Source: an uncultured Fibrobacter sp. (GTDB taxonomy: Bacteria > Fibrobacterota > Fibrobacteria > Fibrobacterales > Fibrobacteraceae). From it: DNA of 64,000 bases. Shown here piece after piece: positions 1-64,000 of this stretch; the first letter of the stretch is position 1, and the number at the start of each line of letters is the position of its first letter. Under the pieces are notes generated by a model. The model was given only the letters and a program-made list of their open reading frames with translations, searched no databases and was not told the DNA's origin. The stretch covers positions 31,652-95,651 of the forward strand of contig NZ_CAMGVQ010000003.1 in NCBI RefSeq assembly GCF_946062555.1. The letters are read 5' to 3'. The translations under genes and the position numbers were made by a program.

Positions 1-262
1 CGACTGGCGGAAACCATCGTTGCATTAAAGGTATGAATTTGGTGAATGTATAGAAGCAGTCATCCTGGAAGGAGTGAAGCGACTGGCGGAAACCATCGTT
101 GCATTAAAGGTATGAATTTGGTGAATGTATAGAAGCAGTCATCCTGGAAGGAGTGAAGCGACTGGCGGAAACCATCGTTGAATTAAAGGTATAAATTTGG
201 TGAATGTATAGAAGCTGTCATCCTGGAAGGAGTGAAGCGACTGACGGGATCCATAGTTGATA
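1..262. repeat. 79-bp tandem repeat with three full copies (1-79, 80-158, 159-237) and a diverged fourth; the array runs off the left edge of the window
   Basis: The unit cgactggcggaaaccatcgttgcattaaaggtatgaatttggtgaatgtatagaagcagtcatcctggaaggagtgaag restarts at 80, 159 and 238. Copy 3 has a few substitutions. Copy 4 keeps only cgactgacgggatcc. Confidence 0.9.
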
Positions 263-276
263 AATAAGGCTGATTT

Positions 277-1995
277 ATGAATGATTGGAGATTGATAAAT
301 AAAATTGATGGATGGCAGAAGAGCCTTTGTTCCCTTGCGGTGTTTTTCTTGGTGGCCTGCAGCGATTTTCACGGTCCGTGGGAATACACCCCGGAAGAAC
401 GTGAAATCTACACGGGCATTTACACCTACGGCTATGTGGTCGAAAACCGTAATGCAGAAATCTGTTTTTCGAAGGTCTACGAATTGGACGAAACTGCTGC
501 GGAAGATTTTGCGTTCTACGACAGTGCCTATGTCACGCTGCAGGGTCGCTTCAAGCGTTCGTTCCTTGGCGATGTGGATACGACCATTGAACTTCATGGT
601 GACAACTGCTTTACCAATAGTCTTTTTGAAGGTGTCGCGGGTGAATCCTATACGATGAACGCCTACTTTGAATGGGACAGCTCGGGACACCGGGCAAAAT
701 CCAGGTACAAGGCAGTCGCGACAATTCCGAATGGCGTGAAAATCAAGGGAATGAACGTGCCTTTGCGCGACGGGAGCTATGTGTGGAAGGCGAACGAAAA
801 TTACGAAATTGATAAGGACATTGGAAGAAACGCGAACTTTACCGTCAATTTCCTGGAATTCCCGATGGATATGGAATTCTTCAAGTGTGCCCTGGAGTTT
901 GACAACACGGTGGGCGGAGTCCTCTCGGTCTTGAATTACGGGATGGAAAACGGGGAATCGGTGAAGACGACGTTCAACCAGATGTTCAAGGGAATGACCG
1001 ATGCAGATTCGTCGGGGTACCGCGGCATTTCAATGCATGACCCGCTGGAAACGCAACAAAATTACGGCTATACGCTCAATCGTTGGATTGCCGGGTTCAA
1101 TAACCTGGATACGCTCTACCTGATGAACATGATGCTGCCTATTGGCGAAGTCTCTGTTGACCTGTATGCGACGGACCGCGCCTATGTGGATTACGTGGAA
1201 AAGGTGAAGGAATCCGTATCCGATTCACGCGTCGTTCCCGAGTCGAATATCGAAAACGGCATGGGGGTTTTTACTGGAATAGCCGTCTCGCATGTTAACT
1301 TGAATGTGAAGGGGGAGGGCGTGAACTTCAGTCATGTGGCCGATTACAACTGCGACAATTTGGAAAAATCCTGGGATTCCCGTGGATGCAGGCTCTTCCA
1401 GGATGTCGCGTGTGCAGGGTGGTCTGACTTGCATGGTTACGAAGACTTGATTTCGGCGAATGCGCATGCCTATGAACAATACCGGGATACGGTCTACAAC
1501 AAGGACTTGAAAAAGTGCTACGCTTCCAACGTGAAGGCCGCCATGATGCTCGATACGGCCAGCTGGTCAATCTTCTTGCCCGATTCGATGGATGAAAAGG
1601 AAAAGTCCAATGCGTATGCCGATGGTCTCAAACGTTATTGCGCCGCTAGCGGCTTTGAAAGTAACCATATCGCGGATTGCTCGGAACTTGAAAAGGAATG
1701 CCTTGAAGATCCCGAGAAGAACAACTGCAAGGATTATCTGTGGAACTGGTGTGCCGACCGCGGCTGGCCGGAATATGACCAGTGCAAGAGCGCACTTGTG
1801 AGTCGCTATTACCTGATGAACCAAAAGTCAAGTATCCTCCAACGCGAGGTCGAAAAAATCTGCAACGAATTTCAGCTAGGTGATAGCGAGAAACCTGCAG
1901 ACGGCAAAATCAAGGTCAAGCTGGAATTCAAGACATCGATATGCAGAAATTGGTGCGAACTTGATTCTGCCAAGGAACATGCCGAATGCAAGTAG
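277..1995 (+). CDS. Secreted lipoprotein with a cysteine-rich C-terminal third; function unknown
   Basis: 572-aa ORF. The signal peptide ends in the lipobox FFLVAC. More than 15 Cys are clustered in the last ~220 aa. I recognised no family. Confidence 0.6.
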   Translation: MNDWRLINKIDGWQKSLCSLAVFFLVACSDFHGPWEYTPEEREIYTGIYTYGYVVENRNAEICFSKVYELDETAAEDFAFYDSAYVTLQGRFKRSFLGDVDTTIELHGDNCFTNSLFEGVAGESYTMNAYFEWDSSGHRAKSRYKAVATIPNGVKIKGMNVPLRDGSYVWKANENYEIDKDIGRNANFTVNFLEFPMDMEFFKCALEFDNTVGGVLSVLNYGMENGESVKTTFNQMFKGMTDADSSGYRGISMHDPLETQQNYGYTLNRWIAGFNNLDTLYLMNMMLPIGEVSVDLYATDRAYVDYVEKVKESVSDSRVVPESNIENGMGVFTGIAVSHVNLNVKGEGVNFSHVADYNCDNLEKSWDSRGCRLFQDVACAGWSDLHGYEDLISANAHAYEQYRDTVYNKDLKKCYASNVKAAMMLDTASWSIFLPDSMDEKEKSNAYADGLKRYCAASGFESNHIADCSELEKECLEDPEKNNCKDYLWNWCADRGWPEYDQCKSALVSRYYLMNQKSSILQREVEKICNEFQLGDSEKPADGKIKVKLEFKTSICRNWCELDSAKEHAECK

Positions 1996-2420
1996 CGGCG
2001 GAGCTTGTTGCGGATTTCAAGCGTCATTTTGCGGAGCTTGCGCGCAATCAGCTTGCCGACAACGATGACTATGTGTGTCAGCAGCAACAGCGCCCACGCC
2101 AACCGTGCGTCGAACCAGCGCATCAGTAGGAACGCTCCTACCAGTCGATGGGCGTTCGACTTTTTCACCATGGCGGAAGCGGTCATATAGTAGTACACGA
2201 GCCTAAGGACGATAGTGCCTACCATGGTCAGCACCAGGAACGCCATCATGCGTGCAATGTCGTCTCGGGAGCCCGTTCGGATGGTTTCGTCGATAAAACG
2301 CTTGCTCAACCATACCATCAGCAATCCGAGCGCAACGCGCCCGGTTCCCGCCAAAATCCGAATGGCGATGCTTGTGCGGAAACCCCGCATCGCCTGCCAC
2401 AGGTAACGGGCGTATTTCAT
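1872..2420 (-). pseudogene. 3'-truncated fragment of an ABC exporter transmembrane domain
   Basis: MKYARYLWQAMRGF...VVGKLIARKLRKMTLEIRNK resembles the first ~140 aa of an ABC_membrane domain. No ATPase domain follows. The frame runs into the convergent lipoprotein gene. Confidence 0.4.
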
Positions 2421-2634
2421 TCGACCACGTTGACCTTCTGCCATTCGCCGACAATCGCGATGACATCGGCCTTGGCCTGTTCAGGGGAAACTTCGTATTC
2501 GTTCAGCAGAACTTCGGCGAGGGAATCTACAGTCCATTCGCCAAGGGTTTCCGCCCGTTTACAGGGAAGGTCACGCAGACTCCGTCTTGAACGAGTCGGA
2601 TCGCTTCGGACAGGATGACATCATCGGAAATCAT
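2417..2634 (-). pseudogene. PqqD-like peptide-chaperone remnant, frameshifted
   Basis: The C-terminal frame reads ...AETLGEWTVDSLAEVLLNEYEVSPEQAKADVIAIVGEWQKVNVVE, which is PqqD-like. The N-terminal piece (MISDDVILSEAIRLVQDGVCVTFPVNG) is in another frame. ATGA overlaps occur at both ends (2631-2634 and 2417-2420). Confidence 0.3.
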
Positions 2635-3041
2635 GCGATAGTTTCCGGGCAAAGTTTTGCTGCGGTTTCGTCTGGCAGGCATTCCGGGTGCCATACGGGA
2701 ACATGGGTGGCCAGGGCGTTTTCGGTTTGGTGGATTCCGTTTGCAATTTCCTTGTCCCAGCGCATTCCCGAAATGCAGGGAACAAGTGCGGCGTAGGCAG
2801 CGACTCCCTTTAAGGAAAAAATCTTGTTATACGGAGCCTGCGAAAGCAGGATGAATCCACCGACGTCGACGACTTCGTTCTTGTAACACGGGGTCTTTCC
2901 GCTTCAGGGGGAGCCGTAGACCTTCGCAGAAATCTTGCCGCCGTCCGCATTAAACAAGCGTACTATGGGGTTGTCGTCGTTGAGCAAGGTGGAACCTTTG
3001 ATGTACTGGAGCCATAGCCTCGCAGGGCGCAATGCAATCCA
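2631..3041 (-). pseudogene. 5'-truncated gene remnant with an in-frame TGA, possibly an HPr-kinase-like protein of the kind paired with PqqD
   Basis: The open frame has no start codon: ...LLNDDNPIVRLFNADGGKISAKVYGSP*SGKTPCYKNEVVDVGGFILLSQ... The stop lies at 2904-2906. The family assignment is tentative. Confidence 0.25.
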
Positions 3042-3068
3042 TTAGCCATTTTATAAATCCTTTAAAAA

Positions 3069-4247
3069 CTACTCTTCAATCTCGAAAATCTTTCCGGCGA
3101 GCATCTTGAGCAGCGCCTTGGAAAGGGCTTCCTTCGGGGTGAGCTTTTCCGTATCAACTTCCTTGCGCGTGCCGCCAATGTCAAAGGCAAGCATTGCACC
3201 GTCGTCGGCGACTTTCATCTGAACTTCAGCTCCCATCACGATTGGAAGGTTGACGTCGTCATGACCCGCCGGGAATCCGCACATTACGGGAATGTCGTAT
3301 TTTTTCAGGTACTTGGAAAGCATGGCCTCGGCGCTTTCGTAGTCGAGGTCGGTACCGGAATCCACGAATTCGCCGAGGATAACGCCCTTTACATTTTCCA
3401 TGACACCGTGCAGTTCGATCGAGTAGAACATGCGGTCAATGTTGCGCAGGTTTTCGCCGATTTCTTCCATAAAGAGGATGATGCCTTCGTTCTGGAATAC
3501 GTCGATGTCGGATGCGCCGATGAGAGGGACGAAGGTCGACATGTTGCCGCCCACGAGAATGCCCTTGGCGGTCCCGTTCTGGTTATACTTGTGCGAAGGA
3601 ACCTTGTATACGGGAACATCACCCTTGAGAAGGTCGCGCAGGAGCTTGCTGTTGTCTTCGTCGCCACCGGTCTTTGCGATGCTTGAGCTCATGGTACCGT
3701 GAATGCTCGCGATTCCCGCCTTGGTCTGCATGGCGTGCAGCGTGGTGATGTCGCTGTAACCGATGACCCACTTGGGATTTTCCTGGATGAGCTTCGGGTC
3801 GATGAGGTCCACCAATTGGATTGTGCCGTAGCCGCCACGGTTGCAGAGAATCGCCTTGATGCTGGTATCCTTGAGTGCGGCCCTAAAGTCGCTTGCGCGT
3901 TCTTCGACGGTGCCTGCGAATTTGCCTGCATCGAGCTTGTCGACATTTTTACCGATAACCGGTTCGAAGCCCCATTCCCTAATGACATCGGCCGTTTTCT
4001 GGATGTTGGAATCGGGGGTGGTGTACGAAGGAGAAAGCAATGCAATCTTGTCGCCCTTTTTTAGGAATGCCGGAGCATAGCTTTCGAGTGGTATCGCGAA
4101 CTTCTCGTTTTCGGCAGCAGTACTCTCGATGGTGTCGCTGCTACAGGCCGCAAAGGCCATGGCGATAGACAATGCGATTACGGGGCGTACCTTGCCTTTT
4201 CGGAACGAGCATCCGCTCTGCGTATTCTTCATAAAATTCATAAACAC
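3069..4247 (-). CDS. LD-carboxypeptidase (peptidase S66, LdcA/MccF-like) with a lipoprotein signal
   Basis: Contains LLSPSY...ERASDF...ILCNRGGYG and the nucleophile motif VIGYSDITTLH. The N-terminus has the lipobox AFAACS. Confidence 0.75.
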   Translation of the reverse strand: MFMNFMKNTQSGCSFRKGKVRPVIALSIAMAFAACSSDTIESTAAENEKFAIPLESYAPAFLKKGDKIALLSPSYTTPDSNIQKTADVIREWGFEPVIGKNVDKLDAGKFAGTVEERASDFRAALKDTSIKAILCNRGGYGTIQLVDLIDPKLIQENPKWVIGYSDITTLHAMQTKAGIASIHGTMSSSIAKTGGDEDNSKLLRDLLKGDVPVYKVPSHKYNQNGTAKGILVGGNMSTFVPLIGASDIDVFQNEGIILFMEEIGENLRNIDRMFYSIELHGVMENVKGVILGEFVDSGTDLDYESAEAMLSKYLKKYDIPVMCGFPAGHDDVNLPIVMGAEVQMKVADDGAMLAFDIGGTRKEVDTEKLTPKEALSKALLKMLAGKIFEIEE

Positions 4248-4496
4248 ACCCTTTTTTGTAATTGCCTCGGCACTATGAACGGGGGACCTGCGCTGATAAC
4301 TTTGTAAACGCAGGCATTTGAAATTCGTTGAAGCACCTCTTTTTCTATGTAAAATATAATATACTCGCGAGTTTCGGGCATTGTCATACTACGGAAATCT
4401 TACGAGAATGATGGTGGAAAATGATGCTGAACATGAAATTTTTTTATTGCATTCCTTGTAAAAATATATTATCTTCAGTGAGGAATAAGGAAAAAA

Positions 4497-5438
4497 ATGA
4501 AAAGAATTATCGTGTCTGCATTAATTGCTTGCGCAACCGTTTTTGCTCAGGAAACGGTTGTAACCGCCGATACGGCAGCCAAGGTCACCGACTCTGCTGC
4601 CCAAGTGGTGGAACCCGCAACTCCGGTCACTGAGTCCGCCGAAACGGCTTCTGCAGAACCGGCAACACAGACTGCTGAAGTGGTGGAGCCTGCCGCCTCT
4701 GCCGAAATGGCTGAGCCTATTGCTCAAACCGCCGTTCCCGTCTCCCAGCCTGCCGAAGGGCCGGTTGCCGAATCTTCCGCTACGGTTTTCGCCGCCTCTG
4801 CTCCCGCTCCCGTTAACGCTCCTGCCGCCGAAAAGACCTGGACGCACTTGTGGGGTGTCGGTGCGACGGTTCCTGTGGAACAGTACAAGTCTCGCGGCAA
4901 TAAAATTGACTTGATTAACTACGGCCTCGATCTCTCCTATACGGGAGTTGCCCGTTTTGGTCTTGCGTTGCATCTGTCCATTGCGGCGGGTTCTTCGTCG
5001 ACCGACAACATCCGTTTTGAAAAAAACGACGACAGGTTGGTCGGATCTTTCGGTGCGGTTGAAGCGGGTCTCGGTTTCAGCCCCGTGAACACCAATGGCT
5101 TTACGTTGGTCGTGCTTGCCGTGGCTGGCTACGAATATGCCGAGTTCGAATCCGACGAAAATGAGGTTCGCCATTCTGAACTTGGAATCGTCGAACGCCG
5201 TTTCACGGAAACCATGGGCGCACTCTCTGTCGGTGGTGACCTCGTGCTGCGTTTCGGACTTTCCGAACATATCGGCATCTTCGCGAGCGTGGGTGGCCGA
5301 TGGCTCCCCATTACGGTGACCGAATCTTCGGTGAGGTACGAGAAGGATGACGATTACGTCCGTACCGAAAGCTACATCGAAGATGATCGAGGCGTCTATA
5401 GCGTCGTTCCTGCCATTGGTGCGATGTGGAAGTTCTAG
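4497..5438 (+). CDS. Outer-membrane beta-barrel protein with an Ala/Pro/Glu/Thr-rich linker
   Basis: Signal peptide MKRIIVSALIACATVFA. The C-terminal half has an alternating beta-strand pattern and the protein ends in ...GAMWKF, a terminal aromatic residue. Confidence 0.55.
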   Translation: MKRIIVSALIACATVFAQETVVTADTAAKVTDSAAQVVEPATPVTESAETASAEPATQTAEVVEPAASAEMAEPIAQTAVPVSQPAEGPVAESSATVFAASAPAPVNAPAAEKTWTHLWGVGATVPVEQYKSRGNKIDLINYGLDLSYTGVARFGLALHLSIAAGSSSTDNIRFEKNDDRLVGSFGAVEAGLGFSPVNTNGFTLVVLAVAGYEYAEFESDENEVRHSELGIVERRFTETMGALSVGGDLVLRFGLSEHIGIFASVGGRWLPITVTESSVRYEKDDDYVRTESYIEDDRGVYSVVPAIGAMWKF

Positions 5439-5531
5439 CAAAACAAAAAAATATGTTGTCTAGGTAACACTTTCCGCTTGGTAGGGTGTTTTAAATATGT
5501 AATTTTGAAACAAACCCTATTGTGGAAAGGT

Positions 5532-6377
5532 ATGAAACGATTGAAATTAGTGCCCTTGGCACATTTGATGCTTTTTGTGTTGCTTTTTTCGGGGGTAGCA
5601 CTTGCCGACCGTGATGCCGAAATTCGCGATCTCAAGCTCGAAAAAGAAAAGCTCAATTCTGAAATCCAGAAATTGAACCGCCAGATAGCCTCGACCGACT
5701 CGATGCTCAAGGCGGACGATTCCCGTTACAAGACGCTTACGCAGCGCTACAAGGCCGATACGGAACGCCGCCGCAGCGAAATCGATACGCTGAACAATAA
5801 AATCAAGGCGTTTGCGGGGGAGCTCCAGACGGAACGCAATAAGCAGGCTCGCGCCAAGAACCGAAGCGACAATGTGGCTGCCAAGCGCAAGGCCCTGCGT
5901 GCGGAACTGGCGGGCATCAGCAAGAAACTAGAGACTCAGGTGGCCGAAACGCTCCCCTGGGAACGCGAAAGCAGGCTTGACCGAGTCAAGTCGCTCACTC
6001 GCGATATCGAAAGTGGCAATGCCAGCGAAGAAGAAGCTTTTTCTCGCCTTAAGTCGCTCATTGCCGAAGAAACCAAGTTCGGCGACGAAGTGGCAATCAT
6101 CAACAGTCCGCTTACCCGCAAGAATGGCGAGCTGATTAACGCCTCTATCCTCCGCATCGGAAACCAGTGGATGGTCTACAGTGACGAGAACGGAACCGTT
6201 TTCGGAACGCTTGTGCGTAAAGTGGAAAACGGAAAGGTAAACTACGATTGGAACGAGGATCTGAATCTGGAAGAACGCGCCGCGGTTCGGCTTGCTATCG
6301 ATGTGAAACAGGCTAAGAAACCGCCCCAGATCGTGAACCTGCCCGTGAGTCTTTCTGTCGTGGGGGGTGAAAGATGA
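5532..6377 (+). CDS. Coiled-coil periplasmic protein, DUF3450-like accessory component of a TonB2-type system
   Basis: Signal peptide MKRLKLVPLAHLMLFVLLFSGVALA followed by a long coiled coil. It sits directly upstream of the MotA/ExbB-family genes, and its stop overlaps the start of the next ORF. Confidence 0.5.
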   Translation: MKRLKLVPLAHLMLFVLLFSGVALADRDAEIRDLKLEKEKLNSEIQKLNRQIASTDSMLKADDSRYKTLTQRYKADTERRRSEIDTLNNKIKAFAGELQTERNKQARAKNRSDNVAAKRKALRAELAGISKKLETQVAETLPWERESRLDRVKSLTRDIESGNASEEEAFSRLKSLIAEETKFGDEVAIINSPLTRKNGELINASILRIGNQWMVYSDENGTVFGTLVRKVENGKVNYDWNEDLNLEERAAVRLAIDVKQAKKPPQIVNLPVSLSVVGGER

Positions 6378-6381
6378 GATT

Positions 6382-6451
6382 AGACGAAAGACGAAAGACG
6401 AAAGACGAGAGAATGTATAAACACGTCATTGCGAGCGTAGCGAAGCAATCC
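6382..6451. repeat. Short interspersed repeats: AGACGAA heptamer x4, then GTCATTGCGAG-N-GAAGCAATCC
   Basis: The run agacgaaagacgaaagacgaaagacgagag lies at 6382-6411 and gtcattgcgagcgtagcgaagcaatcc at 6425-6451. Both fall inside the 5' end of the long ExbB-like ORF. Confidence 0.85.
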
Positions 6452-7981
6452 AGAACAGCTTTATTTGCAACGGTTCTCTTCCTCTCGGCCTCCTCCGCCT
6501 TTGCGTGGCCGTGGTTGGGTTCCGGCGAAAAGAAGGTTTCCGCCGAAGACCAGGCGCGAATCAAGGATTCGTTGCAGATGGAAGAATTCCGCAACTTGCA
6601 GCGCGAAGTGGATGCCTTGAGCCGCATCCGTTTGCAGAAGGCCGATTCGCTCGAAAAGCTTGAGGCGGAACATTGGCGCAAGCGCTACGCCGAATCGCAA
6701 CTGACCGAAGAACATCAGGCGCAGTCGCGCGAACTCGACGGTCGCTATTCCAAGCTTTCAACGGATCTTGGCCGCGTGAGCGAAGAAGTCATGGCGAGCA
6801 AGAATATGACTAGCGATGCCGAAGAACGTGCTCAATCCGAGGAATCCGCTTACGATGCTTTGAATACGCAAGTCAAGCTTTCGATTGACAAGACACTCGG
6901 CGATGTCATAGGTGATTATCCGGTGGGTATGAACGGCCGACTGCTTCGGCTCCGTCAGGCTGCAGCCGAGGCTGACAAGAAAGTTCCGAACACCATCGGT
7001 GCCACGCAGGGTTTTATGGATGACCTGCTGCTCCGTCACGAAATGACGTATACGCAGTCCTATGGCCGCGAGGTGTCCCAGGTGGGTTCCCGCCCCGACG
7101 TGAACGTGAACCGCTTGCGTTTGGGAACGGTTTTCCTTGGCGAAGTGGCGCAGGATAACGGCGATGTGCAGGCGTTGCTCCGTTCGGGCGCGCTGCAAGG
7201 AAAAATCTTTGAATGGAATGCGGCGCTTCCGCCCGAAATGGCTGCAAATATCAAGCTGGCCGTGACGCAGGCAAGTAGCGGTTCCGTGGTCAGTGTTCCG
7301 CTTGATGTTTTGCAGAACAAGGCAATCAAGAACACCATTACCGATACGAAGGAACTTACCTGGGACGAAAAACTCAAGGCGTTCTTCAAGAAGGGCGGAA
7401 TCGTGATGTATCCGCTTGCTCTCGTGGCAATCTTTGCACTGCTCCTTTGCCTGGAACGGTTCCTGGTGTTGACTCACCGTGGACATCTGGGATGCCTCTT
7501 TATGAAGAAACTGAACGCACTCGTAAAGGATGGACTCTACGAAGATGCCGCCGCCCTCTGCCTCAAGAAGGAAACGAGCCTTTCGATGGTTCTGTTCGCC
7601 GTGCTGAACCGTGCCCGCGACAAGCGCGAAGATGCGGAACGTTCCTTGCAGGAAGCTCTGCTTCGAGAACAGCCGAAACTGGAACGCCGTATGGGGCTGT
7701 TGGCGGCCATGGGGACGATTGCTCCGTTGCTTGGCCTGCTGGGTACGGTGACGGGTATCATTACGCTCTTTACCGTGATTACCGAGGTGGGTACGAATGA
7801 TGCCCGCGTGTTGGCAGGCGGTATTTCCGAAGCCCTTGTGACGACGGAAACGGGCCTCGTGATAGCTATCCCCGTGATGATTCTGCATGGCCTTTTGAGT
7901 GAAAAAATTGAAAAGATCACGAGCGAACTCTACGTGCAGAGCACCTCGCTCCTGAACAGAATCTTCGGGAAGGAAGCGTAA
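6413..7981 (+). CDS. Long MotA/TolQ/ExbB-family proton-channel protein with a large N-terminal periplasmic extension (TtpC-like)
   Basis: The C-terminal region has three TM segments and the MotA_ExbB signature ...GTIAPLLGLLGTVTGII...AGGISEALVTTETGLVIAIP. The start is uncertain: the ORF opens at 6374, while M at 6413 precedes the signal-like segment. Confidence 0.7.
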   Translation: MYKHVIASVAKQSRTALFATVLFLSASSAFAWPWLGSGEKKVSAEDQARIKDSLQMEEFRNLQREVDALSRIRLQKADSLEKLEAEHWRKRYAESQLTEEHQAQSRELDGRYSKLSTDLGRVSEEVMASKNMTSDAEERAQSEESAYDALNTQVKLSIDKTLGDVIGDYPVGMNGRLLRLRQAAAEADKKVPNTIGATQGFMDDLLLRHEMTYTQSYGREVSQVGSRPDVNVNRLRLGTVFLGEVAQDNGDVQALLRSGALQGKIFEWNAALPPEMAANIKLAVTQASSGSVVSVPLDVLQNKAIKNTITDTKELTWDEKLKAFFKKGGIVMYPLALVAIFALLLCLERFLVLTHRGHLGCLFMKKLNALVKDGLYEDAAALCLKKETSLSMVLFAVLNRARDKREDAERSLQEALLREQPKLERRMGLLAAMGTIAPLLGLLGTVTGIITLFTVITEVGTNDARVLAGGISEALVTTETGLVIAIPVMILHGLLSEKIEKITSELYVQSTSLLNRIFGKEA

Positions 7982-8050
7982 AATAGGGAAGGTCGGACTA
8001 ATAAGGTCCCTGAGCTTGTCGAAGTGAACGGACAGAAATAATAAGTTGCA

Positions 8051-8734
8051 ATGAGCAATACGCATTACATATTCTTAGAATCCTTGCAGAACAATTACCA
8101 GGCGGGTGGCGTGGTCATGCTCCCGATTCTGCTGGCGGGCGTTATCGGATTCTACTTCCTGTTCTCGAGTTGGCTGCGCATCGGTAAGGATTTTTTCCGT
8201 GCAGATGTTCACAAGGTGGTCAAACGCATGCGTCGCGACTTGAACGGCGGTGAACGAGACCGCTTAAATAGCAAGTCGTCTATGGGTGTAGAGATGGCTA
8301 TTAAGCGCTTGCGCAAACGGGGCGGCCTTTTGGGCAGGGAACTTTGCAATGCCGTTGAAATTGCTGCGAAAAATCCGGATTCGTTTCGGGATTATATGCA
8401 GGTCCGTATGATGAAGACCGTCCGTTACATGGAACAGGGAACCCACATTGTATCGGTGATGGCGTCCGCGGCACCGCTTTTGGGCTTGCTCGGCACGGTG
8501 ACGGGCATGGTTTCGACATTCGAAGTGATAATACTGTACGGAAACCAAAACCCGGTGCTGATGGCCGACGGCATTTCTGAAGCGTTGATTTCAACGCAGA
8601 GTGGTTTGCTCGTGGCTTTCCCGCTGACACTTCTGAAACAGCGCCTTGACGAACGAATCGAAATTTTACGGCAGAACATGGAACTGGGTGCGACTGTAAT
8701 AGAGAACTATTTAGTAGAGAAGGTGAGCTGCTGA
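8051..8734 (+). CDS. exbB: ExbB/TolQ-type proton channel subunit
   Basis: Contains SAAPLLGLLGTVTGMVSTF...ADGISEALISTQSGLLVAFP and lies within the exbB-exbD-tonB gene order. Confidence 0.8.
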   Translation: MSNTHYIFLESLQNNYQAGGVVMLPILLAGVIGFYFLFSSWLRIGKDFFRADVHKVVKRMRRDLNGGERDRLNSKSSMGVEMAIKRLRKRGGLLGRELCNAVEIAAKNPDSFRDYMQVRMMKTVRYMEQGTHIVSVMASAAPLLGLLGTVTGMVSTFEVIILYGNQNPVLMADGISEALISTQSGLLVAFPLTLLKQRLDERIEILRQNMELGATVIENYLVEKVSC

Positions 8735-8737
8735 CAC

Positions 8738-8770
8738 GTCATTGCGAGGCGCGAAGCGACGAAGCAATCC
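8738..8770. repeat. GTCATTGCGAG...GAAGCAATCC repeat copy between exbB and exbD
   Basis: gtcattgcgaggcgcgaagcgacgaagcaatcc begins 4 nt after the exbB stop. Confidence 0.85.
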
Positions 8771-8788
8771 AAGGACGAAGGATTTATT

Positions 8789-9193
8789 ATGGAATTCAAT
8801 TTGCCGAGACGAAAGCAAAAAGATATGGGCATCGAGATGGGCCCGCTGATGGACATCGTGTTTATCTTGCTCATCTTCTTTGTGGTGACCTCTTCGTTTA
8901 CCCGCGAAACGGGCGTGGATGTGACCAAGCCGCAGGCGCAGACCGCAAGTCAACTCGAAAAGGAAAACCTGCTGATAGCCATTACGCGCGAAGGGACTAT
9001 TCACATGAACGAACGCCAGGTGGATCTAGCGAGCCTGCAGGATATCTTGAAGCAATCTCTAGCGAAAACTCCCGATCGCGAAGCCGTTGTAATCGCGGAC
9101 AAGGAAGCGGAAACGGGTGTGCTGGTGCAGGTGATCGATATGTGTAACTTGGCTGGAGTGAAAAAGGTTTCTATCGCGGCCCAGGCGGAGTAG
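8789..9193 (+). CDS. exbD: ExbD/TolR biopolymer transport protein
   Basis: 134 aa. The MGPLMDIVFILLIFFVV TM segment is followed by a periplasmic domain typical of ExbD. Confidence 0.85.
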   Translation: MEFNLPRRKQKDMGIEMGPLMDIVFILLIFFVVTSSFTRETGVDVTKPQAQTASQLEKENLLIAITREGTIHMNERQVDLASLQDILKQSLAKTPDREAVVIADKEAETGVLVQVIDMCNLAGVKKVSIAAQAE

Positions 9194-9194
9194 G

Positions 9195-9245
9195 TTTAGA
9201 CGAAGGAACGGCGCTTTGCGCCTACAGACGAGAGACGAAAGATTT
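9195..9245. repeat. Stop-adjacent module: TTTAGACGA.., a small GC hairpin, then CTACAGACGAGAGACGAAAGA
   Basis: tttagacgaaggaacGGCGCtttGCGCCtacagacgagagacgaaaga lies directly after the exbD stop. A paralogous copy lies at 10089-10137. Confidence 0.8.
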
Positions 9246-9301
9246 TTAAGAGAATTGTAACCGAGGTTTGTGGTAAGTGGTTGGCAGCGTGCCGTGATGC
9301 G

Positions 9302-9337
9302 GTCATCCTGGAAGGAGTGCAACGACTGACGGGATCC
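9302..9337. repeat. Solo copy of the 36-nt core of the 79-bp tandem unit
   Basis: gtcatcctggaaggagtgcaacgactgacgggatcc matches the unit junction at 218-254 of the tandem array. Confidence 0.85.
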
Positions 9338-9389
9338 AGAGAAGAAGGTTCAAGTAGGATGTGATTAGTGATGAGGGTCGAGAAGAATC

Positions 9390-9421
9390 GTCATTGCGAG
9401 GAATGAAACGACGAAGCAATC
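9390..9421. repeat. GTCATTGCGAG...GAAGCAATC repeat copy upstream of tonB
   Basis: gtcattgcgaggaatgaaacgacgaagcaatc ends 20 nt before the tonB ATG. Confidence 0.85.
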
Positions 9422-9440
9422 TATGTTAGAAAGATGATTT

Positions 9441-10088
9441 ATGTTTAGATATTTGAAAAAAATAGTGAAGCGTTTTAGCATTTTGCTTGCGGCGATTCTC
9501 GCGAGTATGCTTCTCGTGTTCTCCGTGACGATGGCGAATTTGTTTTTGAGCGGTAAGGTGTTTCACGAAAAGAAGTACGCGAAGACAGAAGTGAGTGTCA
9601 AGAAGGTGGACGAGGTCGAGAAGAAGGTAGAAAAGAAAAAGCCGACTCGCAAGCCGAACCGTATGAAGTCCAATTCGCGTTCGCCCAAGGCAGGGCCTCG
9701 TTTTGCGATGAATCTCGGTGCTGCCTCGGGAACGGCTGGAGCCGCTATCAGTGATGAATTGGTTGCCGATTTTCGTGGCGGAGCGCTTTCAACGGAAAAG
9801 GGCGATGTCGACAAGAAACCGGAAAGCCGCAGTATGGCAAATTTCCAGGTGCCTCCCAAAATCAGGGATAACGAAATTGATGCGACGCTCCGACTCGGTT
9901 TTTGCGTGGACGCGGGTGGTCATGTGTATGACATCAAGGTGTTGGAAGAATCCCCGGCGGGTTCTGGCCTTGCCGCTGCTGGCCGCGAAGCCCTTTCTCG
10001 CATGACATTTACTCCGGCTGAAAAGGCGGGAAAAGCGGTGCCCTTCTGTGGTATGGAACAACCGTTCGAAGTGAAGTTTAGGGACTGA
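9441..10088 (+). CDS. tonB: TonB-family protein (N-terminal anchor, Lys/Pro-rich spacer, C-terminal TonB domain)
   Basis: TM anchor, then a KKVEKKKPTRKPNRMK spacer, then a C-terminal ~80 aa ending ...ALSRMTFTPAEKAGKAVPFCGMEQPFEVKF. It follows exbD. Confidence 0.7.
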   Translation: MFRYLKKIVKRFSILLAAILASMLLVFSVTMANLFLSGKVFHEKKYAKTEVSVKKVDEVEKKVEKKKPTRKPNRMKSNSRSPKAGPRFAMNLGAASGTAGAAISDELVADFRGGALSTEKGDVDKKPESRSMANFQVPPKIRDNEIDATLRLGFCVDAGGHVYDIKVLEESPAGSGLAAAGREALSRMTFTPAEKAGKAVPFCGMEQPFEVKFRD

Positions 10089-10137
10089 TTTAGACGAGAG
10101 AACGGACCTACGGTCCTACAGACTAGAGACGAAAGAA
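10089..10137. repeat. Second copy of the stop-adjacent hairpin module
   Basis: tttagacgagagaacGGACCtacGGTCCtacagactagagacgaaaga lies directly after the tonB stop. The stem sequence differs from copy 1 but remains self-complementary. Confidence 0.8.
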
Positions 10138-10208
10138 TTATAATGGCGCTTTGCGCAAAGAGTTTAAAAATGATGATGAAAGGAATGATAAGTAAGTACA
10201 ATAGTTTA

Positions 10209-11273
10209 ATGGGAGATTCTTGTATTGCATCACTCTCGTCTTTCGTCTTTCGTCTCTCGTCTGTTTTGCTTTTCCTCGCTGTTTCTTCCTTCGCGGCGCA
10301 GTCTTCTTATGACCTGATGGAACGCGCGAACGCACTTTACCGCGACGGAAAATTCAAGCAGGCCATTATGCTTTACCGCAAGGCGGAATCTCGTGGCGCC
10401 GACCCCGTCGCGACCAGTTTCAACATCGCCAACAGTTATTACCAGCAGAATGACTTGCCGAATGCCGCCGCCACTTACCGCAAGGCAATCGATTTTTCGA
10501 ACGGTTCGTTCGCTCCCGCTCTTTTTAACATGGCGAGTGTCTATTTTCGGCTCAAGCAGTATCCCGAATGCGTGGCGGCGTATCACCGTGCGTTGAAACT
10601 GGAACCGGAAAATGTTTCCGGTTGGCTTTACTTAGGCGAAGCCTACAGTAAAACCGGCGACGCGGTCGGCGCCCTGCGTGCCATCGAAAAGGCGTACCAG
10701 CTCGATAAAGAAGACATCAGCATCGTGTACCAGCTTTCCGAAGCGAATATCGCCCTTAATGATTTTGGACGCGCCGTCGCCGTGATTCGCGAAGGCTATG
10801 CCGCCCACCCCGAAGAAATCGACTTCTTGGTTTACCTGGGTGATGTTTATCGCCTGAATAAGCAGTACGAAGAAAGTGCCGCCGCTTACCGCGAAGCATT
10901 GGGCGTTCGCCCTGATGACCCTGCAACCATGTATAAGCTCGCCGATGTTCTCGCCGAAGACAACAAGCCTTTCGTGGCGATGGACGTGCTCAACAATCTC
11001 ACGCAAATCAAGCCCGATTTTAGCGACGCCGCCATCTTCCTCGGGAACCTCGCATACGACGCCAAGTTCCTCGATCGCGCCGAATCCGCCTACGAACTTG
11101 CCGCCAAACAGGGGAACGCCGAAGCCGTATTCGGCTTCAAGAATATGGCCTACGATGCCCACGCTCAAAAGCGCGACGATGAAGCCCTGCGCCTGCTGCG
11201 CACTGCCCAAACCTATTTCCCGGATGATGTCACCCTGCAGGCCGACATCATGGAATTCGAGAAAAATCAATAA
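10209..11273 (+). CDS. TPR-repeat protein that ends the TonB2-type operon (TtpD-like position)
   Basis: Multiple 34-aa TPR-like repeats (e.g. A..YR.AL...P). The start is uncertain: the ORF opens at 10143, while M at 10209 precedes the signal-like SFVFRLSSVLLFLAVSSFA. Confidence 0.7.
   Translation: MGDSCIASLSSFVFRLSSVLLFLAVSSFAAQSSYDLMERANALYRDGKFKQAIMLYRKAESRGADPVATSFNIANSYYQQNDLPNAAATYRKAIDFSNGSFAPALFNMASVYFRLKQYPECVAAYHRALKLEPENVSGWLYLGEAYSKTGDAVGALRAIEKAYQLDKEDISIVYQLSEANIALNDFGRAVAVIREGYAAHPEEIDFLVYLGDVYRLNKQYEESAAAYREALGVRPDDPATMYKLADVLAEDNKPFVAMDVLNNLTQIKPDFSDAAIFLGNLAYDAKFLDRAESAYELAAKQGNAEAVFGFKNMAYDAHAQKRDDEALRLLRTAQTYFPDDVTLQADIMEFEKNQ
10232..10262. repeat. Inverted copy of the AGACGAA heptamer run, inside the 5' end of the TPR gene
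   Basis: ctctcgtctttcgtctttcgtctctcgtct is translated as SLSSFVFRLSS within the predicted signal peptide. Confidence 0.8.
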
Positions 11274-11332
11274 AAATTCTGATAAAGGGCGGGGATAAAC
11301 TTTGTTATATTCTCCCTAATCGGAGTTGCCCT

Positions 11333-12499
11333 ATGGAATGGAATACGACTGTCAAGAACCGGATTGAATCTCGCCTGAACGACAAGGAAAATTCGCTTGC
11401 GCCTTACGCTTGCAAGTCGGCGCAGGCGGTTCGTTTTCATGAGGCTCCGCAAGATCTCCGTCCTAACTTTTTCCACGATTCGGACAAGATCATCCATTCC
11501 TATTGCTACAGCCGCTACATAGACAAGACCCAAGTTTTTTACCTGGTCGAAAATGACCACATCACGCATCGCGTGCTCCATGTGCAGCTGGTGGCGAAAA
11601 TCGCAAGGACCATCGGGCGTTTCTTGAACTTGAACGAAGATTTGATCGAAGCAATCTCGCTAGGACACGATGTCGGCCACACGCCTTTTGGACACGACGG
11701 CGAACGCATTATTTCGGCATTTTTGCAGGAACAGGGCGCAGGCATTTTTGAACATAACGTTCAAAGTTTCCGTTTGTTCCACGACCTCGAAGCCTACGGA
11801 AAAGGCCTGAACCTTACCGCACAAGTGCTTGACGGAATTATCTGCCACAACGGCGAAATCCTGCAGAACAGCTACGGCTGCGACCGTAACAAGACTCCCG
11901 AAAAATTGCTGACGGAATACCGCGAAAGCCTCAACGGGAATTTCAAGTCGAAAGATATGGTCCCGATGACTCTGGAAGGCTGCGTCATGCGCATCTCGGA
12001 TGTAATCGCCTACATTGGCCGAGACATCGAAGACGCCATCGTCTTGAAATTGGTGGATCGCGAAAGCCTGCCCCGCGAAATCACGGAAGTGCTTGGCAAC
12101 AAGAATGGGGAAATTGTCGACACGCTTATCAAGGACCTCGTGAACAACAGCATCGACAAAGAAACTCTCCGTTTTTCGCAGGAAGTTTTTGATGCGCTGA
12201 ATCGCCTGAAAAATTGGAACTACAAGAACATCTACCTGAACCCGAAAAAGTCAACGCAAGACAAAAAAATCAGGACGATGTTCCGCACCGTTCTGGTGGA
12301 ATGCCTCGACGAACTCGGCTCTGACAAAAAAGTCACCGGAATCAATCACTGGTTCAATTCCATGAGTGCTGAATATAAAGAGGCGACCCCCAAGCCACGC
12401 GTCGTTGCCGACTATGTTGCAGGTATGACCGATGATTACTTGATGAACGCCTACAAGGAAATCGTAGTTCCCAAGTCGTTCGGGATTAACTTTAAGTAA
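11333..12499 (+). CDS. dgt: dGTPase-like HD-domain triphosphohydrolase
   Basis: Contains RVLHVQLVAKIARTIG...SLGHDVGHTPFGHDGE, the HD motif region typical of Dgt-like proteins. Length 388 aa. Confidence 0.7.
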   Translation: MEWNTTVKNRIESRLNDKENSLAPYACKSAQAVRFHEAPQDLRPNFFHDSDKIIHSYCYSRYIDKTQVFYLVENDHITHRVLHVQLVAKIARTIGRFLNLNEDLIEAISLGHDVGHTPFGHDGERIISAFLQEQGAGIFEHNVQSFRLFHDLEAYGKGLNLTAQVLDGIICHNGEILQNSYGCDRNKTPEKLLTEYRESLNGNFKSKDMVPMTLEGCVMRISDVIAYIGRDIEDAIVLKLVDRESLPREITEVLGNKNGEIVDTLIKDLVNNSIDKETLRFSQEVFDALNRLKNWNYKNIYLNPKKSTQDKKIRTMFRTVLVECLDELGSDKKVTGINHWFNSMSAEYKEATPKPRVVADYVAGMTDDYLMNAYKEIVVPKSFGINFK

Positions 12500-12511
12500 A
12501 AGTTTTACTTG

Positions 12512-12543
12512 CGACATTATTTGTCGTATACACCTCCTATATT
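12512..12543 (+). promoter_or_regulatory. Palindrome CGACA-TTATT-TGTCG followed after 11 nt by TATATT; candidate operator plus -10 element
   Basis: cgacattatttgtcg lies at 12512-12526 and tatatt at 12538-12543. It sits upstream of the decayed AAA ATPase gene. Confidence 0.45.
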
Positions 12544-12632
12544 TTTATTCGTGAACTACGGCCCGGGTATCCGCTGGAGTAAGCGAACTAGCGAAGCGTA
12601 AATTGGTGTTTTTGGCAAAAAAACGGCTTTTT

Positions 12633-13955
12633 TACGTAAAGTCCCTTGAAAAAGTCTGTCTTTTTGTTGAAAGTCGTTAAAAAAATCCATTCAAAAAGCC
12701 TCTTATCATAAAGGGGTGTAGGCAGTGCGGCAAAACGCATTCCGTTTTAGAGTTCTCCCACAAGAATTACCAAAGCGTGGTCTATCTCAATTTTTTCAAG
12801 AATCCCGAATACGCCCAGATTTTCGAAGGCCCGCTTGACATAGATACGATTACAATGCAAATTGGCGCGACAATCCCTGGAACAAAATTTCTGCCACACA
12901 AGACGGTGATTATCCTGGATGAAATTCAGGATGCTCCAAACGCCCGCACCGCGCTAAAGTTTTTCAAGGAAGATGGTCGTTACGACGTGATTGGAACAGG
13001 TTCGCTACTCGGAGTACAGGGCTACGGGAAGTCTCCAAAATCCATTCCCGTCGGTTCTGAAACCGTCATTACGATGTACCCGCTAGATTTTGAAGAGTTC
13101 CTATGGGCAAACGATATCCAGCCTCCAGTATTCAAGAAACTTCGCGAATGTTTTGAACAAGTTGTTTCTGTCCCCGAAGCTCTTCACAATCGGATGCATC
13201 AACTGCTACTGCAATACACCGTTGTGGGTGGCATGCCCGAAGTCGTGCAGGAATTCGTAAACACCCACCAGATGGATACCGTGTTCCAACTGCAGGAATC
13301 CATTGTCAATTCTTATCGCGACGATATGGTCAAGTACGCTTCGGCGTCCAACAAGGTTCGCATCAGGGAATGTTTTGATTCCATTCCGGACCAGCTCGCC
13401 AAGGAAAACAAAAAATTCCAATACTCGCTCATCGAGAAAAAAGGAACCGCCGAAAAATTCGCGGGCAGCCTGCAGTGGATTGAGGACGCCGGAATCATTA
13501 CACGCTGCTACAATCTGCATACGACGGAACTTCCGCTAGAAGGCAATGCAGACAAGAGCGTTTTCAAGGTCTATATGAATGATATCGGGCTTTTTGTCAG
13601 TATGCTTGAACAAGGAACGCAGGGCGATATTTTACGCGGAAATCTTCTCGGATACAAGGGAGCCATTTTTGAAAATCTTGCCGCAAGCATTCTCTATAAA
13701 ATGAAACGCAAGCTGTTTTATTTCCGTAAGGATTCTGGGCTGGAAATTGACTTTGTTATTAGGCACAAGGGCGAATGTACGTTGATGGAAGTCAAGGCCG
13801 AAAATGGCAACGCCAAGAGCGTAAAGACCGTATTGAACCACCCCGAAAAATACCATGTCAATAGGGCTATCAAATTCGGGAACTACAATGTTGGCAATAC
13901 GGGCAGCGTATTGACGCTGCCGCTGTATATGCTGATGTTTATGGACGAACGGTGA
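12633..13955 (+). pseudogene. AAA+ ATPase with a DUF4143-type C-terminus; the 5' end is decayed by an in-frame TAA before Walker A and has no ATG
   Basis: The upstream frame reads YVKSLEKVCLFVESR*KNPFKKPLIIKGCRQCGKTHSV, with the stop at 12678-12680. It then joins the 392-aa ORF at 12777-13955. The intact paralog at 33515 has MKRIILEKLNKWKTSKRRKPLLLRGARQVGKTW in the same region. Confidence 0.55.
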
Positions 13956-14424
13956 AGATAAATTATCGCTATATGCGTCTTTAATTGTCGCATTCCCGTT
14001 GTATATTATGCCATGTGGTCCTGAAGTCGGCCGCATAAGGAAAAAAGTCCAATTAAGAAACCGGTTTTTCCTGTCGGAAAAACCCGACCACTTAAAAAAG
14101 GAATCGTAAAAACACGAAATTCCAAAATTTGACAAAATTCGATGGCGTGGTGTAAGTAAATTTTTATTAATAAAATATGAGAAGGAACGACAAATGATGT
14201 CATATCCCGTAGCCAGGTGTCAATAACCACGTGACTTCCCTCCTATTTTGGCTAAAAAGCGCACAGCGGGGGCAAAACGCATCATTTTATTCTTTAGTTG
14301 CAAAATAATTGCATTTTTCATTCCTTTCGGAAAAAAAAGTTATATTTTTTGATGAAAATGTATGGTATTGTGGAAAATCGCCTCTGGGTGTCAACCGGCA
14401 TAGGCCGGCCCTTTTCCCTGTTTA

Positions 14425-14436
14425 CCCCCCCCCCCC
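14425..14436. repeat. Homopolymeric C12 tract in the non-coding region upstream of the zinc-ribbon operon
   Basis: tttaCCCCCCCCCCCCgtgt ends 94 nt upstream of the ATG at 14530. Confidence 0.95.
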
Positions 14437-14529
14437 GTGTAAATTTTAGTTTACGAAACAGATCGAGCAGTCATCGCGACGTAATGCGTCGTGGTGTTTC
14501 GGTGTTGTTTAACTAGAGGAGATTCGCAT

Positions 14530-16152
14530 ATGTATTGTGAAAACTGTGGTGCAAAAATACCTTCTGGTGCAAATTTTTGCGAAGAATGTGGCGCAAAGAT
14601 TGATTATGCCGATGGTTTAACCGAGGAGTCGACACCTAAAGGTGGAACCTCAAAATCATTTGGCATTCTAGAGCCTGATGTTTTTGATAACTCGGATTGG
14701 AAGTCCAAATGGCTTGCTGCCGCACAAAAGGCTAGTGGATTGGAATTGGGGATCATCCTTACCGATGTTAGTACCCTTTCAAGGGATTTGAATTGTTCCG
14801 CTTTGCAACTTAAGGAACTGATTGCGAATTATATTGATGCGGCACATCAGCGTGATGTCCATTATTACCTTCTGGATGTTGCCGAAAACAGTGTGCAAAA
14901 TGCGGACGGTACCGATGTGCAATCGGTGGTGGACTTGCTCAAGACGGTATGCGATGTGGCTCGACCCAAATACTTGTTTATCCTTGGCAACGAAGAAGTC
15001 GTCGCAGTGGCGTCATGGGATAACCAGGCGAGTGATGATGACTATGACGTTCTTGCGGATCTGCCCTACGTAACCCTTGATACGACTTCGCCGTGGGAAG
15101 GTCAAAAATATAACTTTGGACAAGTTCTTAGGGTTGGGCGACTTCCCAGTTTCGACGGCGAACGGCTCGATGAGTTCGAGACCTACTTCGGCAACGCCAT
15201 TCGCGGTATCGGCAGGATTGACGAGGTTCGTCCGTTTGGACTTTCCGCCCTTGTGTGGAAGGATGCTTCGCAATCGCAATACGCCGGTATCGCTTCCGAA
15301 AATGTCTACACTTCACCGGAATTGTCTCTCGACAATGTGGATGAAGAGCTCCCATCGGATGCCAATCTTCTGTATTTCAACCTGCATGGCCGCGATTCTG
15401 CCAAATTCTGGTACGGACAGGAGGGTATGACCTACCCCGAGACTTTCGCGCCCGGTATGCTTGAAAACTTGACTGGACCTTATTTCTTGGGTGTCGAGGC
15501 TTGCTATGGTGCACGCTACACCGAAGGTCTCACTCCCGAAACAAGTGTCCTTTTGTCGGCCATGTTGCATGGGTGTTTGGCCTTCTTGGGTTCAAGCAAG
15601 ATAGCCTTTGGCCCTTGTGTTGCTCCGGGGAACTGTGCCGACATCATGATTGGAACCTATGTAAAAAAATTGGCTAACGGCGAAAGCGCGGGCGATGCCT
15701 ACTGTGCTGCCATGAAAGACTTGATGAACGATGAAAACCCTGACGATTTGACCATCAAAACGCTCGCTGAATTCTCGCTTTACGGAGACCCTTCTGCCCG
15801 TATGGGAAAGAACAAGTCCAAGTCTGTTTTGGCCAAGGCGTTCGGTGGTGTCGCGAAGGGATTGCGTGTGCCTATGCCGGATGTGCGGCGGGCTGTAAAA
15901 TCTATGCAGATTGATGCGAGCAGCAAGGCTGTTCAGGCATTCCAGAGGAAGCTTTCTACGAACATGAAGGCGTTCAGCACGGGGTTCAACATCATGGATT
16001 ACATGCAGGGTGTAGAACCTAACTATTTTCAGGTGGGTAGCAAGAACCTGTTCCAGGCTTCTTATACAAAAACTATTGGAAAATTTACACAAATTGCTAA
16101 GGTCTATTTTGACGACAATGGCAAGATCAAGAAAACTCTCCTTTCCAAGTGA
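14530..16152 (+). CDS. Zinc-ribbon protein fused to a clan-CD (peptidase C25/gingipain-like) domain
   Basis: An AGAGGAG RBS lies 9 nt before the ATG. The N-terminus is MYCENCGAKIPSGANFCEECGAKI. The order of C25-like landmarks is LFILGNEEVV...DLPY...VGRLP...LYFNLHGRDS (His-Gly)...GVEACYGA (Cys)...AFLGSS...FSLYGDPS. Confidence 0.55.
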   Translation: MYCENCGAKIPSGANFCEECGAKIDYADGLTEESTPKGGTSKSFGILEPDVFDNSDWKSKWLAAAQKASGLELGIILTDVSTLSRDLNCSALQLKELIANYIDAAHQRDVHYYLLDVAENSVQNADGTDVQSVVDLLKTVCDVARPKYLFILGNEEVVAVASWDNQASDDDYDVLADLPYVTLDTTSPWEGQKYNFGQVLRVGRLPSFDGERLDEFETYFGNAIRGIGRIDEVRPFGLSALVWKDASQSQYAGIASENVYTSPELSLDNVDEELPSDANLLYFNLHGRDSAKFWYGQEGMTYPETFAPGMLENLTGPYFLGVEACYGARYTEGLTPETSVLLSAMLHGCLAFLGSSKIAFGPCVAPGNCADIMIGTYVKKLANGESAGDAYCAAMKDLMNDENPDDLTIKTLAEFSLYGDPSARMGKNKSKSVLAKAFGGVAKGLRVPMPDVRRAVKSMQIDASSKAVQAFQRKLSTNMKAFSTGFNIMDYMQGVEPNYFQVGSKNLFQASYTKTIGKFTQIAKVYFDDNGKIKKTLLSK

Positions 16153-16160
16153 GGCAAAAG

Positions 16161-16430
16161 ATGGAATTCGGAAAAATAAATCTTGAAAAGGGAATTGAAA
16201 TGGTTCTGCAGGGGACCATCGTTTTCCTTGTTGCAAATGAAGGCAGCAAAAGCGAAGGTGTTTATCCTCACCTGTATCAGGATCGTGAAACGAAAATCAA
16301 AGTTTTCAAAGAAGGTGACAATCCATTCGAAAATCACGGTTTCGATGATTTCGATGGAAAGCAGGTTGAGTTGAAAGGTTCCCTTGGACGCGGCAATATA
16401 TTTGTCGTCAAGGAAATCAAGGCTATTTAA
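16161..16430 (+). CDS. Small hypothetical protein (~89 aa) in the zinc-ribbon operon
   Basis: The ORF starts 9 nt after the upstream stop. The composition looks beta-rich. I recognised no family. Confidence 0.45.
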   Translation: MEFGKINLEKGIEMVLQGTIVFLVANEGSKSEGVYPHLYQDRETKIKVFKEGDNPFENHGFDDFDGKQVELKGSLGRGNIFVVKEIKAI

Positions 16431-16453
16431 AATTACAACAAAGAAGTACATAT

Positions 16454-19054
16454 ATGAAATGTTTTGATTGCGGAAAAGAACTGAGGGATGGAGCCAAATT
16501 CTGCTCTGGTTGCGGAAAAGCACAACCGATCGCACAGTCGGCTCCAGCACCGGCAGCAGGCGGAGTTACATGCCCTAAGTGCGGCAATGTCATTACTACA
16601 GGCAAGCCGTTCTGCTCCAAGTGTGGAACCAAGCTGGGAGATGCACCCGCCCCAGAAACTGCCAAGAAAGATTTCTCGCTCCTTGGTTCTTATATCCATT
16701 GGAACATTCTAGATGGCCAGATTGCGGTCAAGATTGACGAAAACGACATTGCCGCCTATGGCAAGGTGAAGGGCCTGAACATTCAGGATGGCGTCAAGGC
16801 CTTGTTCTTTGCCGAAGGAAAGTTCATTGCCGAACTCGGTGGTGGAAGCTACACCTTCAAGGAACTGGGTTCCGATACCATATCTAAGCCGGAACCGCCT
16901 AAGCCAAAGCCGCAACCGGTGGCCAAGGCCCCGGAACCAAAAAAGAAAAGTTTTTTCGGTTTTGTCAGCAACCTTGTGGGTCACCTTACCGGTCATAATC
17001 GTGAACGTGCGCAGGCCGCAGGTTTGACCTCTAGGGTTAGCGCCGATGTGCCGTCGGTATCTATTGTGCTTGTCCGCGATGTAAAGTTCCCGTTGCTGTT
17101 CGACTTTAAGGGAATCAACACCGCCTCGCTCCAGAGCGATGTCGCCCTCCACCTTCTGTGCAAGGTCGTGAACATCAACGAATTCTACAAGAACCAGCTG
17201 CTGGACAAGAAGTTCGTCTGTTATGATGAATTCTCCAAGCAGCTGAACCCGCTAGTGCAAAAGGTGCTGAACAACGCCCTTGCCGGAGTGCGAGCCGACG
17301 AGGTTGCAGGCAATACGGTGCTTTATGCCAATGTGCTTGCCATGTTGAAAACCGTCGTTGCTCAGGTTTATCCGTTTATCGATGTGACCGATGTTCTTGA
17401 CATGAGCGGCAAGCAAGAAGACCTGGACAAGCTCCGCAAGCTCAAGGAAGAACTCTATGTTTCGGAACTTGAGCTGGAACAGGCCACCAAGCGCAACGCC
17501 TTCTTGAACCGTCTCAAGGACGAATCCAACGCCCAGGCGATGCACGAAGCCCGCACGCAGGTGGACTTTGTAGATGCAATGGCGAAGATTGACCAGCAGA
17601 ACGAGCTGAATCAGTTCGAACGCGAAAAATTCGCACTGATGCTGGCCGGCCAAAAGAAGCTGCACGAGGCCAAGAGTGAATCTGAAATGCAGGCCGCTCT
17701 TCAGGATATCAAAAAGAGCGATATGCTACGCGAAGATGAATTTGAAGCGTTGGAACTAAATATTAAGACGCAAAAGATTCTGCGCGAAGCGAGCTCCGAA
17801 GAAAATGTTCAGGCGACGCTCCAGGAATACAAGAAGAACGGGCTTATTCGCGATGACGAAATAGAGACGCTCGAACACAACATCCGCCAGCGTGCCGATT
17901 TGCGGGATTTGAATGACGAGCAGATCCTTGCGATGGCAACCATCCAAAACGAGCAGGCTCAGGAACGCCAGCGGATGCTCTGGGATTTTGAGGTAGGCAC
18001 AAAGCGCCTCGAAAATGAGTTGCAGTTGCGTCGGATGCAGGATTCTTACGACGACGAACGTCGTGAAAAGGATGCCGCATTTAACGATAGTCGTCGTGAA
18101 GCGGATCTGGATTTCAACACCCGTAGTCGCAAGGCAAACATTGACCTTGATAAAGAAGAACAGCTTTCTCAGCTTGATATCTTGAAGCAGGCACAGGCAA
18201 TTCGCCAAGAGCGCGAAGATACCGAACACCGGCGCCAAGAAGAAGCTTTGGCCTCTGCTCGCCAACACGAAGCCCAAATGACGGGCCTCGACATGCAACG
18301 CGAAGCTCAGGAGCAGAGACACGAAGAGGAAATGCGCCGCATGTTCCAGACTATGTCGGTGGAGCAGATTATGGCGGCAAACCCCGACTTGTCTCCGGCT
18401 GCCGCTGAAGCCATGAAGGCGAAGTATGCTGCCGAAGCTGCTGCCAACGCCGAAAAATACAAGGCCGAGGCCGCCATGGCGCAAAACGGTCAGCTCGAGG
18501 CAAAGAACCAACAGATGTTTGCCATGATGCAGCAGATGATGGCAAGCAAGGATGCAGACCGTTCTGCAGAAATGGAACACATGATGCAGATGTCCGGTAT
18601 GAACAATGCCAATACGCAGCAGATGATGCAGATGTTTGCTCAGATGGGTATGACCGGAATGCAGGCTGCCGCTGGAGCCAATGCCGCAGCAGCCCAGGCA
18701 AAATTGCAAGGCCAGGCAGACTTGACTGCCGCCTACAAGCAGCAGACCGCAGAAACCCGCGTCGATGCCAATGCGGCACAGGATCGTTTTTTGCATGGTA
18801 TGCAGACAACTATCGGTGCCGTAGGCGGTGCCATGCAGCAACCACAGCAGGTTTACATGCAGCAACCCGCAGCAGCTTCCCCGCAGCCGGTTCCACCGCA
18901 GTTCACCCAGGGGCCCGTGCCTCCTCAGGCCCCTGCAGCGCCGGAACAAAAGTCAATGCCGCAGGTGGCCGCTACAGAAAGGCGTTGCCCCCAATGTGGA
19001 GCCGTTCTAGAAGAAGGTGCCGGATTCTGCGATGAGTGCGGTGCAAGCGTTTGA
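16454..19054 (+). CDS. Zinc ribbons plus an SPFH-like (COG4260/YdjI-like) domain, a long coiled coil, a Met/Gln/Ala-rich region and a C-terminal zinc ribbon
   Basis: The N-terminus has CFDCGKELRDGAKFCSGCGK and CPKCGNVITTGKPFCSKCGTKL. It continues WNILDGQIAVKI...IQDGVKALFFAEGKFIAELGGGSYTF...SIVLVRDVKFPLLFDF (SPFH-like). The C-terminus has CPQCGAVLEEGAGFCDECGASV. Confidence 0.55.
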   Translation: MKCFDCGKELRDGAKFCSGCGKAQPIAQSAPAPAAGGVTCPKCGNVITTGKPFCSKCGTKLGDAPAPETAKKDFSLLGSYIHWNILDGQIAVKIDENDIAAYGKVKGLNIQDGVKALFFAEGKFIAELGGGSYTFKELGSDTISKPEPPKPKPQPVAKAPEPKKKSFFGFVSNLVGHLTGHNRERAQAAGLTSRVSADVPSVSIVLVRDVKFPLLFDFKGINTASLQSDVALHLLCKVVNINEFYKNQLLDKKFVCYDEFSKQLNPLVQKVLNNALAGVRADEVAGNTVLYANVLAMLKTVVAQVYPFIDVTDVLDMSGKQEDLDKLRKLKEELYVSELELEQATKRNAFLNRLKDESNAQAMHEARTQVDFVDAMAKIDQQNELNQFEREKFALMLAGQKKLHEAKSESEMQAALQDIKKSDMLREDEFEALELNIKTQKILREASSEENVQATLQEYKKNGLIRDDEIETLEHNIRQRADLRDLNDEQILAMATIQNEQAQERQRMLWDFEVGTKRLENELQLRRMQDSYDDERREKDAAFNDSRREADLDFNTRSRKANIDLDKEEQLSQLDILKQAQAIRQEREDTEHRRQEEALASARQHEAQMTGLDMQREAQEQRHEEEMRRMFQTMSVEQIMAANPDLSPAAAEAMKAKYAAEAAANAEKYKAEAAMAQNGQLEAKNQQMFAMMQQMMASKDADRSAEMEHMMQMSGMNNANTQQMMQMFAQMGMTGMQAAAGANAAAAQAKLQGQADLTAAYKQQTAETRVDANAAQDRFLHGMQTTIGAVGGAMQQPQQVYMQQPAAASPQPVPPQFTQGPVPPQAPAAPEQKSMPQVAATERRCPQCGAVLEEGAGFCDECGASV

Positions 19055-19071
19055 TTTTTAATGGAGAAAAT

Positions 19072-20664
19072 ATGTCAAAGTGCTTAAATTGTGGCAGTGA
19101 AGTAGAAATCGGTGCAAAATTCTGTGCGGAATGTGGAGCTCCCGTTCCAAAGCAGACGGAATCCGAAGGCTTTTCAATAGGTGACAAGAATGTCATTGCA
19201 GGCGATGTGCATAACGTAAAGAACGTTAACACCGTCAACAATGTCTCTAATACCGTTATTGACGAAACAAAGAAGGTCGTGCTTTGTGCCGTTTGCGGAA
19301 AGCATACGGCAAATGTTGATGCCCATCGATGCCCTTCATGTGGGCAGATGGTGTGCGAGACCCACTTCGACGCCCAAAGAAACCTCTGTCGTTCTTGTCT
19401 GGGCGAAATCCACCAGCAGGCAGTAAGCAAGTATCGTGCGCTACTAGCGGAGGTGTATGCCGATGGCAAGATTACCGCCGACGAACGTGCCCAACTCGAA
19501 ACGATGCAAAAGAACCTTGGCATTAATGCCGAAGAGGCTGCCGCCTTGGAAAAAGAATTCCACAGGCAGAACCTTAACCTGACGGTGTCGGAAAAGGTCG
19601 CCATGGAAGATGCTGCGGCCTTGCTTTTGCAGAATAATATCGATGATGCATATCTGAAGGTTTCGAGGATTTACCTGAATCACCCGAAAGAAGAAATAGT
19701 GTTGTCGCTTTATCTGCGGATTCTTAAGCGCTACGATCCCAAAGAAGCGCTAAAAATTATTGACGGCCTGAATGTCGACTTTAGAGAATCCTACCTGGCC
19801 GCCATCGATATCTTTTTACAAGATGGATTGCTGGACGAGGCGGAACGCCGAATCAACATGGCTAAGCAGATTTGGCCGAGTGACCTGCTAATCCGTTGTG
19901 CCGAAATTCGGCACCTTTGCGCCCTGGCCTACAAAACCGGCAAGCCAGAATTGCTGAACGGTGTCGAGGATATTTTTAATTCTATCCCCCAACCGTGCAA
20001 TGATTACGAAAAAGGCGCCCTGCTTTGCGCAAAGGCTATGTTCAATGCGGCAAGCGAAAACTCGTCAGATGCAATCGACAATTTGCAGACATCGCCTTAT
20101 TGGGTTGAAACAGCTAAGGACTTGTTCGCCCTTTCTCCCGAAGAGCGCGAGCGGCTTGAACGGGAACGCCTTGAAAAGGAACGGCTTGAACGTCTTGAAC
20201 AGGAGCGACTTGAAAAAGAGCGCACTGAACGGGAGCGCGAAGAACAGGAACGCAAACGCCAGGAAGAGGAACGGCTTAAACAAGAAAAAGCTGAGGCCGA
20301 AGAGCGGGAGCTGCGAGAACGTGAAAGAGCACTCCAAGAAAAGAAAGCCAAGATGGAAGAACAGCGCCGGGCCCTGGAAATCGAAAATCGGCTACGTAGC
20401 GAAAGAGAAAAACAGGATCTCATGACCGAGCTTTTGCGGCAAAGAACGCCCGAAGCCAATACCAGTAGCAAGAACAAAATGGTGGCATTGATGTTGTCAG
20501 TATTTTTAGGATGGATTGGTATTGACAGGTTCTATTTGGGCTACGCCGGTTCTGGCATTGCCAAAATGTGCACTTTTGGCGGACTGGGAATCTGGTGGCT
20601 CATTGATATTCTGCTCATTGCTGCAGGTTCCTTAAAGCCTAGTGATGGAAATTGGTCAAATTAA
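19072..20664 (+). CDS. Zinc ribbon, a second Cys cluster, a helical/TPR-like region, a highly charged ERLE coiled coil and a C-terminal TM2 membrane domain
   Basis: A GGAG RBS precedes the start. Contains CLNCGSEVEIGAKFCAECGAPV, then CAVCGK...CPSCGQMVCETH...CRSC, then a YADGKITADERAQLETMQKNLGI (TerB/DjlA-like) motif. The C-terminus ALMLSVFLGWIGIDRFYLGYAGSGIAKMCTFGGLGIWWLIDILLIAAG matches the TM2 pattern. Confidence 0.65.
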   Translation: MSKCLNCGSEVEIGAKFCAECGAPVPKQTESEGFSIGDKNVIAGDVHNVKNVNTVNNVSNTVIDETKKVVLCAVCGKHTANVDAHRCPSCGQMVCETHFDAQRNLCRSCLGEIHQQAVSKYRALLAEVYADGKITADERAQLETMQKNLGINAEEAAALEKEFHRQNLNLTVSEKVAMEDAAALLLQNNIDDAYLKVSRIYLNHPKEEIVLSLYLRILKRYDPKEALKIIDGLNVDFRESYLAAIDIFLQDGLLDEAERRINMAKQIWPSDLLIRCAEIRHLCALAYKTGKPELLNGVEDIFNSIPQPCNDYEKGALLCAKAMFNAASENSSDAIDNLQTSPYWVETAKDLFALSPEERERLERERLEKERLERLEQERLEKERTEREREEQERKRQEEERLKQEKAEAEERELRERERALQEKKAKMEEQRRALEIENRLRSEREKQDLMTELLRQRTPEANTSSKNKMVALMLSVFLGWIGIDRFYLGYAGSGIAKMCTFGGLGIWWLIDILLIAAGSLKPSDGNWSN

Positions 20665-20690
20665 TTAACAAAAAAATTATGGAGCACAAT

Positions 20691-21434
20691 ATGACTGACG
20701 AAGTAAAGAAAAGGATTCTCGCCGAAGAAGAGGCTTTGCTTAAGCAAGAAGAGGCTCTTTTGAAGCAGCAGGAACTGGAATTGAGAAAAACTCAAGAACT
20801 TAAGGACCAGGCTCGCTTGGAGCGTGAGCGAATTCTTGAGCAACAAAAAGCCGAAAAAATGGAAAAGGCAAAAAAAAGAAAAAAAAAGTGGATAATAGGA
20901 TTGGCAATATTCTTTGGCCTAGGTATTATCGGTCAGTTCATGCCGGATAAACATTCGGCGGCCCATGCAGATTTTGAAAAGAATCGTGAAGCCCTGCAAA
21001 AGGAGCTGAGTGAAATGCAGAAAAAGATTCAGGGCTCTGTCAAGGCGATGAATCTGGAATCTGTAGATATCGAAGATCGCGGTGGATTATTGATTCTTTC
21101 TCTCAAGGATAACTTGTTCGCAGTCGGCTCTGCCGATGTAGGGACAGACCTGAAAATTAATCTTGCAAAGATTGCAGGTATCCTCCTGTCTAACAAAGAT
21201 GTAAACATTGATGTCCAAGGACACACCGACAATACCGGCGATTCCACGATGAACCAGAAGCTTTCGGAGCTGAGAGCCATGAATGTGGTGTCGGTTCTCG
21301 TTGAACAGGGTGTCGACAAAAACCGCCTGACATTTAGGGGTCTTGGGCAGACTCAGCCGATAGCAGACAACTCAACAGAAGACGGTCGCAAAAAGAACCG
21401 TCGTGTTGATTTGGTGATTGTTGATAAAAAATAA
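20691..21434 (+). CDS. Coiled coil, TM segment and OmpA/MotB-like peptidoglycan-binding domain
   Basis: A GGAG RBS lies 7 nt before the ATG at 20691. TM segment WIIGLAIFFGLGIIGQF. The C-terminus has DVQGHTDNTGDSTMNQKLSELRAMNVVSVLVEQGV...NRRVDLVIV. Confidence 0.7.
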   Translation: MTDEVKKRILAEEEALLKQEEALLKQQELELRKTQELKDQARLERERILEQQKAEKMEKAKKRKKKWIIGLAIFFGLGIIGQFMPDKHSAAHADFEKNREALQKELSEMQKKIQGSVKAMNLESVDIEDRGGLLILSLKDNLFAVGSADVGTDLKINLAKIAGILLSNKDVNIDVQGHTDNTGDSTMNQKLSELRAMNVVSVLVEQGVDKNRLTFRGLGQTQPIADNSTEDGRKKNRRVDLVIVDKK

Positions 21435-21453
21435 TTGATATGAAATAAGATCT

Positions 21454-21531
21454 AATTATTACCGTGAATGTGGAACCTAGTTAGAACCTGGTGACACATT
21501 CTGCGGTAATTGCGGCGCTAAAATCAAATAA
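21454..21531 (+). pseudogene. Relic zinc-ribbon mini-ORF with an in-frame stop
   Basis: Reads NYYRECGT*LEPGDTFCGNCGAKIK*. It follows the same C..CG-x9-FC..CG pattern as the operon proteins, but the first Cys is Tyr and a TAG lies at 21478-21480. Confidence 0.5.
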
Positions 21532-21551
21532 TTTTCTAAAGGCGGCTCACT

Positions 21552-23753
21552 ATGACAAAATCTCAACATAATGACGAGAAAAAGCTCTTTACCAAGTCGG
21601 CGTTTAAGATTGCGACACACTGTCCGATGCAAGCTTACTACTACCGTAATCCTGATGACTATGAAAACCAGTCCGCGACGGACGAGTTCCTGAAATCCAT
21701 GGCCGAGGGTGGTTTCCAGGTCGGCGAACTGGCGAAAATCTATGGCGAGGTTCCGCCGGAGAACGACCTGGAGGGCTGTTTTGGTTACGACGAGCCCATT
21801 AAGCGTACCCGCGAACTCTTCGAGCAGGAAAATGTGAATATTGCAGAAGCCGCGTTCCGTTGCGGAGACTGCTTTGTCCGCGCCGACGTGGTGAAGAAGA
21901 AGGGCGATTTTATTGACCTGATAGAGGTAAAGGCGAAAAGTTGGGACCCGAATAATCCATTTGTGAATACGCCGACTAGAGGGGCCAATGCCGGAAAGAA
22001 TGTCGTGAATTCAGGAATTCGCGACTACCTCTACGATGTAGCCTTCCAAAAGTGGGTTGTCGAGAATGCACTGAAGATTGATTACCCTAACAAGACGTTT
22101 ACAGTGCGCGCCTACCTGATGATGGCGGACAAGAGTAAGGTGAATACTATCCCGCGACTGAACAGCCTTTTCCGCATCAAGAAGAGCGTGGGGAGCGATG
22201 GCGAAAAACGCGCCCATGCCGAGGTCGCGCCCGAAGCCATCGAGATACTGAAGAATCCACACGAGCAAGTCCTGACACCATTCTATGTCGATGACGAATG
22301 CAAATTGATTATCGAAGGCAAGACTGCCGAACAGGCGGATGTGTTGGGCATGCCATTCGTCCCGTTTATTGAAGAAAAATCAAAGTGGTTCGTGAACAAC
22401 GAGAAGCATTATTGCCTTCTGGGCAGCAAATGTTTCAAGTGCCCCTTCCAGCTTTCGGAAGAAGGCAAGGCCAAGGACTTGAAAAGCGGTTACGAGGAAT
22501 GCTGGCGCAATACTGCCGGATTCAAGGACGAAGATTTCGAAAAACCGTTGCTTAAGGAATTGAACGGGACCGGTATAAAGAGAGATGACTGGATCCGCGC
22601 AGGAATTTATTTTATAAAGGACGTTACGGAAGCGGTGTATCCCCGCAAAAATGACGGAACGGGAGCAGGGTGGACTATCAATGAACGCAAGTGGGTCCAG
22701 ATTGACAGAACGAATGACGGTAGCAAGGAACCCGTTATCCTGAGAGATGAGCTCCGTGCCGAGATGGCAACGTGGAAGTTCCCGTTTCACATGATTGACT
22801 TCGAGACGACGAACTCCGCTTTGCCCTACTTTGAAAAACAGCGCCCTTATGAACAGGTTGCGTTCCAGTTCTCGCACCACGTAATTTATGAGGACGGCCG
22901 CATTGAGCACAAGGGACAGTTCCTAGAAACCCGCCCGGGATATTTCCCGAACTTTGACTTTGTCCGTGAGTTGAGAGACCAACTGGGGGAAGACGAAGGT
23001 TCGGTGTTCCGCTATTCGCCTCACGAAAACAACATATTGAATGCGATTCGCGAACAACTTATTGCGTCAAAGGAACCTGACAAAGCCGAACTGGTTGAGT
23101 TTATCGAAAGTATTACGCATCGGGGCAAGAAGAAAAAAGACGGCCATTACGAACACGAAGGCGAGCGCGACATGATTGACCTCTGCGAAATCGTCAAGCG
23201 GTTTTACTGGCACCCGATTATGAAGGGCTCGAATTCTATCAAGCAGGTGTTGCCCGCCGTGCTCAACAGCGGAACCTACTTGCAGGAAAAATACGGCAAG
23301 CCCATATACGGTAGCGAAATCAAGAGCTGCAACTATACGGCGGAATCTCCGCTTACGCTGATTGTCAAGAACGAATCCGGCGAAGTCCAGAACCCGTACA
23401 AGGCATTACCGCAGCTTAAAGAAATCCAGGACGAACTCATCGGGGAAATCGCTGCGCAGGGCCTCTGGAGCAAGGAGGAACTGGAGCAATACGCGCAAAG
23501 CGCATCTGCCGACGAGATGGACGCCGATGAGGATACCCGTATCAACAATGGCGGCCTACCGCTGGTACTGTTCCGCAGCTTCCAGGCGCTTGACCCGAGC
23601 GTGGACTGGGAAAAAGCTATTACAGCGGCGAACCCGTCCGCGGATGCCATCAAGTACAATGCACTCCGCAAAGGCCTGCTCAAGTACTGCGAACTCGACA
23701 CCATGTCCATGGTGCTAATCTGGGAATATTTTAACAACGCCGTAAACGGCTAA
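21552..23753 (+). CDS. DUF2779-type protein: an N-terminal PD-(D/E)XK-like nuclease fold plus a central DEDD-like IDFET motif
   Basis: Contains FVRADVVKKKGDFIDLIEVKAKS (D...ExK) and FPFHMIDFETTNSALPYFEKQRPYEQVAFQFSHH, which is typical of DUF2779 as I remember it. Confidence 0.55.
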   Translation: MTKSQHNDEKKLFTKSAFKIATHCPMQAYYYRNPDDYENQSATDEFLKSMAEGGFQVGELAKIYGEVPPENDLEGCFGYDEPIKRTRELFEQENVNIAEAAFRCGDCFVRADVVKKKGDFIDLIEVKAKSWDPNNPFVNTPTRGANAGKNVVNSGIRDYLYDVAFQKWVVENALKIDYPNKTFTVRAYLMMADKSKVNTIPRLNSLFRIKKSVGSDGEKRAHAEVAPEAIEILKNPHEQVLTPFYVDDECKLIIEGKTAEQADVLGMPFVPFIEEKSKWFVNNEKHYCLLGSKCFKCPFQLSEEGKAKDLKSGYEECWRNTAGFKDEDFEKPLLKELNGTGIKRDDWIRAGIYFIKDVTEAVYPRKNDGTGAGWTINERKWVQIDRTNDGSKEPVILRDELRAEMATWKFPFHMIDFETTNSALPYFEKQRPYEQVAFQFSHHVIYEDGRIEHKGQFLETRPGYFPNFDFVRELRDQLGEDEGSVFRYSPHENNILNAIREQLIASKEPDKAELVEFIESITHRGKKKKDGHYEHEGERDMIDLCEIVKRFYWHPIMKGSNSIKQVLPAVLNSGTYLQEKYGKPIYGSEIKSCNYTAESPLTLIVKNESGEVQNPYKALPQLKEIQDELIGEIAAQGLWSKEELEQYAQSASADEMDADEDTRINNGGLPLVLFRSFQALDPSVDWEKAITAANPSADAIKYNALRKGLLKYCELDTMSMVLIWEYFNNAVNG

Positions 23754-23793
23754 GAATAAATTTAAACGTGCAAAGCACAAAGGAAAATGAAAG

Positions 23794-25540
23794 ATGGAAG
23801 AAAATAAGGAACCTTCTTTGGAAGAAAAATTAATACAGATATACGAAACATTAGAAGATAAAAGTAAATGTACTTGGTGGTCTGAAAAGAGTGAGTGGGA
23901 AGACGTCGAAGATGAGATTAAAAATAATTTAATCGATTTCAAGGACAAATGGTTGGATGACAAATATCTTTTGAAGGAAAAGGCTTTTGCTGAAATAAAA
24001 AATTATTATAAAGATCTGCCAAACTCTATTGAAAAAATCCCTATTGGTAGTGCTGGCTTAAAAGGTTTGCAAATTGGTTTTTACTTCGGGAATGATAATA
24101 CGTTGACGGATGAAACCATAAAAAATAAATTTGAAACAGTTTGTGCGGCGAAAAGAACTGTGTTAAATAGTTGCCTAAATGCAGGTACATCCGCAGATCT
24201 TTCTAAAAAGAATGATTTTTCTGCTTGGGCTTTTCTGATGAAACTTTTGGTTTGTGTGAACTATAAAAAAGCCATTGATAAACCAGACAACAATAAATAT
24301 GGCTATTTCTTTTATTATAAAAAAGCTGAGATAACCAAAATGTATAAGCATTTTGTTAACGAAGGCGAAACGGACTTCGTAAAACAAAATGCTGCTATTT
24401 TTAGTAAGGGATGCAAGATACTTTCTAATGCGAATATAACAACGGAACCTAATCCTGAAGGGGATTTAAAAGATGCATTAAAATTATCTGTCGCCCTAGT
24501 TTACTTACTCAAAGCACCTGATTTTGATGAACTTTCTGAAAAATCACCCAATGTTATTTATTATGGTGCGCCAGGTACTGGAAAAACACACGCTGTAAAG
24601 AATATAATTGATTTAGTGTGTCAAGGTGATTCAAACCGTTATGTATGGACACAGTTTCATCCTAACTTTTCCTATGAAGATTTTATTGATGGAATAAAGC
24701 CCGTTGGAATCACCAATGGAAACGTAAAGCTAGAGTTGCTAAATGGTTTATTTAAGGATTTGTGTATTCGTGCAAAAAAATGATATTAAACATGAATACT
24801 ACTTTATTGCTGATGAGATAAACCGAGCCAATCTATCAGCCGTATTTGGAGAAACACTATCGCTGCTAGAGGCGAGTTATCGAGACGATCCTGAAAAAGA
24901 TAATAGGAATAATTTAATAAAGACTCAATATTCAAAAGTTGAATCAAAATTGATTGAGGATAAAATTATTGATGAGAAAAGCGCCTATGAATACGATGAA
25001 GAACAGGGCTCCAGGTTCGGTATTCCTAAAAACATTCGCTTTATAGGCATGATGAATGATGTGGACAAAAGTATTGATGCTTTTGACTTGGCTTTGCGGC
25101 GTCGATTCAAATGGATAAGAAAAGATTGTGATTATAATGTTATTAAAGAAACTGTAAAAGACAAAATAGGCAATATAGACGAGTCATCTCTTGAAAATTA
25201 TATCAAGTCGTGCAAATTGTTGAATAATTTCATTTCTGTAAAGGAAAATGGATTGAAACTCGGAAAGTCCTATGAGTTTGGTCATTCGTTCTTTATGAAA
25301 ATAAGTGACATTGTAGAAAATAACAAAAATGATGACGCTAACAAAATAACAGATAACAATAAAAAGACTTTATTTGATAATTACCTTTCTCCAACTTTAA
25401 AGGAGTATCTGCGAAGTTCTTGTTCAGAAGAAGAAATAGATGCCAAGCATAAAAAGGCTAAAGAAGCGTTTGTAAAAGAGCAAGAGAAACCAGGTGGAAA
25501 AGCTAAACCAATGAATCCTAGCGTCCCACAAGCAACGTAA
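23794..25540 (+). pseudogene. mcrB: McrB-like AAA+ GTPase with an unrecognised N-terminal domain, split by a +1 frameshift in an A7 tract
   Basis: ORF 23794-24783 carries Walker A YYGAPGTGKTH. ORF 24743-25540 carries YYFIADEINRAN and IGMMNDVDKSIDAFDLALRRRF. The two frames meet at gcAAAAAAAtga (24774-24780). Removing one A gives ...LCIRAKNDIKHEYYFIADE. Confidence 0.7.
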
Positions 25541-25558
25541 TATGGATGATTTTTATTA

Positions 25559-27076
25559 ATGAGCGATAAAAACGAAAAAAAACAATCAAAAAAAAGCGAC
25601 TCTTCAAAAAGTGGCGTTTTTGACGCGTTAACAAATCAAAATTACTATTGTGAAGGGCCTTTTGTAACAACACCTACATCGGCATTAGAGAAACTTGCCG
25701 GTTCAAGTTTATATTTAAGCGACATCTCAGAAACGCATAAAGAAATTTCTCTTATTTCCTTTAGCAAGAAAGAACTTTCAGAATCGGAAAAAAAGCAAAG
25801 GTTGATTCTTGCGATAGAGAAAAAAGGTGCTGGCGACGAAGAAAAATATTACATAAAAACAGGCCTTTATGCCGGACGGATAACCTACAACGGAGTTGCA
25901 TTTGATATTCAACCGGATTGTAATGATGCTTTATATAAGCATATGCTAAGATATGCTAACCACATGTACCTTGACGAATCCGATGAATTGGGGAAAGAAA
26001 AAAAGAATAATAGTTTCCCGCTAATTGAATATCTCTTTTTGAGTTCTTTGCAAAGGGTTTCCGTCTTAGGACTTCCGCAGGAATATTCAAAACAAAGGTA
26101 TCATGATTTAAAGGTCCATGGTGGATTGGATATCCAGAACTTTATAAAAAAAGACATTCCGTTTAAAGGTAAAATATCCTCGCAAAAAAACGAACGCCAT
26201 TATGTGCAATGCATTGTAGATGTTCTTTATGCAGCAATGAAAGCGTGTAAGGGTGAAATTGAACGAGAATTCCGAGGATTGAGCCTTATCAAGAATGAAT
26301 TGAGTTCATCTTATTCTGGAAAATTCCCTTCGCAACAGACTATACAGAATGCCCTAAGCCATAGTTCTCTGCATAATCCAATGTATGCTGATTTTAAGCG
26401 AACGCTTACTTTTGCAGAAATTGTGATTAGGCGCAATACTGTCTTGCCCGACAAATCAAAGGATGCAAAGAATAAGGCATCGGGTTATTTACTAGATATA
26501 GCATCGCTTTGGGAGGTCTATTTAGAGCATGTTCTTCGTGAAGGATTGAATGAGTGGGATGTGTCTGCTCAAGAAGAGCTAAACCTATATAACGGTTGCT
26601 TTTTTGAAAGACCCAATTATCCTGATTTAGTTTTGCGAAAAAAAGACGACCCTTCCAAGGTTGTCGTCCTTGATGCAAAATTCAAGAAGATGCGAATGAG
26701 CTCTAAATTTGTAGATGTGGACAGAAGCGATCTACATCAGATTCACTCCTATGCAGGCTACTACCGCGAAAAGCGCGACACGGTTGTTTTATGCGGCTTA
26801 ATTTATCCATTAAGTTTGGAAAAACCTGTTAAAAATAAAGAGAACCTGTATGGACTTGATAAGCCAAAAACCTTGTTCGTGATAGACGGAATTTACAAGG
26901 GAAAGAAATCGAAGCAGGAGAATTCTCGAAAAACGGATGATAACGCGACCGAATCGGCGGAAGATAAAAATAGTGAGATTGCAGAAGAGTTAGATAAAGG
27001 ATATTCTTATGCCGAAGCCGAAGAAGCTTTTATTGGTCGCTTGCAGGAATATTTAAATAAGGATGCAAAAACCTAA
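25559..27076 (+). CDS. mcrC: McrC-like PD-(D/E)XK nuclease subunit
   Basis: 505 aa immediately downstream of the mcrB-like gene. The motif YPDLVLRKKDDPSKVVVLDAKFK gives PD...D-A-K. Confidence 0.65.
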   Translation: MSDKNEKKQSKKSDSSKSGVFDALTNQNYYCEGPFVTTPTSALEKLAGSSLYLSDISETHKEISLISFSKKELSESEKKQRLILAIEKKGAGDEEKYYIKTGLYAGRITYNGVAFDIQPDCNDALYKHMLRYANHMYLDESDELGKEKKNNSFPLIEYLFLSSLQRVSVLGLPQEYSKQRYHDLKVHGGLDIQNFIKKDIPFKGKISSQKNERHYVQCIVDVLYAAMKACKGEIEREFRGLSLIKNELSSSYSGKFPSQQTIQNALSHSSLHNPMYADFKRTLTFAEIVIRRNTVLPDKSKDAKNKASGYLLDIASLWEVYLEHVLREGLNEWDVSAQEELNLYNGCFFERPNYPDLVLRKKDDPSKVVVLDAKFKKMRMSSKFVDVDRSDLHQIHSYAGYYREKRDTVVLCGLIYPLSLEKPVKNKENLYGLDKPKTLFVIDGIYKGKKSKQENSRKTDDNATESAEDKNSEIAEELDKGYSYAEAEEAFIGRLQEYLNKDAKT

Positions 27077-27275
27077 AAGAAAATTTCACCGGAAATGCTT
27101 CAAGGCTATCTAGATTTTTTTAAAGAGGATTTTAAAAAGGAAATACAGAGTGCTATTTACGCGTCAATAAGCAAGAGAAATGGCAGAAAAATTTTAATCG
27201 AATGATGGAAGATTTTTAACAAAGAAAAAACGATTACACCAAGAACATGTTAATATAGTTTTGGAGGATTATTTT

Positions 27276-28223
27276 ATGATGACAGTAACCACAACAATCA
27301 CAATGGACGAAGGAAACATCCAGAAGTTCATTAAACTTTATGGCGAAGGCAATGGCGATTTTTCGCTGTCACTCGTTATCCCCGAACCTGATTACGAAAA
27401 AGAAAAGGCCGCTAAGTCTTCTGCCAAGAAAACTGCTTCTGTGAAGAAAAAATCGAAGGCGAAAAAGAACAGCAGTTGCGAGGATTGGTACGAGTGGCGT
27501 ATAGAAAATTGGGGTACTAAAACCGATGCCATGGATTACGGAGACGGACTTGCCTTGCACGACATTTTGTGCGGAGACCTAAATTTTCAAACAGCCTGGA
27601 ATCTGCCTATCAAAATATTTGAAAAGATGGCCGCAGACGGTCTCGAATTCGATATATATTGGGAAGCCGAAGACGTAGCCGAATTGGGAATCGGCAAGGG
27701 CAAAGCAAAAGACGGAAAATTCTGGCACTGCATAGACTTTAACGAAACCGCAGAGCGGTATAGAGAATTAACCGATGAAGAATGGGATCCGCGAGATTGC
27801 GCTTTTGTCAACCATGTTGACGAATATGGGAACAACTGCGAAATCGACACATCGCGTGTTCTTGTTTATGCCAATGACTTCCTAATAGTTCCTGTAAAGA
27901 AAATACTGGAAACGGGTTCCGAATTAGATTGTTGTGCAGATAACGCTTATAAAATACCCTCTTATTTTAGAAGTGTTTACGAAATAGAAGATTGGGGTGG
28001 TGACATTGAGTATTCCGACTATCTTCGTTACTCAGGCGATTCAGACGATGTTTTCCTCCTCGATAAAAAAGGGAACAAAATTAAAAGCCTATCCGATTTT
28101 GACCACAGTGAAAAAGATGAGAACGGCTATGTATATTACCCGGTCCCTTGCAGCGACATGAAAAATGATTGCTTGACCAAGACCGCCGAAGAAAAATGGC
28201 GCAAGAAACTGAAAATAAAGTAA
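27276..28223 (+). CDS. Hypothetical protein, possibly DUF1281/Api92-like (plasmid/ICE-associated family)
   Basis: A GGAGG RBS precedes the start. Contains FSLSLVIPEPDY...WYEWRIENWGTKTDA...FQTAWNLPIKIF, a pattern I associate from memory with DUF1281. Confidence 0.35.
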   Translation: MMTVTTTITMDEGNIQKFIKLYGEGNGDFSLSLVIPEPDYEKEKAAKSSAKKTASVKKKSKAKKNSSCEDWYEWRIENWGTKTDAMDYGDGLALHDILCGDLNFQTAWNLPIKIFEKMAADGLEFDIYWEAEDVAELGIGKGKAKDGKFWHCIDFNETAERYRELTDEEWDPRDCAFVNHVDEYGNNCEIDTSRVLVYANDFLIVPVKKILETGSELDCCADNAYKIPSYFRSVYEIEDWGGDIEYSDYLRYSGDSDDVFLLDKKGNKIKSLSDFDHSEKDENGYVYYPVPCSDMKNDCLTKTAEEKWRKKLKIK

Positions 28224-28495
28224 AGCGTAGCCTTAGGAGAGTATCGCGCGATATTGTCGCCGTGACGCCAGAGATGGCGTCGCGGTGGCTTTCATATAAC
28301 CCGCACAATCGTAGAATTTCCTGCAAGAAGGTAGACTTGCTTTGCAGAAAAATCAAGAGCGGGGAATGGCGACCGTTTCCCGGTATAGAGGTTTTTGATA
28401 CGGGGCGACTTTGGAACGGACAGCATCGTTTGATGGCTATCGTCAAGACGGGATTGACAGTACCTTTGTGCGTCTTTGTTTATAAGTTGGTATAG
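28196..28495 (+). CDS. ParB/Srx-like N-terminal domain protein, probably C-terminally truncated
   Basis: The pattern NRRISCKKVDLLCRKIKSGEWRP...LWNGQHRLMAIVKTG resembles ParB-like nuclease domain proteins of phages and ICEs. It is only ~100 aa long. Confidence 0.4.
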   Translation: MAQETENKVKRSLRRVSRDIVAVTPEMASRWLSYNPHNRRISCKKVDLLCRKIKSGEWRPFPGIEVFDTGRLWNGQHRLMAIVKTGLTVPLCVFVYKLV

Positions 28496-28524
28496 TTCAA
28501 ATTGCTCTCGCCAATCGTTCATGC

Positions 28525-28875
28525 TCATGATGCAGTTATTCCAATTTTTCGAATAACAGGCTCTTCCTCAAGTTCGCCACTCTTGAAAATTTCCTTGAGA
28601 TGGTAGTTGACCGTATTGACTTCTACCCCGTAAAGTTCCGCCATGCGATTCTGTGGCATCCAGAACGTGTCGTTATTGAAGATCACCTCAATACGGGATT
28701 CGCCGTGGCTCGTCTTATACTGCAGGATGCTTGAAAAATCGGCGTTTGTGACGGTCGGTCGGGAGTTTTCGCTTTGAGAAAAGTATGCCAGGGCGACTTG
28801 CACTTGAGGCTTCTTGCGGTCGGCATTTTCAACAATCAAGAGGCATGCCTCGCGTGAAAGATGGATGTTTTCCAC
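28525..28875 (-). pseudogene. RhuM-family protein, N-terminal fragment only
   Basis: ILQYKTSHGESRIEVIFNNDTFWMPQNRMAELYGVEVNTVNYHLKEIFKSGELEEEPVIRKI matches the RhuM N-terminal pattern. The ORF stops after 116 aa. Confidence 0.5.
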
Positions 28876-29197
28876 CTTGCGGAAAGCCCCGATCCGAGTT
28901 TGACCATTTCAACCACGTGGTTAAAATGGTCTGCTAAATTCAGGCCTTTTACCTGTGCAGTGACCATAGATTTATCTAGGAGGCGGCTGTTCTTGTTTGT
29001 TTATCGGCCTTGCCGCACAGCAGGCGGATTCTGTCTGGTTTCTGGACAGGCGCTATACGCGCACGCACCGGGACGAGGACAGGCGTCTGGCCAAACTCTA
29101 TGTGGAGAATAAGGAAATTCTTTTAAAATTTTTTCCGGAGTATTTGGAATTCTGCGACATCGGCGAGGACGAAGATTCCAGCCGGTAGGGTCAAAAA

Positions 29198-29350
29198 TTT
29201 CCCGAAAATGCAAAATGTTTTAGGCCAATATTTCTCGAAAATGCAAAATCTTTTTGTGCTATTTTTCCCGAAAACGCAAAATGTTTGGCTGCATATTTTA
29301 CCAAAAGTAGCCAAAATTCCCTAAAAATTACCTGAAAACGACAAAATCGA
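29198..29350. repeat. Iteron-like array with 33-bp periodicity: 3 good units and 2 degenerate ones
   Basis: The units start at 29198, 29231 and 29264 with the core TTTC(C/T)CGAAAA(T/C)GCAAAAT. Degenerate units lie at 29297 and 29329. Confidence 0.8.
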
Positions 29351-29381
29351 GACAGTATTTGTCGCATGGGGGTTGTATATT
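29350..29381 (+). promoter_or_regulatory. Palindrome AGACA-GTATT-TGTCG followed after 11 nt by TATATT
   Basis: agacagtatttgtcg lies at 29350-29364 and tatatt at 29376-29381, upstream of the ORF starting at 29496. Confidence 0.45.
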
Positions 29382-29495
29382 ATGTTTTTAGATTTATGCG
29401 TATATTTACATTTATGCATAAACAAGCGATAATATAATGCAGAAGGCACGGTAGTGTTACTGCGCAAACTCAGTGCATTTGACAGGAGGTCATTT

Positions 29496-30281
29496 ATGGC
29501 GACAATACATATCGACGACTCGAATCCTTTCCCGAACTTTCCGGTCGAGCCGGATAACCGGCGCGAATCCTTTGCCGATTTTTGCAAGCGGGAGGCGGCC
29601 GGGCTCAAGCTCGTGAGCGACGAGATGGAACAGGAAAATAGGGAACAGGAGGAACTGAACGCCCTCCAGAAAAAACGTTTTGAACGCAAGTGCGCGTTGC
29701 TTTACAATAATCTGGACCTGATTCTGCGCCACAGGGAAGAAATTGTCGCGACCCCGCGGTACGCGGATATCGACGTGCATTACGCAATCAAGGGTGGCGG
29801 GCTTTATGTGGGCCACCTGTCCGCTGTAAGGCATTTTAACTTCGTCGGCACCCTCGTCAGCATCGGTCTCAAGCTTTCCTCGCTCCTCGAAATCTGGGAC
29901 AACGAACAGTTCAAGGTGGAATGCAAGTGCGGCGGCACGGCTGTCATCCGCTCTTTTTCGGGTTCGCCCCTTTCGGGCGGTTCGCAAGCGACTGCGATTT
30001 GCCCCAAGTGCAAAAAAGAAATCCTCGTCAAGAACCGTAGCTTTGGCGGTTATTGTGGCCTGATGCATGCAGGGCACGACAGGGATATCGAAAAGGTCGT
30101 GAAGAGTATTATCGCCAAGTGGACCCTCGCCGAGGTCGCGTACGAAAAGAATGCTGCCGAAGGAAAAGATGCGAAATGGAGAAAAGTGGGGCTCAAATTG
30201 CGTGACGACGGCGAGCCCTGTAACCTTGAAACTATGATCAACGAACTGAAACTGAAGGAATTTCAACATGCTTCACGATGA
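29496..30281 (+). CDS. Hypothetical protein with a CxC...CxxC cluster
   Basis: An AGGAGG RBS lies 7 nt upstream. 261 aa. Contains KVECKCGGTAVIRS...AICPKCKKEIL. I recognised no family. I treat the 259-aa antisense ORF as a shadow. Confidence 0.55.
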   Translation: MATIHIDDSNPFPNFPVEPDNRRESFADFCKREAAGLKLVSDEMEQENREQEELNALQKKRFERKCALLYNNLDLILRHREEIVATPRYADIDVHYAIKGGGLYVGHLSAVRHFNFVGTLVSIGLKLSSLLEIWDNEQFKVECKCGGTAVIRSFSGSPLSGGSQATAICPKCKKEILVKNRSFGGYCGLMHAGHDRDIEKVVKSIIAKWTLAEVAYEKNAAEGKDAKWRKVGLKLRDDGEPCNLETMINELKLKEFQHASR

Positions 30282-30301
30282 TGAAATATAAGGAGGATAA
30301 A

Positions 30302-31411
30302 ATGGAACAATGCAAAATCAAACCATGGAATATCCGCAAACTGCACTTTGCAATCGATCAGCTGCAGGGTGCGGGGAAACGCAGGGACCGGAAGGAAATG
30401 CACCGTGAACTGGATGTCATGACGCACCTGCTCTGCGAATCGCGCAAGATGACCTTGCCTGACTATGGCCAGGCGGGCGGTGCGCCTGTTTCAAGCAACG
30501 GGTTGAACATGGCGGTGTTTACCGTCAAGAAGGGAATGTTCCCGCAAGAGATTGAAATGCAGGAGAATTTCTTCCCGTGCAGGCTTGTCGAGGGTGAGCG
30601 CGGCGATTGCCTTGTTTGCGTTGTCGCCTCGGCAGAAATTGCCAAGGCGTTGGCTGCGAAATTGGAGGTGGATGGCTACATCTTCATGGAACGCGCAGGC
30701 GTCCGTGCGCCTGAATTCTCGCAATACTCCAAGACGACGGATGACACCGGCTATTACTATCTGGTTCAGGTGAATTCGAGCCTTCCGCTTCAGGAACCGT
30801 CGGCGGTATTCGATGCCATCACCCAAATCGATGCCCTTGTGGATGGGCTGGACGAAAAAACGCGGAAGATGCTTTCTGAAGAGAACGTGGATGTATTCCA
30901 GAAATTCCGGAAGCGGGCGTACTGTATGCACAGGGGCCTCGGAAAAGACGAAACTTACGAGGCTGCCCTTGAATGGCTCAGGTTACAGCAGTTCGCGTTG
31001 GTGGAGTTGCCGGAATCGGAAAAGAAGCTTACCCCCATGTTCAACCTTACCCGTTTTGAACTCTGCATGAACCATCTGGGGTACGCCGTAAAGAAGATTG
31101 CAGGGGACTGCCGTTACGTTGTATTCAATACGCATGAATCGGCGACCTTCGAGCTCAACATGCAAACGGTCGCGGAGCGCATGCACGCCGTAAAAATCCA
31201 GATGTCGCCGGAAGGGTGCTGCCCCTCGATTGCAGAAAACCTTTGCAACGAAGTGCTCTGCTACGACAAGGATAAATACTACAGCGTAGAAGCCCTGAAC
31301 GAGAAGGAGTATTTCCCTATAAACGCGAGTGTTCCGAAGCGCCTAGGGAGCTTTATGCGGGCCGTGTACTATTGGGGCGCTGCCCTCAGCCCAGTCTTGG
31401 ACCTGAAATGA
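30302..31411 (+). CDS. Hypothetical protein (369 aa)
   Basis: An AAGGAGG RBS precedes the start, which lies 21 nt after the upstream stop. I recognised no family. Confidence 0.55.
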   Translation: MEQCKIKPWNIRKLHFAIDQLQGAGKRRDRKEMHRELDVMTHLLCESRKMTLPDYGQAGGAPVSSNGLNMAVFTVKKGMFPQEIEMQENFFPCRLVEGERGDCLVCVVASAEIAKALAAKLEVDGYIFMERAGVRAPEFSQYSKTTDDTGYYYLVQVNSSLPLQEPSAVFDAITQIDALVDGLDEKTRKMLSEENVDVFQKFRKRAYCMHRGLGKDETYEAALEWLRLQQFALVELPESEKKLTPMFNLTRFELCMNHLGYAVKKIAGDCRYVVFNTHESATFELNMQTVAERMHAVKIQMSPEGCCPSIAENLCNEVLCYDKDKYYSVEALNEKEYFPINASVPKRLGSFMRAVYYWGAALSPVLDLK

Positions 31412-31471
31412 TGGGTGAAAATACGATAAAAGAGCGGTTTTAGAAAAAAAATTATAAATACTTGCATATAG

Positions 31472-31502
31472 AATAGGGCCCGGTCTAGAACCGGGCTCTA
31501 TT
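31472..31502. terminator. Near-palindromic GC hairpin between convergent genes; candidate bidirectional terminator
   Basis: In aatagGGCCCGGTctagaACCGGGCtctatt, the 7-bp core gcccggt/accgggc is extended by flanking A/T pairs. Confidence 0.5.
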
Positions 31503-31533
31503 TAAATGGCATGTAATATAAAGGCTGTCTGGA

Positions 31534-32481
31534 TTAGAAACCCTTAATCGCAAGAAGGCTACCGACGCCGATGGCTGCCCACAGGATAACGCCCTGAATA
31601 AAGGGCTTGGCACCGCACTTCTGAAGGGCTGCCTTGGAAAGTCCCGTACCGATGAGGAACAAGGTAATGGCGAAACCGCGCTTGGCAATAGTTACGATGG
31701 TTGTTCCTACTGCAGAGGGAACGCCAATTGCCGGGAACAGGTAGGTGTTGATGACCATGGCAATTGCAAACAGGAAGATGAACCAGGGGATTACATCCAG
31801 CTTGCCCTTACCGCTATTCTTGCGGAAGAACAGCATGGTAACGAGAGCCAGAGGCAAAATCCAGAGGGCTCGGGTACACTTCACCATGGCGGCCACCTGG
31901 AGGGATTCATCGCTGTAGGCTGCTGCAGCACCTACCACGGAACTGGTGTCGTGAATGGCAATTGCAGCCCATTCGCCAAACTGCTGGTTGGAGAGTTCAA
32001 GATAGTGGCCCAGGGGCGGGAAGATGAGGAGCGCCAGGGCGTTCAGAACGAAGATGGTTCCTAGGGAAACGCTCATCTGCTTGTCGTCTGCGTCCACAAC
32101 GGGAGCAACTGCTGCGATGGCGGAACCACCGCAAATTGCCGTACCGCTACTGACCAGATAGGAAGTCTTGGTGTCCACTTTCAGAATCTTTCCTACGATG
32201 AAACCGAGAATCATGACGGCTGCCACAGAGATGATGGTAAACATCATGCCGTCTTTTCCGGAGGCGAGGGCTGCCTGCAGGTTCATACCGAAACCGAGCC
32301 CCACGACGCAGCCCTGCAGCAAATACTTCTGGGTTTTCTTGGCGAACTTGGGAAACGCCGGACCGCCAAAGATGAAGGCGTATGCAATACCTGCCATTAG
32401 TGCCATCCAGGAGGCAACACAGGGACAACAGGCGGCGAGAATTAAAACTACGAAGGCAATCTTTGCAATTTTTGCTTTCAT
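31534..32481 (-). CDS. YeiH/UPF0324-family integral membrane protein (putative sulfate exporter family)
   Basis: A polytopic membrane protein with SSGTAICGGSAIAAVAPVVDADDKQMSVSLGTIFVLNALALLIFPPLGH. Confidence 0.65.
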   Translation of the reverse strand: MKAKIAKIAFVVLILAACCPCVASWMALMAGIAYAFIFGGPAFPKFAKKTQKYLLQGCVVGLGFGMNLQAALASGKDGMMFTIISVAAVMILGFIVGKILKVDTKTSYLVSSGTAICGGSAIAAVAPVVDADDKQMSVSLGTIFVLNALALLIFPPLGHYLELSNQQFGEWAAIAIHDTSSVVGAAAAYSDESLQVAAMVKCTRALWILPLALVTMLFFRKNSGKGKLDVIPWFIFLFAIAMVINTYLFPAIGVPSAVGTTIVTIAKRGFAITLFLIGTGLSKAALQKCGAKPFIQGVILWAAIGVGSLLAIKGF

Positions 32482-32753
32482 TGTATCCTCTTATTCTGTG
32501 GGAAGTTTTTTAGTGCGGCGCATAAAGGCTAGAGTTTTCTTTTCACCTTTTCCCGCAAGCATGGTTAAAAGGTAAATTTCTATGCTTGGTAATGGTAATG
32601 AAATGGCGGATAGGATGAATCATGAATGAAAAGATAGAAATTTTCTTTTTTTATTATTAGTGTCCGGGTAAATCGTCGAAAATGTCTAGGCCCTAGAATT
32701 TGTACGGTCTAGACTTTTATTTTGCCGTTGCAAGCCCCTCCCTAAAAAGGACG

Positions 32754-33100
32754 CTATGGCGGGCTGGGCGAATGCTGCAACATGCGCTCCCAGTCCCTTT
32801 TAAGTCTGCGCTGCACAAGCGGCAGGAGCAGATTCGCGATGAGCGTTATCCAGATTTGGATCTTGATCGCGTTCTCGCTTACGCCATTGAAGTAGCGCAG
32901 CGGAAAGCTCTGTTTAAGTTGTTTGAAGAACGGCTCGATTTGCCATTGTCAAAGGTTTTTGGCCCCATGGGGAGCGAACAGGCCGACAGCATGTGTATAA
33001 GCCTTTTGTTGCCTGAACGCCTGCAGGACCAGTTCTGTTTCAGGAGTATGGCAGCCCTTTCTAAACTCCGGTTTGTGAAATCCGAGCGGGTTGTTTTGAG
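32754..33100 (-). mobile_element. C-terminal remnant of an IS4/IS5-type DDE transposase (pseudogene)
   Basis: The minus frame reads ...AKNL*QWQIEPFFKQLKQSFPLRYFNGVSENAIKIQIWITLIANLLL. This is the RWxIE-FFK-LKQ...SENA...QIW C-terminal signature, with a stop just before it and no upstream catalytic region. Confidence 0.55.
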
Positions 33101-33107
33101 GTAGTCT

Positions 33108-33317
33108 ATGTCAAACGACAAAATTTTGTTTTCCATGGATTTGACGGCGCTTATGGCGGTTGAGAAAATCGCAAAGGAAACCCAGAGATCTCCCGAGGAT
33201 GTCCTTGTAGATTTTATGGAATCGAATACAGCGAAAATGCTTTACGACGATTCGAATAAACTTTGGTGGGATGGCCCAGACGCCACCGCCGAAGAATTCA
33301 AGCGGGAAACGCTTTAG
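33108..33317 (+). CDS. Small hypothetical protein (69 aa)
   Basis: An ORF with plausible amino-acid composition. I have no confident family assignment. Confidence 0.35.
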   Translation: MSNDKILFSMDLTALMAVEKIAKETQRSPEDVLVDFMESNTAKMLYDDSNKLWWDGPDATAEEFKRETL

Positions 33318-33514
33318 GCTTTCTCTTTCAAAAAACACTAGGCACAGAAGGATGCACTTTTTCGGTGGAAAAAGTGCAGTCAAGAGCCAATAATTCGGTA
33401 GGAAAAGTGCGTTTGTTTCGAAAATCACACTTTTTTAATGTTTTTCGTGGAAAAAAATCACACTTTTTTATAATTTTATGTGATTTCTGGGTAAAAGCAT
33501 CCTATATTTAAGGC

Positions 33515-34819
33515 ATGAAACGCATCATCCTTGAAAAACTGAATAAGTGGAAAACATCTAAAAGGCGCAAGCCCCTGCTTTTGCGCGGCGCCCGTCAAGT
33601 GGGCAAGACTTGGGTGTTGAAGGAGTTTGGCAAATCTTTCCCGGACGGTTTTCTCCACATCGATTTTGACAAGCAAATCGAATACAGGCAGTTTTTCGAG
33701 CAGACCAAAGACGTAAAGCGCATCCTTGCGAACCTCGCAATGGCGAGCGGAAAAAAGATAACCGAGAACACTCTGATAATCTTTGACGAAATCCAGGCTT
33801 GCGAAAGCGCTTTAAACTCATTGAAGTATTTTTGCGAAGACGCTCCGCGATATAGCGTTGTCGGCGCCGGCTCCCTTTTAGGATTGAAGCTTGCATCCGG
33901 ATTCCCCGTGGGCAAGGTTGAATTTTTGGATATGTATCCCATGACATTCACCGAGTTCTTGCTTGCGAGTGGAGACAAGAACCTTGTTGAATACCTCGAC
34001 ACCATCGAAACACCGGAGAACATTCCGCAGGCATTCATGGGACCGCTAGAAGAAAAATTGAAAACGTACTTTGTGACAGGCGGCATGCCGGAATCTGTAC
34101 TTAACTGGGTCGAAGATCAAGACGTCGCCGCTGTCGACAAGGTTCTTTCTGATATTCTAACAGCTTACGAAGCGGATTTTGCAAAGCATGCGGACAAAAC
34201 CGACGTGCCGAAAATTCAATACATTTGGGATTCGCTACCGTCGCAACTTTCCCGCGAAAACAAGAAGTTCCTGTATTCGGCCGTAAAGCCCGGTGCGCGC
34301 GCCAGGGAATACGAGAACGCCCTGAATTGGCTCAACAACGCGAATCTCGTGAAGAAAGTTTTCCGTTCCACGAAACCGGGCCTCCCGATATCCGCCTACG
34401 ATGACTTGACATCTTTCAAAATATACATGGGCGACGTCGGGCTATTGCGAAAAAAAGCGGGGCTTGCGACTTCGGCATTTGCCGAACAGAACCGCCTATT
34501 TACGGAATTCAAGGGCGCTCTCACCGAAAATTTTGTATTGCAGAATTTGTCGGGGATGTTTGATGTCGCACCGCGCTACTGGAGCGACAACTTCCACGAA
34601 GTCGATTTCATTATCCAAAAAGAAAACACGATTATCCCCATTGAAGCCAAGGCGGGCACAAACATCAAAGCAGCCAGCATCAAGTATTACGACAAACAGT
34701 ACGACGCACCCCTGATGGTGCGATTCTCGATGCGCAACCTCTCCCGCGACGGAAAGATGCTGAACATCCCGCTCTTTATGGCAGATAGACTGGATGGACT
34801 GCTAGAAAAGTGGGGATAG
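33515..34819 (+). CDS. AAA+ ATPase with a DUF4143-type C-terminus, intact
   Basis: Walker A LLLRGARQVGKTW and Walker B TLIIFDEIQ. It is paralogous to 12777-13955 along its length. Confidence 0.75.
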   Translation: MKRIILEKLNKWKTSKRRKPLLLRGARQVGKTWVLKEFGKSFPDGFLHIDFDKQIEYRQFFEQTKDVKRILANLAMASGKKITENTLIIFDEIQACESALNSLKYFCEDAPRYSVVGAGSLLGLKLASGFPVGKVEFLDMYPMTFTEFLLASGDKNLVEYLDTIETPENIPQAFMGPLEEKLKTYFVTGGMPESVLNWVEDQDVAAVDKVLSDILTAYEADFAKHADKTDVPKIQYIWDSLPSQLSRENKKFLYSAVKPGARAREYENALNWLNNANLVKKVFRSTKPGLPISAYDDLTSFKIYMGDVGLLRKKAGLATSAFAEQNRLFTEFKGALTENFVLQNLSGMFDVAPRYWSDNFHEVDFIIQKENTIIPIEAKAGTNIKAASIKYYDKQYDAPLMVRFSMRNLSRDGKMLNIPLFMADRLDGLLEKWG

Positions 34820-35145
34820 GCTAAAATTTACGAGTTTTAAAGAAAAACTGAAAAATATGCAAAAATAATTCCTAGAAGGATGTGAACGGTATTTTGTGCC
34901 GGCCTTCTATGACGAAAATGGAATTTTGACCATGAACGTCATTGATTTCTTGATGGAGCCGAATAGTTTGATTTCCTTGGGGTGACGCAATCGCGACTCT
35001 TTCCGCCGTGCAGAGCTTGTCGAAGCAGAGCGGGGGCTCAGATGTCACCCCCGCAACTGGTCACGTTCTCTAGGTTCAGCGAAAGAGAGGGCTGGGGCAA
35101 TCTCTTCGATGGGACTAAACTGTCGATTGTGCTGAAGGGGTAGTT

Positions 35146-35751
35146 TCACCGAATTACTTCCTTTTGGCTTGGATAGCGCACTAGCGTAATGTCCCTTGCT
35201 ATACATAATTCAAAAAACCGTTTATCGACACTACCGTAAATAAGTAATGCCCTCGGTTCAAGCGTTTCAATCATCGTGCAGACACCTGAATAAAATATCG
35301 TCTTGTGATCGGCTCGCGCCTGCGTTCCGAGAGCTCCAACAAACAGTATTGAATCTTTAGGAATATCCCGAAAGCAGAAAGGGTAAGATTTTTCGTCCCC
35401 AAAGCGGACGTTGATAATGTATGGTATCCCATTCTGTGCGAATATGTCACGGCTATGCCGGTTCACCTTATCGGCATCCGTTTGTATCTCAAGATTGTCG
35501 CATCAACCGATACTCCTGTCCAAAGTCAAGGCTCCTCCAAAATTTTTGATATGTTCAAGGCAAGGAGTAAGCCCTTCCGTATACACATCGCATCGGAAAT
35601 CTTCTTCATAGAAATGAAGCCAGGAATCATAAACAGGATAACGAAGTGATTCTGAATACGACTGAAGTTCCTTCGGAATTTCACTCATGCTAAAATTTCG
35701 ACTTTTGTGCAAAATTTGCGCACAACTCACGATAGGGTGCAGCATATGCAT
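35146..35751 (-). pseudogene. DUF4417-like gene interrupted by a stop or frameshift
   Basis: Two adjacent ORFs (35503-35751 and 35146-35466) together resemble one protein: ...FAQNGIPYIINVRFGDEKSYPFCFRDIPKDSILFVGALGT... The interruption lies near 35470-35500. Confidence 0.4.
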
Positions 35752-35787
35752 CCTCCTTTGTTAAACATTGATGTTGTTTGTTGTCCT

Positions 35788-36153
35788 TTAGATTTCGCCC
35801 TTTGCCTTCTGTTCCTTGAACTTGGCTTTTGCTTCAATCCATTCGTTTATAAGGCGATGGAGTTCCAATGTATCGACCGTTATTTCGTTGGGAGTCCCTT
35901 CAGGCGCGAAGTTGTCCACGATAAGTGTTTCCTTCGGGCCAATATCCCAGCAGCAATCGTTGCCGGAACATTCAACATGTTTCTTCTTTTTGGAGAGAAC
36001 CTGGTCGATTTGTTCAAGAATGATTGAGGGGAATTCTTCAACATCAGAGGCAAAAAAGGTTGTGAACACATTAGGGCCTTCGTCAAAAACGAAATTCAGC
36101 GTTTTTGTTCCGTCTTCGAGCGTCGTATAATCAATTTTGTAATTATAATTCAT
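35788..36153 (-). CDS. Putative immunity protein for the upstream EndoU toxin
   Basis: A 121-aa acidic protein. Its ATG overlaps the toxin stop by 1 nt (TGATG at 36153). Confidence 0.5.
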   Translation of the reverse strand: MNYNYKIDYTTLEDGTKTLNFVFDEGPNVFTTFFASDVEEFPSIILEQIDQVLSKKKKHVECSGNDCCWDIGPKETLIVDNFAPEGTPNEITVDTLELHRLINEWIEAKAKFKEQKAKGEI

Positions 36154-36803
36154 CAGTTTTCCTCCATCAAGGGATATACGTTAACAATTTTTCCGTTGGC
36201 ATTAACACGCATTCGTATACGGACTCCTTCAGAAGATGAACCTTCATACATATTGAGTGTGTTTGTTTTGAGCCGCTTGTTTGCGTACGCCTCGTTTATC
36301 GCATTCACGATATGTTGCGGCGACCAGTGTTCGGGGAAGAATGTAGACATTCCGCCCATTGTGCGCTTTCGGATGCCGTTGACCGTTACCCTGCCTTGAT
36401 ATACTCCTTTTTCATTCAGTTCTGATTTTGTACCGGGGATAATTCGACCTTCCGCATTCCTAATCACTTCGGTGTGGTAACCGGTCGCCTCGAGTCGTGT
36501 TTTCCCTTTACCTGCTGAAGCTGTCTTTACCTCACCATTAAATATATGTTTTATCAGGTTCGGTTCAAAGAGCTCCGTATGTTCCAAAGCTTCCAAATCA
36601 CCCTTGAGGTATTTTAGTGGAGGATTGTCCAGATTTTCTGTCCGGTAAAGTTCCGGACGATTCTGTTTCGCGGGTCCCTCTTCAGGAAAAAGCGTTGTTT
36701 GGATATACTTTTGCGGGAGTTCATTCAGCAAATGCTGATACTCCTTTGGTAATTCCGGTAGTTTGTAAACACCCCCCGGCTGGGTTGAGGCTTTAAGGCC
36801 CAT
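36153..36803 (-). CDS. Stand-alone bacterial EndoU-type RNase toxin domain protein
   Basis: An AAGGAG RBS precedes the start. Contains IKHIFNGEV...GKTRLEATGYHTE...GGMSTFFPEHWSPQHIVNAINEAY...GKIVNVYP, the EndoU_bacteria pattern. No N-terminal delivery domain is present. Confidence 0.6.
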   Translation of the reverse strand: MGLKASTQPGGVYKLPELPKEYQHLLNELPQKYIQTTLFPEEGPAKQNRPELYRTENLDNPPLKYLKGDLEALEHTELFEPNLIKHIFNGEVKTASAGKGKTRLEATGYHTEVIRNAEGRIIPGTKSELNEKGVYQGRVTVNGIRKRTMGGMSTFFPEHWSPQHIVNAINEAYANKRLKTNTLNMYEGSSSEGVRIRMRVNANGKIVNVYPLMEEN

Positions 36804-36994
36804 GATACTTCTCCTTGCCTTGCGGCGGAAAATGTGGATTATATTTTAAGGCAACAATCCATAACCTGCCGGGCAGTTTGCCCGGCAAACCTGATTAAAA
36901 ACACGATGTCATCTACTCTATGGTTTTATAAGAACCTCCATTGATTCATATCCATATTGTCGTAACTTCAGTATGCCCACGCTTTTTTATGAAT

Positions 36995-37175
36995 GAAAAA
37001 GGCGTGGTGTCGAATGCACTTACCTATCCTGAGGGCTACCACACCCTTTTACACAATAAGTACAAACGACCCACGCCCCGATAATGGTGCGTAAGATCCG
37101 ATGATTTCTTGTGTAAATTCCCTGAAGGTGGTAGTTTCAGGATAGGGAAACAAGAATCTTTTCAGTCTATGTCAA
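36995..37175 (-). ncRNA. Candidate structured RNA, copy A (between res and the EndoU toxin gene)
   Basis: Helices are cctatcctga/tcaggatagg (37023-32 / 37138-47), ctaccac/gtggtag (37036-42 / 37128-34) and ttacacaa/ttgtgtaa (37049-56 / 37109-16). ggcgtgg..tcg (37001-12) pairs with cgacccacgcc (37067-77). On the minus strand the last arm is followed by TTTTTCATT. Confidence 0.5.
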
Positions 37176-37238
37176 ATACAGTTATCTAAAGTGTTGAAAG
37201 TCTCCTTAAGTTATTTATCACACAAACATCAATAATTT

Positions 37239-40193
37239 CTACAGTCCTTCAACGATTGCTTGCAGGTTTTCCTGTTTGAGTTGCTTTTTGAAGCGAACCT
37301 TCACGCCTTCGTTTTCCAAATTTTCAAAGAACACTTTGGCAGATTCTATTTTGAGCTTCTCGCCACCGCGCAGATCTTTGTCGGCATTCTCAACATCCTT
37401 GCATTCTACAATGAGATTCAATTCGTTTTTGTCTTTACGACGAACGATATACATAAAGTCGGGACTGTAAGTTTCTCCCAAAATAGTCGGAATGCGCACG
37501 GTACTTTTCGGAATTTTTCCGAAGACTTCAACGCCTTCTACATCGTTCAGAATGTCGTCCTTCTCTAACGGAGAATCATAAGCGATACTATCGTAGAGAT
37601 ATTTTTTAGGAACTTCGCCCACATCCATAAATTTACCGACAAGTCCCAAGGTGATAAACTCTTCGGAACTGCCGTCAGTCTTGTTGAGGCTTGTTTTCTT
37701 GATGCGGGAGCGACTTACCTTTTGATATGTGAAACGACCCATCAGTTTTTCAAGTTTCCAACGATGGATTTCCGCACAAATATTTGCAAGGCTGCGTTCG
37801 TTGAACATTGGTTTTCCGCCATCTTGAACGAATTTGCATATTGCCTGGTGCATTGCTACAACGGGAACAGATTCTTTTTGCTGAATTCTCTGCAGGAATT
37901 TTCCGTAGTCAATTTTTCGTTCCACTTCATAACTGTTGCCACTAGAATCGTGCACTGTTGCAACGCCATTTTGCGTAGTAACTTTTTGACGAACGCTTTG
38001 CACAACCGTTTTTGCAAAAAGATCCTGCTTGATAAGGATTGGCAAGGCTTTCTCCAACTCGTCATTCAATTTGTCATCAAATGTGAGTAGGTAATGCTCG
38101 TTCATCTTAAGCCAAAGAGTCTTCAACTGGTTATAGCGATCGCTTCGAATTCTGATTTTATCGCCGCCTTTTTTCTTATTACGGTCAATAATTTTGCGAC
38201 CTGTATCACGGACCTTAAACAACTCGGGGTATTCGTCTGCAAATTCGTTGGTTTTTTCTGGATTTACAGGGTGTCCCGGCATATCCCCTTTGCGCATTTT
38301 GATGAACTTTTTCCCAAGGAGTTCCATAAGCCGGTCTTCCGCCTCGATTCCTATCTTTTGGGCGAATTCTTCAATTTGGGCGTCAGTGATGAACATCATT
38401 TCTTCGCGTTCGCCGTTGATTTCTGCGACAAGCTTGTCGGCAAATTCCTTTTCGGTATAGTCAACGATATAGTTAAGCGTGAATTCTTCATCGGTAATAC
38501 GTTTTCCAAATTCATTTACGGGGAGACGAAGTCCACGCCCCACTTCTTGCAACTTGCTGATTTCAGAACCGCTACTACGGAGTTTCGCTATCGTGAATAC
38601 ATTCGGATTATCCCAGCCCTCCTTGAGTGTCCACTTGGAAAAAATGAATCTTCTCAAGTTATCCATTGAAAGCAACTTTTTCTTGTCGTGTAGGATTTCT
38701 GAAATCTCTTGAGCAACGGATTCTTCGCTGCTTGAGTTGTCCTGCGCAAAGTAGCCGCCATGTGTTGCGGAAATATCGGCAAGAGATTTTTGCAGATATT
38801 CACGATATGGGTCTTTTTCTTTTAAACCTTCAATTTTTTTATTGATTTCTGCTTTCAAGATTTTTTCAAACGACCGACGCAAAGCGCCATTTTCATTTCG
38901 ATAGGCAGAAATGTCATCAATAAAGAAGAGTGCAAGTGTCTTTATCTTGTCTTCGCGATTGAAATTCTGTTCTTCGGTCTCCAAATGTCGACGAATTGCC
39001 ATCCGCATCATGGCTTCTTGGTAAGCTGTGGCGTACATATCGGGCGTAAGGGTACCGCCAACCTTTAATACCACGCCATTTGAAAGACGAATTTCTTTCT
39101 TGTCAAAATCTTCTATGACAAGGTTTCCGAAGTTTTCATGAATTTCGGAAAGAGGTATCCCAAGAGCCAATGTCTTTCGATGTGATTTGCCAAGGGCATC
39201 TTCCCATGTGAATCTTGTTTCGCAGTTATCCTTGTCTATTTTGGTAATTTCAGCAACCTTGACCTTGATGTTTTCGGCATCCTTTAGCGGATTGATATGT
39301 TCCTTTGCGATTCCCTTGATAAGATTCTTATTGAAGGATTCGTACGCATCCAGATTATAAACTAGATTCTTGTAATCCTTGACAACAGTCTTCTCTTTTC
39401 CTCTGCCGACTGTCGTTTCGGGGAATGTCGCCCCAAAACGAATCAACATTTGCGGACAAAGATTCATGATGGCGTCCATTGCCTTGTTCCCGTCAGAAAA
39501 ACGGTGCGGTTCATCGATAATGACAATGGGGCGAGTTGCCTTCAATGCTTCCAAAGGGCAATAAAAATTGTCTATGCCGTAATCAAAATCGTCATTTTTA
39601 TAATTGGAATTGGTGAGCAACGCACTATTGAGCAGCAGTACCGAAATATATCGTTCAGATTCTCCAGGATTTTGGTAAAAGCCTGAAACAGCAGAAGGGA
39701 AAAGTTTCTTTTTCTTGTTGCCTTTTTGCTCCGTTCCTTCAAACAGACGAATTTCTGCGCCATACCCACATGTGTCGCGAAAGTGCCTGCGCACATCGGG
39801 ATCTTCAATGAAGTTTTTTGCTCCAGCCTTGATTGCCTTTCCAGGAACAATCAGGATGAATTTTGAAACGCCCAACTGTTTGTGCAATTCGTGGATGGTT
39901 TCGGTATAGACGTATGTCTTACCAGTGCCGGTTTCCATCTTGACATCAATGTAAAGGCATGGTTTGGGAGCGACACCCACGGCTTTTTGCGCCGGGGTAA
40001 AACCTTTCATATTGAGTTGAAAGTCTTTTTGAATTTTGCCTAATTCCGCCTGAATTTTTGAGTCGTTTGGATAGATATCGCAGTTGGCGAAATGATTGAG
40101 CGAATGCTCTGCATGCAAAGTCCCAGTCAAAGCAAGAATTCTTTCAATTGCTTCGCGTTGATGCGGCAGGTTTTGTTCAAATTGAAATTCCAT
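37239..40193 (-). CDS. res: Type III restriction enzyme Res subunit (SF2 helicase plus C-terminal PD-ExK nuclease)
   Basis: Contains METGTGKTYVY (motif I), VIIDEPHRF (motif II) and the C-terminal YSPDFMY...LIVECKD. A GAGGTG RBS overlaps the mod stop. The start at 40193 (MEFQFEQ) is preferred over the ORF opening at 40238. Confidence 0.85.
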   Translation of the reverse strand: MEFQFEQNLPHQREAIERILALTGTLHAEHSLNHFANCDIYPNDSKIQAELGKIQKDFQLNMKGFTPAQKAVGVAPKPCLYIDVKMETGTGKTYVYTETIHELHKQLGVSKFILIVPGKAIKAGAKNFIEDPDVRRHFRDTCGYGAEIRLFEGTEQKGNKKKKLFPSAVSGFYQNPGESERYISVLLLNSALLTNSNYKNDDFDYGIDNFYCPLEALKATRPIVIIDEPHRFSDGNKAMDAIMNLCPQMLIRFGATFPETTVGRGKEKTVVKDYKNLVYNLDAYESFNKNLIKGIAKEHINPLKDAENIKVKVAEITKIDKDNCETRFTWEDALGKSHRKTLALGIPLSEIHENFGNLVIEDFDKKEIRLSNGVVLKVGGTLTPDMYATAYQEAMMRMAIRRHLETEEQNFNREDKIKTLALFFIDDISAYRNENGALRRSFEKILKAEINKKIEGLKEKDPYREYLQKSLADISATHGGYFAQDNSSSEESVAQEISEILHDKKKLLSMDNLRRFIFSKWTLKEGWDNPNVFTIAKLRSSGSEISKLQEVGRGLRLPVNEFGKRITDEEFTLNYIVDYTEKEFADKLVAEINGEREEMMFITDAQIEEFAQKIGIEAEDRLMELLGKKFIKMRKGDMPGHPVNPEKTNEFADEYPELFKVRDTGRKIIDRNKKKGGDKIRIRSDRYNQLKTLWLKMNEHYLLTFDDKLNDELEKALPILIKQDLFAKTVVQSVRQKVTTQNGVATVHDSSGNSYEVERKIDYGKFLQRIQQKESVPVVAMHQAICKFVQDGGKPMFNERSLANICAEIHRWKLEKLMGRFTYQKVSRSRIKKTSLNKTDGSSEEFITLGLVGKFMDVGEVPKKYLYDSIAYDSPLEKDDILNDVEGVEVFGKIPKSTVRIPTILGETYSPDFMYIVRRKDKNELNLIVECKDVENADKDLRGGEKLKIESAKVFFENLENEGVKVRFKKQLKQENLQAIVEGL

Positions 40194-40200
40194 AAACACC

Positions 40201-42225
40201 TCAGTAGCGGATTTCAAGATGAATGTCGATGCCGTCAACGTTCTTGATGTTGGCTTTTAGCGTATCAAGTGTCGTCATGCCGAAGCTGTAGCCAAAAAGA
40301 ACGATGTGCTTTGGCTTGAAATTTTTGTCTTCATCGTATTTTTTGAACAATTCCTTAATGTGTTTGCCTTCTATACCACTATCGATAAGGTACAGGTAAT
40401 CGTTAACCTTGTATGCGATGTAGCCGTTCAGATTGATTCTCTCAACATTTGCATTGAACTTGTGGCCATCATCCACCATCCATGTGGCAAGCACTGTTTC
40501 GGCGCCAAATTGTTTTAGAATCGTTGATTCACCTAAACTCGGATTTGGCACAAATTTTTTGATGGTGTCAAGCGATTTTTCAGCAGGTTTTTGAATAGTG
40601 TAATGTTTGAAACCGAAATCGCATGTGCTGTCGGGATGTTCTTCCTTGATTTTGGCGGCAGCACGACGGATGCGTTCCATGCCGATTTGGTCTAATGTGT
40701 GGGGCTTGTGGATGGAGTCACAAACGTCTATTGCATTTTGAATGATTTTTTTGCTTTTAGATGTAGATTTCCTTAGTTTTTCATCTAATGACTCTGGAAT
40801 TTGTACCGCAATATATTTTCTTTTCCCATTTTTCCTTTTTACTCCGTTGCCAAACAAAATGGAATGGGCTGTTGTTCCGCTTCCAGAAAAGAAGTCTAGA
40901 ATCACATCTCCATCTTGTGTTGCAAAATCAATAACTCGGTACAAAACATTTAATGGCTTGGGGTTGTCAAATACTTTTTTTCCATCAAACAAATCCGCTA
41001 CTAGCTTCGTTGAAGCACGATTGTCCTCGTATATAATTGATTTTAATGAATCCATAGCAGTTTCAATTCTTTTCTTCACATGAGGTTGCGTTGTATGATC
41101 TACGCCCCATTCAACTTGCCCATTTTCAGCATATTGCCAAAATGTCTCTGCCGGCCATCGCCAACCATTTTCGGGTATAGGGCAATTTCGATGAGTTGTT
41201 GGATGCGTAATATTGTACATATATCCCCCAGGATGAGGGTTAGAAGAATTTCCTGAACTACTATAAACACCAAATTCATCAACATTGTTATAATGTTTAA
41301 CTTGGTCTAATTTAAGCTTGGAGACGTTGTCTTTAATCCATTTTCTTAATTTTTCTTGGATAACGGCAATATCTTCTTCTCTTTCTTTAATTTTTTGATA
41401 TTGCTCGTTTATTAGTTCGGCAGCTTCACTTTTTCTAGACCATTTGCTTATAGATTCTCGATCTCTGCAATAACAGACCATGTATTCATGTTCTGTATCT
41501 ATTTGCGATGGATTGTTATCTGTTGCTGTTTCTATAATAAGCTGACCAATAAAATTTTCTTCTCCAAAAATTTCATCGCATAAAATCTTCAGATTCGCCT
41601 GTTCATTATCGTCAATGGAAATGAAGATGACTCCGTCATCCTTCAGCAAATCACGAGCCAGTTTCAAACGCGGATACATAAATGTGAGCCAGGCGGCATG
41701 GGAGCGTGAGCCACGCCTGCGCATGTTCATTATTTTTTCAACCTGAGCATCGTCATCTAAACCGAGTTTTTCCTTCAGGTCTTTTTCGGTAAAATCAAAA
41801 GAATCGTTATAGACAAAATCGTCCGAACCCGTATTGTACGGTGGGTCTATGTAGATACATTTGACTTCGCCTTCATAGGAACGGCGCAGGTGCTTGAGAA
41901 CTTCAAGATTGTCCCCTGAAAGATAAAGGTTTTCGCTGTTCTTGTTCTCTGATTTGGCGTTGTTCTCTTTGTCGGGAGTAATGACCGTTTCCGTGTCCAA
42001 CGCATAGAGCAGACGGGCGTAATCCTTGCCTAAGAAGTTGAAGGTCTCGCGCTCTTCCGTTACGAGTCGTGAATCTCCTGTGGCGCGCTCTGCCCAGTAA
42101 CGGATGGCATCGGCATCAATAGAGCCGTCTTTCGCGATGACTCCCGGTATCAGGGACTTCAGTTTTTTCAGAAGGTCCGCATTCGGGTTCACCTTCTCGT
42201 TCTTCTCAATAATGTCGCGCACCAT
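40201..42225 (-). CDS. mod: Type III DNA methyltransferase Mod subunit (N6-adenine/N4-cytosine family)
   Basis: Contains IYIDPPYNTGSDDFVYND (motif IV) and ILDFFSGSGTTAHS (motif I). An AAGGAG RBS lies 5 nt before the ATG at 42225. Confidence 0.85.
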   Translation of the reverse strand: MVRDIIEKNEKVNPNADLLKKLKSLIPGVIAKDGSIDADAIRYWAERATGDSRLVTEERETFNFLGKDYARLLYALDTETVITPDKENNAKSENKNSENLYLSGDNLEVLKHLRRSYEGEVKCIYIDPPYNTGSDDFVYNDSFDFTEKDLKEKLGLDDDAQVEKIMNMRRRGSRSHAAWLTFMYPRLKLARDLLKDDGVIFISIDDNEQANLKILCDEIFGEENFIGQLIIETATDNNPSQIDTEHEYMVCYCRDRESISKWSRKSEAAELINEQYQKIKEREEDIAVIQEKLRKWIKDNVSKLKLDQVKHYNNVDEFGVYSSSGNSSNPHPGGYMYNITHPTTHRNCPIPENGWRWPAETFWQYAENGQVEWGVDHTTQPHVKKRIETAMDSLKSIIYEDNRASTKLVADLFDGKKVFDNPKPLNVLYRVIDFATQDGDVILDFFSGSGTTAHSILFGNGVKRKNGKRKYIAVQIPESLDEKLRKSTSKSKKIIQNAIDVCDSIHKPHTLDQIGMERIRRAAAKIKEEHPDSTCDFGFKHYTIQKPAEKSLDTIKKFVPNPSLGESTILKQFGAETVLATWMVDDGHKFNANVERINLNGYIAYKVNDYLYLIDSGIEGKHIKELFKKYDEDKNFKPKHIVLFGYSFGMTTLDTLKANIKNVDGIDIHLEIRY

Positions 42226-42283
42226 AACGGCTCCTTGAATAAACATTCACGAATCCGCTCTATTCCGTGCCACGATTTCCACA

Positions 42284-42497
42284 AATAAAAAAGGCGTGGA
42301 GTCGTTAGCACTTACCTGTTCTGCGGGTCACCACAACCCTTCGCGTGATAAGCAAAAACGACCCACGCCCCATACAGGACGTGAGCGTTCGCCTTATCCT
42401 CACGCTATTTTGAAGTGGTGAATTTCAGAACAGAGAATAAGAGACGAATCTCAAAAATTCCGGTCGCTCCGCACCATTCAGTACGGGGCTATGTCAA
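42284..42497 (-). ncRNA. Candidate structured RNA, copy B (upstream of mod)
   Basis: Same architecture as copy A with different helix sequences: ctgttctg/cagaacag (42316-23 / 42426-33), tcaccac/gtggtga (42328-34 / 42415-21) and gcgtga..ataag/cttat..tcacgc (42343-52 / 42393-405). ggcgtggagtcg (42293-304) pairs with cgacccacgcc (42359-69). A U-run follows on the minus strand. Confidence 0.5.
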
Positions 42498-42569
42498 TAT
42501 CAAAATAGCATAAATTTGCGACAAATATATCCGCATCCGCTTTTTTTTGAAAAATTTCGCGTTTTTCCC

Positions 42570-42598
42570 TTGACGACAGTTTGTGATTAGTGTATATT
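42570..42598 (+). promoter_or_regulatory. Sigma70-like promoter TTGACG-17 nt-TATATT
   Basis: ttgacg lies at 42570-42575 and tatatt at 42593-42598, upstream of the Rpn-like gene. Confidence 0.5.
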
Positions 42599-42682
42599 TG
42601 TGCAGTAGTTTTTAAGATGTTCGCCTTTTCTTGCATGTAGGCGTAAGGAGTAGAAGATGAAAGCAAACGACCCATCAAAAAT

Positions 42683-43435
42683 GTGTGGACCCGCAGCGTG
42701 GCGAAGAACCTGAGCGGCAGCAAGGCGTCGCGCACGGCAATTTTCGACTTGCATTGCAAGGATGATTTGGGGAACCTCATCGAGATAGAGGTGCAGATTC
42801 GCGAGATGAAGAATTTCGTGAAACGCCTAGCGTTTTACGCTAGCGAGATGGTGGTGAACCAGGCCGAGCCCGGGGACGATTGGAGTTTTGATGTCCAGCC
42901 AACCTACGTAATCGCTCTGACGCGTTTCTCTGTTTTTCCCGATGAACGCGCTGTCCATCGTGCAACGGTAATCGACATGGAAAGCGGAGAACAGCTTGTG
43001 GATACCTATAACTTTACTGCTATTGAACTTTCGAAGGTTCCCTTTTTCATCGAAAAGACTTCCAGCGATTTGAGCAAGTGGCTGTTCTTCTTCCGCTACT
43101 TGAACCGGCTCAAGGAACTCCCCGAAGAACTGGACGATGGAAAGTTCAGGGACTTGACAGAAAGCGCAAAAGTATCTAACTTCAACAAGAAAGAATTCGA
43201 GGCATATCGGAATATGTACCACAAGGTATGGGACCATAACGCCCTGAGGGACGGCTTCTTCAAGGAATTCGCGGATGACGTCAACGCGAAGATTGAAGAA
43301 CGTATTTCTGGTAGAAATCGCGAGTTTGCGAAGAAAATGATAGTACTCGGCAAACTTTCCAATGAGGAAATTGCCGCTGCTACGGATCTTTCCCTGGAAG
43401 ACGTCGTCGTGCTTCGCAGTCAGCTTGAAGCATAA
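42683..43435 (+). CDS. Rpn-family/PDDEXK_2 nuclease (putative transposase-like), N-terminus probably disrupted
   Basis: Contains IFDLHCKDDLGNLIEIEVQ (D...ExQ/K core), ...PTYVIALTRF..., IELSKVPFF and a C-terminal LSNEEIAAATDLSLEDV. The first ~40 aa expected for the family are missing. A short out-of-frame ORF (MKANDPSK...) with an RBS lies just upstream. Confidence 0.5.
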   Translation: MWTRSVAKNLSGSKASRTAIFDLHCKDDLGNLIEIEVQIREMKNFVKRLAFYASEMVVNQAEPGDDWSFDVQPTYVIALTRFSVFPDERAVHRATVIDMESGEQLVDTYNFTAIELSKVPFFIEKTSSDLSKWLFFFRYLNRLKELPEELDDGKFRDLTESAKVSNFNKKEFEAYRNMYHKVWDHNALRDGFFKEFADDVNAKIEERISGRNREFAKKMIVLGKLSNEEIAAATDLSLEDVVVLRSQLEA

Positions 43436-43466
43436 TTTATAGACTATTTTACAACATTTAAAAAAA

Positions 43467-43617
43467 TTATAGCCTGTCGTAATCCAGCTAATTTCATTTC
43501 ATCGTCGTTACAGGATAGGCGTGCTGAAATCGCGTATTTACACGATTCGCGGACTCAAGGTGATGCTGGACGCCGACTTGGCGGAGATTTACGGGTATAG
43601 CACCGGTGCTTTTAATC
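43467..43617. repeat. 151-bp direct repeat, copy 1 (the 5' UTR plus first codons of an ORF6N-type gene)
   Basis: By my count it matches 44474-44624 with 6 mismatches. Confidence 0.9.
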
Positions 43618-43772
43618 GTCAAGTGAAAAATAACATTGAAAGAATTGCAGAAGATTTTCGATTTCAGTTGACTGAAGAAGAAATGCAAATCTTGATGTGC
43701 AAAAAATGCACATCAAGTTGGGGTGGAACAAGAAAACTGCCTTACGCCTTTACGGAACAAGGCTTCAAGTAG
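43521..43772 (+). pseudogene. ORF6N (KilA-N-like) domain protein, truncated after 83 aa
   Basis: Contains RIYTIRGLKVMLDADLAEIYGYSTGAFNRQVKNNIERIAEDFRFQLTEEE...GGTRKLPYAFTEQG. It ends abruptly at the AT-rich junction with the TA module. Confidence 0.55.
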
Positions 43773-43803
43773 CCTCGCCTTATTCATTTTTTTTAGGTAC
43801 TTA

Positions 43804-43832
43804 TTGACAAGTAATAAAAAGTAATATATATT
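43804..43832 (+). promoter_or_regulatory. Sigma70-like promoter TTGACA-17 nt-TATATT for the TA pair
   Basis: ttgaca lies at 43804-43809 and tatatt at 43827-43832. The first ATG of the toxin ORF is at 43837. Confidence 0.5.
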
Positions 43833-43836
43833 TATT

Positions 43837-44112
43837 ATGTACAATGTTTTAATGTCAAGAAGCGTCTCTAGGGCTGTTTCAACGATGCCAATAGCGCAAC
43901 AAGAAAAACTTGCTTTGCTTGTCGATGATATTAGGCTGAATGGACCCGTTAGGACAAACTGGCCGAATTACGGAATTCTGGCAGGAACATCAACTCATCA
44001 TTGTCACCTTTCCCACAAATGGGTGGCATGTTGGATTGAAACAGAAAAAGGTATAACAGTTGAGGTAACATATGCTGGCAGTCGTGGAAGCGCCCCCTAT
44101 GCAGAACACTGA
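43837..44112 (+). CDS. RelE/ParE-superfamily toxin
   Basis: 91 aa. Contains ...WPNYGILAGTSTHHCHLSHKWVACWIETEKGITVEVTYAGSRGSAPY. Its end overlaps the downstream HTH gene. Confidence 0.55.
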   Translation: MYNVLMSRSVSRAVSTMPIAQQEKLALLVDDIRLNGPVRTNWPNYGILAGTSTHHCHLSHKWVACWIETEKGITVEVTYAGSRGSAPYAEH

Positions 44113-44479
44113 TGAACCCGTGTCGTTCAGAGTTTCGGGCAAGAACATTCCGAAGCCCGTCATCGCCTTTTTGGATGCTCTTTTCCCTGATTCCGTCCGT
44201 ATCGATGAAGACGATGATGCGCTTGAGCCGGTGGAAGAATTGGGTTGGTACAAAAAAGCGAAGAAGAGGATGAACCCCGCAAAAGCGTTGAAAATAATGC
44301 GGGTAAATGCGGGGCTTACCCAGGCGCAATTGGCCAAAAAGGTTGGTCTCGCAAAACAGAATTACAATTCGCTTGAACGTGGCGCCAGACCCATTTCTAT
44401 GCTCATGTCAAAGAAATTAGCCGATGCCCTCGGGACATCTTATTTGATGTTTTTCCGCGAAAATAAAAGCAAGTTATAG
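44072..44479 (+). CDS. XRE-family HTH antitoxin
   Basis: The C-terminal helix-turn-helix is MRVNAGLTQAQLAKKVGLAKQNYNSLERGARPIS. The start could be 44072 or the ATG at 44099. Confidence 0.6.
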   Translation: MLAVVEAPPMQNTDEPVSFRVSGKNIPKPVIAFLDALFPDSVRIDEDDDALEPVEELGWYKKAKKRMNPAKALKIMRVNAGLTQAQLAKKVGLAKQNYNSLERGARPISMLMSKKLADALGTSYLMFFRENKSKL

Positions 44480-44624
44480 TCTGTCGTAATCTAGCTAATT
44501 TCATTTCTTTGTCATTACAGGATAGGCGTGCTGAAATCGCGTATTTACACGATTCGCGGACTCAAGGTTATGCTGGACGCCGACTTGGCGGAGATTTACG
44601 GGTATAGCACCGGTGCTTTTAATC
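44474..44624. repeat. 151-bp direct repeat, copy 2 (a stub of the ORF6N 5' end)
   Basis: Encodes VLKSRIYTIRGLKVMLDADLAEIYGYSTGAFN, then diverges and stops. Confidence 0.9.
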
Positions 44625-44812
44625 ATCAACCCTTATTTCAGTAAAAGGGAGATTTCCGTCTTTGATGCGAAAAATGGCCTAAAATGAGGAGAAATGGTCT
44701 TTTTTAAGGTGGTTTTTACGGAGAAATGAAATACTATTTCACATCTCCGTCATTTTCGGTGGTTCATCACATTTCTCCAAATCCGAAACTAATATTTTTC
44801 AATTATTTAGTA

Positions 44813-45415
44813 TCATTTTTCAGAGTAGTGACTTCTAGGCTTTTTCGCAGGATAGATGAGCCTGATTTCTTGCTTGTGCGGAGAGCGCTCTTTATACGTA
44901 CTTTCGATTCGATATTCGTCAAACGAATTGCGTTGGGGCAAACATTCCATTTCGGCGAGTTCAAGCAGTGCCTTAAACCACGCGGTTGCATCGGTGCCGG
45001 GAACTCCGTTCATCCCCCAACGGATTAAAGGTGGTTGGTCGGCATCGGGGCTTGTTCCCTTTTCCCAGCTTGCATCATGTTTCCAGTATTTGAGTTTGCC
45101 GATTTGTTCCGTTAGCGTTTTGGGGATTTCCTCAAATACGATATACCCTTCACCAAACCTGCCGGGATGCCCTGAACAGCAATAACGAGTCCTGCAGCCA
45201 TCCATGCTGTTAAGCCGCATAATGGTATCCGCCAGCGCCGTATCAATGGCTCTGTAACCGTCCTTGTACAGAAAAACAAGTTCCTGAATGTTTATCGGGT
45301 TTTCACTGATATAGCGACGCTTTTCAAAGTTTACGAAAGTTATATCGGACTGTAACATGTTGCTAATTTTCGGGCTCTCCATATCCCTAACTAATGTAAT
45401 TTCTGTCTTTTTCAT
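44813..45415 (-). CDS. Hypothetical protein (200 aa)
   Basis: The ORF opens at 45460, but a candidate -10 box at 45438-45443 favours the ATG at 45415 (MKKTEITL). I recognised no family. Confidence 0.45.
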   Translation of the reverse strand: MKKTEITLVRDMESPKISNMLQSDITFVNFEKRRYISENPINIQELVFLYKDGYRAIDTALADTIMRLNSMDGCRTRYCCSGHPGRFGEGYIVFEEIPKTLTEQIGKLKYWKHDASWEKGTSPDADQPPLIRWGMNGVPGTDATAWFKALLELAEMECLPQRNSFDEYRIESTYKERSPHKQEIRLIYPAKKPRSHYSEK

Positions 45416-45437
45416 ATTCGGTTCCTGTTGGATTTCT

Positions 45438-45469
45438 AAAATATCTTTTATATGCGACAAATATTGTCG
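45438..45469 (-). promoter_or_regulatory. Palindrome CGACA-ATATT-TGTCG followed after 11 nt by TATTTT, read on the minus strand
   Basis: On the plus strand cgacaaatattgtcg lies at 45455-45469. On the minus strand 11 nt follow, then tatttt (plus coordinates 45438-45443). Confidence 0.45.
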
Positions 45470-45513
45470 GTTGTCGCTCTAGCGTAATTTTTTTTGGGGA
45501 AGAAGGCTTTATG

Positions 45514-45545
45514 CGACAGTAGTTGTCGGATAGTATGTGTATATT
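45514..45545 (+). promoter_or_regulatory. Palindrome CGACA-GTAGT-TGTCG followed after 11 nt by TATATT
   Basis: cgacagtagttgtcg lies at 45514-45528 and tatatt at 45540-45545, upstream of the Fic/Doc gene. Confidence 0.45.
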
Positions 45546-45586
45546 TACGATGATTTCCTTGACGAACTTTACAAAAAGAGGCTCTT

Positions 45587-46108
45587 ATGAACAGCGATAC
45601 CCTTTCACTTGTTGACGTGGTGACGGATTACGCTTTTGCGCTGGATACGCTGGACGATTACGACCACCAGCGGCTTGTGCTGCGCAAGTCTGCCAATGCG
45701 GAAAAGTTTTACGCGACTTACGAGAACGCGATGGCGGCAATTCAGGGGCTCAGGGAGAAGTTCGGCGGCAGCGAGTTGTTTGCCCACGAGAAGGACGATT
45801 CGTTCAAGAGCAGCATCGGACAGATTTACCAGACCTTCGGCGGGGTGGAACTTTATCCGAGCGTGGAACAAAAAGCGGCGATGCTCCTCTATCTCGTCAC
45901 GAAGAACCATTCGTTCAGCGACGGCAACAAGCGCATTGCGGCGACGCTCTTCTTGTGGTTTTTGCTGAATAACGGCATTTTGTACAGGGCCGACGGTTCC
46001 AAGCGCATCGCCGATGCCACACTTGTGTCCATGACGCTGATGATTGCCGAGAGCCGCCCCGAGGATATGGAAATGATGGTGAAAATCGTGGTAAACTTGA
46101 TGGGGTAA
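45587..46108 (+). CDS. Fic/Doc-family protein
   Basis: The core motif is NHSFSDGNKRIAATLFLWFL (HxFxDGNKR, the Doc-type variant). The N-terminus has YAFALDTLDDYDHQRL. Confidence 0.7.
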   Translation: MNSDTLSLVDVVTDYAFALDTLDDYDHQRLVLRKSANAEKFYATYENAMAAIQGLREKFGGSELFAHEKDDSFKSSIGQIYQTFGGVELYPSVEQKAAMLLYLVTKNHSFSDGNKRIAATLFLWFLLNNGILYRADGSKRIADATLVSMTLMIAESRPEDMEMMVKIVVNLMG

Positions 46109-46301
46109 GATTGTCGAATCCCGCAAGTACCTAGATTGCGTTTTGCACGTAATCAAACCCGCTACATCTGCCTCGATATTGCAGAAATGATGCGGGTGTT
46201 TTAAAACCCTTGGCATACGTTAGTATTCCGAATTCAAGCGATAATATTGTCATTTGTTGCAAATGGAAACTATGTTGTAGGATAGAAAAAAGAAGGATAG
46301 T

Positions 46302-47009
46302 GTGTTTTTTAAAAAGCAAACTTTTGAGCAGGATGCCCGCAAGTATTGGGAAAAACTTCTTTGCGGAATACTGGTTCCCGGAGAACGAGGGTGCTCGCCT
46401 TCCGAAGGCGAAGTCCTTTGTATGTATAATGACATGAAAACGCGGCATCCTAATTGCGTGTGCAATATATTGCGGTCGGGGAAAGGTCAAGGCGACGTTT
46501 TTCAGCCGGGTGACAAAATAAGCGGTATCAGGATTTCCTTTACGCTTGATGCAGCGTCGTCTGTTGAGTTTATTTTGGCGTCTTCGCTGTATTATGTGCA
46601 TTTTAAAACCGGTGGAATCGCCCCTTTTTCGCGGCGGGTGGATACCTGTGACTTGTCGCCGACTATGCGGAATATTGAGGACTTCGTCAACAATTTTCCA
46701 GCACACCTTGCGGCGTTTGAAAAGAAGAAAATTGAATTTGAAAAGAAAGCCAAGCTTAAGGAAATGGCGAAGTTAAGCCTGAAAACATGCGTTTCCCAGA
46801 TGATGGAGGAATTGGGGTACGGATGGAACTTGGCGGATAAGGGAAAGTTTTTCCTGCTTCGGGTTACATTGGGCGAAAAACGGATGGTTGAAGTATCGCT
46901 AAACGAAAAAAATTTCGCAAAGAGCATTTCTGTCTTACCTGGGATGCTCAAAAAAATTGAAGGCCTGCTAGAAACGATGCCGTTCCCGGTGAATATCTCG
47001 AATTTTTGA
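46302..47009 (+). CDS. Hypothetical protein
   Basis: 235-aa ORF. The start is uncertain and I recognised no family. Confidence 0.35.
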   Translation: MFFKKQTFEQDARKYWEKLLCGILVPGERGCSPSEGEVLCMYNDMKTRHPNCVCNILRSGKGQGDVFQPGDKISGIRISFTLDAASSVEFILASSLYYVHFKTGGIAPFSRRVDTCDLSPTMRNIEDFVNNFPAHLAAFEKKKIEFEKKAKLKEMAKLSLKTCVSQMMEELGYGWNLADKGKFFLLRVTLGEKRMVEVSLNEKNFAKSISVLPGMLKKIEGLLETMPFPVNISNF

Positions 47010-47072
47010 CAAAAAGCCGTTCTTGTGCGATAATAAATGTGAAAACGATTAACGAGTAACTATATTCTCACT

Positions 47073-50000
47073 ATGCTACACTTGAAATTTGCCCTGAATC
47101 TGGAACATCTCGCCGACGAGATGATAGAAGCCATCTCAAAAGAATGGAAAGACCCGTTCAACGCCCCGGTCGTGATATTCCCAGACCCGAAACTGGAACA
47201 GTGGTTCCGCCTCCGTTGGATGAAGAAGAAGGGTGTGCTCGCCAACCTGAACAAGAGCACCATCGACAGGTTCTTGTTCGATATTCTGGTGGGAGAAGGT
47301 GTCGTCACGGATAAGAAAGGCAATACAACTCGCCTCTGCAAACTCTCGGCGGATATCCTGATGAACGTGATTCTCGCCTACCTGACGAGCGAAACGGACG
47401 GTATTCCGAACTACAGGCGCATCGACGACGAAGTGACCCGCTACCTCACGAATGCGAACGACCCGGAGGGAGGACTTGACGAAAACCACCTGTTCGATTT
47501 TGCCCTGAAGATGGCATCCCTCTTCCTGGAATACGAGACGAGCCGCCCGAGCGGTTTCGCAAAAAATGCAAATGGCGATGTAGATGGCATTCTCGACCAC
47601 TGGAAAGCAGGAAAACTGCAGCCGTTCTTTTCGAATTTCAACGGCAGGCTCGCGGGGCGCGAGGCATGGCAGCAAAAGCTGTATTCGGCCATTTTCCACA
47701 AGCAGGGCGACAATGAATCGCTGTTGACCCGTGCTTTCAAGGAAATGTCCCAGAAAATGCACGAAAATCGGAATTACCTCACCATCCCGTACCTCTTCGA
47801 GGCTCTTGAAAACGGTAAATTCAACGAAGAAAAACTTCCGCACGGTAGCAACGGCAAGGCACTTCCCGTCTTTATCTTCGGGCTTTCGGGCATGGGGCAG
47901 TTCTACCGCGTCATATTGCAGAAATATGCCAGCGAGCACGACGTGTACGCGTTCATCCAGAATCCGTGTATGGAATTCTGGGAAGACGCGTTTACCGCCC
48001 CCGAGAAGATTTGCAGGAATTGGGAAGTTTCCAAGACCGGTGAATGGAAATCGGGTACCGGCGATGCCGCGCACATCAGGGACAAGATGAAAATCATGGA
48101 AACGGGGAATCCTGAATCCGGCGACCCGACGACGGACATTGAGGATATCTCCGAATACGCTGGCAACGGCACGCAACCTGCAGCGCAACCGGCAGAAAAC
48201 GACCTGCTCGTAAACTGGGGCCGTTCCGGACGCGACAATATAAAACTCTGGTGTCAGGCGACCAACTACGATTTCGACTTCAACGGCATTTTCGACAGGG
48301 AGGGGCACGAAATCGAATTGCCGCAAGACTCCCTCCTGCACAAGATTCAGTACGCCGTCGCACATCGCGAAAACAACATGGACGGTCTCAAATCCTGCGT
48401 AGGCGACGGTTCCCTCGACGTGACCGCGGCGCCGACCCGAATCCGCGAGATCGAGAACCTGCACACCCAAGTCTGCAAGTTGCTCAGGAAGGGCGCACGC
48501 GTCGAGGATATCCTGGTGGTATCGCCCTGCCTCGACGATTACCGCACGGCAATCAACATGGTGTTCGACCAGAGCGAAAAGATGCGCATCCCGTTCTCGA
48601 TAGTCGATTCGCCCGCAAGGAGTTCCCTGACCGAAAATGCACTCGCGAGCCTGTTTACCGTTCTCGACCAGAAGGGGATTTCCAGACCCGACTTCTTTGC
48701 GCTGGTCCGCAATCCCGTTGTGCAGGCGGTCCGCAAGATTACCAACGAGGAGGTGGACGCCTGGCAGAACTGGGTATCCGAAACGAATACGTTCCGCCCC
48801 CGCGACAAGCAGGATGACTGGGACAAGGTCAAGAACCGCCTGCTGATGGCCCAGATGACGACATACGACGTCAAGTTCGACGGCGATACACTACGGCCCT
48901 TCTCCGATATGGCCTGTTCCGATAAGGCGTCGCTCTGCAAGTTTATCGACTGCATCGAAACACTTGAGAATTGGGTGGAATTCGGCAAGAACAAGTGTTG
49001 CGACCTGGACCTGCTCGCAGAGCATCTCGACAAGTGGATTGCCCTGCCGTACGTTCCCGATGTACTCAAGAGTGAATCCATCGTCTACAGGCGCGTCGCC
49101 GATGCGATTGCACTTCTCGGCTGGCAGAATGCGGCCGGCCAGAAGGATATCTCGATGAAAATCGTGGAACAGGCCCTCCTTACCGCCGCACAGGGAACCG
49201 AATACAGTTGCGGGAACATTTTCGTGAACGGGATTACCTTCATGAAGTTCGCCCCGAACCGCACGCTCCCCGTAAAACACCTGTTCTTTATCGGCGCCGA
49301 CGCGATGTCGTTCCCGGGGGCAAAACAGCACAATACGCTCGACCTGCGCAAGTCCTGCAGGCCCTGGCCCGGTGACGATTCGCCCGTACTCAAGAACCGC
49401 TATGCGTTCCTGTGCCAGCTCATGAGCACGGGGGAAGGTTTCCACCTGAGCTACGTGAACAAGGATATCAAGAAGGATGCGGAACTGTACCCATCGTCGG
49501 TGGTAAACGACCTGCGGAAATTCATCGCCGTGGAATGGAAGGAAAACGAGATTAAGCTCGACGAGACGCGCGATGTAACTGAACTGTTCACGCCCAAGAG
49601 CCTGCGCAACAAGGAAGCGTACGAATGGATGCGCCTCTCCGACGAGGAACACCAGGAGAAAATCAGGAAGCGCCGCAGGGAAAGGCTCGGAAAGCTGGAC
49701 AGAAACAAGCTGAAGGAATACCTGGTGCGTATTCCGGAAAGGGTCGGCTTCTACACGCTCGCAAGCTTCCTGAAAGATCCGTTCCAGTTCCGCATTTCAC
49801 TGATGCTGATTGACGAAGATGACGAGAATGTCGAGAAGGAACTTTTTGAACCCGTCTATTTTGACCATCTGGATACAAGCATCGTGCTGAAGAAGGCGCT
49901 GGCCGCCGAACTTTCGGGAGAATCGGAAGAACTCGAAAACTTCAAGAAAGACCTCAAACTGAAGGGAAAGACGCCTAACGGCGAATTCGGGGTAATCCAG

Positions 50001-50828
50001 TGGCAAACTATCGACGCCAAGAAAAAACTGATTCTCACCCAGATGGGTGGCACTCCCGAGGCACCCGGCCTCGTGCAGGACATTCAGGCAAACTGGTCGT
50101 ACGGCCAAAAAATCCAGGATTTGCAATTTGCACGTACCGACGGATCCCGGTGGCTCCTTTCCGGCAAGCTGGACTGGAGCAACGCAAAGAAAATCGAAGA
50201 CGTGACGGAAATAATCGAGGTCAGCTCGACTAGCAGCAAGAACGAAAAAATTTCCTTCGACAAGTACATGGCCCCCTATATCAAGGCGCTTGCCGTCATT
50301 GCGTACAAGGGCTCCGCCAAGCCCGAACTTGAAAATACACCGCAGACAATCGGCGTTTCCATCTATTCCTGCGACAAGGAGATGAGCGGCCCCGCAAAGA
50401 CGAGCGTAATTATGACTCCCGCAGACGCCCGCAAGAAAATCGAGACCATATACGCCACCGCGTTCGGTGACGAGGCGACAAAATCCATGCCGTTCAGCAA
50501 GGCAGTCCCTGCCGACCTCATCGGCGAACTCAAGGAAAAGAACATCTTCAGCTATGCCGAAAAGCTTCTGCGCGATTCATGGGCATTTTTCGACAAGAAG
50601 AGCCTTTTCAACCCCTTGACCGATGTCGGATTCTCTCCCGATAATTTCGCAAGCGAATGGGACGAGGCGACCGATAAAATGAACAGGCTCATCGCCATCA
50701 AGAAGTACGCAAAGCCTAAAGAGCAGAACAGCGCGGCGACAACAAAGAAGGCTGAAACAGGCAAGGCGGCTACGACTAAAACTGCCGCTAAAAAGACTAC
50801 GGTAAAGAAAGGCAAGGCAAAGGAGTAG
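47073..50828 (+). CDS. recC: RecBCD subunit RecC, with a Lys/Ala/Thr-rich C-terminal tail
   Basis: 1251 aa. The N-terminus has ...PVVIFPDPKLEQWFRLRWMKKKGVLANL... It is followed directly by recB and recD. Confidence 0.75.
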   Translation: MLHLKFALNLEHLADEMIEAISKEWKDPFNAPVVIFPDPKLEQWFRLRWMKKKGVLANLNKSTIDRFLFDILVGEGVVTDKKGNTTRLCKLSADILMNVILAYLTSETDGIPNYRRIDDEVTRYLTNANDPEGGLDENHLFDFALKMASLFLEYETSRPSGFAKNANGDVDGILDHWKAGKLQPFFSNFNGRLAGREAWQQKLYSAIFHKQGDNESLLTRAFKEMSQKMHENRNYLTIPYLFEALENGKFNEEKLPHGSNGKALPVFIFGLSGMGQFYRVILQKYASEHDVYAFIQNPCMEFWEDAFTAPEKICRNWEVSKTGEWKSGTGDAAHIRDKMKIMETGNPESGDPTTDIEDISEYAGNGTQPAAQPAENDLLVNWGRSGRDNIKLWCQATNYDFDFNGIFDREGHEIELPQDSLLHKIQYAVAHRENNMDGLKSCVGDGSLDVTAAPTRIREIENLHTQVCKLLRKGARVEDILVVSPCLDDYRTAINMVFDQSEKMRIPFSIVDSPARSSLTENALASLFTVLDQKGISRPDFFALVRNPVVQAVRKITNEEVDAWQNWVSETNTFRPRDKQDDWDKVKNRLLMAQMTTYDVKFDGDTLRPFSDMACSDKASLCKFIDCIETLENWVEFGKNKCCDLDLLAEHLDKWIALPYVPDVLKSESIVYRRVADAIALLGWQNAAGQKDISMKIVEQALLTAAQGTEYSCGNIFVNGITFMKFAPNRTLPVKHLFFIGADAMSFPGAKQHNTLDLRKSCRPWPGDDSPVLKNRYAFLCQLMSTGEGFHLSYVNKDIKKDAELYPSSVVNDLRKFIAVEWKENEIKLDETRDVTELFTPKSLRNKEAYEWMRLSDEEHQEKIRKRRRERLGKLDRNKLKEYLVRIPERVGFYTLASFLKDPFQFRISLMLIDEDDENVEKELFEPVYFDHLDTSIVLKKALAAELSGESEELENFKKDLKLKGKTPNGEFGVIQWQTIDAKKKLILTQMGGTPEAPGLVQDIQANWSYGQKIQDLQFARTDGSRWLLSGKLDWSNAKKIEDVTEIIEVSSTSSKNEKISFDKYMAPYIKALAVIAYKGSAKPELENTPQTIGVSIYSCDKEMSGPAKTSVIMTPADARKKIETIYATAFGDEATKSMPFSKAVPADLIGELKEKNIFSYAEKLLRDSWAFFDKKSLFNPLTDVGFSPDNFASEWDEATDKMNRLIAIKKYAKPKEQNSAATTKKAETGKAATTKTAAKKTTVKKGKAKE

Positions 50829-50836
50829 AGTTGAGT

Positions 50837-53800
50837 ATGTCCGAAGAAATCAATGAATTCAAGATAAACAAGTTCACTCCTTCTAAGAGCATCTACATCG
50901 AGGCTTCCGCAGGCACCGGCAAGACCTATACTATCCAGCTGATAGTCGCGCGTATGGTTGCCGAGGGCACTCCGCTCAAGAAAATCCTGATCGTGACCTA
51001 CACCGAAAAGGCGGCAGGCGAACTGAAGGACCGTATCCGCAAGAAAATCGACGAGGTCCTGCAAAAGGGCAGAATCGACAAGAGCGAGCCCGAACTTTCG
51101 CCCGAACAGATGGCAAATTTCCGCAAGGCCTACCAGGACGTGGACAATGCGGCGATATTTACCATCCATTCCTTCTGCCAGAAGGCGCTCAAGGAGTACG
51201 CCTACGATGCGGGCAGACCGTTCGACATGGCGATGGTCGACGATTCCGCCGTCGAGGACATGGTAGACCAGTACATTCGCGACAAGTGGAGCAAGGATGA
51301 CGAATTCATCGCCCTGCTGAGAGAAGCCGAAAGCACTTCTACCCTTATCGAGAACCTGAAAAGCTATTTCATCAAGGCTGTCGACATGTACAAGGGAGTC
51401 GATGCAAACGGCAAGGAAATCGTCACGATTGACGAAGTTGAAATGCCCAAGCTAGGCGAAAAAGCGCTGTCGCTGGAAGAACTGGAAAAAATCGCGCAGG
51501 CGAAGAATTTCGAAGAACTCGTGTCTACCCTTCATCTGGAAGGCCATCTTGAAATTTTTGAAGATAACACGGACAAATTCTTCACAAAGAAAAACACGGG
51601 GCCGATTCCTGAATTTCTTAGCAGTCTAAAGAAATGGAAAAAGGGTTCTCCGTTATACGACGGTTCGTTCAAAGATGGAAAATGCCCGCAAGAAGACTGG
51701 CCCAAGGACATGTATGCGTCTTTTTGCTACCTAAAGGAACTCAAGGGATTCCTTTCCGACATCGACAAGAAGGTTGAAAAGGTCAAGCTCCACAAGTTCC
51801 TTATTGCCCATACGCCACAACTTTTCGACGCATGGCAGGCATACAAGGCCGAAAACAAGTTGCAGTCGTTCAACGACATGATTCTTTCGGTCCACAAGGC
51901 TGTCATGGAGCCCGGCAGTGCGCTCAAGGAACGCCTCAGCGCGCAGTACACCTACGCCATCATCGACGAATTCCAGGACACGAACCAGCTGCAGTGGGAT
52001 ATCTTCAGCAATGTGTTCAAGAACTTCGTAGTGGGCGACCCCAAGCAGTCCATCTACAGCTTCCAGGGCGCCGACGTGAACGTGTACAAGAAGGCGACAG
52101 GCGAAATCGGCAAGAAAATTGACCTCGTGCACAACTTCCGCTCCACGGACGGGATTATCAACGGCTGCAACGCGCTATTTTCCGGCAATTATTTCGCACC
52201 CGCAGAAGGGATGCCCGAACTCGTGAAGTTTACGGATTCATACCCGCCCGACGGCGAAAATGCGGACCAGAAAAAGAAGGCACCCGAAATCGACGGCAAC
52301 GAAGTCCGCTCCATCTGGCTCAGCGAGAAGGACGTCTCGGCAGACAGTTTCGCCGCAACGGCAGTCGCGCATATTATCGACTGGTGTTCCTTCCGCGAAG
52401 ACGGCAAGACGACGCGACTTCAGGTGTTCGACAAGGATTACGGCAAGCCCGGTCACGATTCGGTACTCAAGAACGTGACGTTCAAGGATTTCGCCATTCT
52501 CGCTAAATCCCGCAGCGAGATGGAGAACATCGAAAGCATCATGCGGAGCGTGGGCGTGCCCTACACGCAATACAAGGAAACGAACCTATTCCGCAGCAGG
52601 GAATGCGCCGAATGGATTTCGCTCTTCCGCGCGATAAACGCCCCCGATTTTTCTTCATGGAACAGGCAGCTGCTCAGCGAAGTGCTCATTACCGACTTCT
52701 TCAAGGATGTCGTCGCCGAAAGGGAACGCGCCACCCGCGGCTCGGAACAGTCCAGCGGTCTCGAGGAACTGCACTACGCCGAGAGCAAGGAATTTGACGA
52801 CCCGAACAACCCGGAACGCCTGCAGATTGCCTCCTGGAAGACCCTCGCGCTGAAACGACGCTACGCCGAGATGCTGGAACGCATCTACGACGACACGCAA
52901 ATAGAATACCGCTTGATGGATGTTTCCCGGTTGCAGAGCATGGCCCGCCTGCGCCAAATCGGTAACTACGCCATCGACTACCTGTACAATCACAGGTGCT
53001 CGCTCGACGACCTTATCCGCCATCTGCAGGGGCTCGCCCGCTATGAAGAATCTGCCGACGACGAGAACGGCGACCTGGTCGAAAAGGGCAGCGACTTCAA
53101 CGCCGTGCAGGTAATGACCATCCACGCGTCCAAGGGCCTCGAATTTCCGGTAGTCATTTCGGTCGCGGGCTTCAAGCAGTTGCCTAATTCCAAGCCGCCC
53201 TACATCACTCACGGCAAAGACGAGTCACTGCATCTTGGCTTTGGCGACACGGCGAAGGAATGCCGCCAGCGCGAAGAGATGGAAGAATGGAAACGCCTGT
53301 TCTACGTGGACTTCACGCGCGCATCTTCGCTGTTGCTTATCCCGCGTTACGACGTGTGGTACAACAAGCCCAATAAAAATGAACCCGCAACAAAAAGTGG
53401 CTACTTCAAGCATGTCCACTTCCTGATGGACGCCCTTGAGAACTTTGCCGAAAAAAGCACAAACCTGTACGACCGCTTGCTAAAAAGCGATCAGTGGGTC
53501 ACCGCACAGGAAGGCATCGCCGAGAAGGCGAACCTCGTCAAGGACATTCTCGCCAGGACAAACGTGGCAAACAGCAATACGGTCGACCTCGACAAGGCCA
53601 TCACGGAACAGAAGGTGGAAATCGCTTCTCTGCAGGGGAAGGTCGCAAGCGCAAGCATAATGCAGTATTCATACTCCTCGCTTTCCGGCCGAGCCGAGAC
53701 GCCCATTGCCGAAGCCGACGACAGCCGTACCGAAAAGGAAGGCGAATCTACGGCAGAAGAAATCCCCGTACCGGGTATGGAAAACTACCCGCGCGGGACA

Positions 53801-54625
53801 AAGGTGGGCGACGCACTCCACAATATCCTCGAACGCATGCGCTTTATGGCATTCGGGGAAAGTTTCAAGTCCCTCGAAGATGCGCTCGGGCACAATCCGA
53901 ATATCGAAACATCAGAACTCGAGAACGTCATCGAGGAGGAATTCAAGGCGCAGTCACTCCCGATAGCCGCCCACAAGAAGGAATGGACCGAAATCACCGC
54001 GCGCCTCGTGTGGAACACGCTGCACGCAAGCCTCCCCGTAATCGAGGGTGCAGAAATCCACCGCGACGCAACCTTCAGGCTGGTAGAACTCCCCCTAAAC
54101 GACCACAAGCCCGAAGTGCAGTTCGGCATGAACGCCTATGCCGGAAACCCGGAGGATAGCGGCACGGACGCACCCCCTGCAGAAACCGAGGCACTTGCGA
54201 TTCTGCACCGCGTGTGCAAGGGTTTCATCGATCTGCTTTTCGTGCGCGAAGTCAACAAGCAAAAACGTTACTCCATCCTTGACTGGAAATCGGACTCGCT
54301 CGAAAACTACGGCGACGCAGAAATCAAGAAAAAGGTGGACGAGGACTATTCCGTCCAGCGGGTGCTCTACAGTTACTGCCTTATCCAGTGGCTCAAGCAG
54401 TTCTACGGCAAGCGCGCCGACGGATCGGGCGAAGGCCTTGACGAACAGCAGATTTTCGAGCAGCACTTCGGCGGTATTTACTACGCGTTCCTCCGCGGTA
54501 CGGACGGTGCCACGGGCAAGGGAATCTACGCGCACACCTGGAAGGATTACGCATCCCTTGAAAATGCATACGGAGAAGTCAAGAAGCTGATGAGCAAGAA
54601 AAAGAAGGACGAGGGAGAAAACTAA
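50837..54625 (+). CDS. recB: RecBCD subunit RecB (UvrD-type helicase plus C-terminal PD-(D/E)XK nuclease)
   Basis: Contains IEASAGTGKTYTI, IIDEFQDTN and MTIHASKGLEFPVV. The C-terminus has GFIDLLF...YSILDWKSD. An AGGAG RBS precedes the start. Confidence 0.85.
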   Translation: MSEEINEFKINKFTPSKSIYIEASAGTGKTYTIQLIVARMVAEGTPLKKILIVTYTEKAAGELKDRIRKKIDEVLQKGRIDKSEPELSPEQMANFRKAYQDVDNAAIFTIHSFCQKALKEYAYDAGRPFDMAMVDDSAVEDMVDQYIRDKWSKDDEFIALLREAESTSTLIENLKSYFIKAVDMYKGVDANGKEIVTIDEVEMPKLGEKALSLEELEKIAQAKNFEELVSTLHLEGHLEIFEDNTDKFFTKKNTGPIPEFLSSLKKWKKGSPLYDGSFKDGKCPQEDWPKDMYASFCYLKELKGFLSDIDKKVEKVKLHKFLIAHTPQLFDAWQAYKAENKLQSFNDMILSVHKAVMEPGSALKERLSAQYTYAIIDEFQDTNQLQWDIFSNVFKNFVVGDPKQSIYSFQGADVNVYKKATGEIGKKIDLVHNFRSTDGIINGCNALFSGNYFAPAEGMPELVKFTDSYPPDGENADQKKKAPEIDGNEVRSIWLSEKDVSADSFAATAVAHIIDWCSFREDGKTTRLQVFDKDYGKPGHDSVLKNVTFKDFAILAKSRSEMENIESIMRSVGVPYTQYKETNLFRSRECAEWISLFRAINAPDFSSWNRQLLSEVLITDFFKDVVAERERATRGSEQSSGLEELHYAESKEFDDPNNPERLQIASWKTLALKRRYAEMLERIYDDTQIEYRLMDVSRLQSMARLRQIGNYAIDYLYNHRCSLDDLIRHLQGLARYEESADDENGDLVEKGSDFNAVQVMTIHASKGLEFPVVISVAGFKQLPNSKPPYITHGKDESLHLGFGDTAKECRQREEMEEWKRLFYVDFTRASSLLLIPRYDVWYNKPNKNEPATKSGYFKHVHFLMDALENFAEKSTNLYDRLLKSDQWVTAQEGIAEKANLVKDILARTNVANSNTVDLDKAITEQKVEIASLQGKVASASIMQYSYSSLSGRAETPIAEADDSRTEKEGESTAEEIPVPGMENYPRGTKVGDALHNILERMRFMAFGESFKSLEDALGHNPNIETSELENVIEEEFKAQSLPIAAHKKEWTEITARLVWNTLHASLPVIEGAEIHRDATFRLVELPLNDHKPEVQFGMNAYAGNPEDSGTDAPPAETEALAILHRVCKGFIDLLFVREVNKQKRYSILDWKSDSLENYGDAEIKKKVDEDYSVQRVLYSYCLIQWLKQFYGKRADGSGEGLDEQQIFEQHFGGIYYAFLRGTDGATGKGIYAHTWKDYASLENAYGEVKKLMSKKKKDEGEN

Positions 54626-54626
54626 T

Positions 54627-56738
54627 ATGGATACGAAGATGATAGATACGTTCTTTGACACGCTCAAGGAAATGCGCGGCATCGCCGAGCTCGACAAGCA
54701 CCTCCTTCACGCACTGTTCCGGATGCAGCCCGACATTAGTGAATCCGCACAGAAATTCCTGTGTCTCTGCTTTTCGCTCTGGGACGATGGCAACACGCGC
54801 ATCCTGCTAGATGCCGACGAATTCTTAAAACGCTGGACGCGCAAGTGGAACGGGCTGCTCCTCCTGAAGGAAACTTCCGGCCACGCGACCACTTCTACAG
54901 CCAACATTGGTGATTTTGAACAAATTATTAGTGCGGGTGTAGAGGAGATTCTCCACAACTGCGCTAGCAAATTTACAAGCATCATTTCTACTCTCGAGAC
55001 AAGCGAAGTCAGCGAAGGCGCCATATCCACCCCGCTCATACTGACACGCGTCGCGGGCGAGCACCCCTACCTATACCTCGACAGGCTTTTCCGGGCGAAA
55101 ATCCTCATCGAGAAATACGCCGGCACGCTCTTCAAGGACGGCAGCGACAAATTGCCGAGCGAGGCGGATATCGAAAGCATCCAGAAAAAAATTGCAGGCA
55201 TCGCCACGTATAAGAAGGGCAATCAAGTCCTTCCATTAAATCTGAACGCAGAACAGGCGCAGGCCGTAATCCGCGGACAGCGCGAAAACCTCATCATCAC
55301 GGGCGGGCCCGGCACCGGAAAGACAACCGTCGTGCTGTACATCCTATGGAGCCTTCTGACTCAAGACGACCTGAAGACTCCCAACGACGAAACATGCTGC
55401 TGTTCCATCTACCTCGCGGCACCCAGCGGCAAGGCGGCCGACCGCATGCAAGAAAGCCTGCAGAACGGGCTCAAGGGCATAAGGGATGCATTCAAGTATG
55501 AGGCCGGTTCGGGCCACACCGCCGAGAAGAAGGAATCAAGAGTCTACAAGAAGCTCAAGGATCTCGAAGGTTCCACCATCCATCGCCTGCTCAAGTATTC
55601 CAGGAGCAACAACGGATTCTCGTACAACGCAAAGGAACAGTTCTCCGAAAAATCCATCTTCGTGATTGACGAAGCGAGCATGATCGATATCAACCTGTTC
55701 GCATCGCTCCTGCAAGCCATCCCCGAAGGTGCCAAGATTTTCATTCTCGGTGACCCGTACCAGTTGCCTTCCGTAGACGCGGGTGCCGTGCTGGGCGAAA
55801 TTCTCAAGCCCAGGTCAAAGAAGGATTTCACCGTCAGGCTCATAAAGTCGAACCGCTTTACCGACGATTCCGTCATCGGGAATCTCGCAAAAGAAATCAA
55901 GGCTTGCGCCGAAGACAAGAACATCGCCGCTCCTGTCCACAGGTTCTCTCTGCATCCGGCGCTTGATAGCACCGTAGCGCCGGACGCTCCCGCGAAAGAC
56001 TCCGGCACGGAAGTTCCCGCACAAAGCGAGAACCTCCCGAAGGACGCGGTATTCTACTACTCGCTCCCCGCAGGCACGCAAACCAAGAAACAGGAAACTG
56101 ACACCCTCGAGAAAATTCTCAAGACCTGGATTGGCGGTTTCTATGAACTTCCGAAGATGGCTCTCGAAATTGACCCGGAAAATCCGGACAAGGACAAGTG
56201 CGAGGCAATCTGGGAACTCTCGCTTAAAAAGAGAATCCTCTCGGCAGAACGCCGCGGAATCTACGGTGTAGAACAAATTAACAAGTCTGCGTGCAAGCTC
56301 ATTCGGGATTACGGCGCCAAGAAATTCACCGACCGCTATTTCCCGGGAGAACTCCTGATGATTACCCAGAACCAGGCAATGTACAAGCTGTACAATGGCG
56401 ATACAGGTATCGTGGTGTACAAGGATTCCACACCGTACATCATGCTCAAGAAGGCGAGCGAGAATGAAACAGGCTTCGTGTTCTATCCGCTTTCCTGGTT
56501 CCCGACCGATGCCGTGGAACCGGCCTTCGCGATTACCATCCACAAGTCGCAGGGCTCCGAGTACGATCACGTGACGATGTTCCTCCCTAAACAGGAAGGC
56601 CACCCACTTTTGAACAACCAGATTCTCTACACGGGAATCACTCGTGCGAAGAAGACCGTGACCATCATCGCGACCGAGGAAACCTTCAATGCGGCTTGTG
56701 AGACTGTCATTGAGCGTGACACAGGTATCGAGTTGTAG
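54627..56738 (+). CDS. recD: RecBCD subunit RecD (SF1 helicase)
   Basis: Contains ITGGPGTGKTT, FVIDEASMID, ILGDPYQLPSVDAG and AITIHKSQGSEYDHV. Confidence 0.85.
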   Translation: MDTKMIDTFFDTLKEMRGIAELDKHLLHALFRMQPDISESAQKFLCLCFSLWDDGNTRILLDADEFLKRWTRKWNGLLLLKETSGHATTSTANIGDFEQIISAGVEEILHNCASKFTSIISTLETSEVSEGAISTPLILTRVAGEHPYLYLDRLFRAKILIEKYAGTLFKDGSDKLPSEADIESIQKKIAGIATYKKGNQVLPLNLNAEQAQAVIRGQRENLIITGGPGTGKTTVVLYILWSLLTQDDLKTPNDETCCCSIYLAAPSGKAADRMQESLQNGLKGIRDAFKYEAGSGHTAEKKESRVYKKLKDLEGSTIHRLLKYSRSNNGFSYNAKEQFSEKSIFVIDEASMIDINLFASLLQAIPEGAKIFILGDPYQLPSVDAGAVLGEILKPRSKKDFTVRLIKSNRFTDDSVIGNLAKEIKACAEDKNIAAPVHRFSLHPALDSTVAPDAPAKDSGTEVPAQSENLPKDAVFYYSLPAGTQTKKQETDTLEKILKTWIGGFYELPKMALEIDPENPDKDKCEAIWELSLKKRILSAERRGIYGVEQINKSACKLIRDYGAKKFTDRYFPGELLMITQNQAMYKLYNGDTGIVVYKDSTPYIMLKKASENETGFVFYPLSWFPTDAVEPAFAITIHKSQGSEYDHVTMFLPKQEGHPLLNNQILYTGITRAKKTVTIIATEETFNAACETVIERDTGIEL

Positions 56739-56953
56739 GGCTCGGTGTCCCGGTTACTGACAGCGGCGTTCCATTCATAGGGTGTAGCGACCTGATTCCG
56801 CCCCAAAACCGCGAATTTTGCCGAAAAATCCGTTTTTGGTAGAATTTTGCCGTTCGGGGTGTTGAAAAATGCTGTTGTAAAAAATGCAACGGAATTCGTC
56901 AGCATTTTGTAATATGTAAACTTTTTCTACCTTTTATTGGGTAAATTATAGGC

Positions 56954-57811
56954 ATGCCTGAAGTATTAGACTATTTGGAATACCGCGAGTTCCTGAGGGA
57001 CTGGTTTGTCGAGACCAAGAAAGGCAGCCCGTTTACTTCGTACCGTTATCTCGGCCAGAAGACCGGCGTGGACCCGGCCTGGCTTGTGCGCGTGTTCCAG
57101 AAAGAGGGACACCTGAACGAGAGCACGCTTCCCGCGTTCATTCGTATCTGCGGCCTGGACGACCGCCGTGCCGAATACTTCAAGACTTTGTACCGTTTTA
57201 ATAAGACCAAGGCGAAACAGGCTCTTTCGGAATTGTATTACCGGCTTATGGAGCTCCGTTCTATGGAAACGCGAGTCCTGTCGACACCTGAACTTTCGTA
57301 TTTCGGTAGCTGGGCCTGTGCGGCTCTCCGTGCTCTGATCGGCATCACCAAGGACACGAGCGATGTCGGCAAGCTCGCCAAGGGGCTGAATCCGCCCATT
57401 TCGCAGGACGAGGCGCGCTCGGCGCTCGGAATCCTGAAGCAGCTTGGCCTTGTGGTTCCCGACGGCAACGGCGGCTGGAACATTACCGACCAGATTATCA
57501 GTACCGGTGGCGAAGTCAAGAGCCAGGCGGTGCGCGATTTCCATAGGCATACTCTCGAGCTCGCCCAGGAATCGATTGACCGCCATAAACCCGAGGAACG
57601 AGACATTTCGTCGGTCGTGTTTACTGCCGACGAATCCGACCTGCCCGAAATTCGTCACCGCATCGAGGAATTCCGTCGCGGCTTGCTGCAGTTTGCCCGC
57701 CAGAGCGAACGTGCCGACCGTGTGTACGCTTTGAATATCGCGATGTTCCCCCTTTCCGACAAGGTGGACGACCCTGATACGGGTGGCTCCCCGCAAAACA
57801 AGGGGGTCTAA
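56954..57811 (+). CDS. TIGR02147/DUF4423-type protein (a paralogous family expanded in Fibrobacter)
   Basis: The N-terminus LDYLEYREFLRDWFVETKKGSPFTSYRYLGQKTGVDPAWLVRVFQKEGHLN matches the family pattern as I remember it. Confidence 0.5.
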   Translation: MPEVLDYLEYREFLRDWFVETKKGSPFTSYRYLGQKTGVDPAWLVRVFQKEGHLNESTLPAFIRICGLDDRRAEYFKTLYRFNKTKAKQALSELYYRLMELRSMETRVLSTPELSYFGSWACAALRALIGITKDTSDVGKLAKGLNPPISQDEARSALGILKQLGLVVPDGNGGWNITDQIISTGGEVKSQAVRDFHRHTLELAQESIDRHKPEERDISSVVFTADESDLPEIRHRIEEFRRGLLQFARQSERADRVYALNIAMFPLSDKVDDPDTGGSPQNKGV

Positions 57812-57867
57812 TGTTCGGTTGCAATGAAATTTTGTATTTTTGGAATGTGCAACGTAAATCGTTCGAC

Positions 57868-59085
57868 ATGGCCCGTACGGCAAAGACCGTATCTTCTGCA
57901 GCCTTGCTCCTGATTTTGGGGCTGGGTCTTTCGGCATGTGGCGATGGCGGCACCAAGACGGCAGGCGGTGGCCCGAGCGGTACCGAGGCGGGTAACGCCA
58001 TTACTGCCGAAATTTTGACTGCGGACAAGGCTCCTGCGGCTTTGGCTAGGGTTCGCCTGATGGACAGCGAAGGCCTGGATTGCGATAAGGCTTATTCCGC
58101 CCAGACCGACAAGAAGGGTAGAGTGACTATCGAGGGCGTGACCGAAGGCGACTATACGCTAGAGGCGAGTCTCAATGGCGAAGCTCTGCAGATTCCGGTC
58201 AAGGTTTCCGGCAAGGATGTTGACTTGGGCAGCGATGAGCTCAAGAAAATGGCGACGGTGTCGGGCAGTGTGGGCGATCCTTCTGCCAATGGTACAGTCA
58301 AAGTTCGCGGTATGGAACACTCCGCCAGGGTGGTGGACGGCTCTTTTACGCTCGATTCACTTCCCGAAGGCGCGCTTAGCTTGGTGTTCATTTCTGATGC
58401 CGATCATCAGGACACGACGAGCACTTACCTGAAGGCGGTTGCCGGTGAAAAGTCTACTTCCAGTACGTTCGCCGAAGAAAGCCGTGCGCTCCTGCTCGAC
58501 GATTTCCAGGATTCCAACTACCAGAACCGCTTTATGCCGGCCCGCACCTACGATGGGGGCTGGTGGTTCTTCAGCTATTCCGAAAAAACGGTGACTCCTG
58601 ACAGCACGCTTATTTTCGGCAACAATCACATCTTTAAGCTCGAAAATGAAGACGGAAATATTGTGGCCCATGTGGCTGCCGAGATGGGCGAAACCTTTGA
58701 AGATTCTACCGGCGAACAATATTGGGCGTGGGCAACAATGGGTGTTGAACTTGGCAAGAGCGACAAGAAACTTTGTAACGACATCTCGTCGGTCGATTCC
58801 GTCGCATTCCGCATCAAGGGTAAGGGAATCATTGTCTTTACCGTGGTCGATGCGAACTTGCCGATAGAAGACCAGAAGATAGCCAGGTTTGAATACAGGA
58901 TGTCTGACGAATGGGAGCGTGTGAGCGTTCCGCTGGCCGATATTTTGAATAGCCGGTATTCGTACAAATGTGTGGACCAGCTCGACTGGGATTTCAAGAC
59001 TAACCCTGCAGAACCGGTTGTGGAAATCTGGCTCGACGATATCGAACTGATCGGCGGTGACCGCCTGTCCATTTGGGAAAAATAG
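57868..59085 (+). CDS. Lipoprotein with a carboxypeptidase-regulatory-like beta-sandwich and a C-terminal carbohydrate-binding-like domain
   Basis: Lipobox LGLSAC. Contains ARVRLMDSEG...TDKKGRVTIEGVTEGDYTLEA. The ORF opens at 57811 and its start overlaps the upstream stop. Confidence 0.5.
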   Translation: MARTAKTVSSAALLLILGLGLSACGDGGTKTAGGGPSGTEAGNAITAEILTADKAPAALARVRLMDSEGLDCDKAYSAQTDKKGRVTIEGVTEGDYTLEASLNGEALQIPVKVSGKDVDLGSDELKKMATVSGSVGDPSANGTVKVRGMEHSARVVDGSFTLDSLPEGALSLVFISDADHQDTTSTYLKAVAGEKSTSSTFAEESRALLLDDFQDSNYQNRFMPARTYDGGWWFFSYSEKTVTPDSTLIFGNNHIFKLENEDGNIVAHVAAEMGETFEDSTGEQYWAWATMGVELGKSDKKLCNDISSVDSVAFRIKGKGIIVFTVVDANLPIEDQKIARFEYRMSDEWERVSVPLADILNSRYSYKCVDQLDWDFKTNPAEPVVEIWLDDIELIGGDRLSIWEK

Positions 59086-59885
59086 TGCCAGTTCGTTCTG
59101 TAACTAGCAACCAAGAAGACATCTATAGGAATTTAGAAGCCGTGGTGCGCAAGTACGCTTCCACGACTTTTTTGCGCCCTGTGGCGGACCATACTCGCGA
59201 GGCGTTTGAGAAGGTTTGCGAGTTCGTCTACAATTTCTATGCTGCGCGCAATACAGGGGGCGTGGGTGCAGACCGTGTCGGTGCAGATTGCGTTGAATTG
59301 GTCCTCGATTCCGGTTGCGGTACCGGCGAAAGTACGCTCCACTTGGCAAGGAAATTCCCGAATGTTCCGGTTATCGGAATAGACAAGTCGGCGGTGCGCC
59401 TGACCAAGGCGGGGAACGGACGGCAGCTGGAAAGTGCTGCGGAAAGTGGGTCGTGTGGCGCCCCCGCAGGTGCGTCTACCGGGATGGCTGTACCTTTGAA
59501 TGCATTTTGGGTGCGCGCGGAACTGCTCGATTTCTGGCGGCTTGCGCTTGAGAAGGTGTTGGCGGGGGAGTGGGAAATTTTGCACCATGCGCTCTACTAT
59601 CCGAACCCGTGGCCCAAGGAAAGCGAAGCGACCCGGCGCTTTCATTTACATCCGATTTTCCCGACGATGCTCCGGTTGGCTCCCGTGACGGAACTCCGTA
59701 CCAACTGGGAAATTTACGCTCGCGAATTTGCCGAGGCGGCCCGCATCGCTGGCGACTGTCTCTCGTTAAATGTTCATGTCGAGTGCGCGGATTTTAGTCC
59801 CGAGAATCCTGAAACGGCTTTCGAACGCAAGTACAAAAATGCCTGCCAGCAACTGTGGCAGGTTCTCGTTTGCTCGAGTTGTTAA
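59073..59885 (+). CDS. Class I SAM-dependent methyltransferase, TrmB-like
   Basis: Contains VLDSGCGTGESTLHLARKFPNVPVIGIDKS (motif I) and YYPNPWPK, which resembles the TrmB PDPWxK motif. Confidence 0.45.
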   Translation: MGKIVPVRSVTSNQEDIYRNLEAVVRKYASTTFLRPVADHTREAFEKVCEFVYNFYAARNTGGVGADRVGADCVELVLDSGCGTGESTLHLARKFPNVPVIGIDKSAVRLTKAGNGRQLESAAESGSCGAPAGASTGMAVPLNAFWVRAELLDFWRLALEKVLAGEWEILHHALYYPNPWPKESEATRRFHLHPIFPTMLRLAPVTELRTNWEIYAREFAEAARIAGDCLSLNVHVECADFSPENPETAFERKYKNACQQLWQVLVCSSC

Positions 59886-59899
59886 TTCCGAATTCCGAA

Positions 59900-61120
59900 T
59901 TATAGTCTATCCTTGATCCACTTGAGGAATGCCTTGTTGTTCCTGGTGAACTTGACTTCGATCGGGGCGCCTTCCTTTACGATAAATTCAGAGAGTCCGT
60001 ATTTGCGGTCCGGATTTCCCCAGTCGTAGGTGTAGCCGAGTCTGGTCCACGGATGTCCGCCGTCCCTGCTGTAGATGGTGGCACTCGTCTTGTCGAACCA
60101 GTTCTTGAACCACATCGCGTTTTCGCTCATGTCTTCTTCAAAGGAGTTCGAGAAGGTGGTATTCATGAGTCCACTGTTGATTTCGGGATAGTAGGCGGGA
60201 CGGAATACGTCGGATACGTTCGCCCAGAATACGGTAAAGTAGTTGTTGTTGGTTTCCGGCGACATGCCGATGAGCTGCTTGAGTCGCAGATCCCAGTTGT
60301 CGACTTTTTCGTGGTTTTCGCGGAACCAGCTGAGGAATTCCTTGTCGGTGAACGCCCAGACGACCTTGTCGGTATGCGATATGGTCTGGCCATCCTTGAA
60401 TTCGTCGGGGCTGTTGTGCCAGGTGACCAGGATAACCTGCGAGTTGTCGCCGCTCAGGCTCGCCATGTCGGAATTGCCTTCGATGGAAACAAGCGGGTAG
60501 ATGTCGTCTGCGGTCAGGCTCTTGGCTTTCTTGACGGCCTCGGCGTAGAGTTCGCGGTTGAGCGAGTCGCGGTCCATGAAGGTGACGACGTTGCCCTTGG
60601 TGTCGATGACATCGCAGTAGGGAATGTTCGGGTAGCCCGCGGCGACTTCGTTCCGTTCGAAGAATTCCTTGAGGAGTGCGTCGTTGTGCGAGAACAGGTT
60701 GTCGTTGTCGAGGAAAGAAATGACGATTTTGCAGAATCCCTGGTCGGGAATCTTGACGGCGTAGGGGAATGCCTTCTTGCCGTTGTCGGTGGTGTCGAGC
60801 TTGAGCCTGGTCTCGTCATCGCCGCAGCTGTATTCGTAGCTGTAGAGCGGGGCGATTCCCGGCTTCATTTCGCTGATGAACAGGTTGTCCTGTTCGTTGC
60901 TCCAGCCGGACTTGACCATGATTTTCTGGGGGCCGAGCGTCATGTACTGCGGCATCACGTTTTCGCAGTAGAAGGCCGACTGGCGGAATACGCCGATAAT
61001 GCCAGTCTTGTTACGGTAAACATCGGGGTCGTTGGGCTTGGGTCCCTTGGAGCAACCCGTAAGCGCGGCAATGGAAATGGCGATAGAAACGGAAAGTTTA
61101 AGGAGTGATTTCTTCTTCAT
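59900..61120 (-). CDS. Lipoprotein, function unknown
   Basis: 406 aa with the lipobox LTGCS. I treat the 351-aa antisense ORF as a shadow. Confidence 0.6.
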   Translation of the reverse strand: MKKKSLLKLSVSIAISIAALTGCSKGPKPNDPDVYRNKTGIIGVFRQSAFYCENVMPQYMTLGPQKIMVKSGWSNEQDNLFISEMKPGIAPLYSYEYSCGDDETRLKLDTTDNGKKAFPYAVKIPDQGFCKIVISFLDNDNLFSHNDALLKEFFERNEVAAGYPNIPYCDVIDTKGNVVTFMDRDSLNRELYAEAVKKAKSLTADDIYPLVSIEGNSDMASLSGDNSQVILVTWHNSPDEFKDGQTISHTDKVVWAFTDKEFLSWFRENHEKVDNWDLRLKQLIGMSPETNNNYFTVFWANVSDVFRPAYYPEINSGLMNTTFSNSFEEDMSENAMWFKNWFDKTSATIYSRDGGHPWTRLGYTYDWGNPDRKYGLSEFIVKEGAPIEVKFTRNNKAFLKWIKDRL

Positions 61121-61214
61121 CGCGGCTAAATATATAAAGAATGGATTGTTCCTATGACAATCCGGTCCGTTAAAAGCTATCTTTTAACTCGTAAAAAACA
61201 TAACGAGGTCTATC

Positions 61215-61475
61215 ATGACGTTTGAAGAAATGTTCGCACTGGCCTGCCAGCGCAAGAAGGAAATGCCCGAAGGCAAGGGTACCACGGAACTTTTCAAGAA
61301 GGGCCCGCACGGTATCGGCAAGAAGCTGGTCGAAGAAGCTGCCGAAAGCTGGATGGCCGCCCGTTTTGAAAGCCGCGACGCCCAGTGCCTCGAACTTTCC
61401 CAGGTGCTTTACTATGTGGCCGTGATGATGGCCGAAAAAGGTCTCACCCTCGAAGAAGTGTACGCAAAACTATGA
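61215..61475 (+). CDS. hisE: Phosphoribosyl-ATP pyrophosphatase
   Basis: 86 aa. Contains GKGTTELFKKGPHGIGKKLVEEAAESWMA...ELSQVLYYVAVMMAEKGLTLEEVYAKL. An ATGA overlap links it to hisG. Confidence 0.7.
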   Translation: MTFEEMFALACQRKKEMPEGKGTTELFKKGPHGIGKKLVEEAAESWMAARFESRDAQCLELSQVLYYVAVMMAEKGLTLEEVYAKL

Positions 61476-62311
61476 TTAAGGTAGCTCTCCCGAATAAGGG
61501 CATGCTCTTTGAGCCCACCCAGGAACTTCTGAAGGCTTGCGGCTACAAGGCTTCCAAGCCGTACAAGACATTGACGCAATTCGATACCAAGAACGGGATT
61601 GAGTTTTTCTTTCTCCGTCCGAGCGACATCCCCATGTACGTGGGTCGTGGCATTATCGACGCGGGTATTACCGGAATCGACTTCAACGCCGAAGCCAAGA
61701 GCCCGGCGGTCAAGGTTCTCGACCTGCCTTATGGCGCCTCCAAGATGTGCGCCGCCGTGCCGAACGAGAGCCCGGTGCAGTCCCTCGATGAACTGAAGAA
61801 TTCCACTATCGCCACCAGCTTCCCGAACATCGTCGAAGGCTACTACAAGAAGCCGATGGATTTCGTGGTGCTCGAAGGCGCCGTCGAAATCTCGGTGAGT
61901 CTCGGCGTGGCCGATGCCATTGTCGACGTGGTCGAAACGGGTACGACGCTCAAGCAGGCTGGACTGCGTATCGTGGGAGAGCCGCTCTTCCGTAGCAATG
62001 CGGCCCTGTTCTGCAACCCGCAGAAGACCGAACTCGAAGAGGTCAACACGCTTATCCGCCGCATCGAGGGCAAGCTCGTTGCCCAGTCGTACATGATGAT
62101 CGAGTACGATTGCCCGGCCGAACTGCTGCAGAAGGCTTGCGAACTGACTCCGGGTCTCGACGCCCCGACGGTGACCAAGTTGCACGGCCGCGAATGGTAT
62201 TCCGTGAAGGCGATGGTTCCGCAGGAAGAAGCCAATTCCATCATGGACAAGCTCTGGGATGCCGGCGCACGCAGCATTCTCCTGTTCGGTATCAAGAGCG
62301 CTAGAATTTAA
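61472..62311 (+). CDS. hisG: ATP phosphoribosyltransferase, long form
   Basis: Contains MIKVALPNKGMLFEPTQELLKACGY...FFFLRPSDIPMYVGRGIIDAGITGID...VETGTTLKQAGL. Confidence 0.8.
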   Translation: MIKVALPNKGMLFEPTQELLKACGYKASKPYKTLTQFDTKNGIEFFFLRPSDIPMYVGRGIIDAGITGIDFNAEAKSPAVKVLDLPYGASKMCAAVPNESPVQSLDELKNSTIATSFPNIVEGYYKKPMDFVVLEGAVEISVSLGVADAIVDVVETGTTLKQAGLRIVGEPLFRSNAALFCNPQKTELEEVNTLIRRIEGKLVAQSYMMIEYDCPAELLQKACELTPGLDAPTVTKLHGREWYSVKAMVPQEEANSIMDKLWDAGARSILLFGIKSARI

Positions 62312-62416
62312 CGCGGAGCGTTAAATTCAGTATGCAGTGGTTAGTGATTAGTACACAGTCCGTAAGGCGAAACGTTCCTCCTAACCACTAACCACCAAAC
62401 ACTAATCACCTTTGAA

Positions 62417-63652
62417 ATGCATTCTCTCGCTTACCTAGCCCGTCAGCCGATTCTCGATCGCGATGGAAAAATTTACGCCTACGAACTCCTGTTCCGTGAT
62501 TCGCCCGAAAGCGATATCGCGGTCATTGCTAGCGATGTGCTCGCGACGGCGCAGGTGCTCGAGAACGTGTTGAACAATATCGGCATCCAGCGCCTGATCG
62601 GCAAGAACAAGGCGTTCGTGAACTGCAGCCGTAACATGCTGCTCGACAACCTCTTCGGACTCCTGAACCCGAAGTACTTTGTGCTCGAGGTCCTAGAGGA
62701 TGTCGAAGTTGACGATGCGATTGTGAAGGCTGTCCAGCGCTACAAGGCGCTCGGTTTCGAACTGGCACTCGACGATTTCATTTTCAACGAGGAATTCATC
62801 ACGCGGTTCAAGCCGCTGTTCCCCTACGTGTCTTATGTGAAGATGGACATAGTCGACAATTCGCTTCAGTCGATGGCAGCTGCGGCGACCTTCTTCAAGA
62901 CGATGGGAATCAAGCTCCTCGCCGAAAAGGTGGAAGACGAAGCGACTTTCAAGCGCTGCGAAGAAGCCGGTTACGACTACTTCCAGGGTTTCTTCTTTGC
63001 AAAGCCCGAACTGGTGACCGGCCGCAAGATCGACGCTACTTCGGCGACTATCCTGCAACTGCTCCTCCGCATCAAGTCGCGTCCGAGCCTTGAGGATCTA
63101 TGCGACACCCTTTCGGCTCACGAGGATATCTCGCAGAACCTGCTCCGTTTCGTGAACTCCGATGCGCAGACCAGGCACGGCCGTATCGCTTCCGTCAAGG
63201 ATGCCATCGTATGGGTCGGTATGCAGCGGATCCAGGAGTGGCTGATGCTTATGCTCTACGCGCGCCCAGAACTTGGCATGACTCCGCAGAGTTCGCCCCT
63301 GTTCCAGAACGCGAGCCACCGTGCGAAGTTCCTGGAAAGCCTCGCCCGCACCATCGACGAGAATGACGACGATTTCTGCGCGAAGGCGTTCATGGTCGGC
63401 CTCATAAGCCGTATGGATGCACTTGTGCGCGCCCCGCTCGAGACGATCCTTCCGGATGCTCCGGCCGATGACGAAATGCAGGAAGCGCTCCTTAACCGCA
63501 GTGGCCGTCTGGGAGCCCTCTTGCGCCTGGCCGACGCCGTGGAACTCGACGACCGCGACTCTATCCGCACGAGCCTTTCTGAACTGAAACTGAATTCGGC
63601 ACAGCTGAAACTCTGCATCAACGAGACCTACAGCTTTACCAATGAACATTGA
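62417..63652 (+). CDS. EAL-domain plus HDOD-domain signalling protein
   Basis: Contains ARQPILDRDGKIYAYELLFR, VLEVLEDV, LALDDF, VKMDI, LLAEKVE and GYDYFQGFFFAKPE. A C-terminal HDOD-like helical region follows. Confidence 0.75.
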   Translation: MHSLAYLARQPILDRDGKIYAYELLFRDSPESDIAVIASDVLATAQVLENVLNNIGIQRLIGKNKAFVNCSRNMLLDNLFGLLNPKYFVLEVLEDVEVDDAIVKAVQRYKALGFELALDDFIFNEEFITRFKPLFPYVSYVKMDIVDNSLQSMAAAATFFKTMGIKLLAEKVEDEATFKRCEEAGYDYFQGFFFAKPELVTGRKIDATSATILQLLLRIKSRPSLEDLCDTLSAHEDISQNLLRFVNSDAQTRHGRIASVKDAIVWVGMQRIQEWLMLMLYARPELGMTPQSSPLFQNASHRAKFLESLARTIDENDDDFCAKAFMVGLISRMDALVRAPLETILPDAPADDEMQEALLNRSGRLGALLRLADAVELDDRDSIRTSLSELKLNSAQLKLCINETYSFTNEH

Positions 63653-64000
63653 GCCTCAAAGCCTTGAAGCGTTAATTGGGGAATTTTCGTCGCTCCCTGG
63701 AATCGGGCACAAGACTGCCCGTCGCCTCGCTTACCATATCCTGACCAAGCATCAGGCCGATGTGGAACGCTTTGCCGAAAACCTGCTGAATGCCAAGAAC
63801 AGGGTTCACCCCTGTCCGCGCTGCTACGCCTTTACCGACGAGGACCTGTGCCCCGTGTGCAAGTCGCGTCCCGACTCCAAGTCCATCTGCGTGGTCGAGA
63901 AAAGTTCCGACATCGTCCCGTTCGAACGCTCCGGAATTTACAAGGGAACTTACTTTGTTCTGGGAGGCGTGATTTCGCCGCTTGACGGTATCGGCCCCGA
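63642..64000 (+). CDS. recR: Recombination protein RecR; the 5' part only, continuing beyond the window
   Basis: Contains LIGEFSSLPGIGHKTARRLAYHIL (HhH) and CPRCYAFTDEDLCPVC (zinc finger), followed by the start of the Toprim domain. Confidence 0.85.
   Translation, partial: MNIEPQSLEALIGEFSSLPGIGHKTARRLAYHILTKHQADVERFAENLLNAKNRVHPCPRCYAFTDEDLCPVCKSRPDSKSICVVEKSSDIVPFERSGIYKGTYFVLGGVISPLDGIGP

Follow-up and report, generated by a model that had tools for sequence, protein, structure and literature searches.

A zinc-ribbon protease operon of Fibrobacter as one lineage's version of a conserved four-gene cassette, possibly an SPFH-scaffolded protease switch

What could bring a protease, a scaffold protein, a membrane anchor and an OmpA-like protein together in one operon, with zinc ribbons on three of the products? 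The question is raised by a block of five tightly packed + strand genes (g1 to g5, Table 1) at 14530-21434 of the window, by which we mean the whole 64-kb stretch of DNA that was analysed. The genes are separated by 8, 23, 17 and 14 (or 26) nt, and thus the compact same-strand arrangement described in an earlier note on this DNA was confirmed in its coordinates and short gaps. A GGAG lies 9 nt 5' of the g1 ATG, no convincing internal terminator was found between g1 and g5, and a scan for promoter and terminator consensus sequences gave results no better than shuffled sequence. The five genes that the earlier note had treated as one unit do stand together here, but the conserved unit comprises four: the protease, a ~85-aa 'GSKSE' partner, an SPFH/coiled-coil protein and a zinc-ribbon adaptor. 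Our tentative answer is that the operon may represent, in one lineage, a conserved and unnamed system of four components, an SPFH-scaffolded and inhibitor-gated protease switch that is probably triggered by conflict or stress and whose mechanism we infer.

Table 1. Genes and features of the operon (positions in the window; residues in the protein).
Feature	Position	Residues	Strand	Description
g1	14530-16152		+	540 aa
g1 zinc ribbon		2-24	+	Pfam Zn_Ribbon_1
g1 disordered linker		27-46		
g1 two-subdomain protease (predicted)		about 50-427		
g1 His286 codon	15385-15387	286	+	FNLHG; predicted catalytic His; invariant 40/40, 36/36
g1 Cys325 codon	15502-15504	325	+	VEACYGA; predicted catalytic Cys; invariant 40/40, 36/36
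g1 C-terminal alpha/beta domain		about 455-540		ends Ser-Lys
g2	16161-16430		+	89 aa; putative protease partner without known family; GSKSE loop, GDNPFEN motif
g3	16454-19054		+	866 aa; predicted SPFH scaffold protein with flanking zinc ribbons
g3 N-terminal double ribbon	16457-16633	2-22, 39-60	+	both basic; Pfam DZR/Zn_Ribbon_1
g3 SPFH-fold domain (predicted)	16679-17413	about 76-320	+	
g3 charged helical (coiled-coil-like) region	17414-18373	about 321-640	+	
g3 Met/Gln/Ala-rich low-complexity region	18374-18853	about 641-800	+	then Pro-rich linker
g3 C-terminal ribbon	18983-19051	845-865	+	acidic; Pfam Zn_Ribbon_1
g4	19072-20664		+	530 aa; putative adaptor/anchor; zinc ribbon at residues 3-25, then GDKNVIAGD motif
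g4 binuclear zinc finger		72-109		C2-C2-CH-C2
g4 TerB-like/helical region, then ER/K-type charged helix		355-450 (charged helix)		
g4 TM2 domain	20467-20610	466-513	+	GIDRF motif; Pfam TM2 (PF05154)
g5	20679 (or 20691)-21434		+	251/247 aa; MotB topology: charged N-terminal helix 1-70, TM 71-89, OmpA-like 146-241
Decayed zinc-ribbon relic	21457-21531		+	translation 'YYRECGT*LEPGDTFCGNCGAKIK*'

The first gene is predicted to encode a cytoplasmic clan CD, C25-like cysteine protease of gingipain-like fold, a caspase-haemoglobinase fold in two subdomains, with its catalytic dyad intact. The AF2 model of g1 (pLDDT 85.7, pTM 0.85) was matched best by Foldseek to the gingipains RgpB (1cvr, E=1e-11) and Kgp (4rbm, 1.5e-11), with prob 1.00 and over the whole protein, and thereafter to the defence proteases Csx29 and SAVED-CHAT (8eey_B 2e-6, 8tl0_I 9e-6) and to separase. 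The Pfam model Peptidase_C25 (PF01364) gave E=1.2-1.6e-4 and 21.5-21.9 bits, which is under its cut-off of 23; a precomputed PF01364 match is present in many g1 homologues, and more remote relatives on plasmids carry the annotation C25 family cysteine peptidase. The pairs H286-G287 and A324-C325 show no variation in 40/40 homologues and in 36/36 locus homologues, in the latter with the whole of FNLHG and EACYGA unchanged, and in the model His286 lies just past strand 280-284 and Cys325 just past strand 318-322. The model, the Foldseek matches and the invariant dyad therefore support the clan-CD/C25-like protease proposed earlier from HG, AC, VGRLP and YGDPS landmarks; all four are present, and they are invariant or nearly so among homologues. 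Acidic residues D171, D177 and E323 are also invariant, which would be compatible with a preference for a basic P1 residue.

Gingipains of Porphyromonas gingivalis (MEROPS C25) resemble g1 in fold and in the His-Gly/Ala-Cys motifs, but they are secreted and carry a pro-domain and a T9SS C-terminal domain, whereas g1 has an N-terminal zinc ribbon instead. No hydrophobic segment was found in g1 and its ribbon starts at residue 2, so that it has no signal peptide; the pro-domain and the T9SS domain are absent as well. The sequence similarity to gingipains stays under the Pfam cut-off and goes undetected by a PDB sequence search, which returned nothing useful for g1, and the g1 profile matched zinc ribbons only in the PDB, e.g., ArnA. 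No match to g1 was found in phage genomes. Craspase TPR-CHAT/Csx29 and SAVED-CHAT are likewise cytoplasmic, switchable clan-CD effectors paired with TPR-type modules; however, the cassette has no CRISPR, CBASS or nucleotide-signal component, the fold of g1 is nearer to gingipain than to CHAT, and an SPFH partner is unprecedented there.

The second gene appears, from its alignment and its position, to encode an obligate small partner of g1, since a g2 homologue adjoins g1 in nearly every locus with sufficient sequence. It matches nothing in Pfam, NCBIfam, PADLOC or the PDB, where a profile search gave chance-level results only. Lys30 is invariant within the conserved GSKSE loop, and because of this invariance no covariation between the C-terminal Lys/Arg of g1 and the Lys of g2 is seen. 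On a Bradyrhizobium plasmid a g2-like gene follows a ribbon-less C25 peptidase; this rhizobial dyad, with neither ribbons nor SPFH protein, is found beside AbiEi/AbiEii.

The third gene is modelled as an SPFH fold followed by a long helical region, with ribbons at both ends. In the AF2 model of residues 66-400 (pLDDT 72.9) long helices start at about residue 339, and the best 30 PDB matches in Foldseek are all SPFH proteins (top E=1.1e-6), prohibitin and HflK/C included, with matches to the SPFH subunits 7vhq, 9cz2, 7wi3 and 8z5g. Neither g3 nor its isolated middle domain matches Pfam Band_7 (PF01145) even at E<=5, and the generic Band_7 model weakly matches 4/36 g3 relatives (best 4.5e-6). 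As g3 itself has no such Pfam match, the evidence for the SPFH call, which had been made earlier from motifs, comes from the predicted fold and from these weak matches in relatives. The YdjI-family model Band_7_1 is not among the matches of g3 or of any of the 36 members, and a PDB sequence search with g3 gave nothing useful. The SPFH domain holds an insert (residues about 141-196) that is disordered and partly hydrophobic. A coiled coil of ~400 aa had been claimed; we find a charged helix of about 320 aa (28-48% charged residues per 50 aa), but the next about 160 aa are Met/Gln/Ala-rich, with a conserved NAxMQQMMQM consensus. A Kyte-Doolittle scan of g3 detected no hydrophobic segment for a TM helix or hairpin anchor, and two basic ribbons stand there instead.

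The ribbons themselves were located by a six-frame scan of the entire window for C..CG-x7-11-[FYA]C..CG, which found five intact motifs, every one inside the operon: one at the N-terminus of g1, two at the N-terminus and one at the C-terminus of g3, and one at the N-terminus of g4. Pfam Zn_Ribbon_1 matches the same proteins, with three stretches in g3. Together with the stretch at 21457-21531 this reproduces the six copies, one of them decayed, that had been counted before. Because its first Cys is gone and it has an in-frame stop inside, this stretch is a true relic, the remaining 5' end of another ribbon-bearing gene; the syntenic contigs L042, L043 and L044, searched for a ribbon relic between the OmpA and DUF2779 genes, have none. 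The notion of one shared ribbon module holds insofar as the ribbons form one family, but they are not interchangeable, since net charge is specific to position: across orthologues it averages -1.8 in g1, +2.6 and +4.4 in the N-terminal ribbons of g3, and -2.8 in its C-terminal ribbon.

One would argue that unrelated genes have here come to lie side by side, sharing nothing except a promiscuous domain. Zn_Ribbon_1/DZR is indeed very common, and the g1 profile collects 8269 representatives at E<=1e-3, many probably via the ribbon alone. However, each ribbon is conserved in a position-specific manner, and g1, g2, g3 and a g4-like gene stand side by side, with tiny gaps, in about 30 loci and in three gene orders. 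These loci come from Fibrobacterota, Spirochaetota, Lentisphaerota/Verrucomicrobiota, Bacteroidota, Clostridia, Calditrichota and Marinimicrobia, at least seven phyla. Such adjacency effectively refutes a fortuitous neighbourhood, to which we give next to no credence, and it provides the neighbourhood conservation that the earlier note had put forward as a check. The distribution is patchy (29 loci among 185,579 species genomes in an exact-peptide-pattern scan), and the hosts are gut and rumen bacteria; at E<=1e-30 some 500 representatives, each standing for a cluster at 50% identity, were counted. Cassette members are annotated entirely as 'zinc ribbon domain-containing protein'. Beyond g2-g4 no neighbour of g1 is conserved, and a search for further ones such as PspA, ESCRT, NfeD or FtsH found none.

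The fourth gene is, judging by its sequence, a putative adaptor built of a zinc ribbon and a binuclear zinc finger, with a C-terminus that varies by lineage. The N-terminal module is conserved in 30 g4-like proteins, and the PADLOC model PDC-S48 matches residues 109-183 (75 aa, E=5.8e-7). The TM2 domain that had been read in g4 passes the Pfam threshold (E=6.8e-20, 71.5 bits against 27.9) and coincides with a hydrophobic segment; the sequence 'GWIGIDRFYLGY' is present, and the domain has the pair of TM helices and the DRF motif expected of TM2. As the anchor of the system, TM2 applies to g4 here, but it is one of many alternative C-termini, with TPR, Sel1, LRR, beta-helix, DUF285 or FGE-sulfatase elsewhere. 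In g4-like proteins that have TM segments, these are C-terminal. It could be that the cassette is a processing or sorting machine, in which the protease recognises the ribbon and zinc-finger module and cleaves it off g4-like repeat proteins (LRR, beta-helix, DUF285, TPR), maturing or releasing them, loosely like PorU, a C25-family sortase. The same N-terminal module does precede unrelated large domains typical of surface proteins in all g4-like proteins, several loci have two or more such genes, and g1 is a C25-type protease. We nevertheless regard this as improbable: signal peptides are absent and the ribbons sit at the extreme N-terminus, the C-terminal TM segments would place the repeats in the cytoplasm, and the SPFH protein and g2 would be left without a role.

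The fifth gene, a Fibrobacter-lineage add-on, closes the operon with an OmpA-like protein as had been claimed, Pfam OmpA (PF00691) matching at E=8e-22 and 77.8 bits against a threshold of 27.2. Every NCBIfam OmpA/MotB model stays under its cut-off, and an identity as MotB, Pal or YiaD proper was rejected, no equivalog cut-off being reached. PADLOC ZorB models match g5 through the OmpA domain only, and ZorA is absent. In L042 and L044 g5 is syntenic behind a TM2-type g4.

TM2, OmpA, DUF2779 and McrBC form a Fibrobacter-lineage block, and the Fibrobacter contexts, with dGTPase and PDC-S01 upstream and DUF2779-McrBC downstream, are syntenic across diverged contigs. Within Fibrobacter the cassette occupies at least two chromosomal sites. 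Four Fibrobacter-type loci have defence genes inside or beside the cassette; in L041 an inserted AbiH separates g3 from g4. The defence-rich island with McrBC is real in the window, but it is not general across phyla: the neighbours in Lentisphaeria and metagenome loci are carbohydrate-active and housekeeping genes, and the 142 proteins flanking the 29 loci gave scattered PADLOC matches only, on which a universal defence context was rejected. PADLOC-DB v2 has no match to g1, g2 or g3, the exceptions in the operon being g4 (PDC-S48, weak) and g5 (generic OmpA), and NCBIfam has none to g1-g4. The literature yielded no description of an SPFH and clan-CD or SPFH and zinc-ribbon system like this one. 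The earlier judgement that the arrangement fits no described system therefore stands, none having been found in PADLOC, NCBIfam or the literature.

HflK/C-FtsH and QmcA-YbbJ are precedents for a partnership of SPFH proteins with proteases. Their likeness to the cassette, as that of stomatin/QmcA-NfeD (YbbJ) in general, would lie in an SPFH oligomer that is encoded with a protease and regulates it. Their proteases are AAA+ metalloproteases or ClpP-like serine proteases, whereas the cassette would use a cytoplasmic caspase-fold cysteine protease; also, unlike HflK/C and QmcA, g3 has no TM or hairpin anchor and its coupling would run through zinc ribbons. The archaeal 'Meth_adaptin' ESCRT-linked loci have Vps4/ESCRT-III and adaptin-appendage proteins, none of which is found around the cassette, and no clan-CD protease. 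The B. subtilis pspA-ydjGHI operon was correctly named earlier as the precedent and comes nearest to the cassette (PMC11237479, PMC8581546). In it the zinc-ribbon-bearing SPFH protein YdjI works with the zinc-ribbon-bearing membrane partner YdjG, which has two N-terminal zinc ribbons, and recruitment to the membrane is via partner proteins (PMC8581546, PMC11237479). The C-terminal ribbon of this system (samGHI) recurs on g3, but g3 has ribbons at both ends and lacks Band_7_1 among its matches. The partners PspA, YdjG (two zinc ribbons, NTF2-like and TM) and YdjH (TPM) are not conserved around the cassette, the gene tables of the loci examined containing no PspA or TPM-domain protein, and the cassette adds a clan-CD protease with its small partner, and an adaptor that combines a binuclear zinc finger with a variable C-terminus.

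These comparisons could point to envelope stress or membrane-protein quality control with no role in conflict: an SPFH scaffold would organise a membrane patch and gate a protease whose task is to trim membrane-proximal proteins that are damaged or mislocalised, and TPR/LRR adaptors would choose the substrates, as in HflK/C-FtsH, stomatin/QmcA-NfeD and PspA-YdjGHI. The SPFH fold of g3 matches the HflK/C-FtsH and QmcA-YbbJ complexes, the Fibrobacter lineage has TM2 and MotB-type OmpA anchors, the majority of non-Fibrobacter loci lie outside recognisable defence islands, and YdjG/YdjI is a membrane-stress system (PMC8581546; bioRxiv 10.64898/2026.02.06.704340). However, the patchy distribution resembles horizontal transfer and is joined by the multiple chromosomal sites in Fibrobacter, adaptors vary and are duplicated, defence genes lie within or adjoin the cassette in the four Fibrobacter-type loci, and PspA, FtsH or NfeD is not conserved nearby. 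We consider this explanation possible, though on balance unlikely.

In the protease switch that we propose, g3 would oligomerise under the inner membrane like SPFH proteins, its basic N-terminal ribbons replacing the usual TM or hairpin anchor, and ribbons would attach both the adaptor and, through its acidic ribbon, the protease to this scaffold. The small partner would hold g1 latent, perhaps with its invariant Lys offered to an acidic S1 pocket, until a perturbation sensed by the g4 adaptor released proteolysis. Here the adaptor would be tied to membrane and peptidoglycan via TM2 and OmpA; elsewhere the signal would be read through its TPR, LRR, Sel1, beta-helix or FGE-sulfatase modules. 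FGS and repeat domains are sensor-type modules in conflict systems (PMC7159879).

As to the role, we think a switch of the conflict or abortive-infection type the most likely, with envelope stress a close second. Four-gene co-occurrence, the conserved dyad, the SPFH fold and the position-specific ribbon charge speak for the switch, and so do the ribbon-less dyad beside AbiEi/AbiEii, the Fibrobacter defence contexts and the patchy distribution. Also on this side are the second-tier Foldseek matches, which include defence proteases, the variable, sometimes duplicated adaptors with repeat modules of the conflict-sensor kind, and the established precedents, namely SPFH proteins that partner with proteases and the pairing of ribbon-bearing YdjI and YdjG. 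Against it are the scarce PADLOC matches of components and flanks, and the SPFH, TM2 and OmpA parts, which are typical of envelope homeostasis. A bolder version is doubtful: an immune or cell-death switch of a new, membrane-associated class, in which an SPFH cage would hold the gingipain-like caspase-fold protease by zinc-ribbon contacts under a ~85-aa pseudo-substrate inhibitor, with interchangeable sensors (TPR, LRR, Sel1, beta-helix, FGE-sulfatase, TM2/OmpA) triggering release upon infection or envelope breach.

Bacterial immunity is increasingly seen to use caspase-fold proteases as effectors, and SPFH cages are coming to light as regulators of membrane proteases; a described system that unites the two was not found. 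The cassette offers a predicted catalytic Cys, an invariant partner Lys, ribbons of complementary charge and exchangeable adaptors. As a defence or cell-death switch, it would represent a new architecture for gating a protease at the membrane. As a stress or quality-control module, it would widen the SPFH-protease paradigm to cysteine proteases and assign a role to an orphan zinc-ribbon module that is very common.

The true unit of this locus is a four-gene cassette, which comprises the genes for a gingipain-like protease (g1), its 89-aa partner (g2), an SPFH scaffold (g3) and a zinc-ribbon adaptor (g4). Look-ups of gene neighbourhoods, together with a scan in which a single genome stood for each species, found about 30 independent loci, in Fibrobacter, Treponema/Spirochaetaceae, Lentisphaeria/Victivallales, Verrucomicrobiaceae, Bacteroidales/Rikenellaceae, Clostridia, Calditrichaceae and Neomarinimicrobiota. 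When every ORF of these loci was searched with profiles, homologues of g1, g2 and g3 proved to be neighbours in practically all loci whose sequence extends far enough, with g2 adjoining g1 in every case and a g4-like gene beside them in nearly all loci. Three gene orders occur (g1-g2-g3-g4, g4-g3-g1-g2 and g2-g1-g3-g4), and all-against-all clustering of the loci found no other conserved neighbour. Chance juxtaposition of the cassette genes is excluded. At E<=1e-30, a set of 1.84 billion proteins contains 493 representatives (50%-identity clusters) of the g1 family, and its members are named only 'zinc ribbon domain-containing protein' or 'hypothetical protein' in the sources; no phage homologue of g1 was found.

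The earlier note had proposed a system of five genes, of which g1-g4 hold together across the loci but the OmpA-like g5 does not. Full-length relatives of the TM2-type g4 (53-81% identity) lie within the same eight-gene block, g1-g2-g3-g4(TM2)-OmpA-DUF2779-McrB-McrC, on diverged Fibrobacter-type contigs; therefore, g5 is a lineage-specific addition and not part of the core. Directly after the OmpA gene, and on its strand, come the gene of a DUF2779 protein (733 aa, 21552-23753) and then McrBC; since this order is found in three diverged contigs (the window and the syntenic Fibrobacter-type L042 and L044), the co-directional block may comprise eight genes.

In the window the five genes are co-directional and close-set, with gaps of 8, 23, 17 and 14 or 26 nt from g1 to g5, the last depending on the g5 start. 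The ATG of g1 has GGAG 9 nt upstream and is preceded by an intergenic region of 570 nt, and no convincing internal terminator was seen in the operon. Scanned in six frames, the whole 64 kb contain exactly five matches to C..CG-x7-11-[FYA]C..CG, every one within the operon, and a decayed sixth copy at 21457-21531 translates as 'YYRECGT*LEPGDTFCGNCGAKIK*'. Gene layout and ribbon count are thus as first described. A homopolymer of 12 C (14425-14436), the sole C/G run of at least 8 in the window, lies about 93 nt 5' of the g1 start. The tract has 12 C and 11 C in two same-species contigs from other samples (L036 and L037), and the divergence of a third contig, L038, sets in exactly there. The tract is perhaps a phase-variable spacer of the promoter, perhaps homopolymer assembly noise.

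Positions of the operon genes, their zinc ribbons and genes of the neighbouring island in the window
Feature	Position	Strand	Basis
g1	14530-16152	+	ORF
g1 ribbon	14533-14598	+	
g2	16161-16430	+	ORF
g3	16454-19054	+	ORF
g3 N-terminal ribbon pair	16457-16633	+	
g3 C-terminal ribbon	18983-19051	+	
g4	19072-20664	+	ORF
g4 ribbon	19078-19146	+	
g5	20679 (other possible start 20691)-21434	+	ORF
Second DUF4143/AAA_14 ATPase	33515-34819		
Bacterial EndoU nuclease	36153-36803	-	
Type III R-M res gene	37239-40238	-	
Type III R-M mod gene	40201-42246	-	
PDDEXK_2	42683-43435		

The assignment of g1 to C25-like proteases with HG and AC landmarks, first read from motifs, is borne out by the AF2 model, its gingipain matches and the invariance of the motifs. 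Pfam confirmed the Zn_Ribbon_1/DZR module and placed Peptidase_C25 at 21.5-21.9 bits, just under the cut-off of 23. FNLHG (H286-G287), VEACYGA (A324-C325), VGRLP and YGDP are invariant or nearly so in an alignment of 40 g1 homologues, and all 36 of the locus homologues keep them, even where identity is as low as 26%. The model (pLDDT 85.7, pTM 0.85), in which His286 and Cys325 come after consecutive strands in a clan CD-like manner, has gingipains R and K as its best structural matches (E=1e-11); after them come two CHAT proteases, Csx29 and SAVED-CHAT, next separase and, weakly, caspases. Gingipains are secreted; in contrast, no hydrophobic segment was found in g1 and its ribbon begins at residue 2, therefore we regard it as a cytoplasmic gingipain-like enzyme. 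Three acidic residues of g1, D171, D177 and E323, are invariant. Its C-terminus (16147-16152) is Ser-Lys in 31 of the 36 homologues and Ser/Tyr-Arg in two more, and this conserved basic residue would mimic the cleavage product of a Lys/Arg-specific protease.

The pairing of protease and g2 extends beyond the cassette. On the Bradyrhizobium septentrionale plasmid NZ_CP088289 (L046, 6866-8639) the gene of a C25-family peptidase without a ribbon (E=3e-35 with the g1 profile) precedes a g2-like gene, whose 87-aa product carries the motif GSKSE and matches the g2 profile at E=1.3e-7; upstream of the two are AbiEi/AbiEii, as a pair, and a serine protease. Thus the protease-g2 dyad is older and wider than the cassette. 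The GSKSE loop of g2 holds an invariant Lys in the alignment. Gingipain pro-domains inhibit their enzymes by an Arg or Lys inserted into S1, and by this analogy g2 is a putative trans pseudo-substrate inhibitor of the g1 protease.

For g3 the earlier note had proposed a YdjI-like SPFH protein with a coiled coil of about 400 aa. Pfam matched three stretches of g3 to Zn_Ribbon_1/DZR and gave no Band_7 match in the window's g3; by sequence Band_7 was found in 4/36 relatives (best 4.5e-6). The SPFH fold itself is upheld by the AF2 model of residues 66-400 (pLDDT 72.9), whose top 30 PDB matches, the best at E=1e-6, are all SPFH proteins (prohibitin, HflK/C, erlin, stomatin, flotillin and QmcA). Band_7_1, the YdjI-family model of Pfam, did not turn up among the matches of the 36 relatives. 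The SPFH domain is followed by about 320 aa of highly charged helix and then by a Met/Gln/Ala-rich segment of about 160 aa (18374-18853, residues ~641-800, with M+Q reaching 36% in stretches of 50 aa) that has a family-wide NAxMQQMMQM consensus; a Pro-rich linker and the C-terminal ribbon come last.

The net charge of the ribbons is position-specific and conserved across phyla: the mean across orthologues is -1.8 for g1, +2.6 and +4.4 for the first and second N-terminal ribbons of g3, -2.8 for its C-terminal ribbon and +1.0, near neutral, for g4. Judged by their sequences, ribbons of different positions are not interchangeable. These charges suggest heterotypic pairing of acidic with basic ribbons, attachment of the two basic ones to the membrane, or both; in g3 the basic ribbons stand at the usual membrane-anchor position of SPFH proteins.

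Pfam confirmed the ribbon (Zn_Ribbon_1/DZR) and TM2 (71.5 bits) on g4 and OmpA on g5 (77.8 bits), as had been claimed. The conserved part of g4-like proteins is the N-terminus, which comprises the ribbon, the motif GDKNVIAGD and a cluster, C2-C2-CH-C2, read here as a predicted binuclear zinc finger. Residues 109-183 of g4 match TerB weakly and the PADLOC candidate defence model PDC-S48 more significantly (5.8e-7). The C-terminus changes with lineage: TM2 in that of the window, TPR/Sel1 in ~9/30 proteins (of ~910 aa, from Bacteroidota loci), elsewhere LRR_5, beta-helix, DUF285, FGE-sulfatase or multi-TM blocks. Several loci have two g4-like genes. TM segments, where present, are C-terminal, so the repeats are cytoplasmic. 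One could argue that the protease processes ribbon-tagged repeat proteins as clients, a minor rival that we consider quite improbable. Charged helices, of ER/K type in g4 (residues 355-450, 20134-20421, 62-70% D/E/K/R, just before TM2) and in g5 (residues 1-70, 20679-20888, just before the TM segment), are plausible sub-membrane spacers or pairing elements.

We found no description of this combination in the literature, in agreement with the earlier view that it fits no described system. The closest is PspA-YdjGHI of B. subtilis, which pairs a C-terminal-ribbon SPFH protein with a two-ribbon membrane partner (PMC8581546, PMC11237479); the cassette has neither PspA nor the TPM protein, and it adds the protease, g2 and the zinc-finger adaptor. 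HflK/C-FtsH and QmcA-NfeD share the SPFH-plus-protease theme, but their proteases belong to another clan than that of the cassette, and g3 lacks a TM anchor. An SPFH-coiled-coil-ribbon protein is also encoded in the Meth_adaptin ESCRT loci of archaea (PMC10936438), though in an unrelated context. The YdjGHI precedent, together with the SPFH, TM2 and OmpA parts, speaks for a role in envelope stress or quality control, which we hold to be somewhat less likely than one in conflict.

The genomic context bears on both this role and a role in conflict. The defence-rich island noted earlier is real in the window, with genes at 11.3-43.4 kb for a dGTPase, two DUF4143 ATPases (of which the first, upstream of the operon, matches the PADLOC candidate PDC-S01), DUF2779, McrBC, EndoU, a type III R-M system and PDDEXK_2. 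It is not general: neighbours in Lentisphaeria and metagenome loci are glycoside hydrolases and housekeeping genes, and PADLOC matches are only scattered among 142 flanking proteins of 29 loci, which favours envelope stress. McrB of the window (23794-25540; GC 0.34-0.39, much below that of the operon) consists of two overlapping ORFs of 329 and 265 aa, and is a single gene of 565 aa in L042 and 532 aa in L044; the split is probably a frameshift or pseudogene. After McrC, L044 has an intact ribbon-DUF285-beta-helix gene (12666-15707), in keeping with the ribbon relic that precedes DUF2779 in the window. Other Fibrobacter loci have defence genes within the cassette: a UWB12-like Fibrobacter has AbiH (L041, 14129-15241) between g3 and a ribbon-DUF285 gene. 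UWB12- and UWB16-type loci share one chromosomal site (SurA ... ABC-F) with different inserts, a hotspot-like behaviour. We tentatively favour conflict or abortive infection as a possible role, because the cassette has a patchy, multi-phylum spread, its adaptors are variable and duplicated, its contexts in Fibrobacter are islands and caspase-fold proteases serve in defence.

On the best-supported reading, the cassette would encode a clan-CD protease that is scaffolded by an SPFH protein, coupled through zinc ribbons and gated by an inhibitor, along with an adaptor or sensor that can be swapped. In the lineage of the window, this protease system would be fastened to the membrane and the peptidoglycan.

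Follow-up and report, generated by a model that had tools for sequence, protein, structure and literature searches.

The minus strand of the window, by which we mean the whole 64 kb stretch of Fibrobacter DNA that was analysed, carries two copies of a previously undescribed structured leader RNA that is found only in Fibrobacter. The RNA has two alternative helices, both of which are conserved and covarying. We consider it likely that the element is transcribed and acts in cis as a 5' leader, about 210 nt long when complete, and that it functions as a terminator/antiterminator transcription attenuator.

Two diverged copies in the window

An initial annotation of this DNA had described two diverged copies of about 180 nt. 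They are present as copy A (36996-37173) and copy B (42287-42507), which share a nested hairpin when read on the minus strand and are 62% identical in sequence. With a covariance model, only these two copies are found in the 64 kb (176 and 132 bits), the next match having 15 bits. At least eight compensatory changes had been claimed, and the model-based alignment of A with B has exactly eight that are double-sided, together with 23 identical pairs and four one-sided changes. Helices 1 to 3 (H1-H3) are borne out in both copies as they had been drawn. Both copies contain the U-run, which follows the last arm on the minus strand as reported, and the conserved AGGTAAGTG. Within the window there are exactly two occurrences of the conserved 16-mer GGGGCGTGGGTCGTTT (37064-37079 and 42356-42371), each of them on the minus strand. 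Minus-strand folds of the two copies beat shuffled sequence by far (z = -4.5 and -5.7), and plus-strand folds are weaker by the same comparison (z = -3.3 and -4.0).

The two copies do not align end to end as had been assumed, because copy B carries a 5' hairpin module of about 35 nt and a good -10 box, both of which are missing from copy A. The unit also begins farther upstream than annotated, at the motif GACATAG. The features assigned to the two copies are:

42502-42507, minus strand: copy B, -10-like TATTTT, predicted from sequence; with the TGC before it, an extended -10-like box
42489-42495, minus strand: copy B, GACATAG, where the conserved unit has its 5' edge and transcription is predicted to start
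42466-42489, minus strand: copy B, 5' hairpin H0, without counterpart in A-type copies
42433-42444, minus strand: copy B, segment 1 (UCUCUUAUUCUC), candidate anti-antiterminator strand
42315-42434, minus strand: copy B, long rod hairpin (H1-H3 and apical helix), candidate antiterminator and minimum-free-energy fold of B
42347-42371, minus strand: copy B, segment 3 (GGGGCGUGGGUCGUUUUUGCUUAUC), strand common to rod and terminator
42287-42316, minus strand: copy B, segment 4 tail (AGGUAAGUGC..CGACUCCACGCC) and U-run (read from sequence), 3' half of the predicted intrinsic terminator
37167-37173, minus strand: copy A, GACATAG, with a poor -10 upstream; 66 nt past the res stop codon
37023-37146, minus strand: copy A, rod hairpin with H1-H3 intact and a weak apical part
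36996-37079, minus strand: copy A, predicted terminator, in which GGGGCGUGGGUCG..ACUUAU pairs with GGUAAGUGCA..CGACACCACGCC, followed by UUUUU

The copies bracket a Type III restriction-modification (R-M) system, copy A being located at the end of the mod-res operon and before an EndoU-domain gene. The genes are:

40201-42246, minus strand: Type III R-M mod (Pfam N6_N4_Mtase and T3RM_EcoP15I_C), starting about 40 nt past the U-run of copy B
37239-40238, minus strand: Type III R-M res (Pfam ResIII and RE_endonuc); the gene caller's start is the equivalent of 40010
36153-36803, minus strand: EndoU-domain gene downstream of copy A (Pfam EndoU_bacteria)
35788-36153, minus strand: 121-aa ORF abutting the EndoU gene, its sole match being a sub-threshold one to DUF5033

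From its position only, the 121-aa ORF is a possible immunity partner of the EndoU gene. A link to the PD-(D/E)XK (Rpn-like) gene that occurs beside copy B and at locus L005 was dropped as coincidence, since the two proteins, as paralogues, share only 28% identity, the intervening DNA is unrelated and other copies have no such neighbour.

No known family had been recognized, and an Rfam scan had been suggested. At the gathering threshold, Rfam 15 gives no match in the whole window; by E-value, the best sub-threshold match of copy B is mir-2188 (15 bits, E = 2.2), which is noise. A tRNA/tmRNA scan called none, plasmid and phage sequences gave no match to copy B in BLASTN, and a core-pattern scan of viral contigs had 0 matches. 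No description of such a leader was found in the literature searched.

Two helices that compete for one strand

The search for further copies that had been proposed was successful, both in the genomes of other Fibrobacter and in metagenomes, and 14 distinct copies could be aligned. Their helices covary, and the substitutions keep the pairing intact, as expected for the novel structured RNA that had been postulated. The rod has 45 pairs, with 93.6% of the cells paired; shifting the partner by 1-3 columns lowers this to 36-42%. Double-sided changes affect 26 of the pairs (124 cells). These values refer to the 14 copies, whose alignment had been fitted to the model, a procedure that is biased towards the rod. 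None of 500 shuffles matches the pairing and covariation values of the rod. The terminator helix has 21 pairs and is 96.6% paired (32-54% when slid); 6 of its pairs show double-sided changes, and it is followed by a U-run of U5-7.

The terminator helix is formed by what had been described as a fourth pairing, together with the AGGTAAGTG linker. While this pairing exists, it cannot coexist with helices 1 to 3: it takes up the strand that forms the 3' side of the rod's apical helix and represents an alternative fold. Segment 3 pairs either with segment 2, giving the rod, or with segment 4, giving the terminator, so that the two helices are mutually exclusive. This competition between the terminator and the apical half of the hairpin had been missed. 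In one locus (L017), segments 2, 3 and 4 have changed in concert. A pseudoknot with all four helices together is ruled out on topology, as the tail would have to span a stack of about 30 bp and only 0-2 nt separate it from H1. The consensus is an unbranched rod with 0 branch points and with conserved A-rich bulges.

Segment 3 is the most conserved block (mean pairwise identity 87%); segment 4 has 81%, while the arms of H1-H3 have a mean identity of 43-47%. This is the distribution expected if one strand must fit two alternative partners. Segment 1 is complementary to GAGRAUAAG of segment 2 (88% paired), which makes a helix of the two plausible; the sequences are nearly invariant and have no real covariation.

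Pairs of the G-U type are far more frequent than A-C mismatches (71 versus 8 in the rod, 48 versus 0 in the terminator, 119 versus 8 in total), and thus the minus strand is the functional strand. The copies are also consistent in where they lie, how they are oriented and with which genes they are associated. Minus-strand transcription had been proposed before, and it is backed not only by this asymmetry but also by the conserved -10-like box, the 5' hairpin and the U-run.

Minimum-free-energy folding gives the rod for each of the 8 full leaders to which it was applied and the terminator for the two A-type copies. For copy A, the predicted terminator fold has -56 to -62 kcal/mol, varying with the stretch folded. 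When prefixes of the nascent copy B transcript are folded, a hairpin of segments 1 and 2 appears first, before segment 3 has been made, and then the rod. The terminator loop is unusually long (about 29 nt). A simple terminator scan did not call the terminator helix and flagged only the apical hairpin of copy B. Copy B would be an intact leader with the rod as its predicted fold, and copy A a 5'-truncated form with the terminator as its predicted fold. That copy A is truncated and biased towards the terminator had escaped notice.

In all 12 full-length copies, a -10-like TAnnnT occurs about 3-8 nt upstream of (G/T)A(C/T)ATAG, and a hairpin begins at transcript position +7, its sequence being different in each of them. 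A GACATAG-type motif is present in every copy, and homology between loci begins at GACATAG or about 17 nt upstream. For the ortholog of copy A in Fibrobacter sp. UWR3, homology begins exactly at TTTGACATAG. Judged from these signals, transcription would start and stop at the predicted places. Every full-length copy examined is followed, about 40-100 nt downstream, by a start codon on the same strand, and no other promoter-like box was seen between the full copies and this codon. For A-type copies, the distance to the next gene is 190-410 nt. A short ORF (MVRSDRNF), read from the sequence, is confined to B-like copies, and a leader peptide as general sensor was therefore rejected.

A -10-like box, a stabilising 5' hairpin and a terminator with U-run would also be carried by a stand-alone gene for a trans-acting small RNA (about 180-210 nt), to which the downstream genes would be mere neighbours. 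The A-type copies, with their predicted terminator fold and their distance to the next gene, fit such a gene, as does the leader being more conserved than the adjoining coding sequence. We nevertheless regard it as unlikely. The full copies are placed directly before a start codon with no further promoter-like box, and the 5' half of the terminator is hidden in the stable fold predicted for each of the eight full leaders that were folded. Conservation falls exactly on the blocks that take part in the two alternative helices and not on an exposed seed. The variable arms have no complementarity to the downstream mRNA beyond the shuffled expectation, which is also why the idea that they serve as guides to this mRNA was dropped. 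Both roles are compatible, as a terminated leader could act in trans too.

Copies elsewhere in Fibrobacter and their genes

Across the genus, the element is found as a 5' leader before R-M genes, a context that the initial annotation had missed. It precedes a Type III mod gene in four Fibrobacter lineages (the window, L035, L037 and L039), a Type I hsdM gene (L037) and at least five variants of a gene for an N6-adenine methyltransferase fusion of about 805 aa. As most loci were retrieved via R-M proteins, this gene association is partly biased. An operon for a PEGA surface protein also has the leader, in two contexts, and the leader is thus not specific to R-M systems. The protein of about 805 aa is a Type IIG/IIL-like methyltransferase fusion according to motifs and a low-confidence model; it has no sequence match in Pfam, NCBIfam or PDB.

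The leader and its gene are found together in differing neighbourhoods. Between loci whose gene is 85-91% identical, the leader is 99.5% identical. Some homologues of the gene for the protein of about 805 aa have no leader. Locus L016, with a 67% identical homologue of this gene, has a look-alike of rod plus tail that was seen by eye and is detected by neither covariance model; it was left out of the copy count. Three of the five pattern matches from metagenomes (L004, L006, L007) are chance matches without the fold.

The copies are mosaic in their type of H2, which points to recombination between copies. CUACCAC/GUGGUAG is common to copy A of the window, L013u and L037u, and a UGGU./.ACCA family comprises L002, L001, L023, L027, L039 and L013d. 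The two copies that bracket mod-res in the window have syntenic orthologues in UWR3, where they bracket a gene for the methyltransferase of about 805 aa.

Such an exchange between orthologous copies, the mosaic copies, and variable sequence on a conserved structure are what one would expect of an element acting at the DNA level, either as a folded single-strand recombination site or cassette boundary, similar to integron attC, or as a homology block for swapping defence cassettes. We consider this improbable as the main function. No recombinase is consistently near the loci, GTTRRRY/RYYYAAC cores were not seen in the copies by eye, homology breakpoints are at differing positions, and most loci contain just one copy rather than an array. 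Fixed orientation, promoter box, 5' hairpin, U-run and covarying terminator would be left unexplained. Cassette exchange by homologous recombination through a conserved leader fits the attenuator reading as well.

Fibrobacter intergenic regions carry short palindromic repeats, and one of about 55 nt has been inserted beside the leader in L001, L002 and L008. An inert palindromic repeat of the REP or MITE type, with no function of its own, is a reading that we give hardly any weight for the leader itself. The 124 double-sided compensatory cells, the retention of two alternative helices and the strand asymmetry are at odds with it. There are few copies: two in the 64 kb and, in 358 kb of Fibrobacter DNA searched, 1-2 per locus (at most one extra copy), always before a gene. 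They are also strongly diverged, as the 62% identity within the window illustrates, and recent transposition would yield near-identical ones. A MITE had been considered at the outset; the copies are always co-oriented with the downstream gene, have no transposon-type terminal inverted repeats and have no matches in plasmids, phages or viral contigs.

Proposed attenuation and known systems

In the attenuator that we propose, transcription would begin at GACAUAG from the -10-like box and proceed through H0 into the rod hairpin of about 120 nt. In its basal part, H1-H3, the sequence would be free to vary as long as pairing is kept. In its apical helix, segment 2 (GAGRAUAAGGCGAAC.CUCACGUCC) would pair with the near-invariant segment 3 (GGGCGUGGGUCGUUUGUGCUUAU). 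Segment 4 (AGGUAAGUGC..CGACNCCACGCC, then the U-run) mimics segment 2 and could take segment 3 from it, which would create the intrinsic terminator; the pyrimidine-rich segment 1, upstream of the rod, could sequester segment 2. The winning fold would set whether RNA polymerase enters the gene about 40-100 nt downstream. Since the rod is the predicted stable fold of full leaders such as copy B, read-through would be their default, and they would terminate only if some factor or condition made the 5' arm unavailable. Copy A, with its weak apical rod and the terminator as predicted fold, would bring the mod-res transcript to its end, and few polymerases would pass on into the EndoU operon. We infer these default states from the predicted folds; that there is a signal, and of which kind, likewise belongs to the proposal.

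It is conceivable, though on balance doubtful, that one portable leader puts Type I, Type IIG/IIL-like and Type III R-M systems as well as toxin and surface operons under a single signal across Fibrobacter, candidates for which are phage infection, cofactor supply and growth state. The hypervariable but perfectly compensated arms would then fall into discrete types, with no relation from one type to another and no difference inside a type, even for genes that are 10-15% apart. Such types could act as tags for identity or insulation, and the conserved blocks could be an adaptor for the exchange of defence cassettes. For the methyltransferase operons, S-adenosylmethionine would be a natural choice of ligand; this is purely speculative, and the PEGA operon is at odds with it.

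R-M expression needs a tight balance, as excess restriction kills the host. A single leader for three mechanistically different R-M types would, if true, be a new layer of defence-gene regulation, and the element would represent a new family of bacterial RNAs whose two alternative folds are amenable to experiments. The cassette swap between two copies bears on the reshuffling of defence islands. Fibrobacter is an important cellulose degrader of the rumen that is hard to manipulate genetically, partly through its R-M systems; promoter, leader and covariance model provide a concrete handle on it.

Known R-M expression control uses C proteins, antisense RNAs and methyltransferase autoregulation, acting at promoters or by antisense pairing. 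To our knowledge, these devices are proteins or antisense RNAs that are each tied to one system. The Fibrobacter leader likewise fronts R-M operons, where level and timing of expression are critical, but a single leader family is common to Type I, Type IIG/IIL-like and Type III operons.

With integron attC sites the element shares imperfect hairpins in which structure is conserved over sequence, and two copies that bracket an exchangeable cassette. It differs in size (about 160-210 nt as compared to 57-141), in having neither R'/R'' cores by eye nor arrays, in carrying a promoter and a terminator, and in being placed upstream of the gene rather than downstream. An integron-type integrase was not called in any of the loci.

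Transcriptional riboswitch platforms also have alternative folds, unpaired A-rich bulges (here GAAAU and CAAA) and a conservation that is high relative to the coding sequence. However, the Fibrobacter leader has no evident aptamer with a multi-helix junction or pseudoknot, and no known class matches.

The pyr leader of B. subtilis with PyrR and its trp leader with TRAP are factor-dependent attenuators with terminator, antiterminator and anti-antiterminator. There is no sequence or Rfam relation to them. The Fibrobacter leader has as its proposed antiterminator a rod of about 45 bp with hypervariable covarying arms, and its terminator loop is about 29 nt long. Neither a repeat motif nor a protein that binds it was identified, and it precedes R-M, toxin and surface genes instead of a biosynthetic operon. 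What it has in common with these leaders is the promoter-proximal position, one strand (segment 3) shared by two exclusive helices, an upstream segment (here segment 1) that can sequester the 5' strand of the antiterminator, and an intrinsic terminator with U-run just before the regulated gene.

Copies in the window and their relatives

The initial annotation had described two diverged copies of a repeat, and both are present on the minus strand of the window (copy A, 36996-37173; copy B, 42287-42507). Sequence identity between them is 62%. In the nested helices, 23 pairs are identical, 4 are changed on one side and exactly 8 carry double-sided compensatory changes, matching the count originally made. 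The 16-mer GGGGCGTGGGTCGTTT occurs only twice in the window (37064-37079 and 42356-42371), and an unfiltered covariance model applied to the 64-kb window returned just copies A and B (176 and 132 bits), the next match scoring 15 bits. The minus-strand folds of both copies are far better than those of shuffled controls, while the plus-strand advantage is smaller. A tRNA scan found no tRNA at the copies and a check against Rfam gave no family match, in line with the earlier statement that the fold could not be matched to a known RNA family.

When one genome per species was scanned for the exact pattern, three loci were obtained, all from Fibrobacter MAGs; a metagenome scan added two more true copies. 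Apart from metagenome assemblies of the same organism, no further occurrence of the window itself was found. The viral, plasmid and phage collections searched contain no relatives. Further Fibrobacter loci (L-numbers below) were fetched via downstream proteins and then searched with a covariance model. The search for further copies proposed with the initial annotation has thereby led to an alignment of 14 distinct copies, in which the helices are kept by covariation; two further variants occur 5′ of a PEGA gene. Among cultured strains, Fibrobacter sp. UWR3, UWB13 and UWT2 carry the leader. The element constitutes a new RNA family, known so far from one genus only.

Anatomy of the proposed leader and its alternative helices

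Organisation of the leader (minus strand, 5′ to 3′)
-10-like hexamer TAnnnT: 5′-most part, minus strand
(G/T)A(C/T)ATAG motif: about 3-8 nt past the -10-like hexamer
H0 hairpin: from position +7 in 12 of 12 full-length copies, sequence different in each
Segment 1, CUCUUAUUCUC: pyrimidine-rich, after H0
Rod, a long hairpin of ~120 nt: after segment 1
Basal helices H1-H3 of the rod: just 43-47% identity among copies
Apical rod helix: segment 2 paired with segment 3; segment 3 has 87% identity among copies
Segment 4 tail, AGGUAAGUGC..CGACNCCACGCC: 81% identity among copies, followed by 5-7 U

The rod comprises 45 pairs. Of its 621 alignment cells, 93.6% are paired, compared to 36-42% when partners are shifted by 1-3 columns. 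Double-sided changes affect 26 pairs (124 cells), and none of 500 shuffles reaches these values. Segment 3 can pair alternatively with segment 4, forming a terminator helix that is 96.6% paired (32-54% when slid) and has double-sided changes in 6 pairs. Such changes are seen in L017 (U-A to C-G and G-C to U-A), L039 (C-G to U-A), L027 (A-U to G-C) and L013d, the downstream copy from Fibrobacter sp. UWR3 (U-A to A-U); in L017, segments 2, 3 and 4 have changed jointly. The "fourth pairing" and the "linker" of the initial annotation are both parts of this one 21-pair helix. Segment 3 is common to both structures and H1 is only 0-2 nt away from the tail, so that terminator and full rod are mutually exclusive. 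A further candidate pairing joins segments 1 and 2 (88% paired; sequence nearly invariant).

In the rod, G-U pairs outnumber A-C combinations 71 to 8, and in the terminator 48 to 0, an asymmetry that identifies the minus strand as the strand under selection, which is the strand originally proposed. As both helices covary, the initial reading as a structured RNA is not only supported but extended, and an inert repeat is ruled out.

Eight full-length leaders were folded (copy B, L005, the near-identical pair L001 and L002, L023, L013u, L027 and L017). Thermodynamic prediction gives the rod as the minimum-free-energy fold in all eight (-59 to -69 kcal/mol; -50 to -59 kcal/mol when constrained to the terminator). 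For the two A-type copies, L013d and its window orthologue A, the predicted minimum-free-energy fold is the terminator. When successively longer prefixes of copy B are folded, the segment 1:2 hairpin is predicted first and the rod once its 3′ arm is present, and the rod stays after the tail has been added. For copy A, addition of the tail flips the prediction to the terminator.

We consider it rather likely that the element is transcribed and acts in cis, as a leader that works by terminator/antiterminator attenuation. A stand-alone small RNA is a less probable alternative, and one compatible with attenuation. No leader peptide is conserved among the copies. Candidate sites at which a protein or an RNA might bind are segment 1 and the conserved A-rich bulges (GAAAU, CAAA).

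Genes behind the proposed leader

All full-length copies are on the same strand as the start codon that follows, about 40-100 nt upstream of it. Copy B is the intact leader of the Type III mod-res genes, and such genes follow the leader in three other Fibrobacter lineages as well, with Mod proteins that are 63-76% identical. Copy A starts 66 nt past the res stop codon and lies ~190 nt upstream of the EndoU gene; neither H0 nor a good -10 box is present, and the apical part of its rod is weak. Type I hsdM-hsdS genes follow a copy in L037 (2433-2590) that was met incidentally in a flank. Other partners are the gene for a widespread Fibrobacter protein of ~805 aa and, in two different neighbourhoods, a PEGA/Fib_succ_major operon. 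The gene association is partly biased, as loci were fetched via R-M proteins, but the copies obtained free of this bias already cover three R-M types as well as PEGA and EndoU neighbourhoods. Certain distant ~805-aa gene homologues are found within operons that lack the leader.

The ~805-aa protein (L013, 10001-12418; homologues P0001-P0120) has 5179 matches at E <= 1e-10 and none to Pfam or NCBIfam. It carries D-X8-E-A-K (PD-ExK-like), VWDMCCGVGNLE (motif I) and LINPPY. Its structural model resembles CamA, LlaBIII, DrdV, BrxX/PglX and BpuSI, at a mean pLDDT of 60 and with an unreliable N-terminus (275 residues). Judged from the motifs and this low-confidence model, it is probably an N6-adenine methyltransferase of the Type IIG/IIL lineage; a nuclease activity is suggested by motif alone. 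The family probably represents unannotated Type IIG/IIL restriction-modification enzymes.

Several additional features were noted near the leaders. In Type IIG-like and Type I operon leaders, the terminator is followed by a second conserved hairpin, AUAAGGGCU..(Shine-Dalgarno)..GCCCUUAUG (L002, about 4185-4217; L003, L023, L027 and, 5′ of hsdM, L037). It encloses the ribosome-binding site, its 3′ edge being the start codon, and judged from this arrangement it may provide a layer of translational control. In the AT-rich genome of L016 (about 9780-9960), a rod look-alike was spotted by eye 5′ of an ~805-aa gene homologue with 67% identity (GCCUCACAA../..UUGUGAGGC; CUCACAC/GUGUGGG; then CACACC as the tail and a U-rich stretch); despite the similar architecture, it is undetected by both covariance models.

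The stretch that separates copy A from the EndoU start codon contains a perfect 9-bp hairpin, UGCCGGGCA-AAC-UGCCCGGCA (36867-36887, minus strand). This hairpin is kept in UWR3 (L013, about 12950-12975), where a C-G pair is replaced by a compensatory U-A pair, and it forms part of a more extensive conserved block of non-coding sequence (CATAGRGTA.ATGACATCGTGTTTTTAATCA..). The neighbourhood of the copies in the window is a defence/toxin island (33515-34819; 43837-44479; 45587-46108; 47073-54625) with a PADLOC PDC-S01 (AAA_14/DUF4143) gene, a Fic-domain gene and a pair coding for 91 aa and an HTH_31 protein of 135 aa, which looks like a toxin-antitoxin module. The island is bordered by a RecC/UvrD-helicase (RecB-like) gene pair. 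G+C is 33-40% at about 24000-28000 and about 50% in the rest of the window, which suggests a separate acquisition of this segment. A PD-(D/E)XK (Rpn/Transposase_31-like) gene is divergently oriented beside the leader in the window (42683-43435) and in L005 (2470-3525). This is probably a coincidence, since the proteins are just 28% identical and the intervening DNA is unrelated; the family is abundant in these genomes.

Cassette exchange and comparison with known leaders

The syntenic UWR3 locus (L013) has the same layout as the window, except that its orthologues of B and A enclose the ~805-aa gene where the window has mod-res. The two loci share the HTH_31 and 91-aa gene pair as an upstream landmark, with DUF4417 and AAA_14/DUF4143 on the downstream side. 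On the upstream side, identity is about 90% up to and through segment 1, then 54% in the arms; on the downstream side, homology restarts exactly at TTTGACATAG of the A-type copy. Helix types are reshuffled among copies, showing that leaders recombine and that the cassette between two copies has been exchanged. While a DNA-level recombination site would account for the bracketing by two copies, it leaves the promoter, the 5′ hairpin, the U-run, the covarying terminator and the fixed orientation without explanation, and we regard it as improbable. No recombinase accompanies the leader copies. Ordinary homologous recombination via the conserved blocks would suffice to explain the exchange.

Arms from leaders of different types are in essence unrelated, yet compensation is complete. 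In L001, L002, L003 and L008, leaders are 99.4-99.5% identical, while the adjacent genes for ~810 aa are just 85-91% identical and the neighbourhoods unrelated; homology extends from GACATAG (or about 17 nt upstream) to the stop codon of the gene. This reflects either very strong within-type selection on the whole RNA, or homogenisation or horizontal spread. In three of these four, a ~55-nt palindromic repeat, GTCATTCTGGAGCC..GATAGAATCC, is found between terminator and ribosome-binding site (L001, about 4345-4400; L002, about 4125-4180; L008), while L003 is devoid of it. Related GTCATCCCCGCGAAGGCGGGGATCTCC repeats occur 5′ of the L003 and L008 leaders. These repeats look like a Fibrobacter REP/MITE-like family.

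The Fibrobacter leader has no sequence relationship to curated families, and its putative antiterminator is unbranched, which is unusual. As an attenuator, it would be a device of the type seen in PyrR- or TRAP-controlled Bacillus leaders, or in a transcriptional riboswitch platform.
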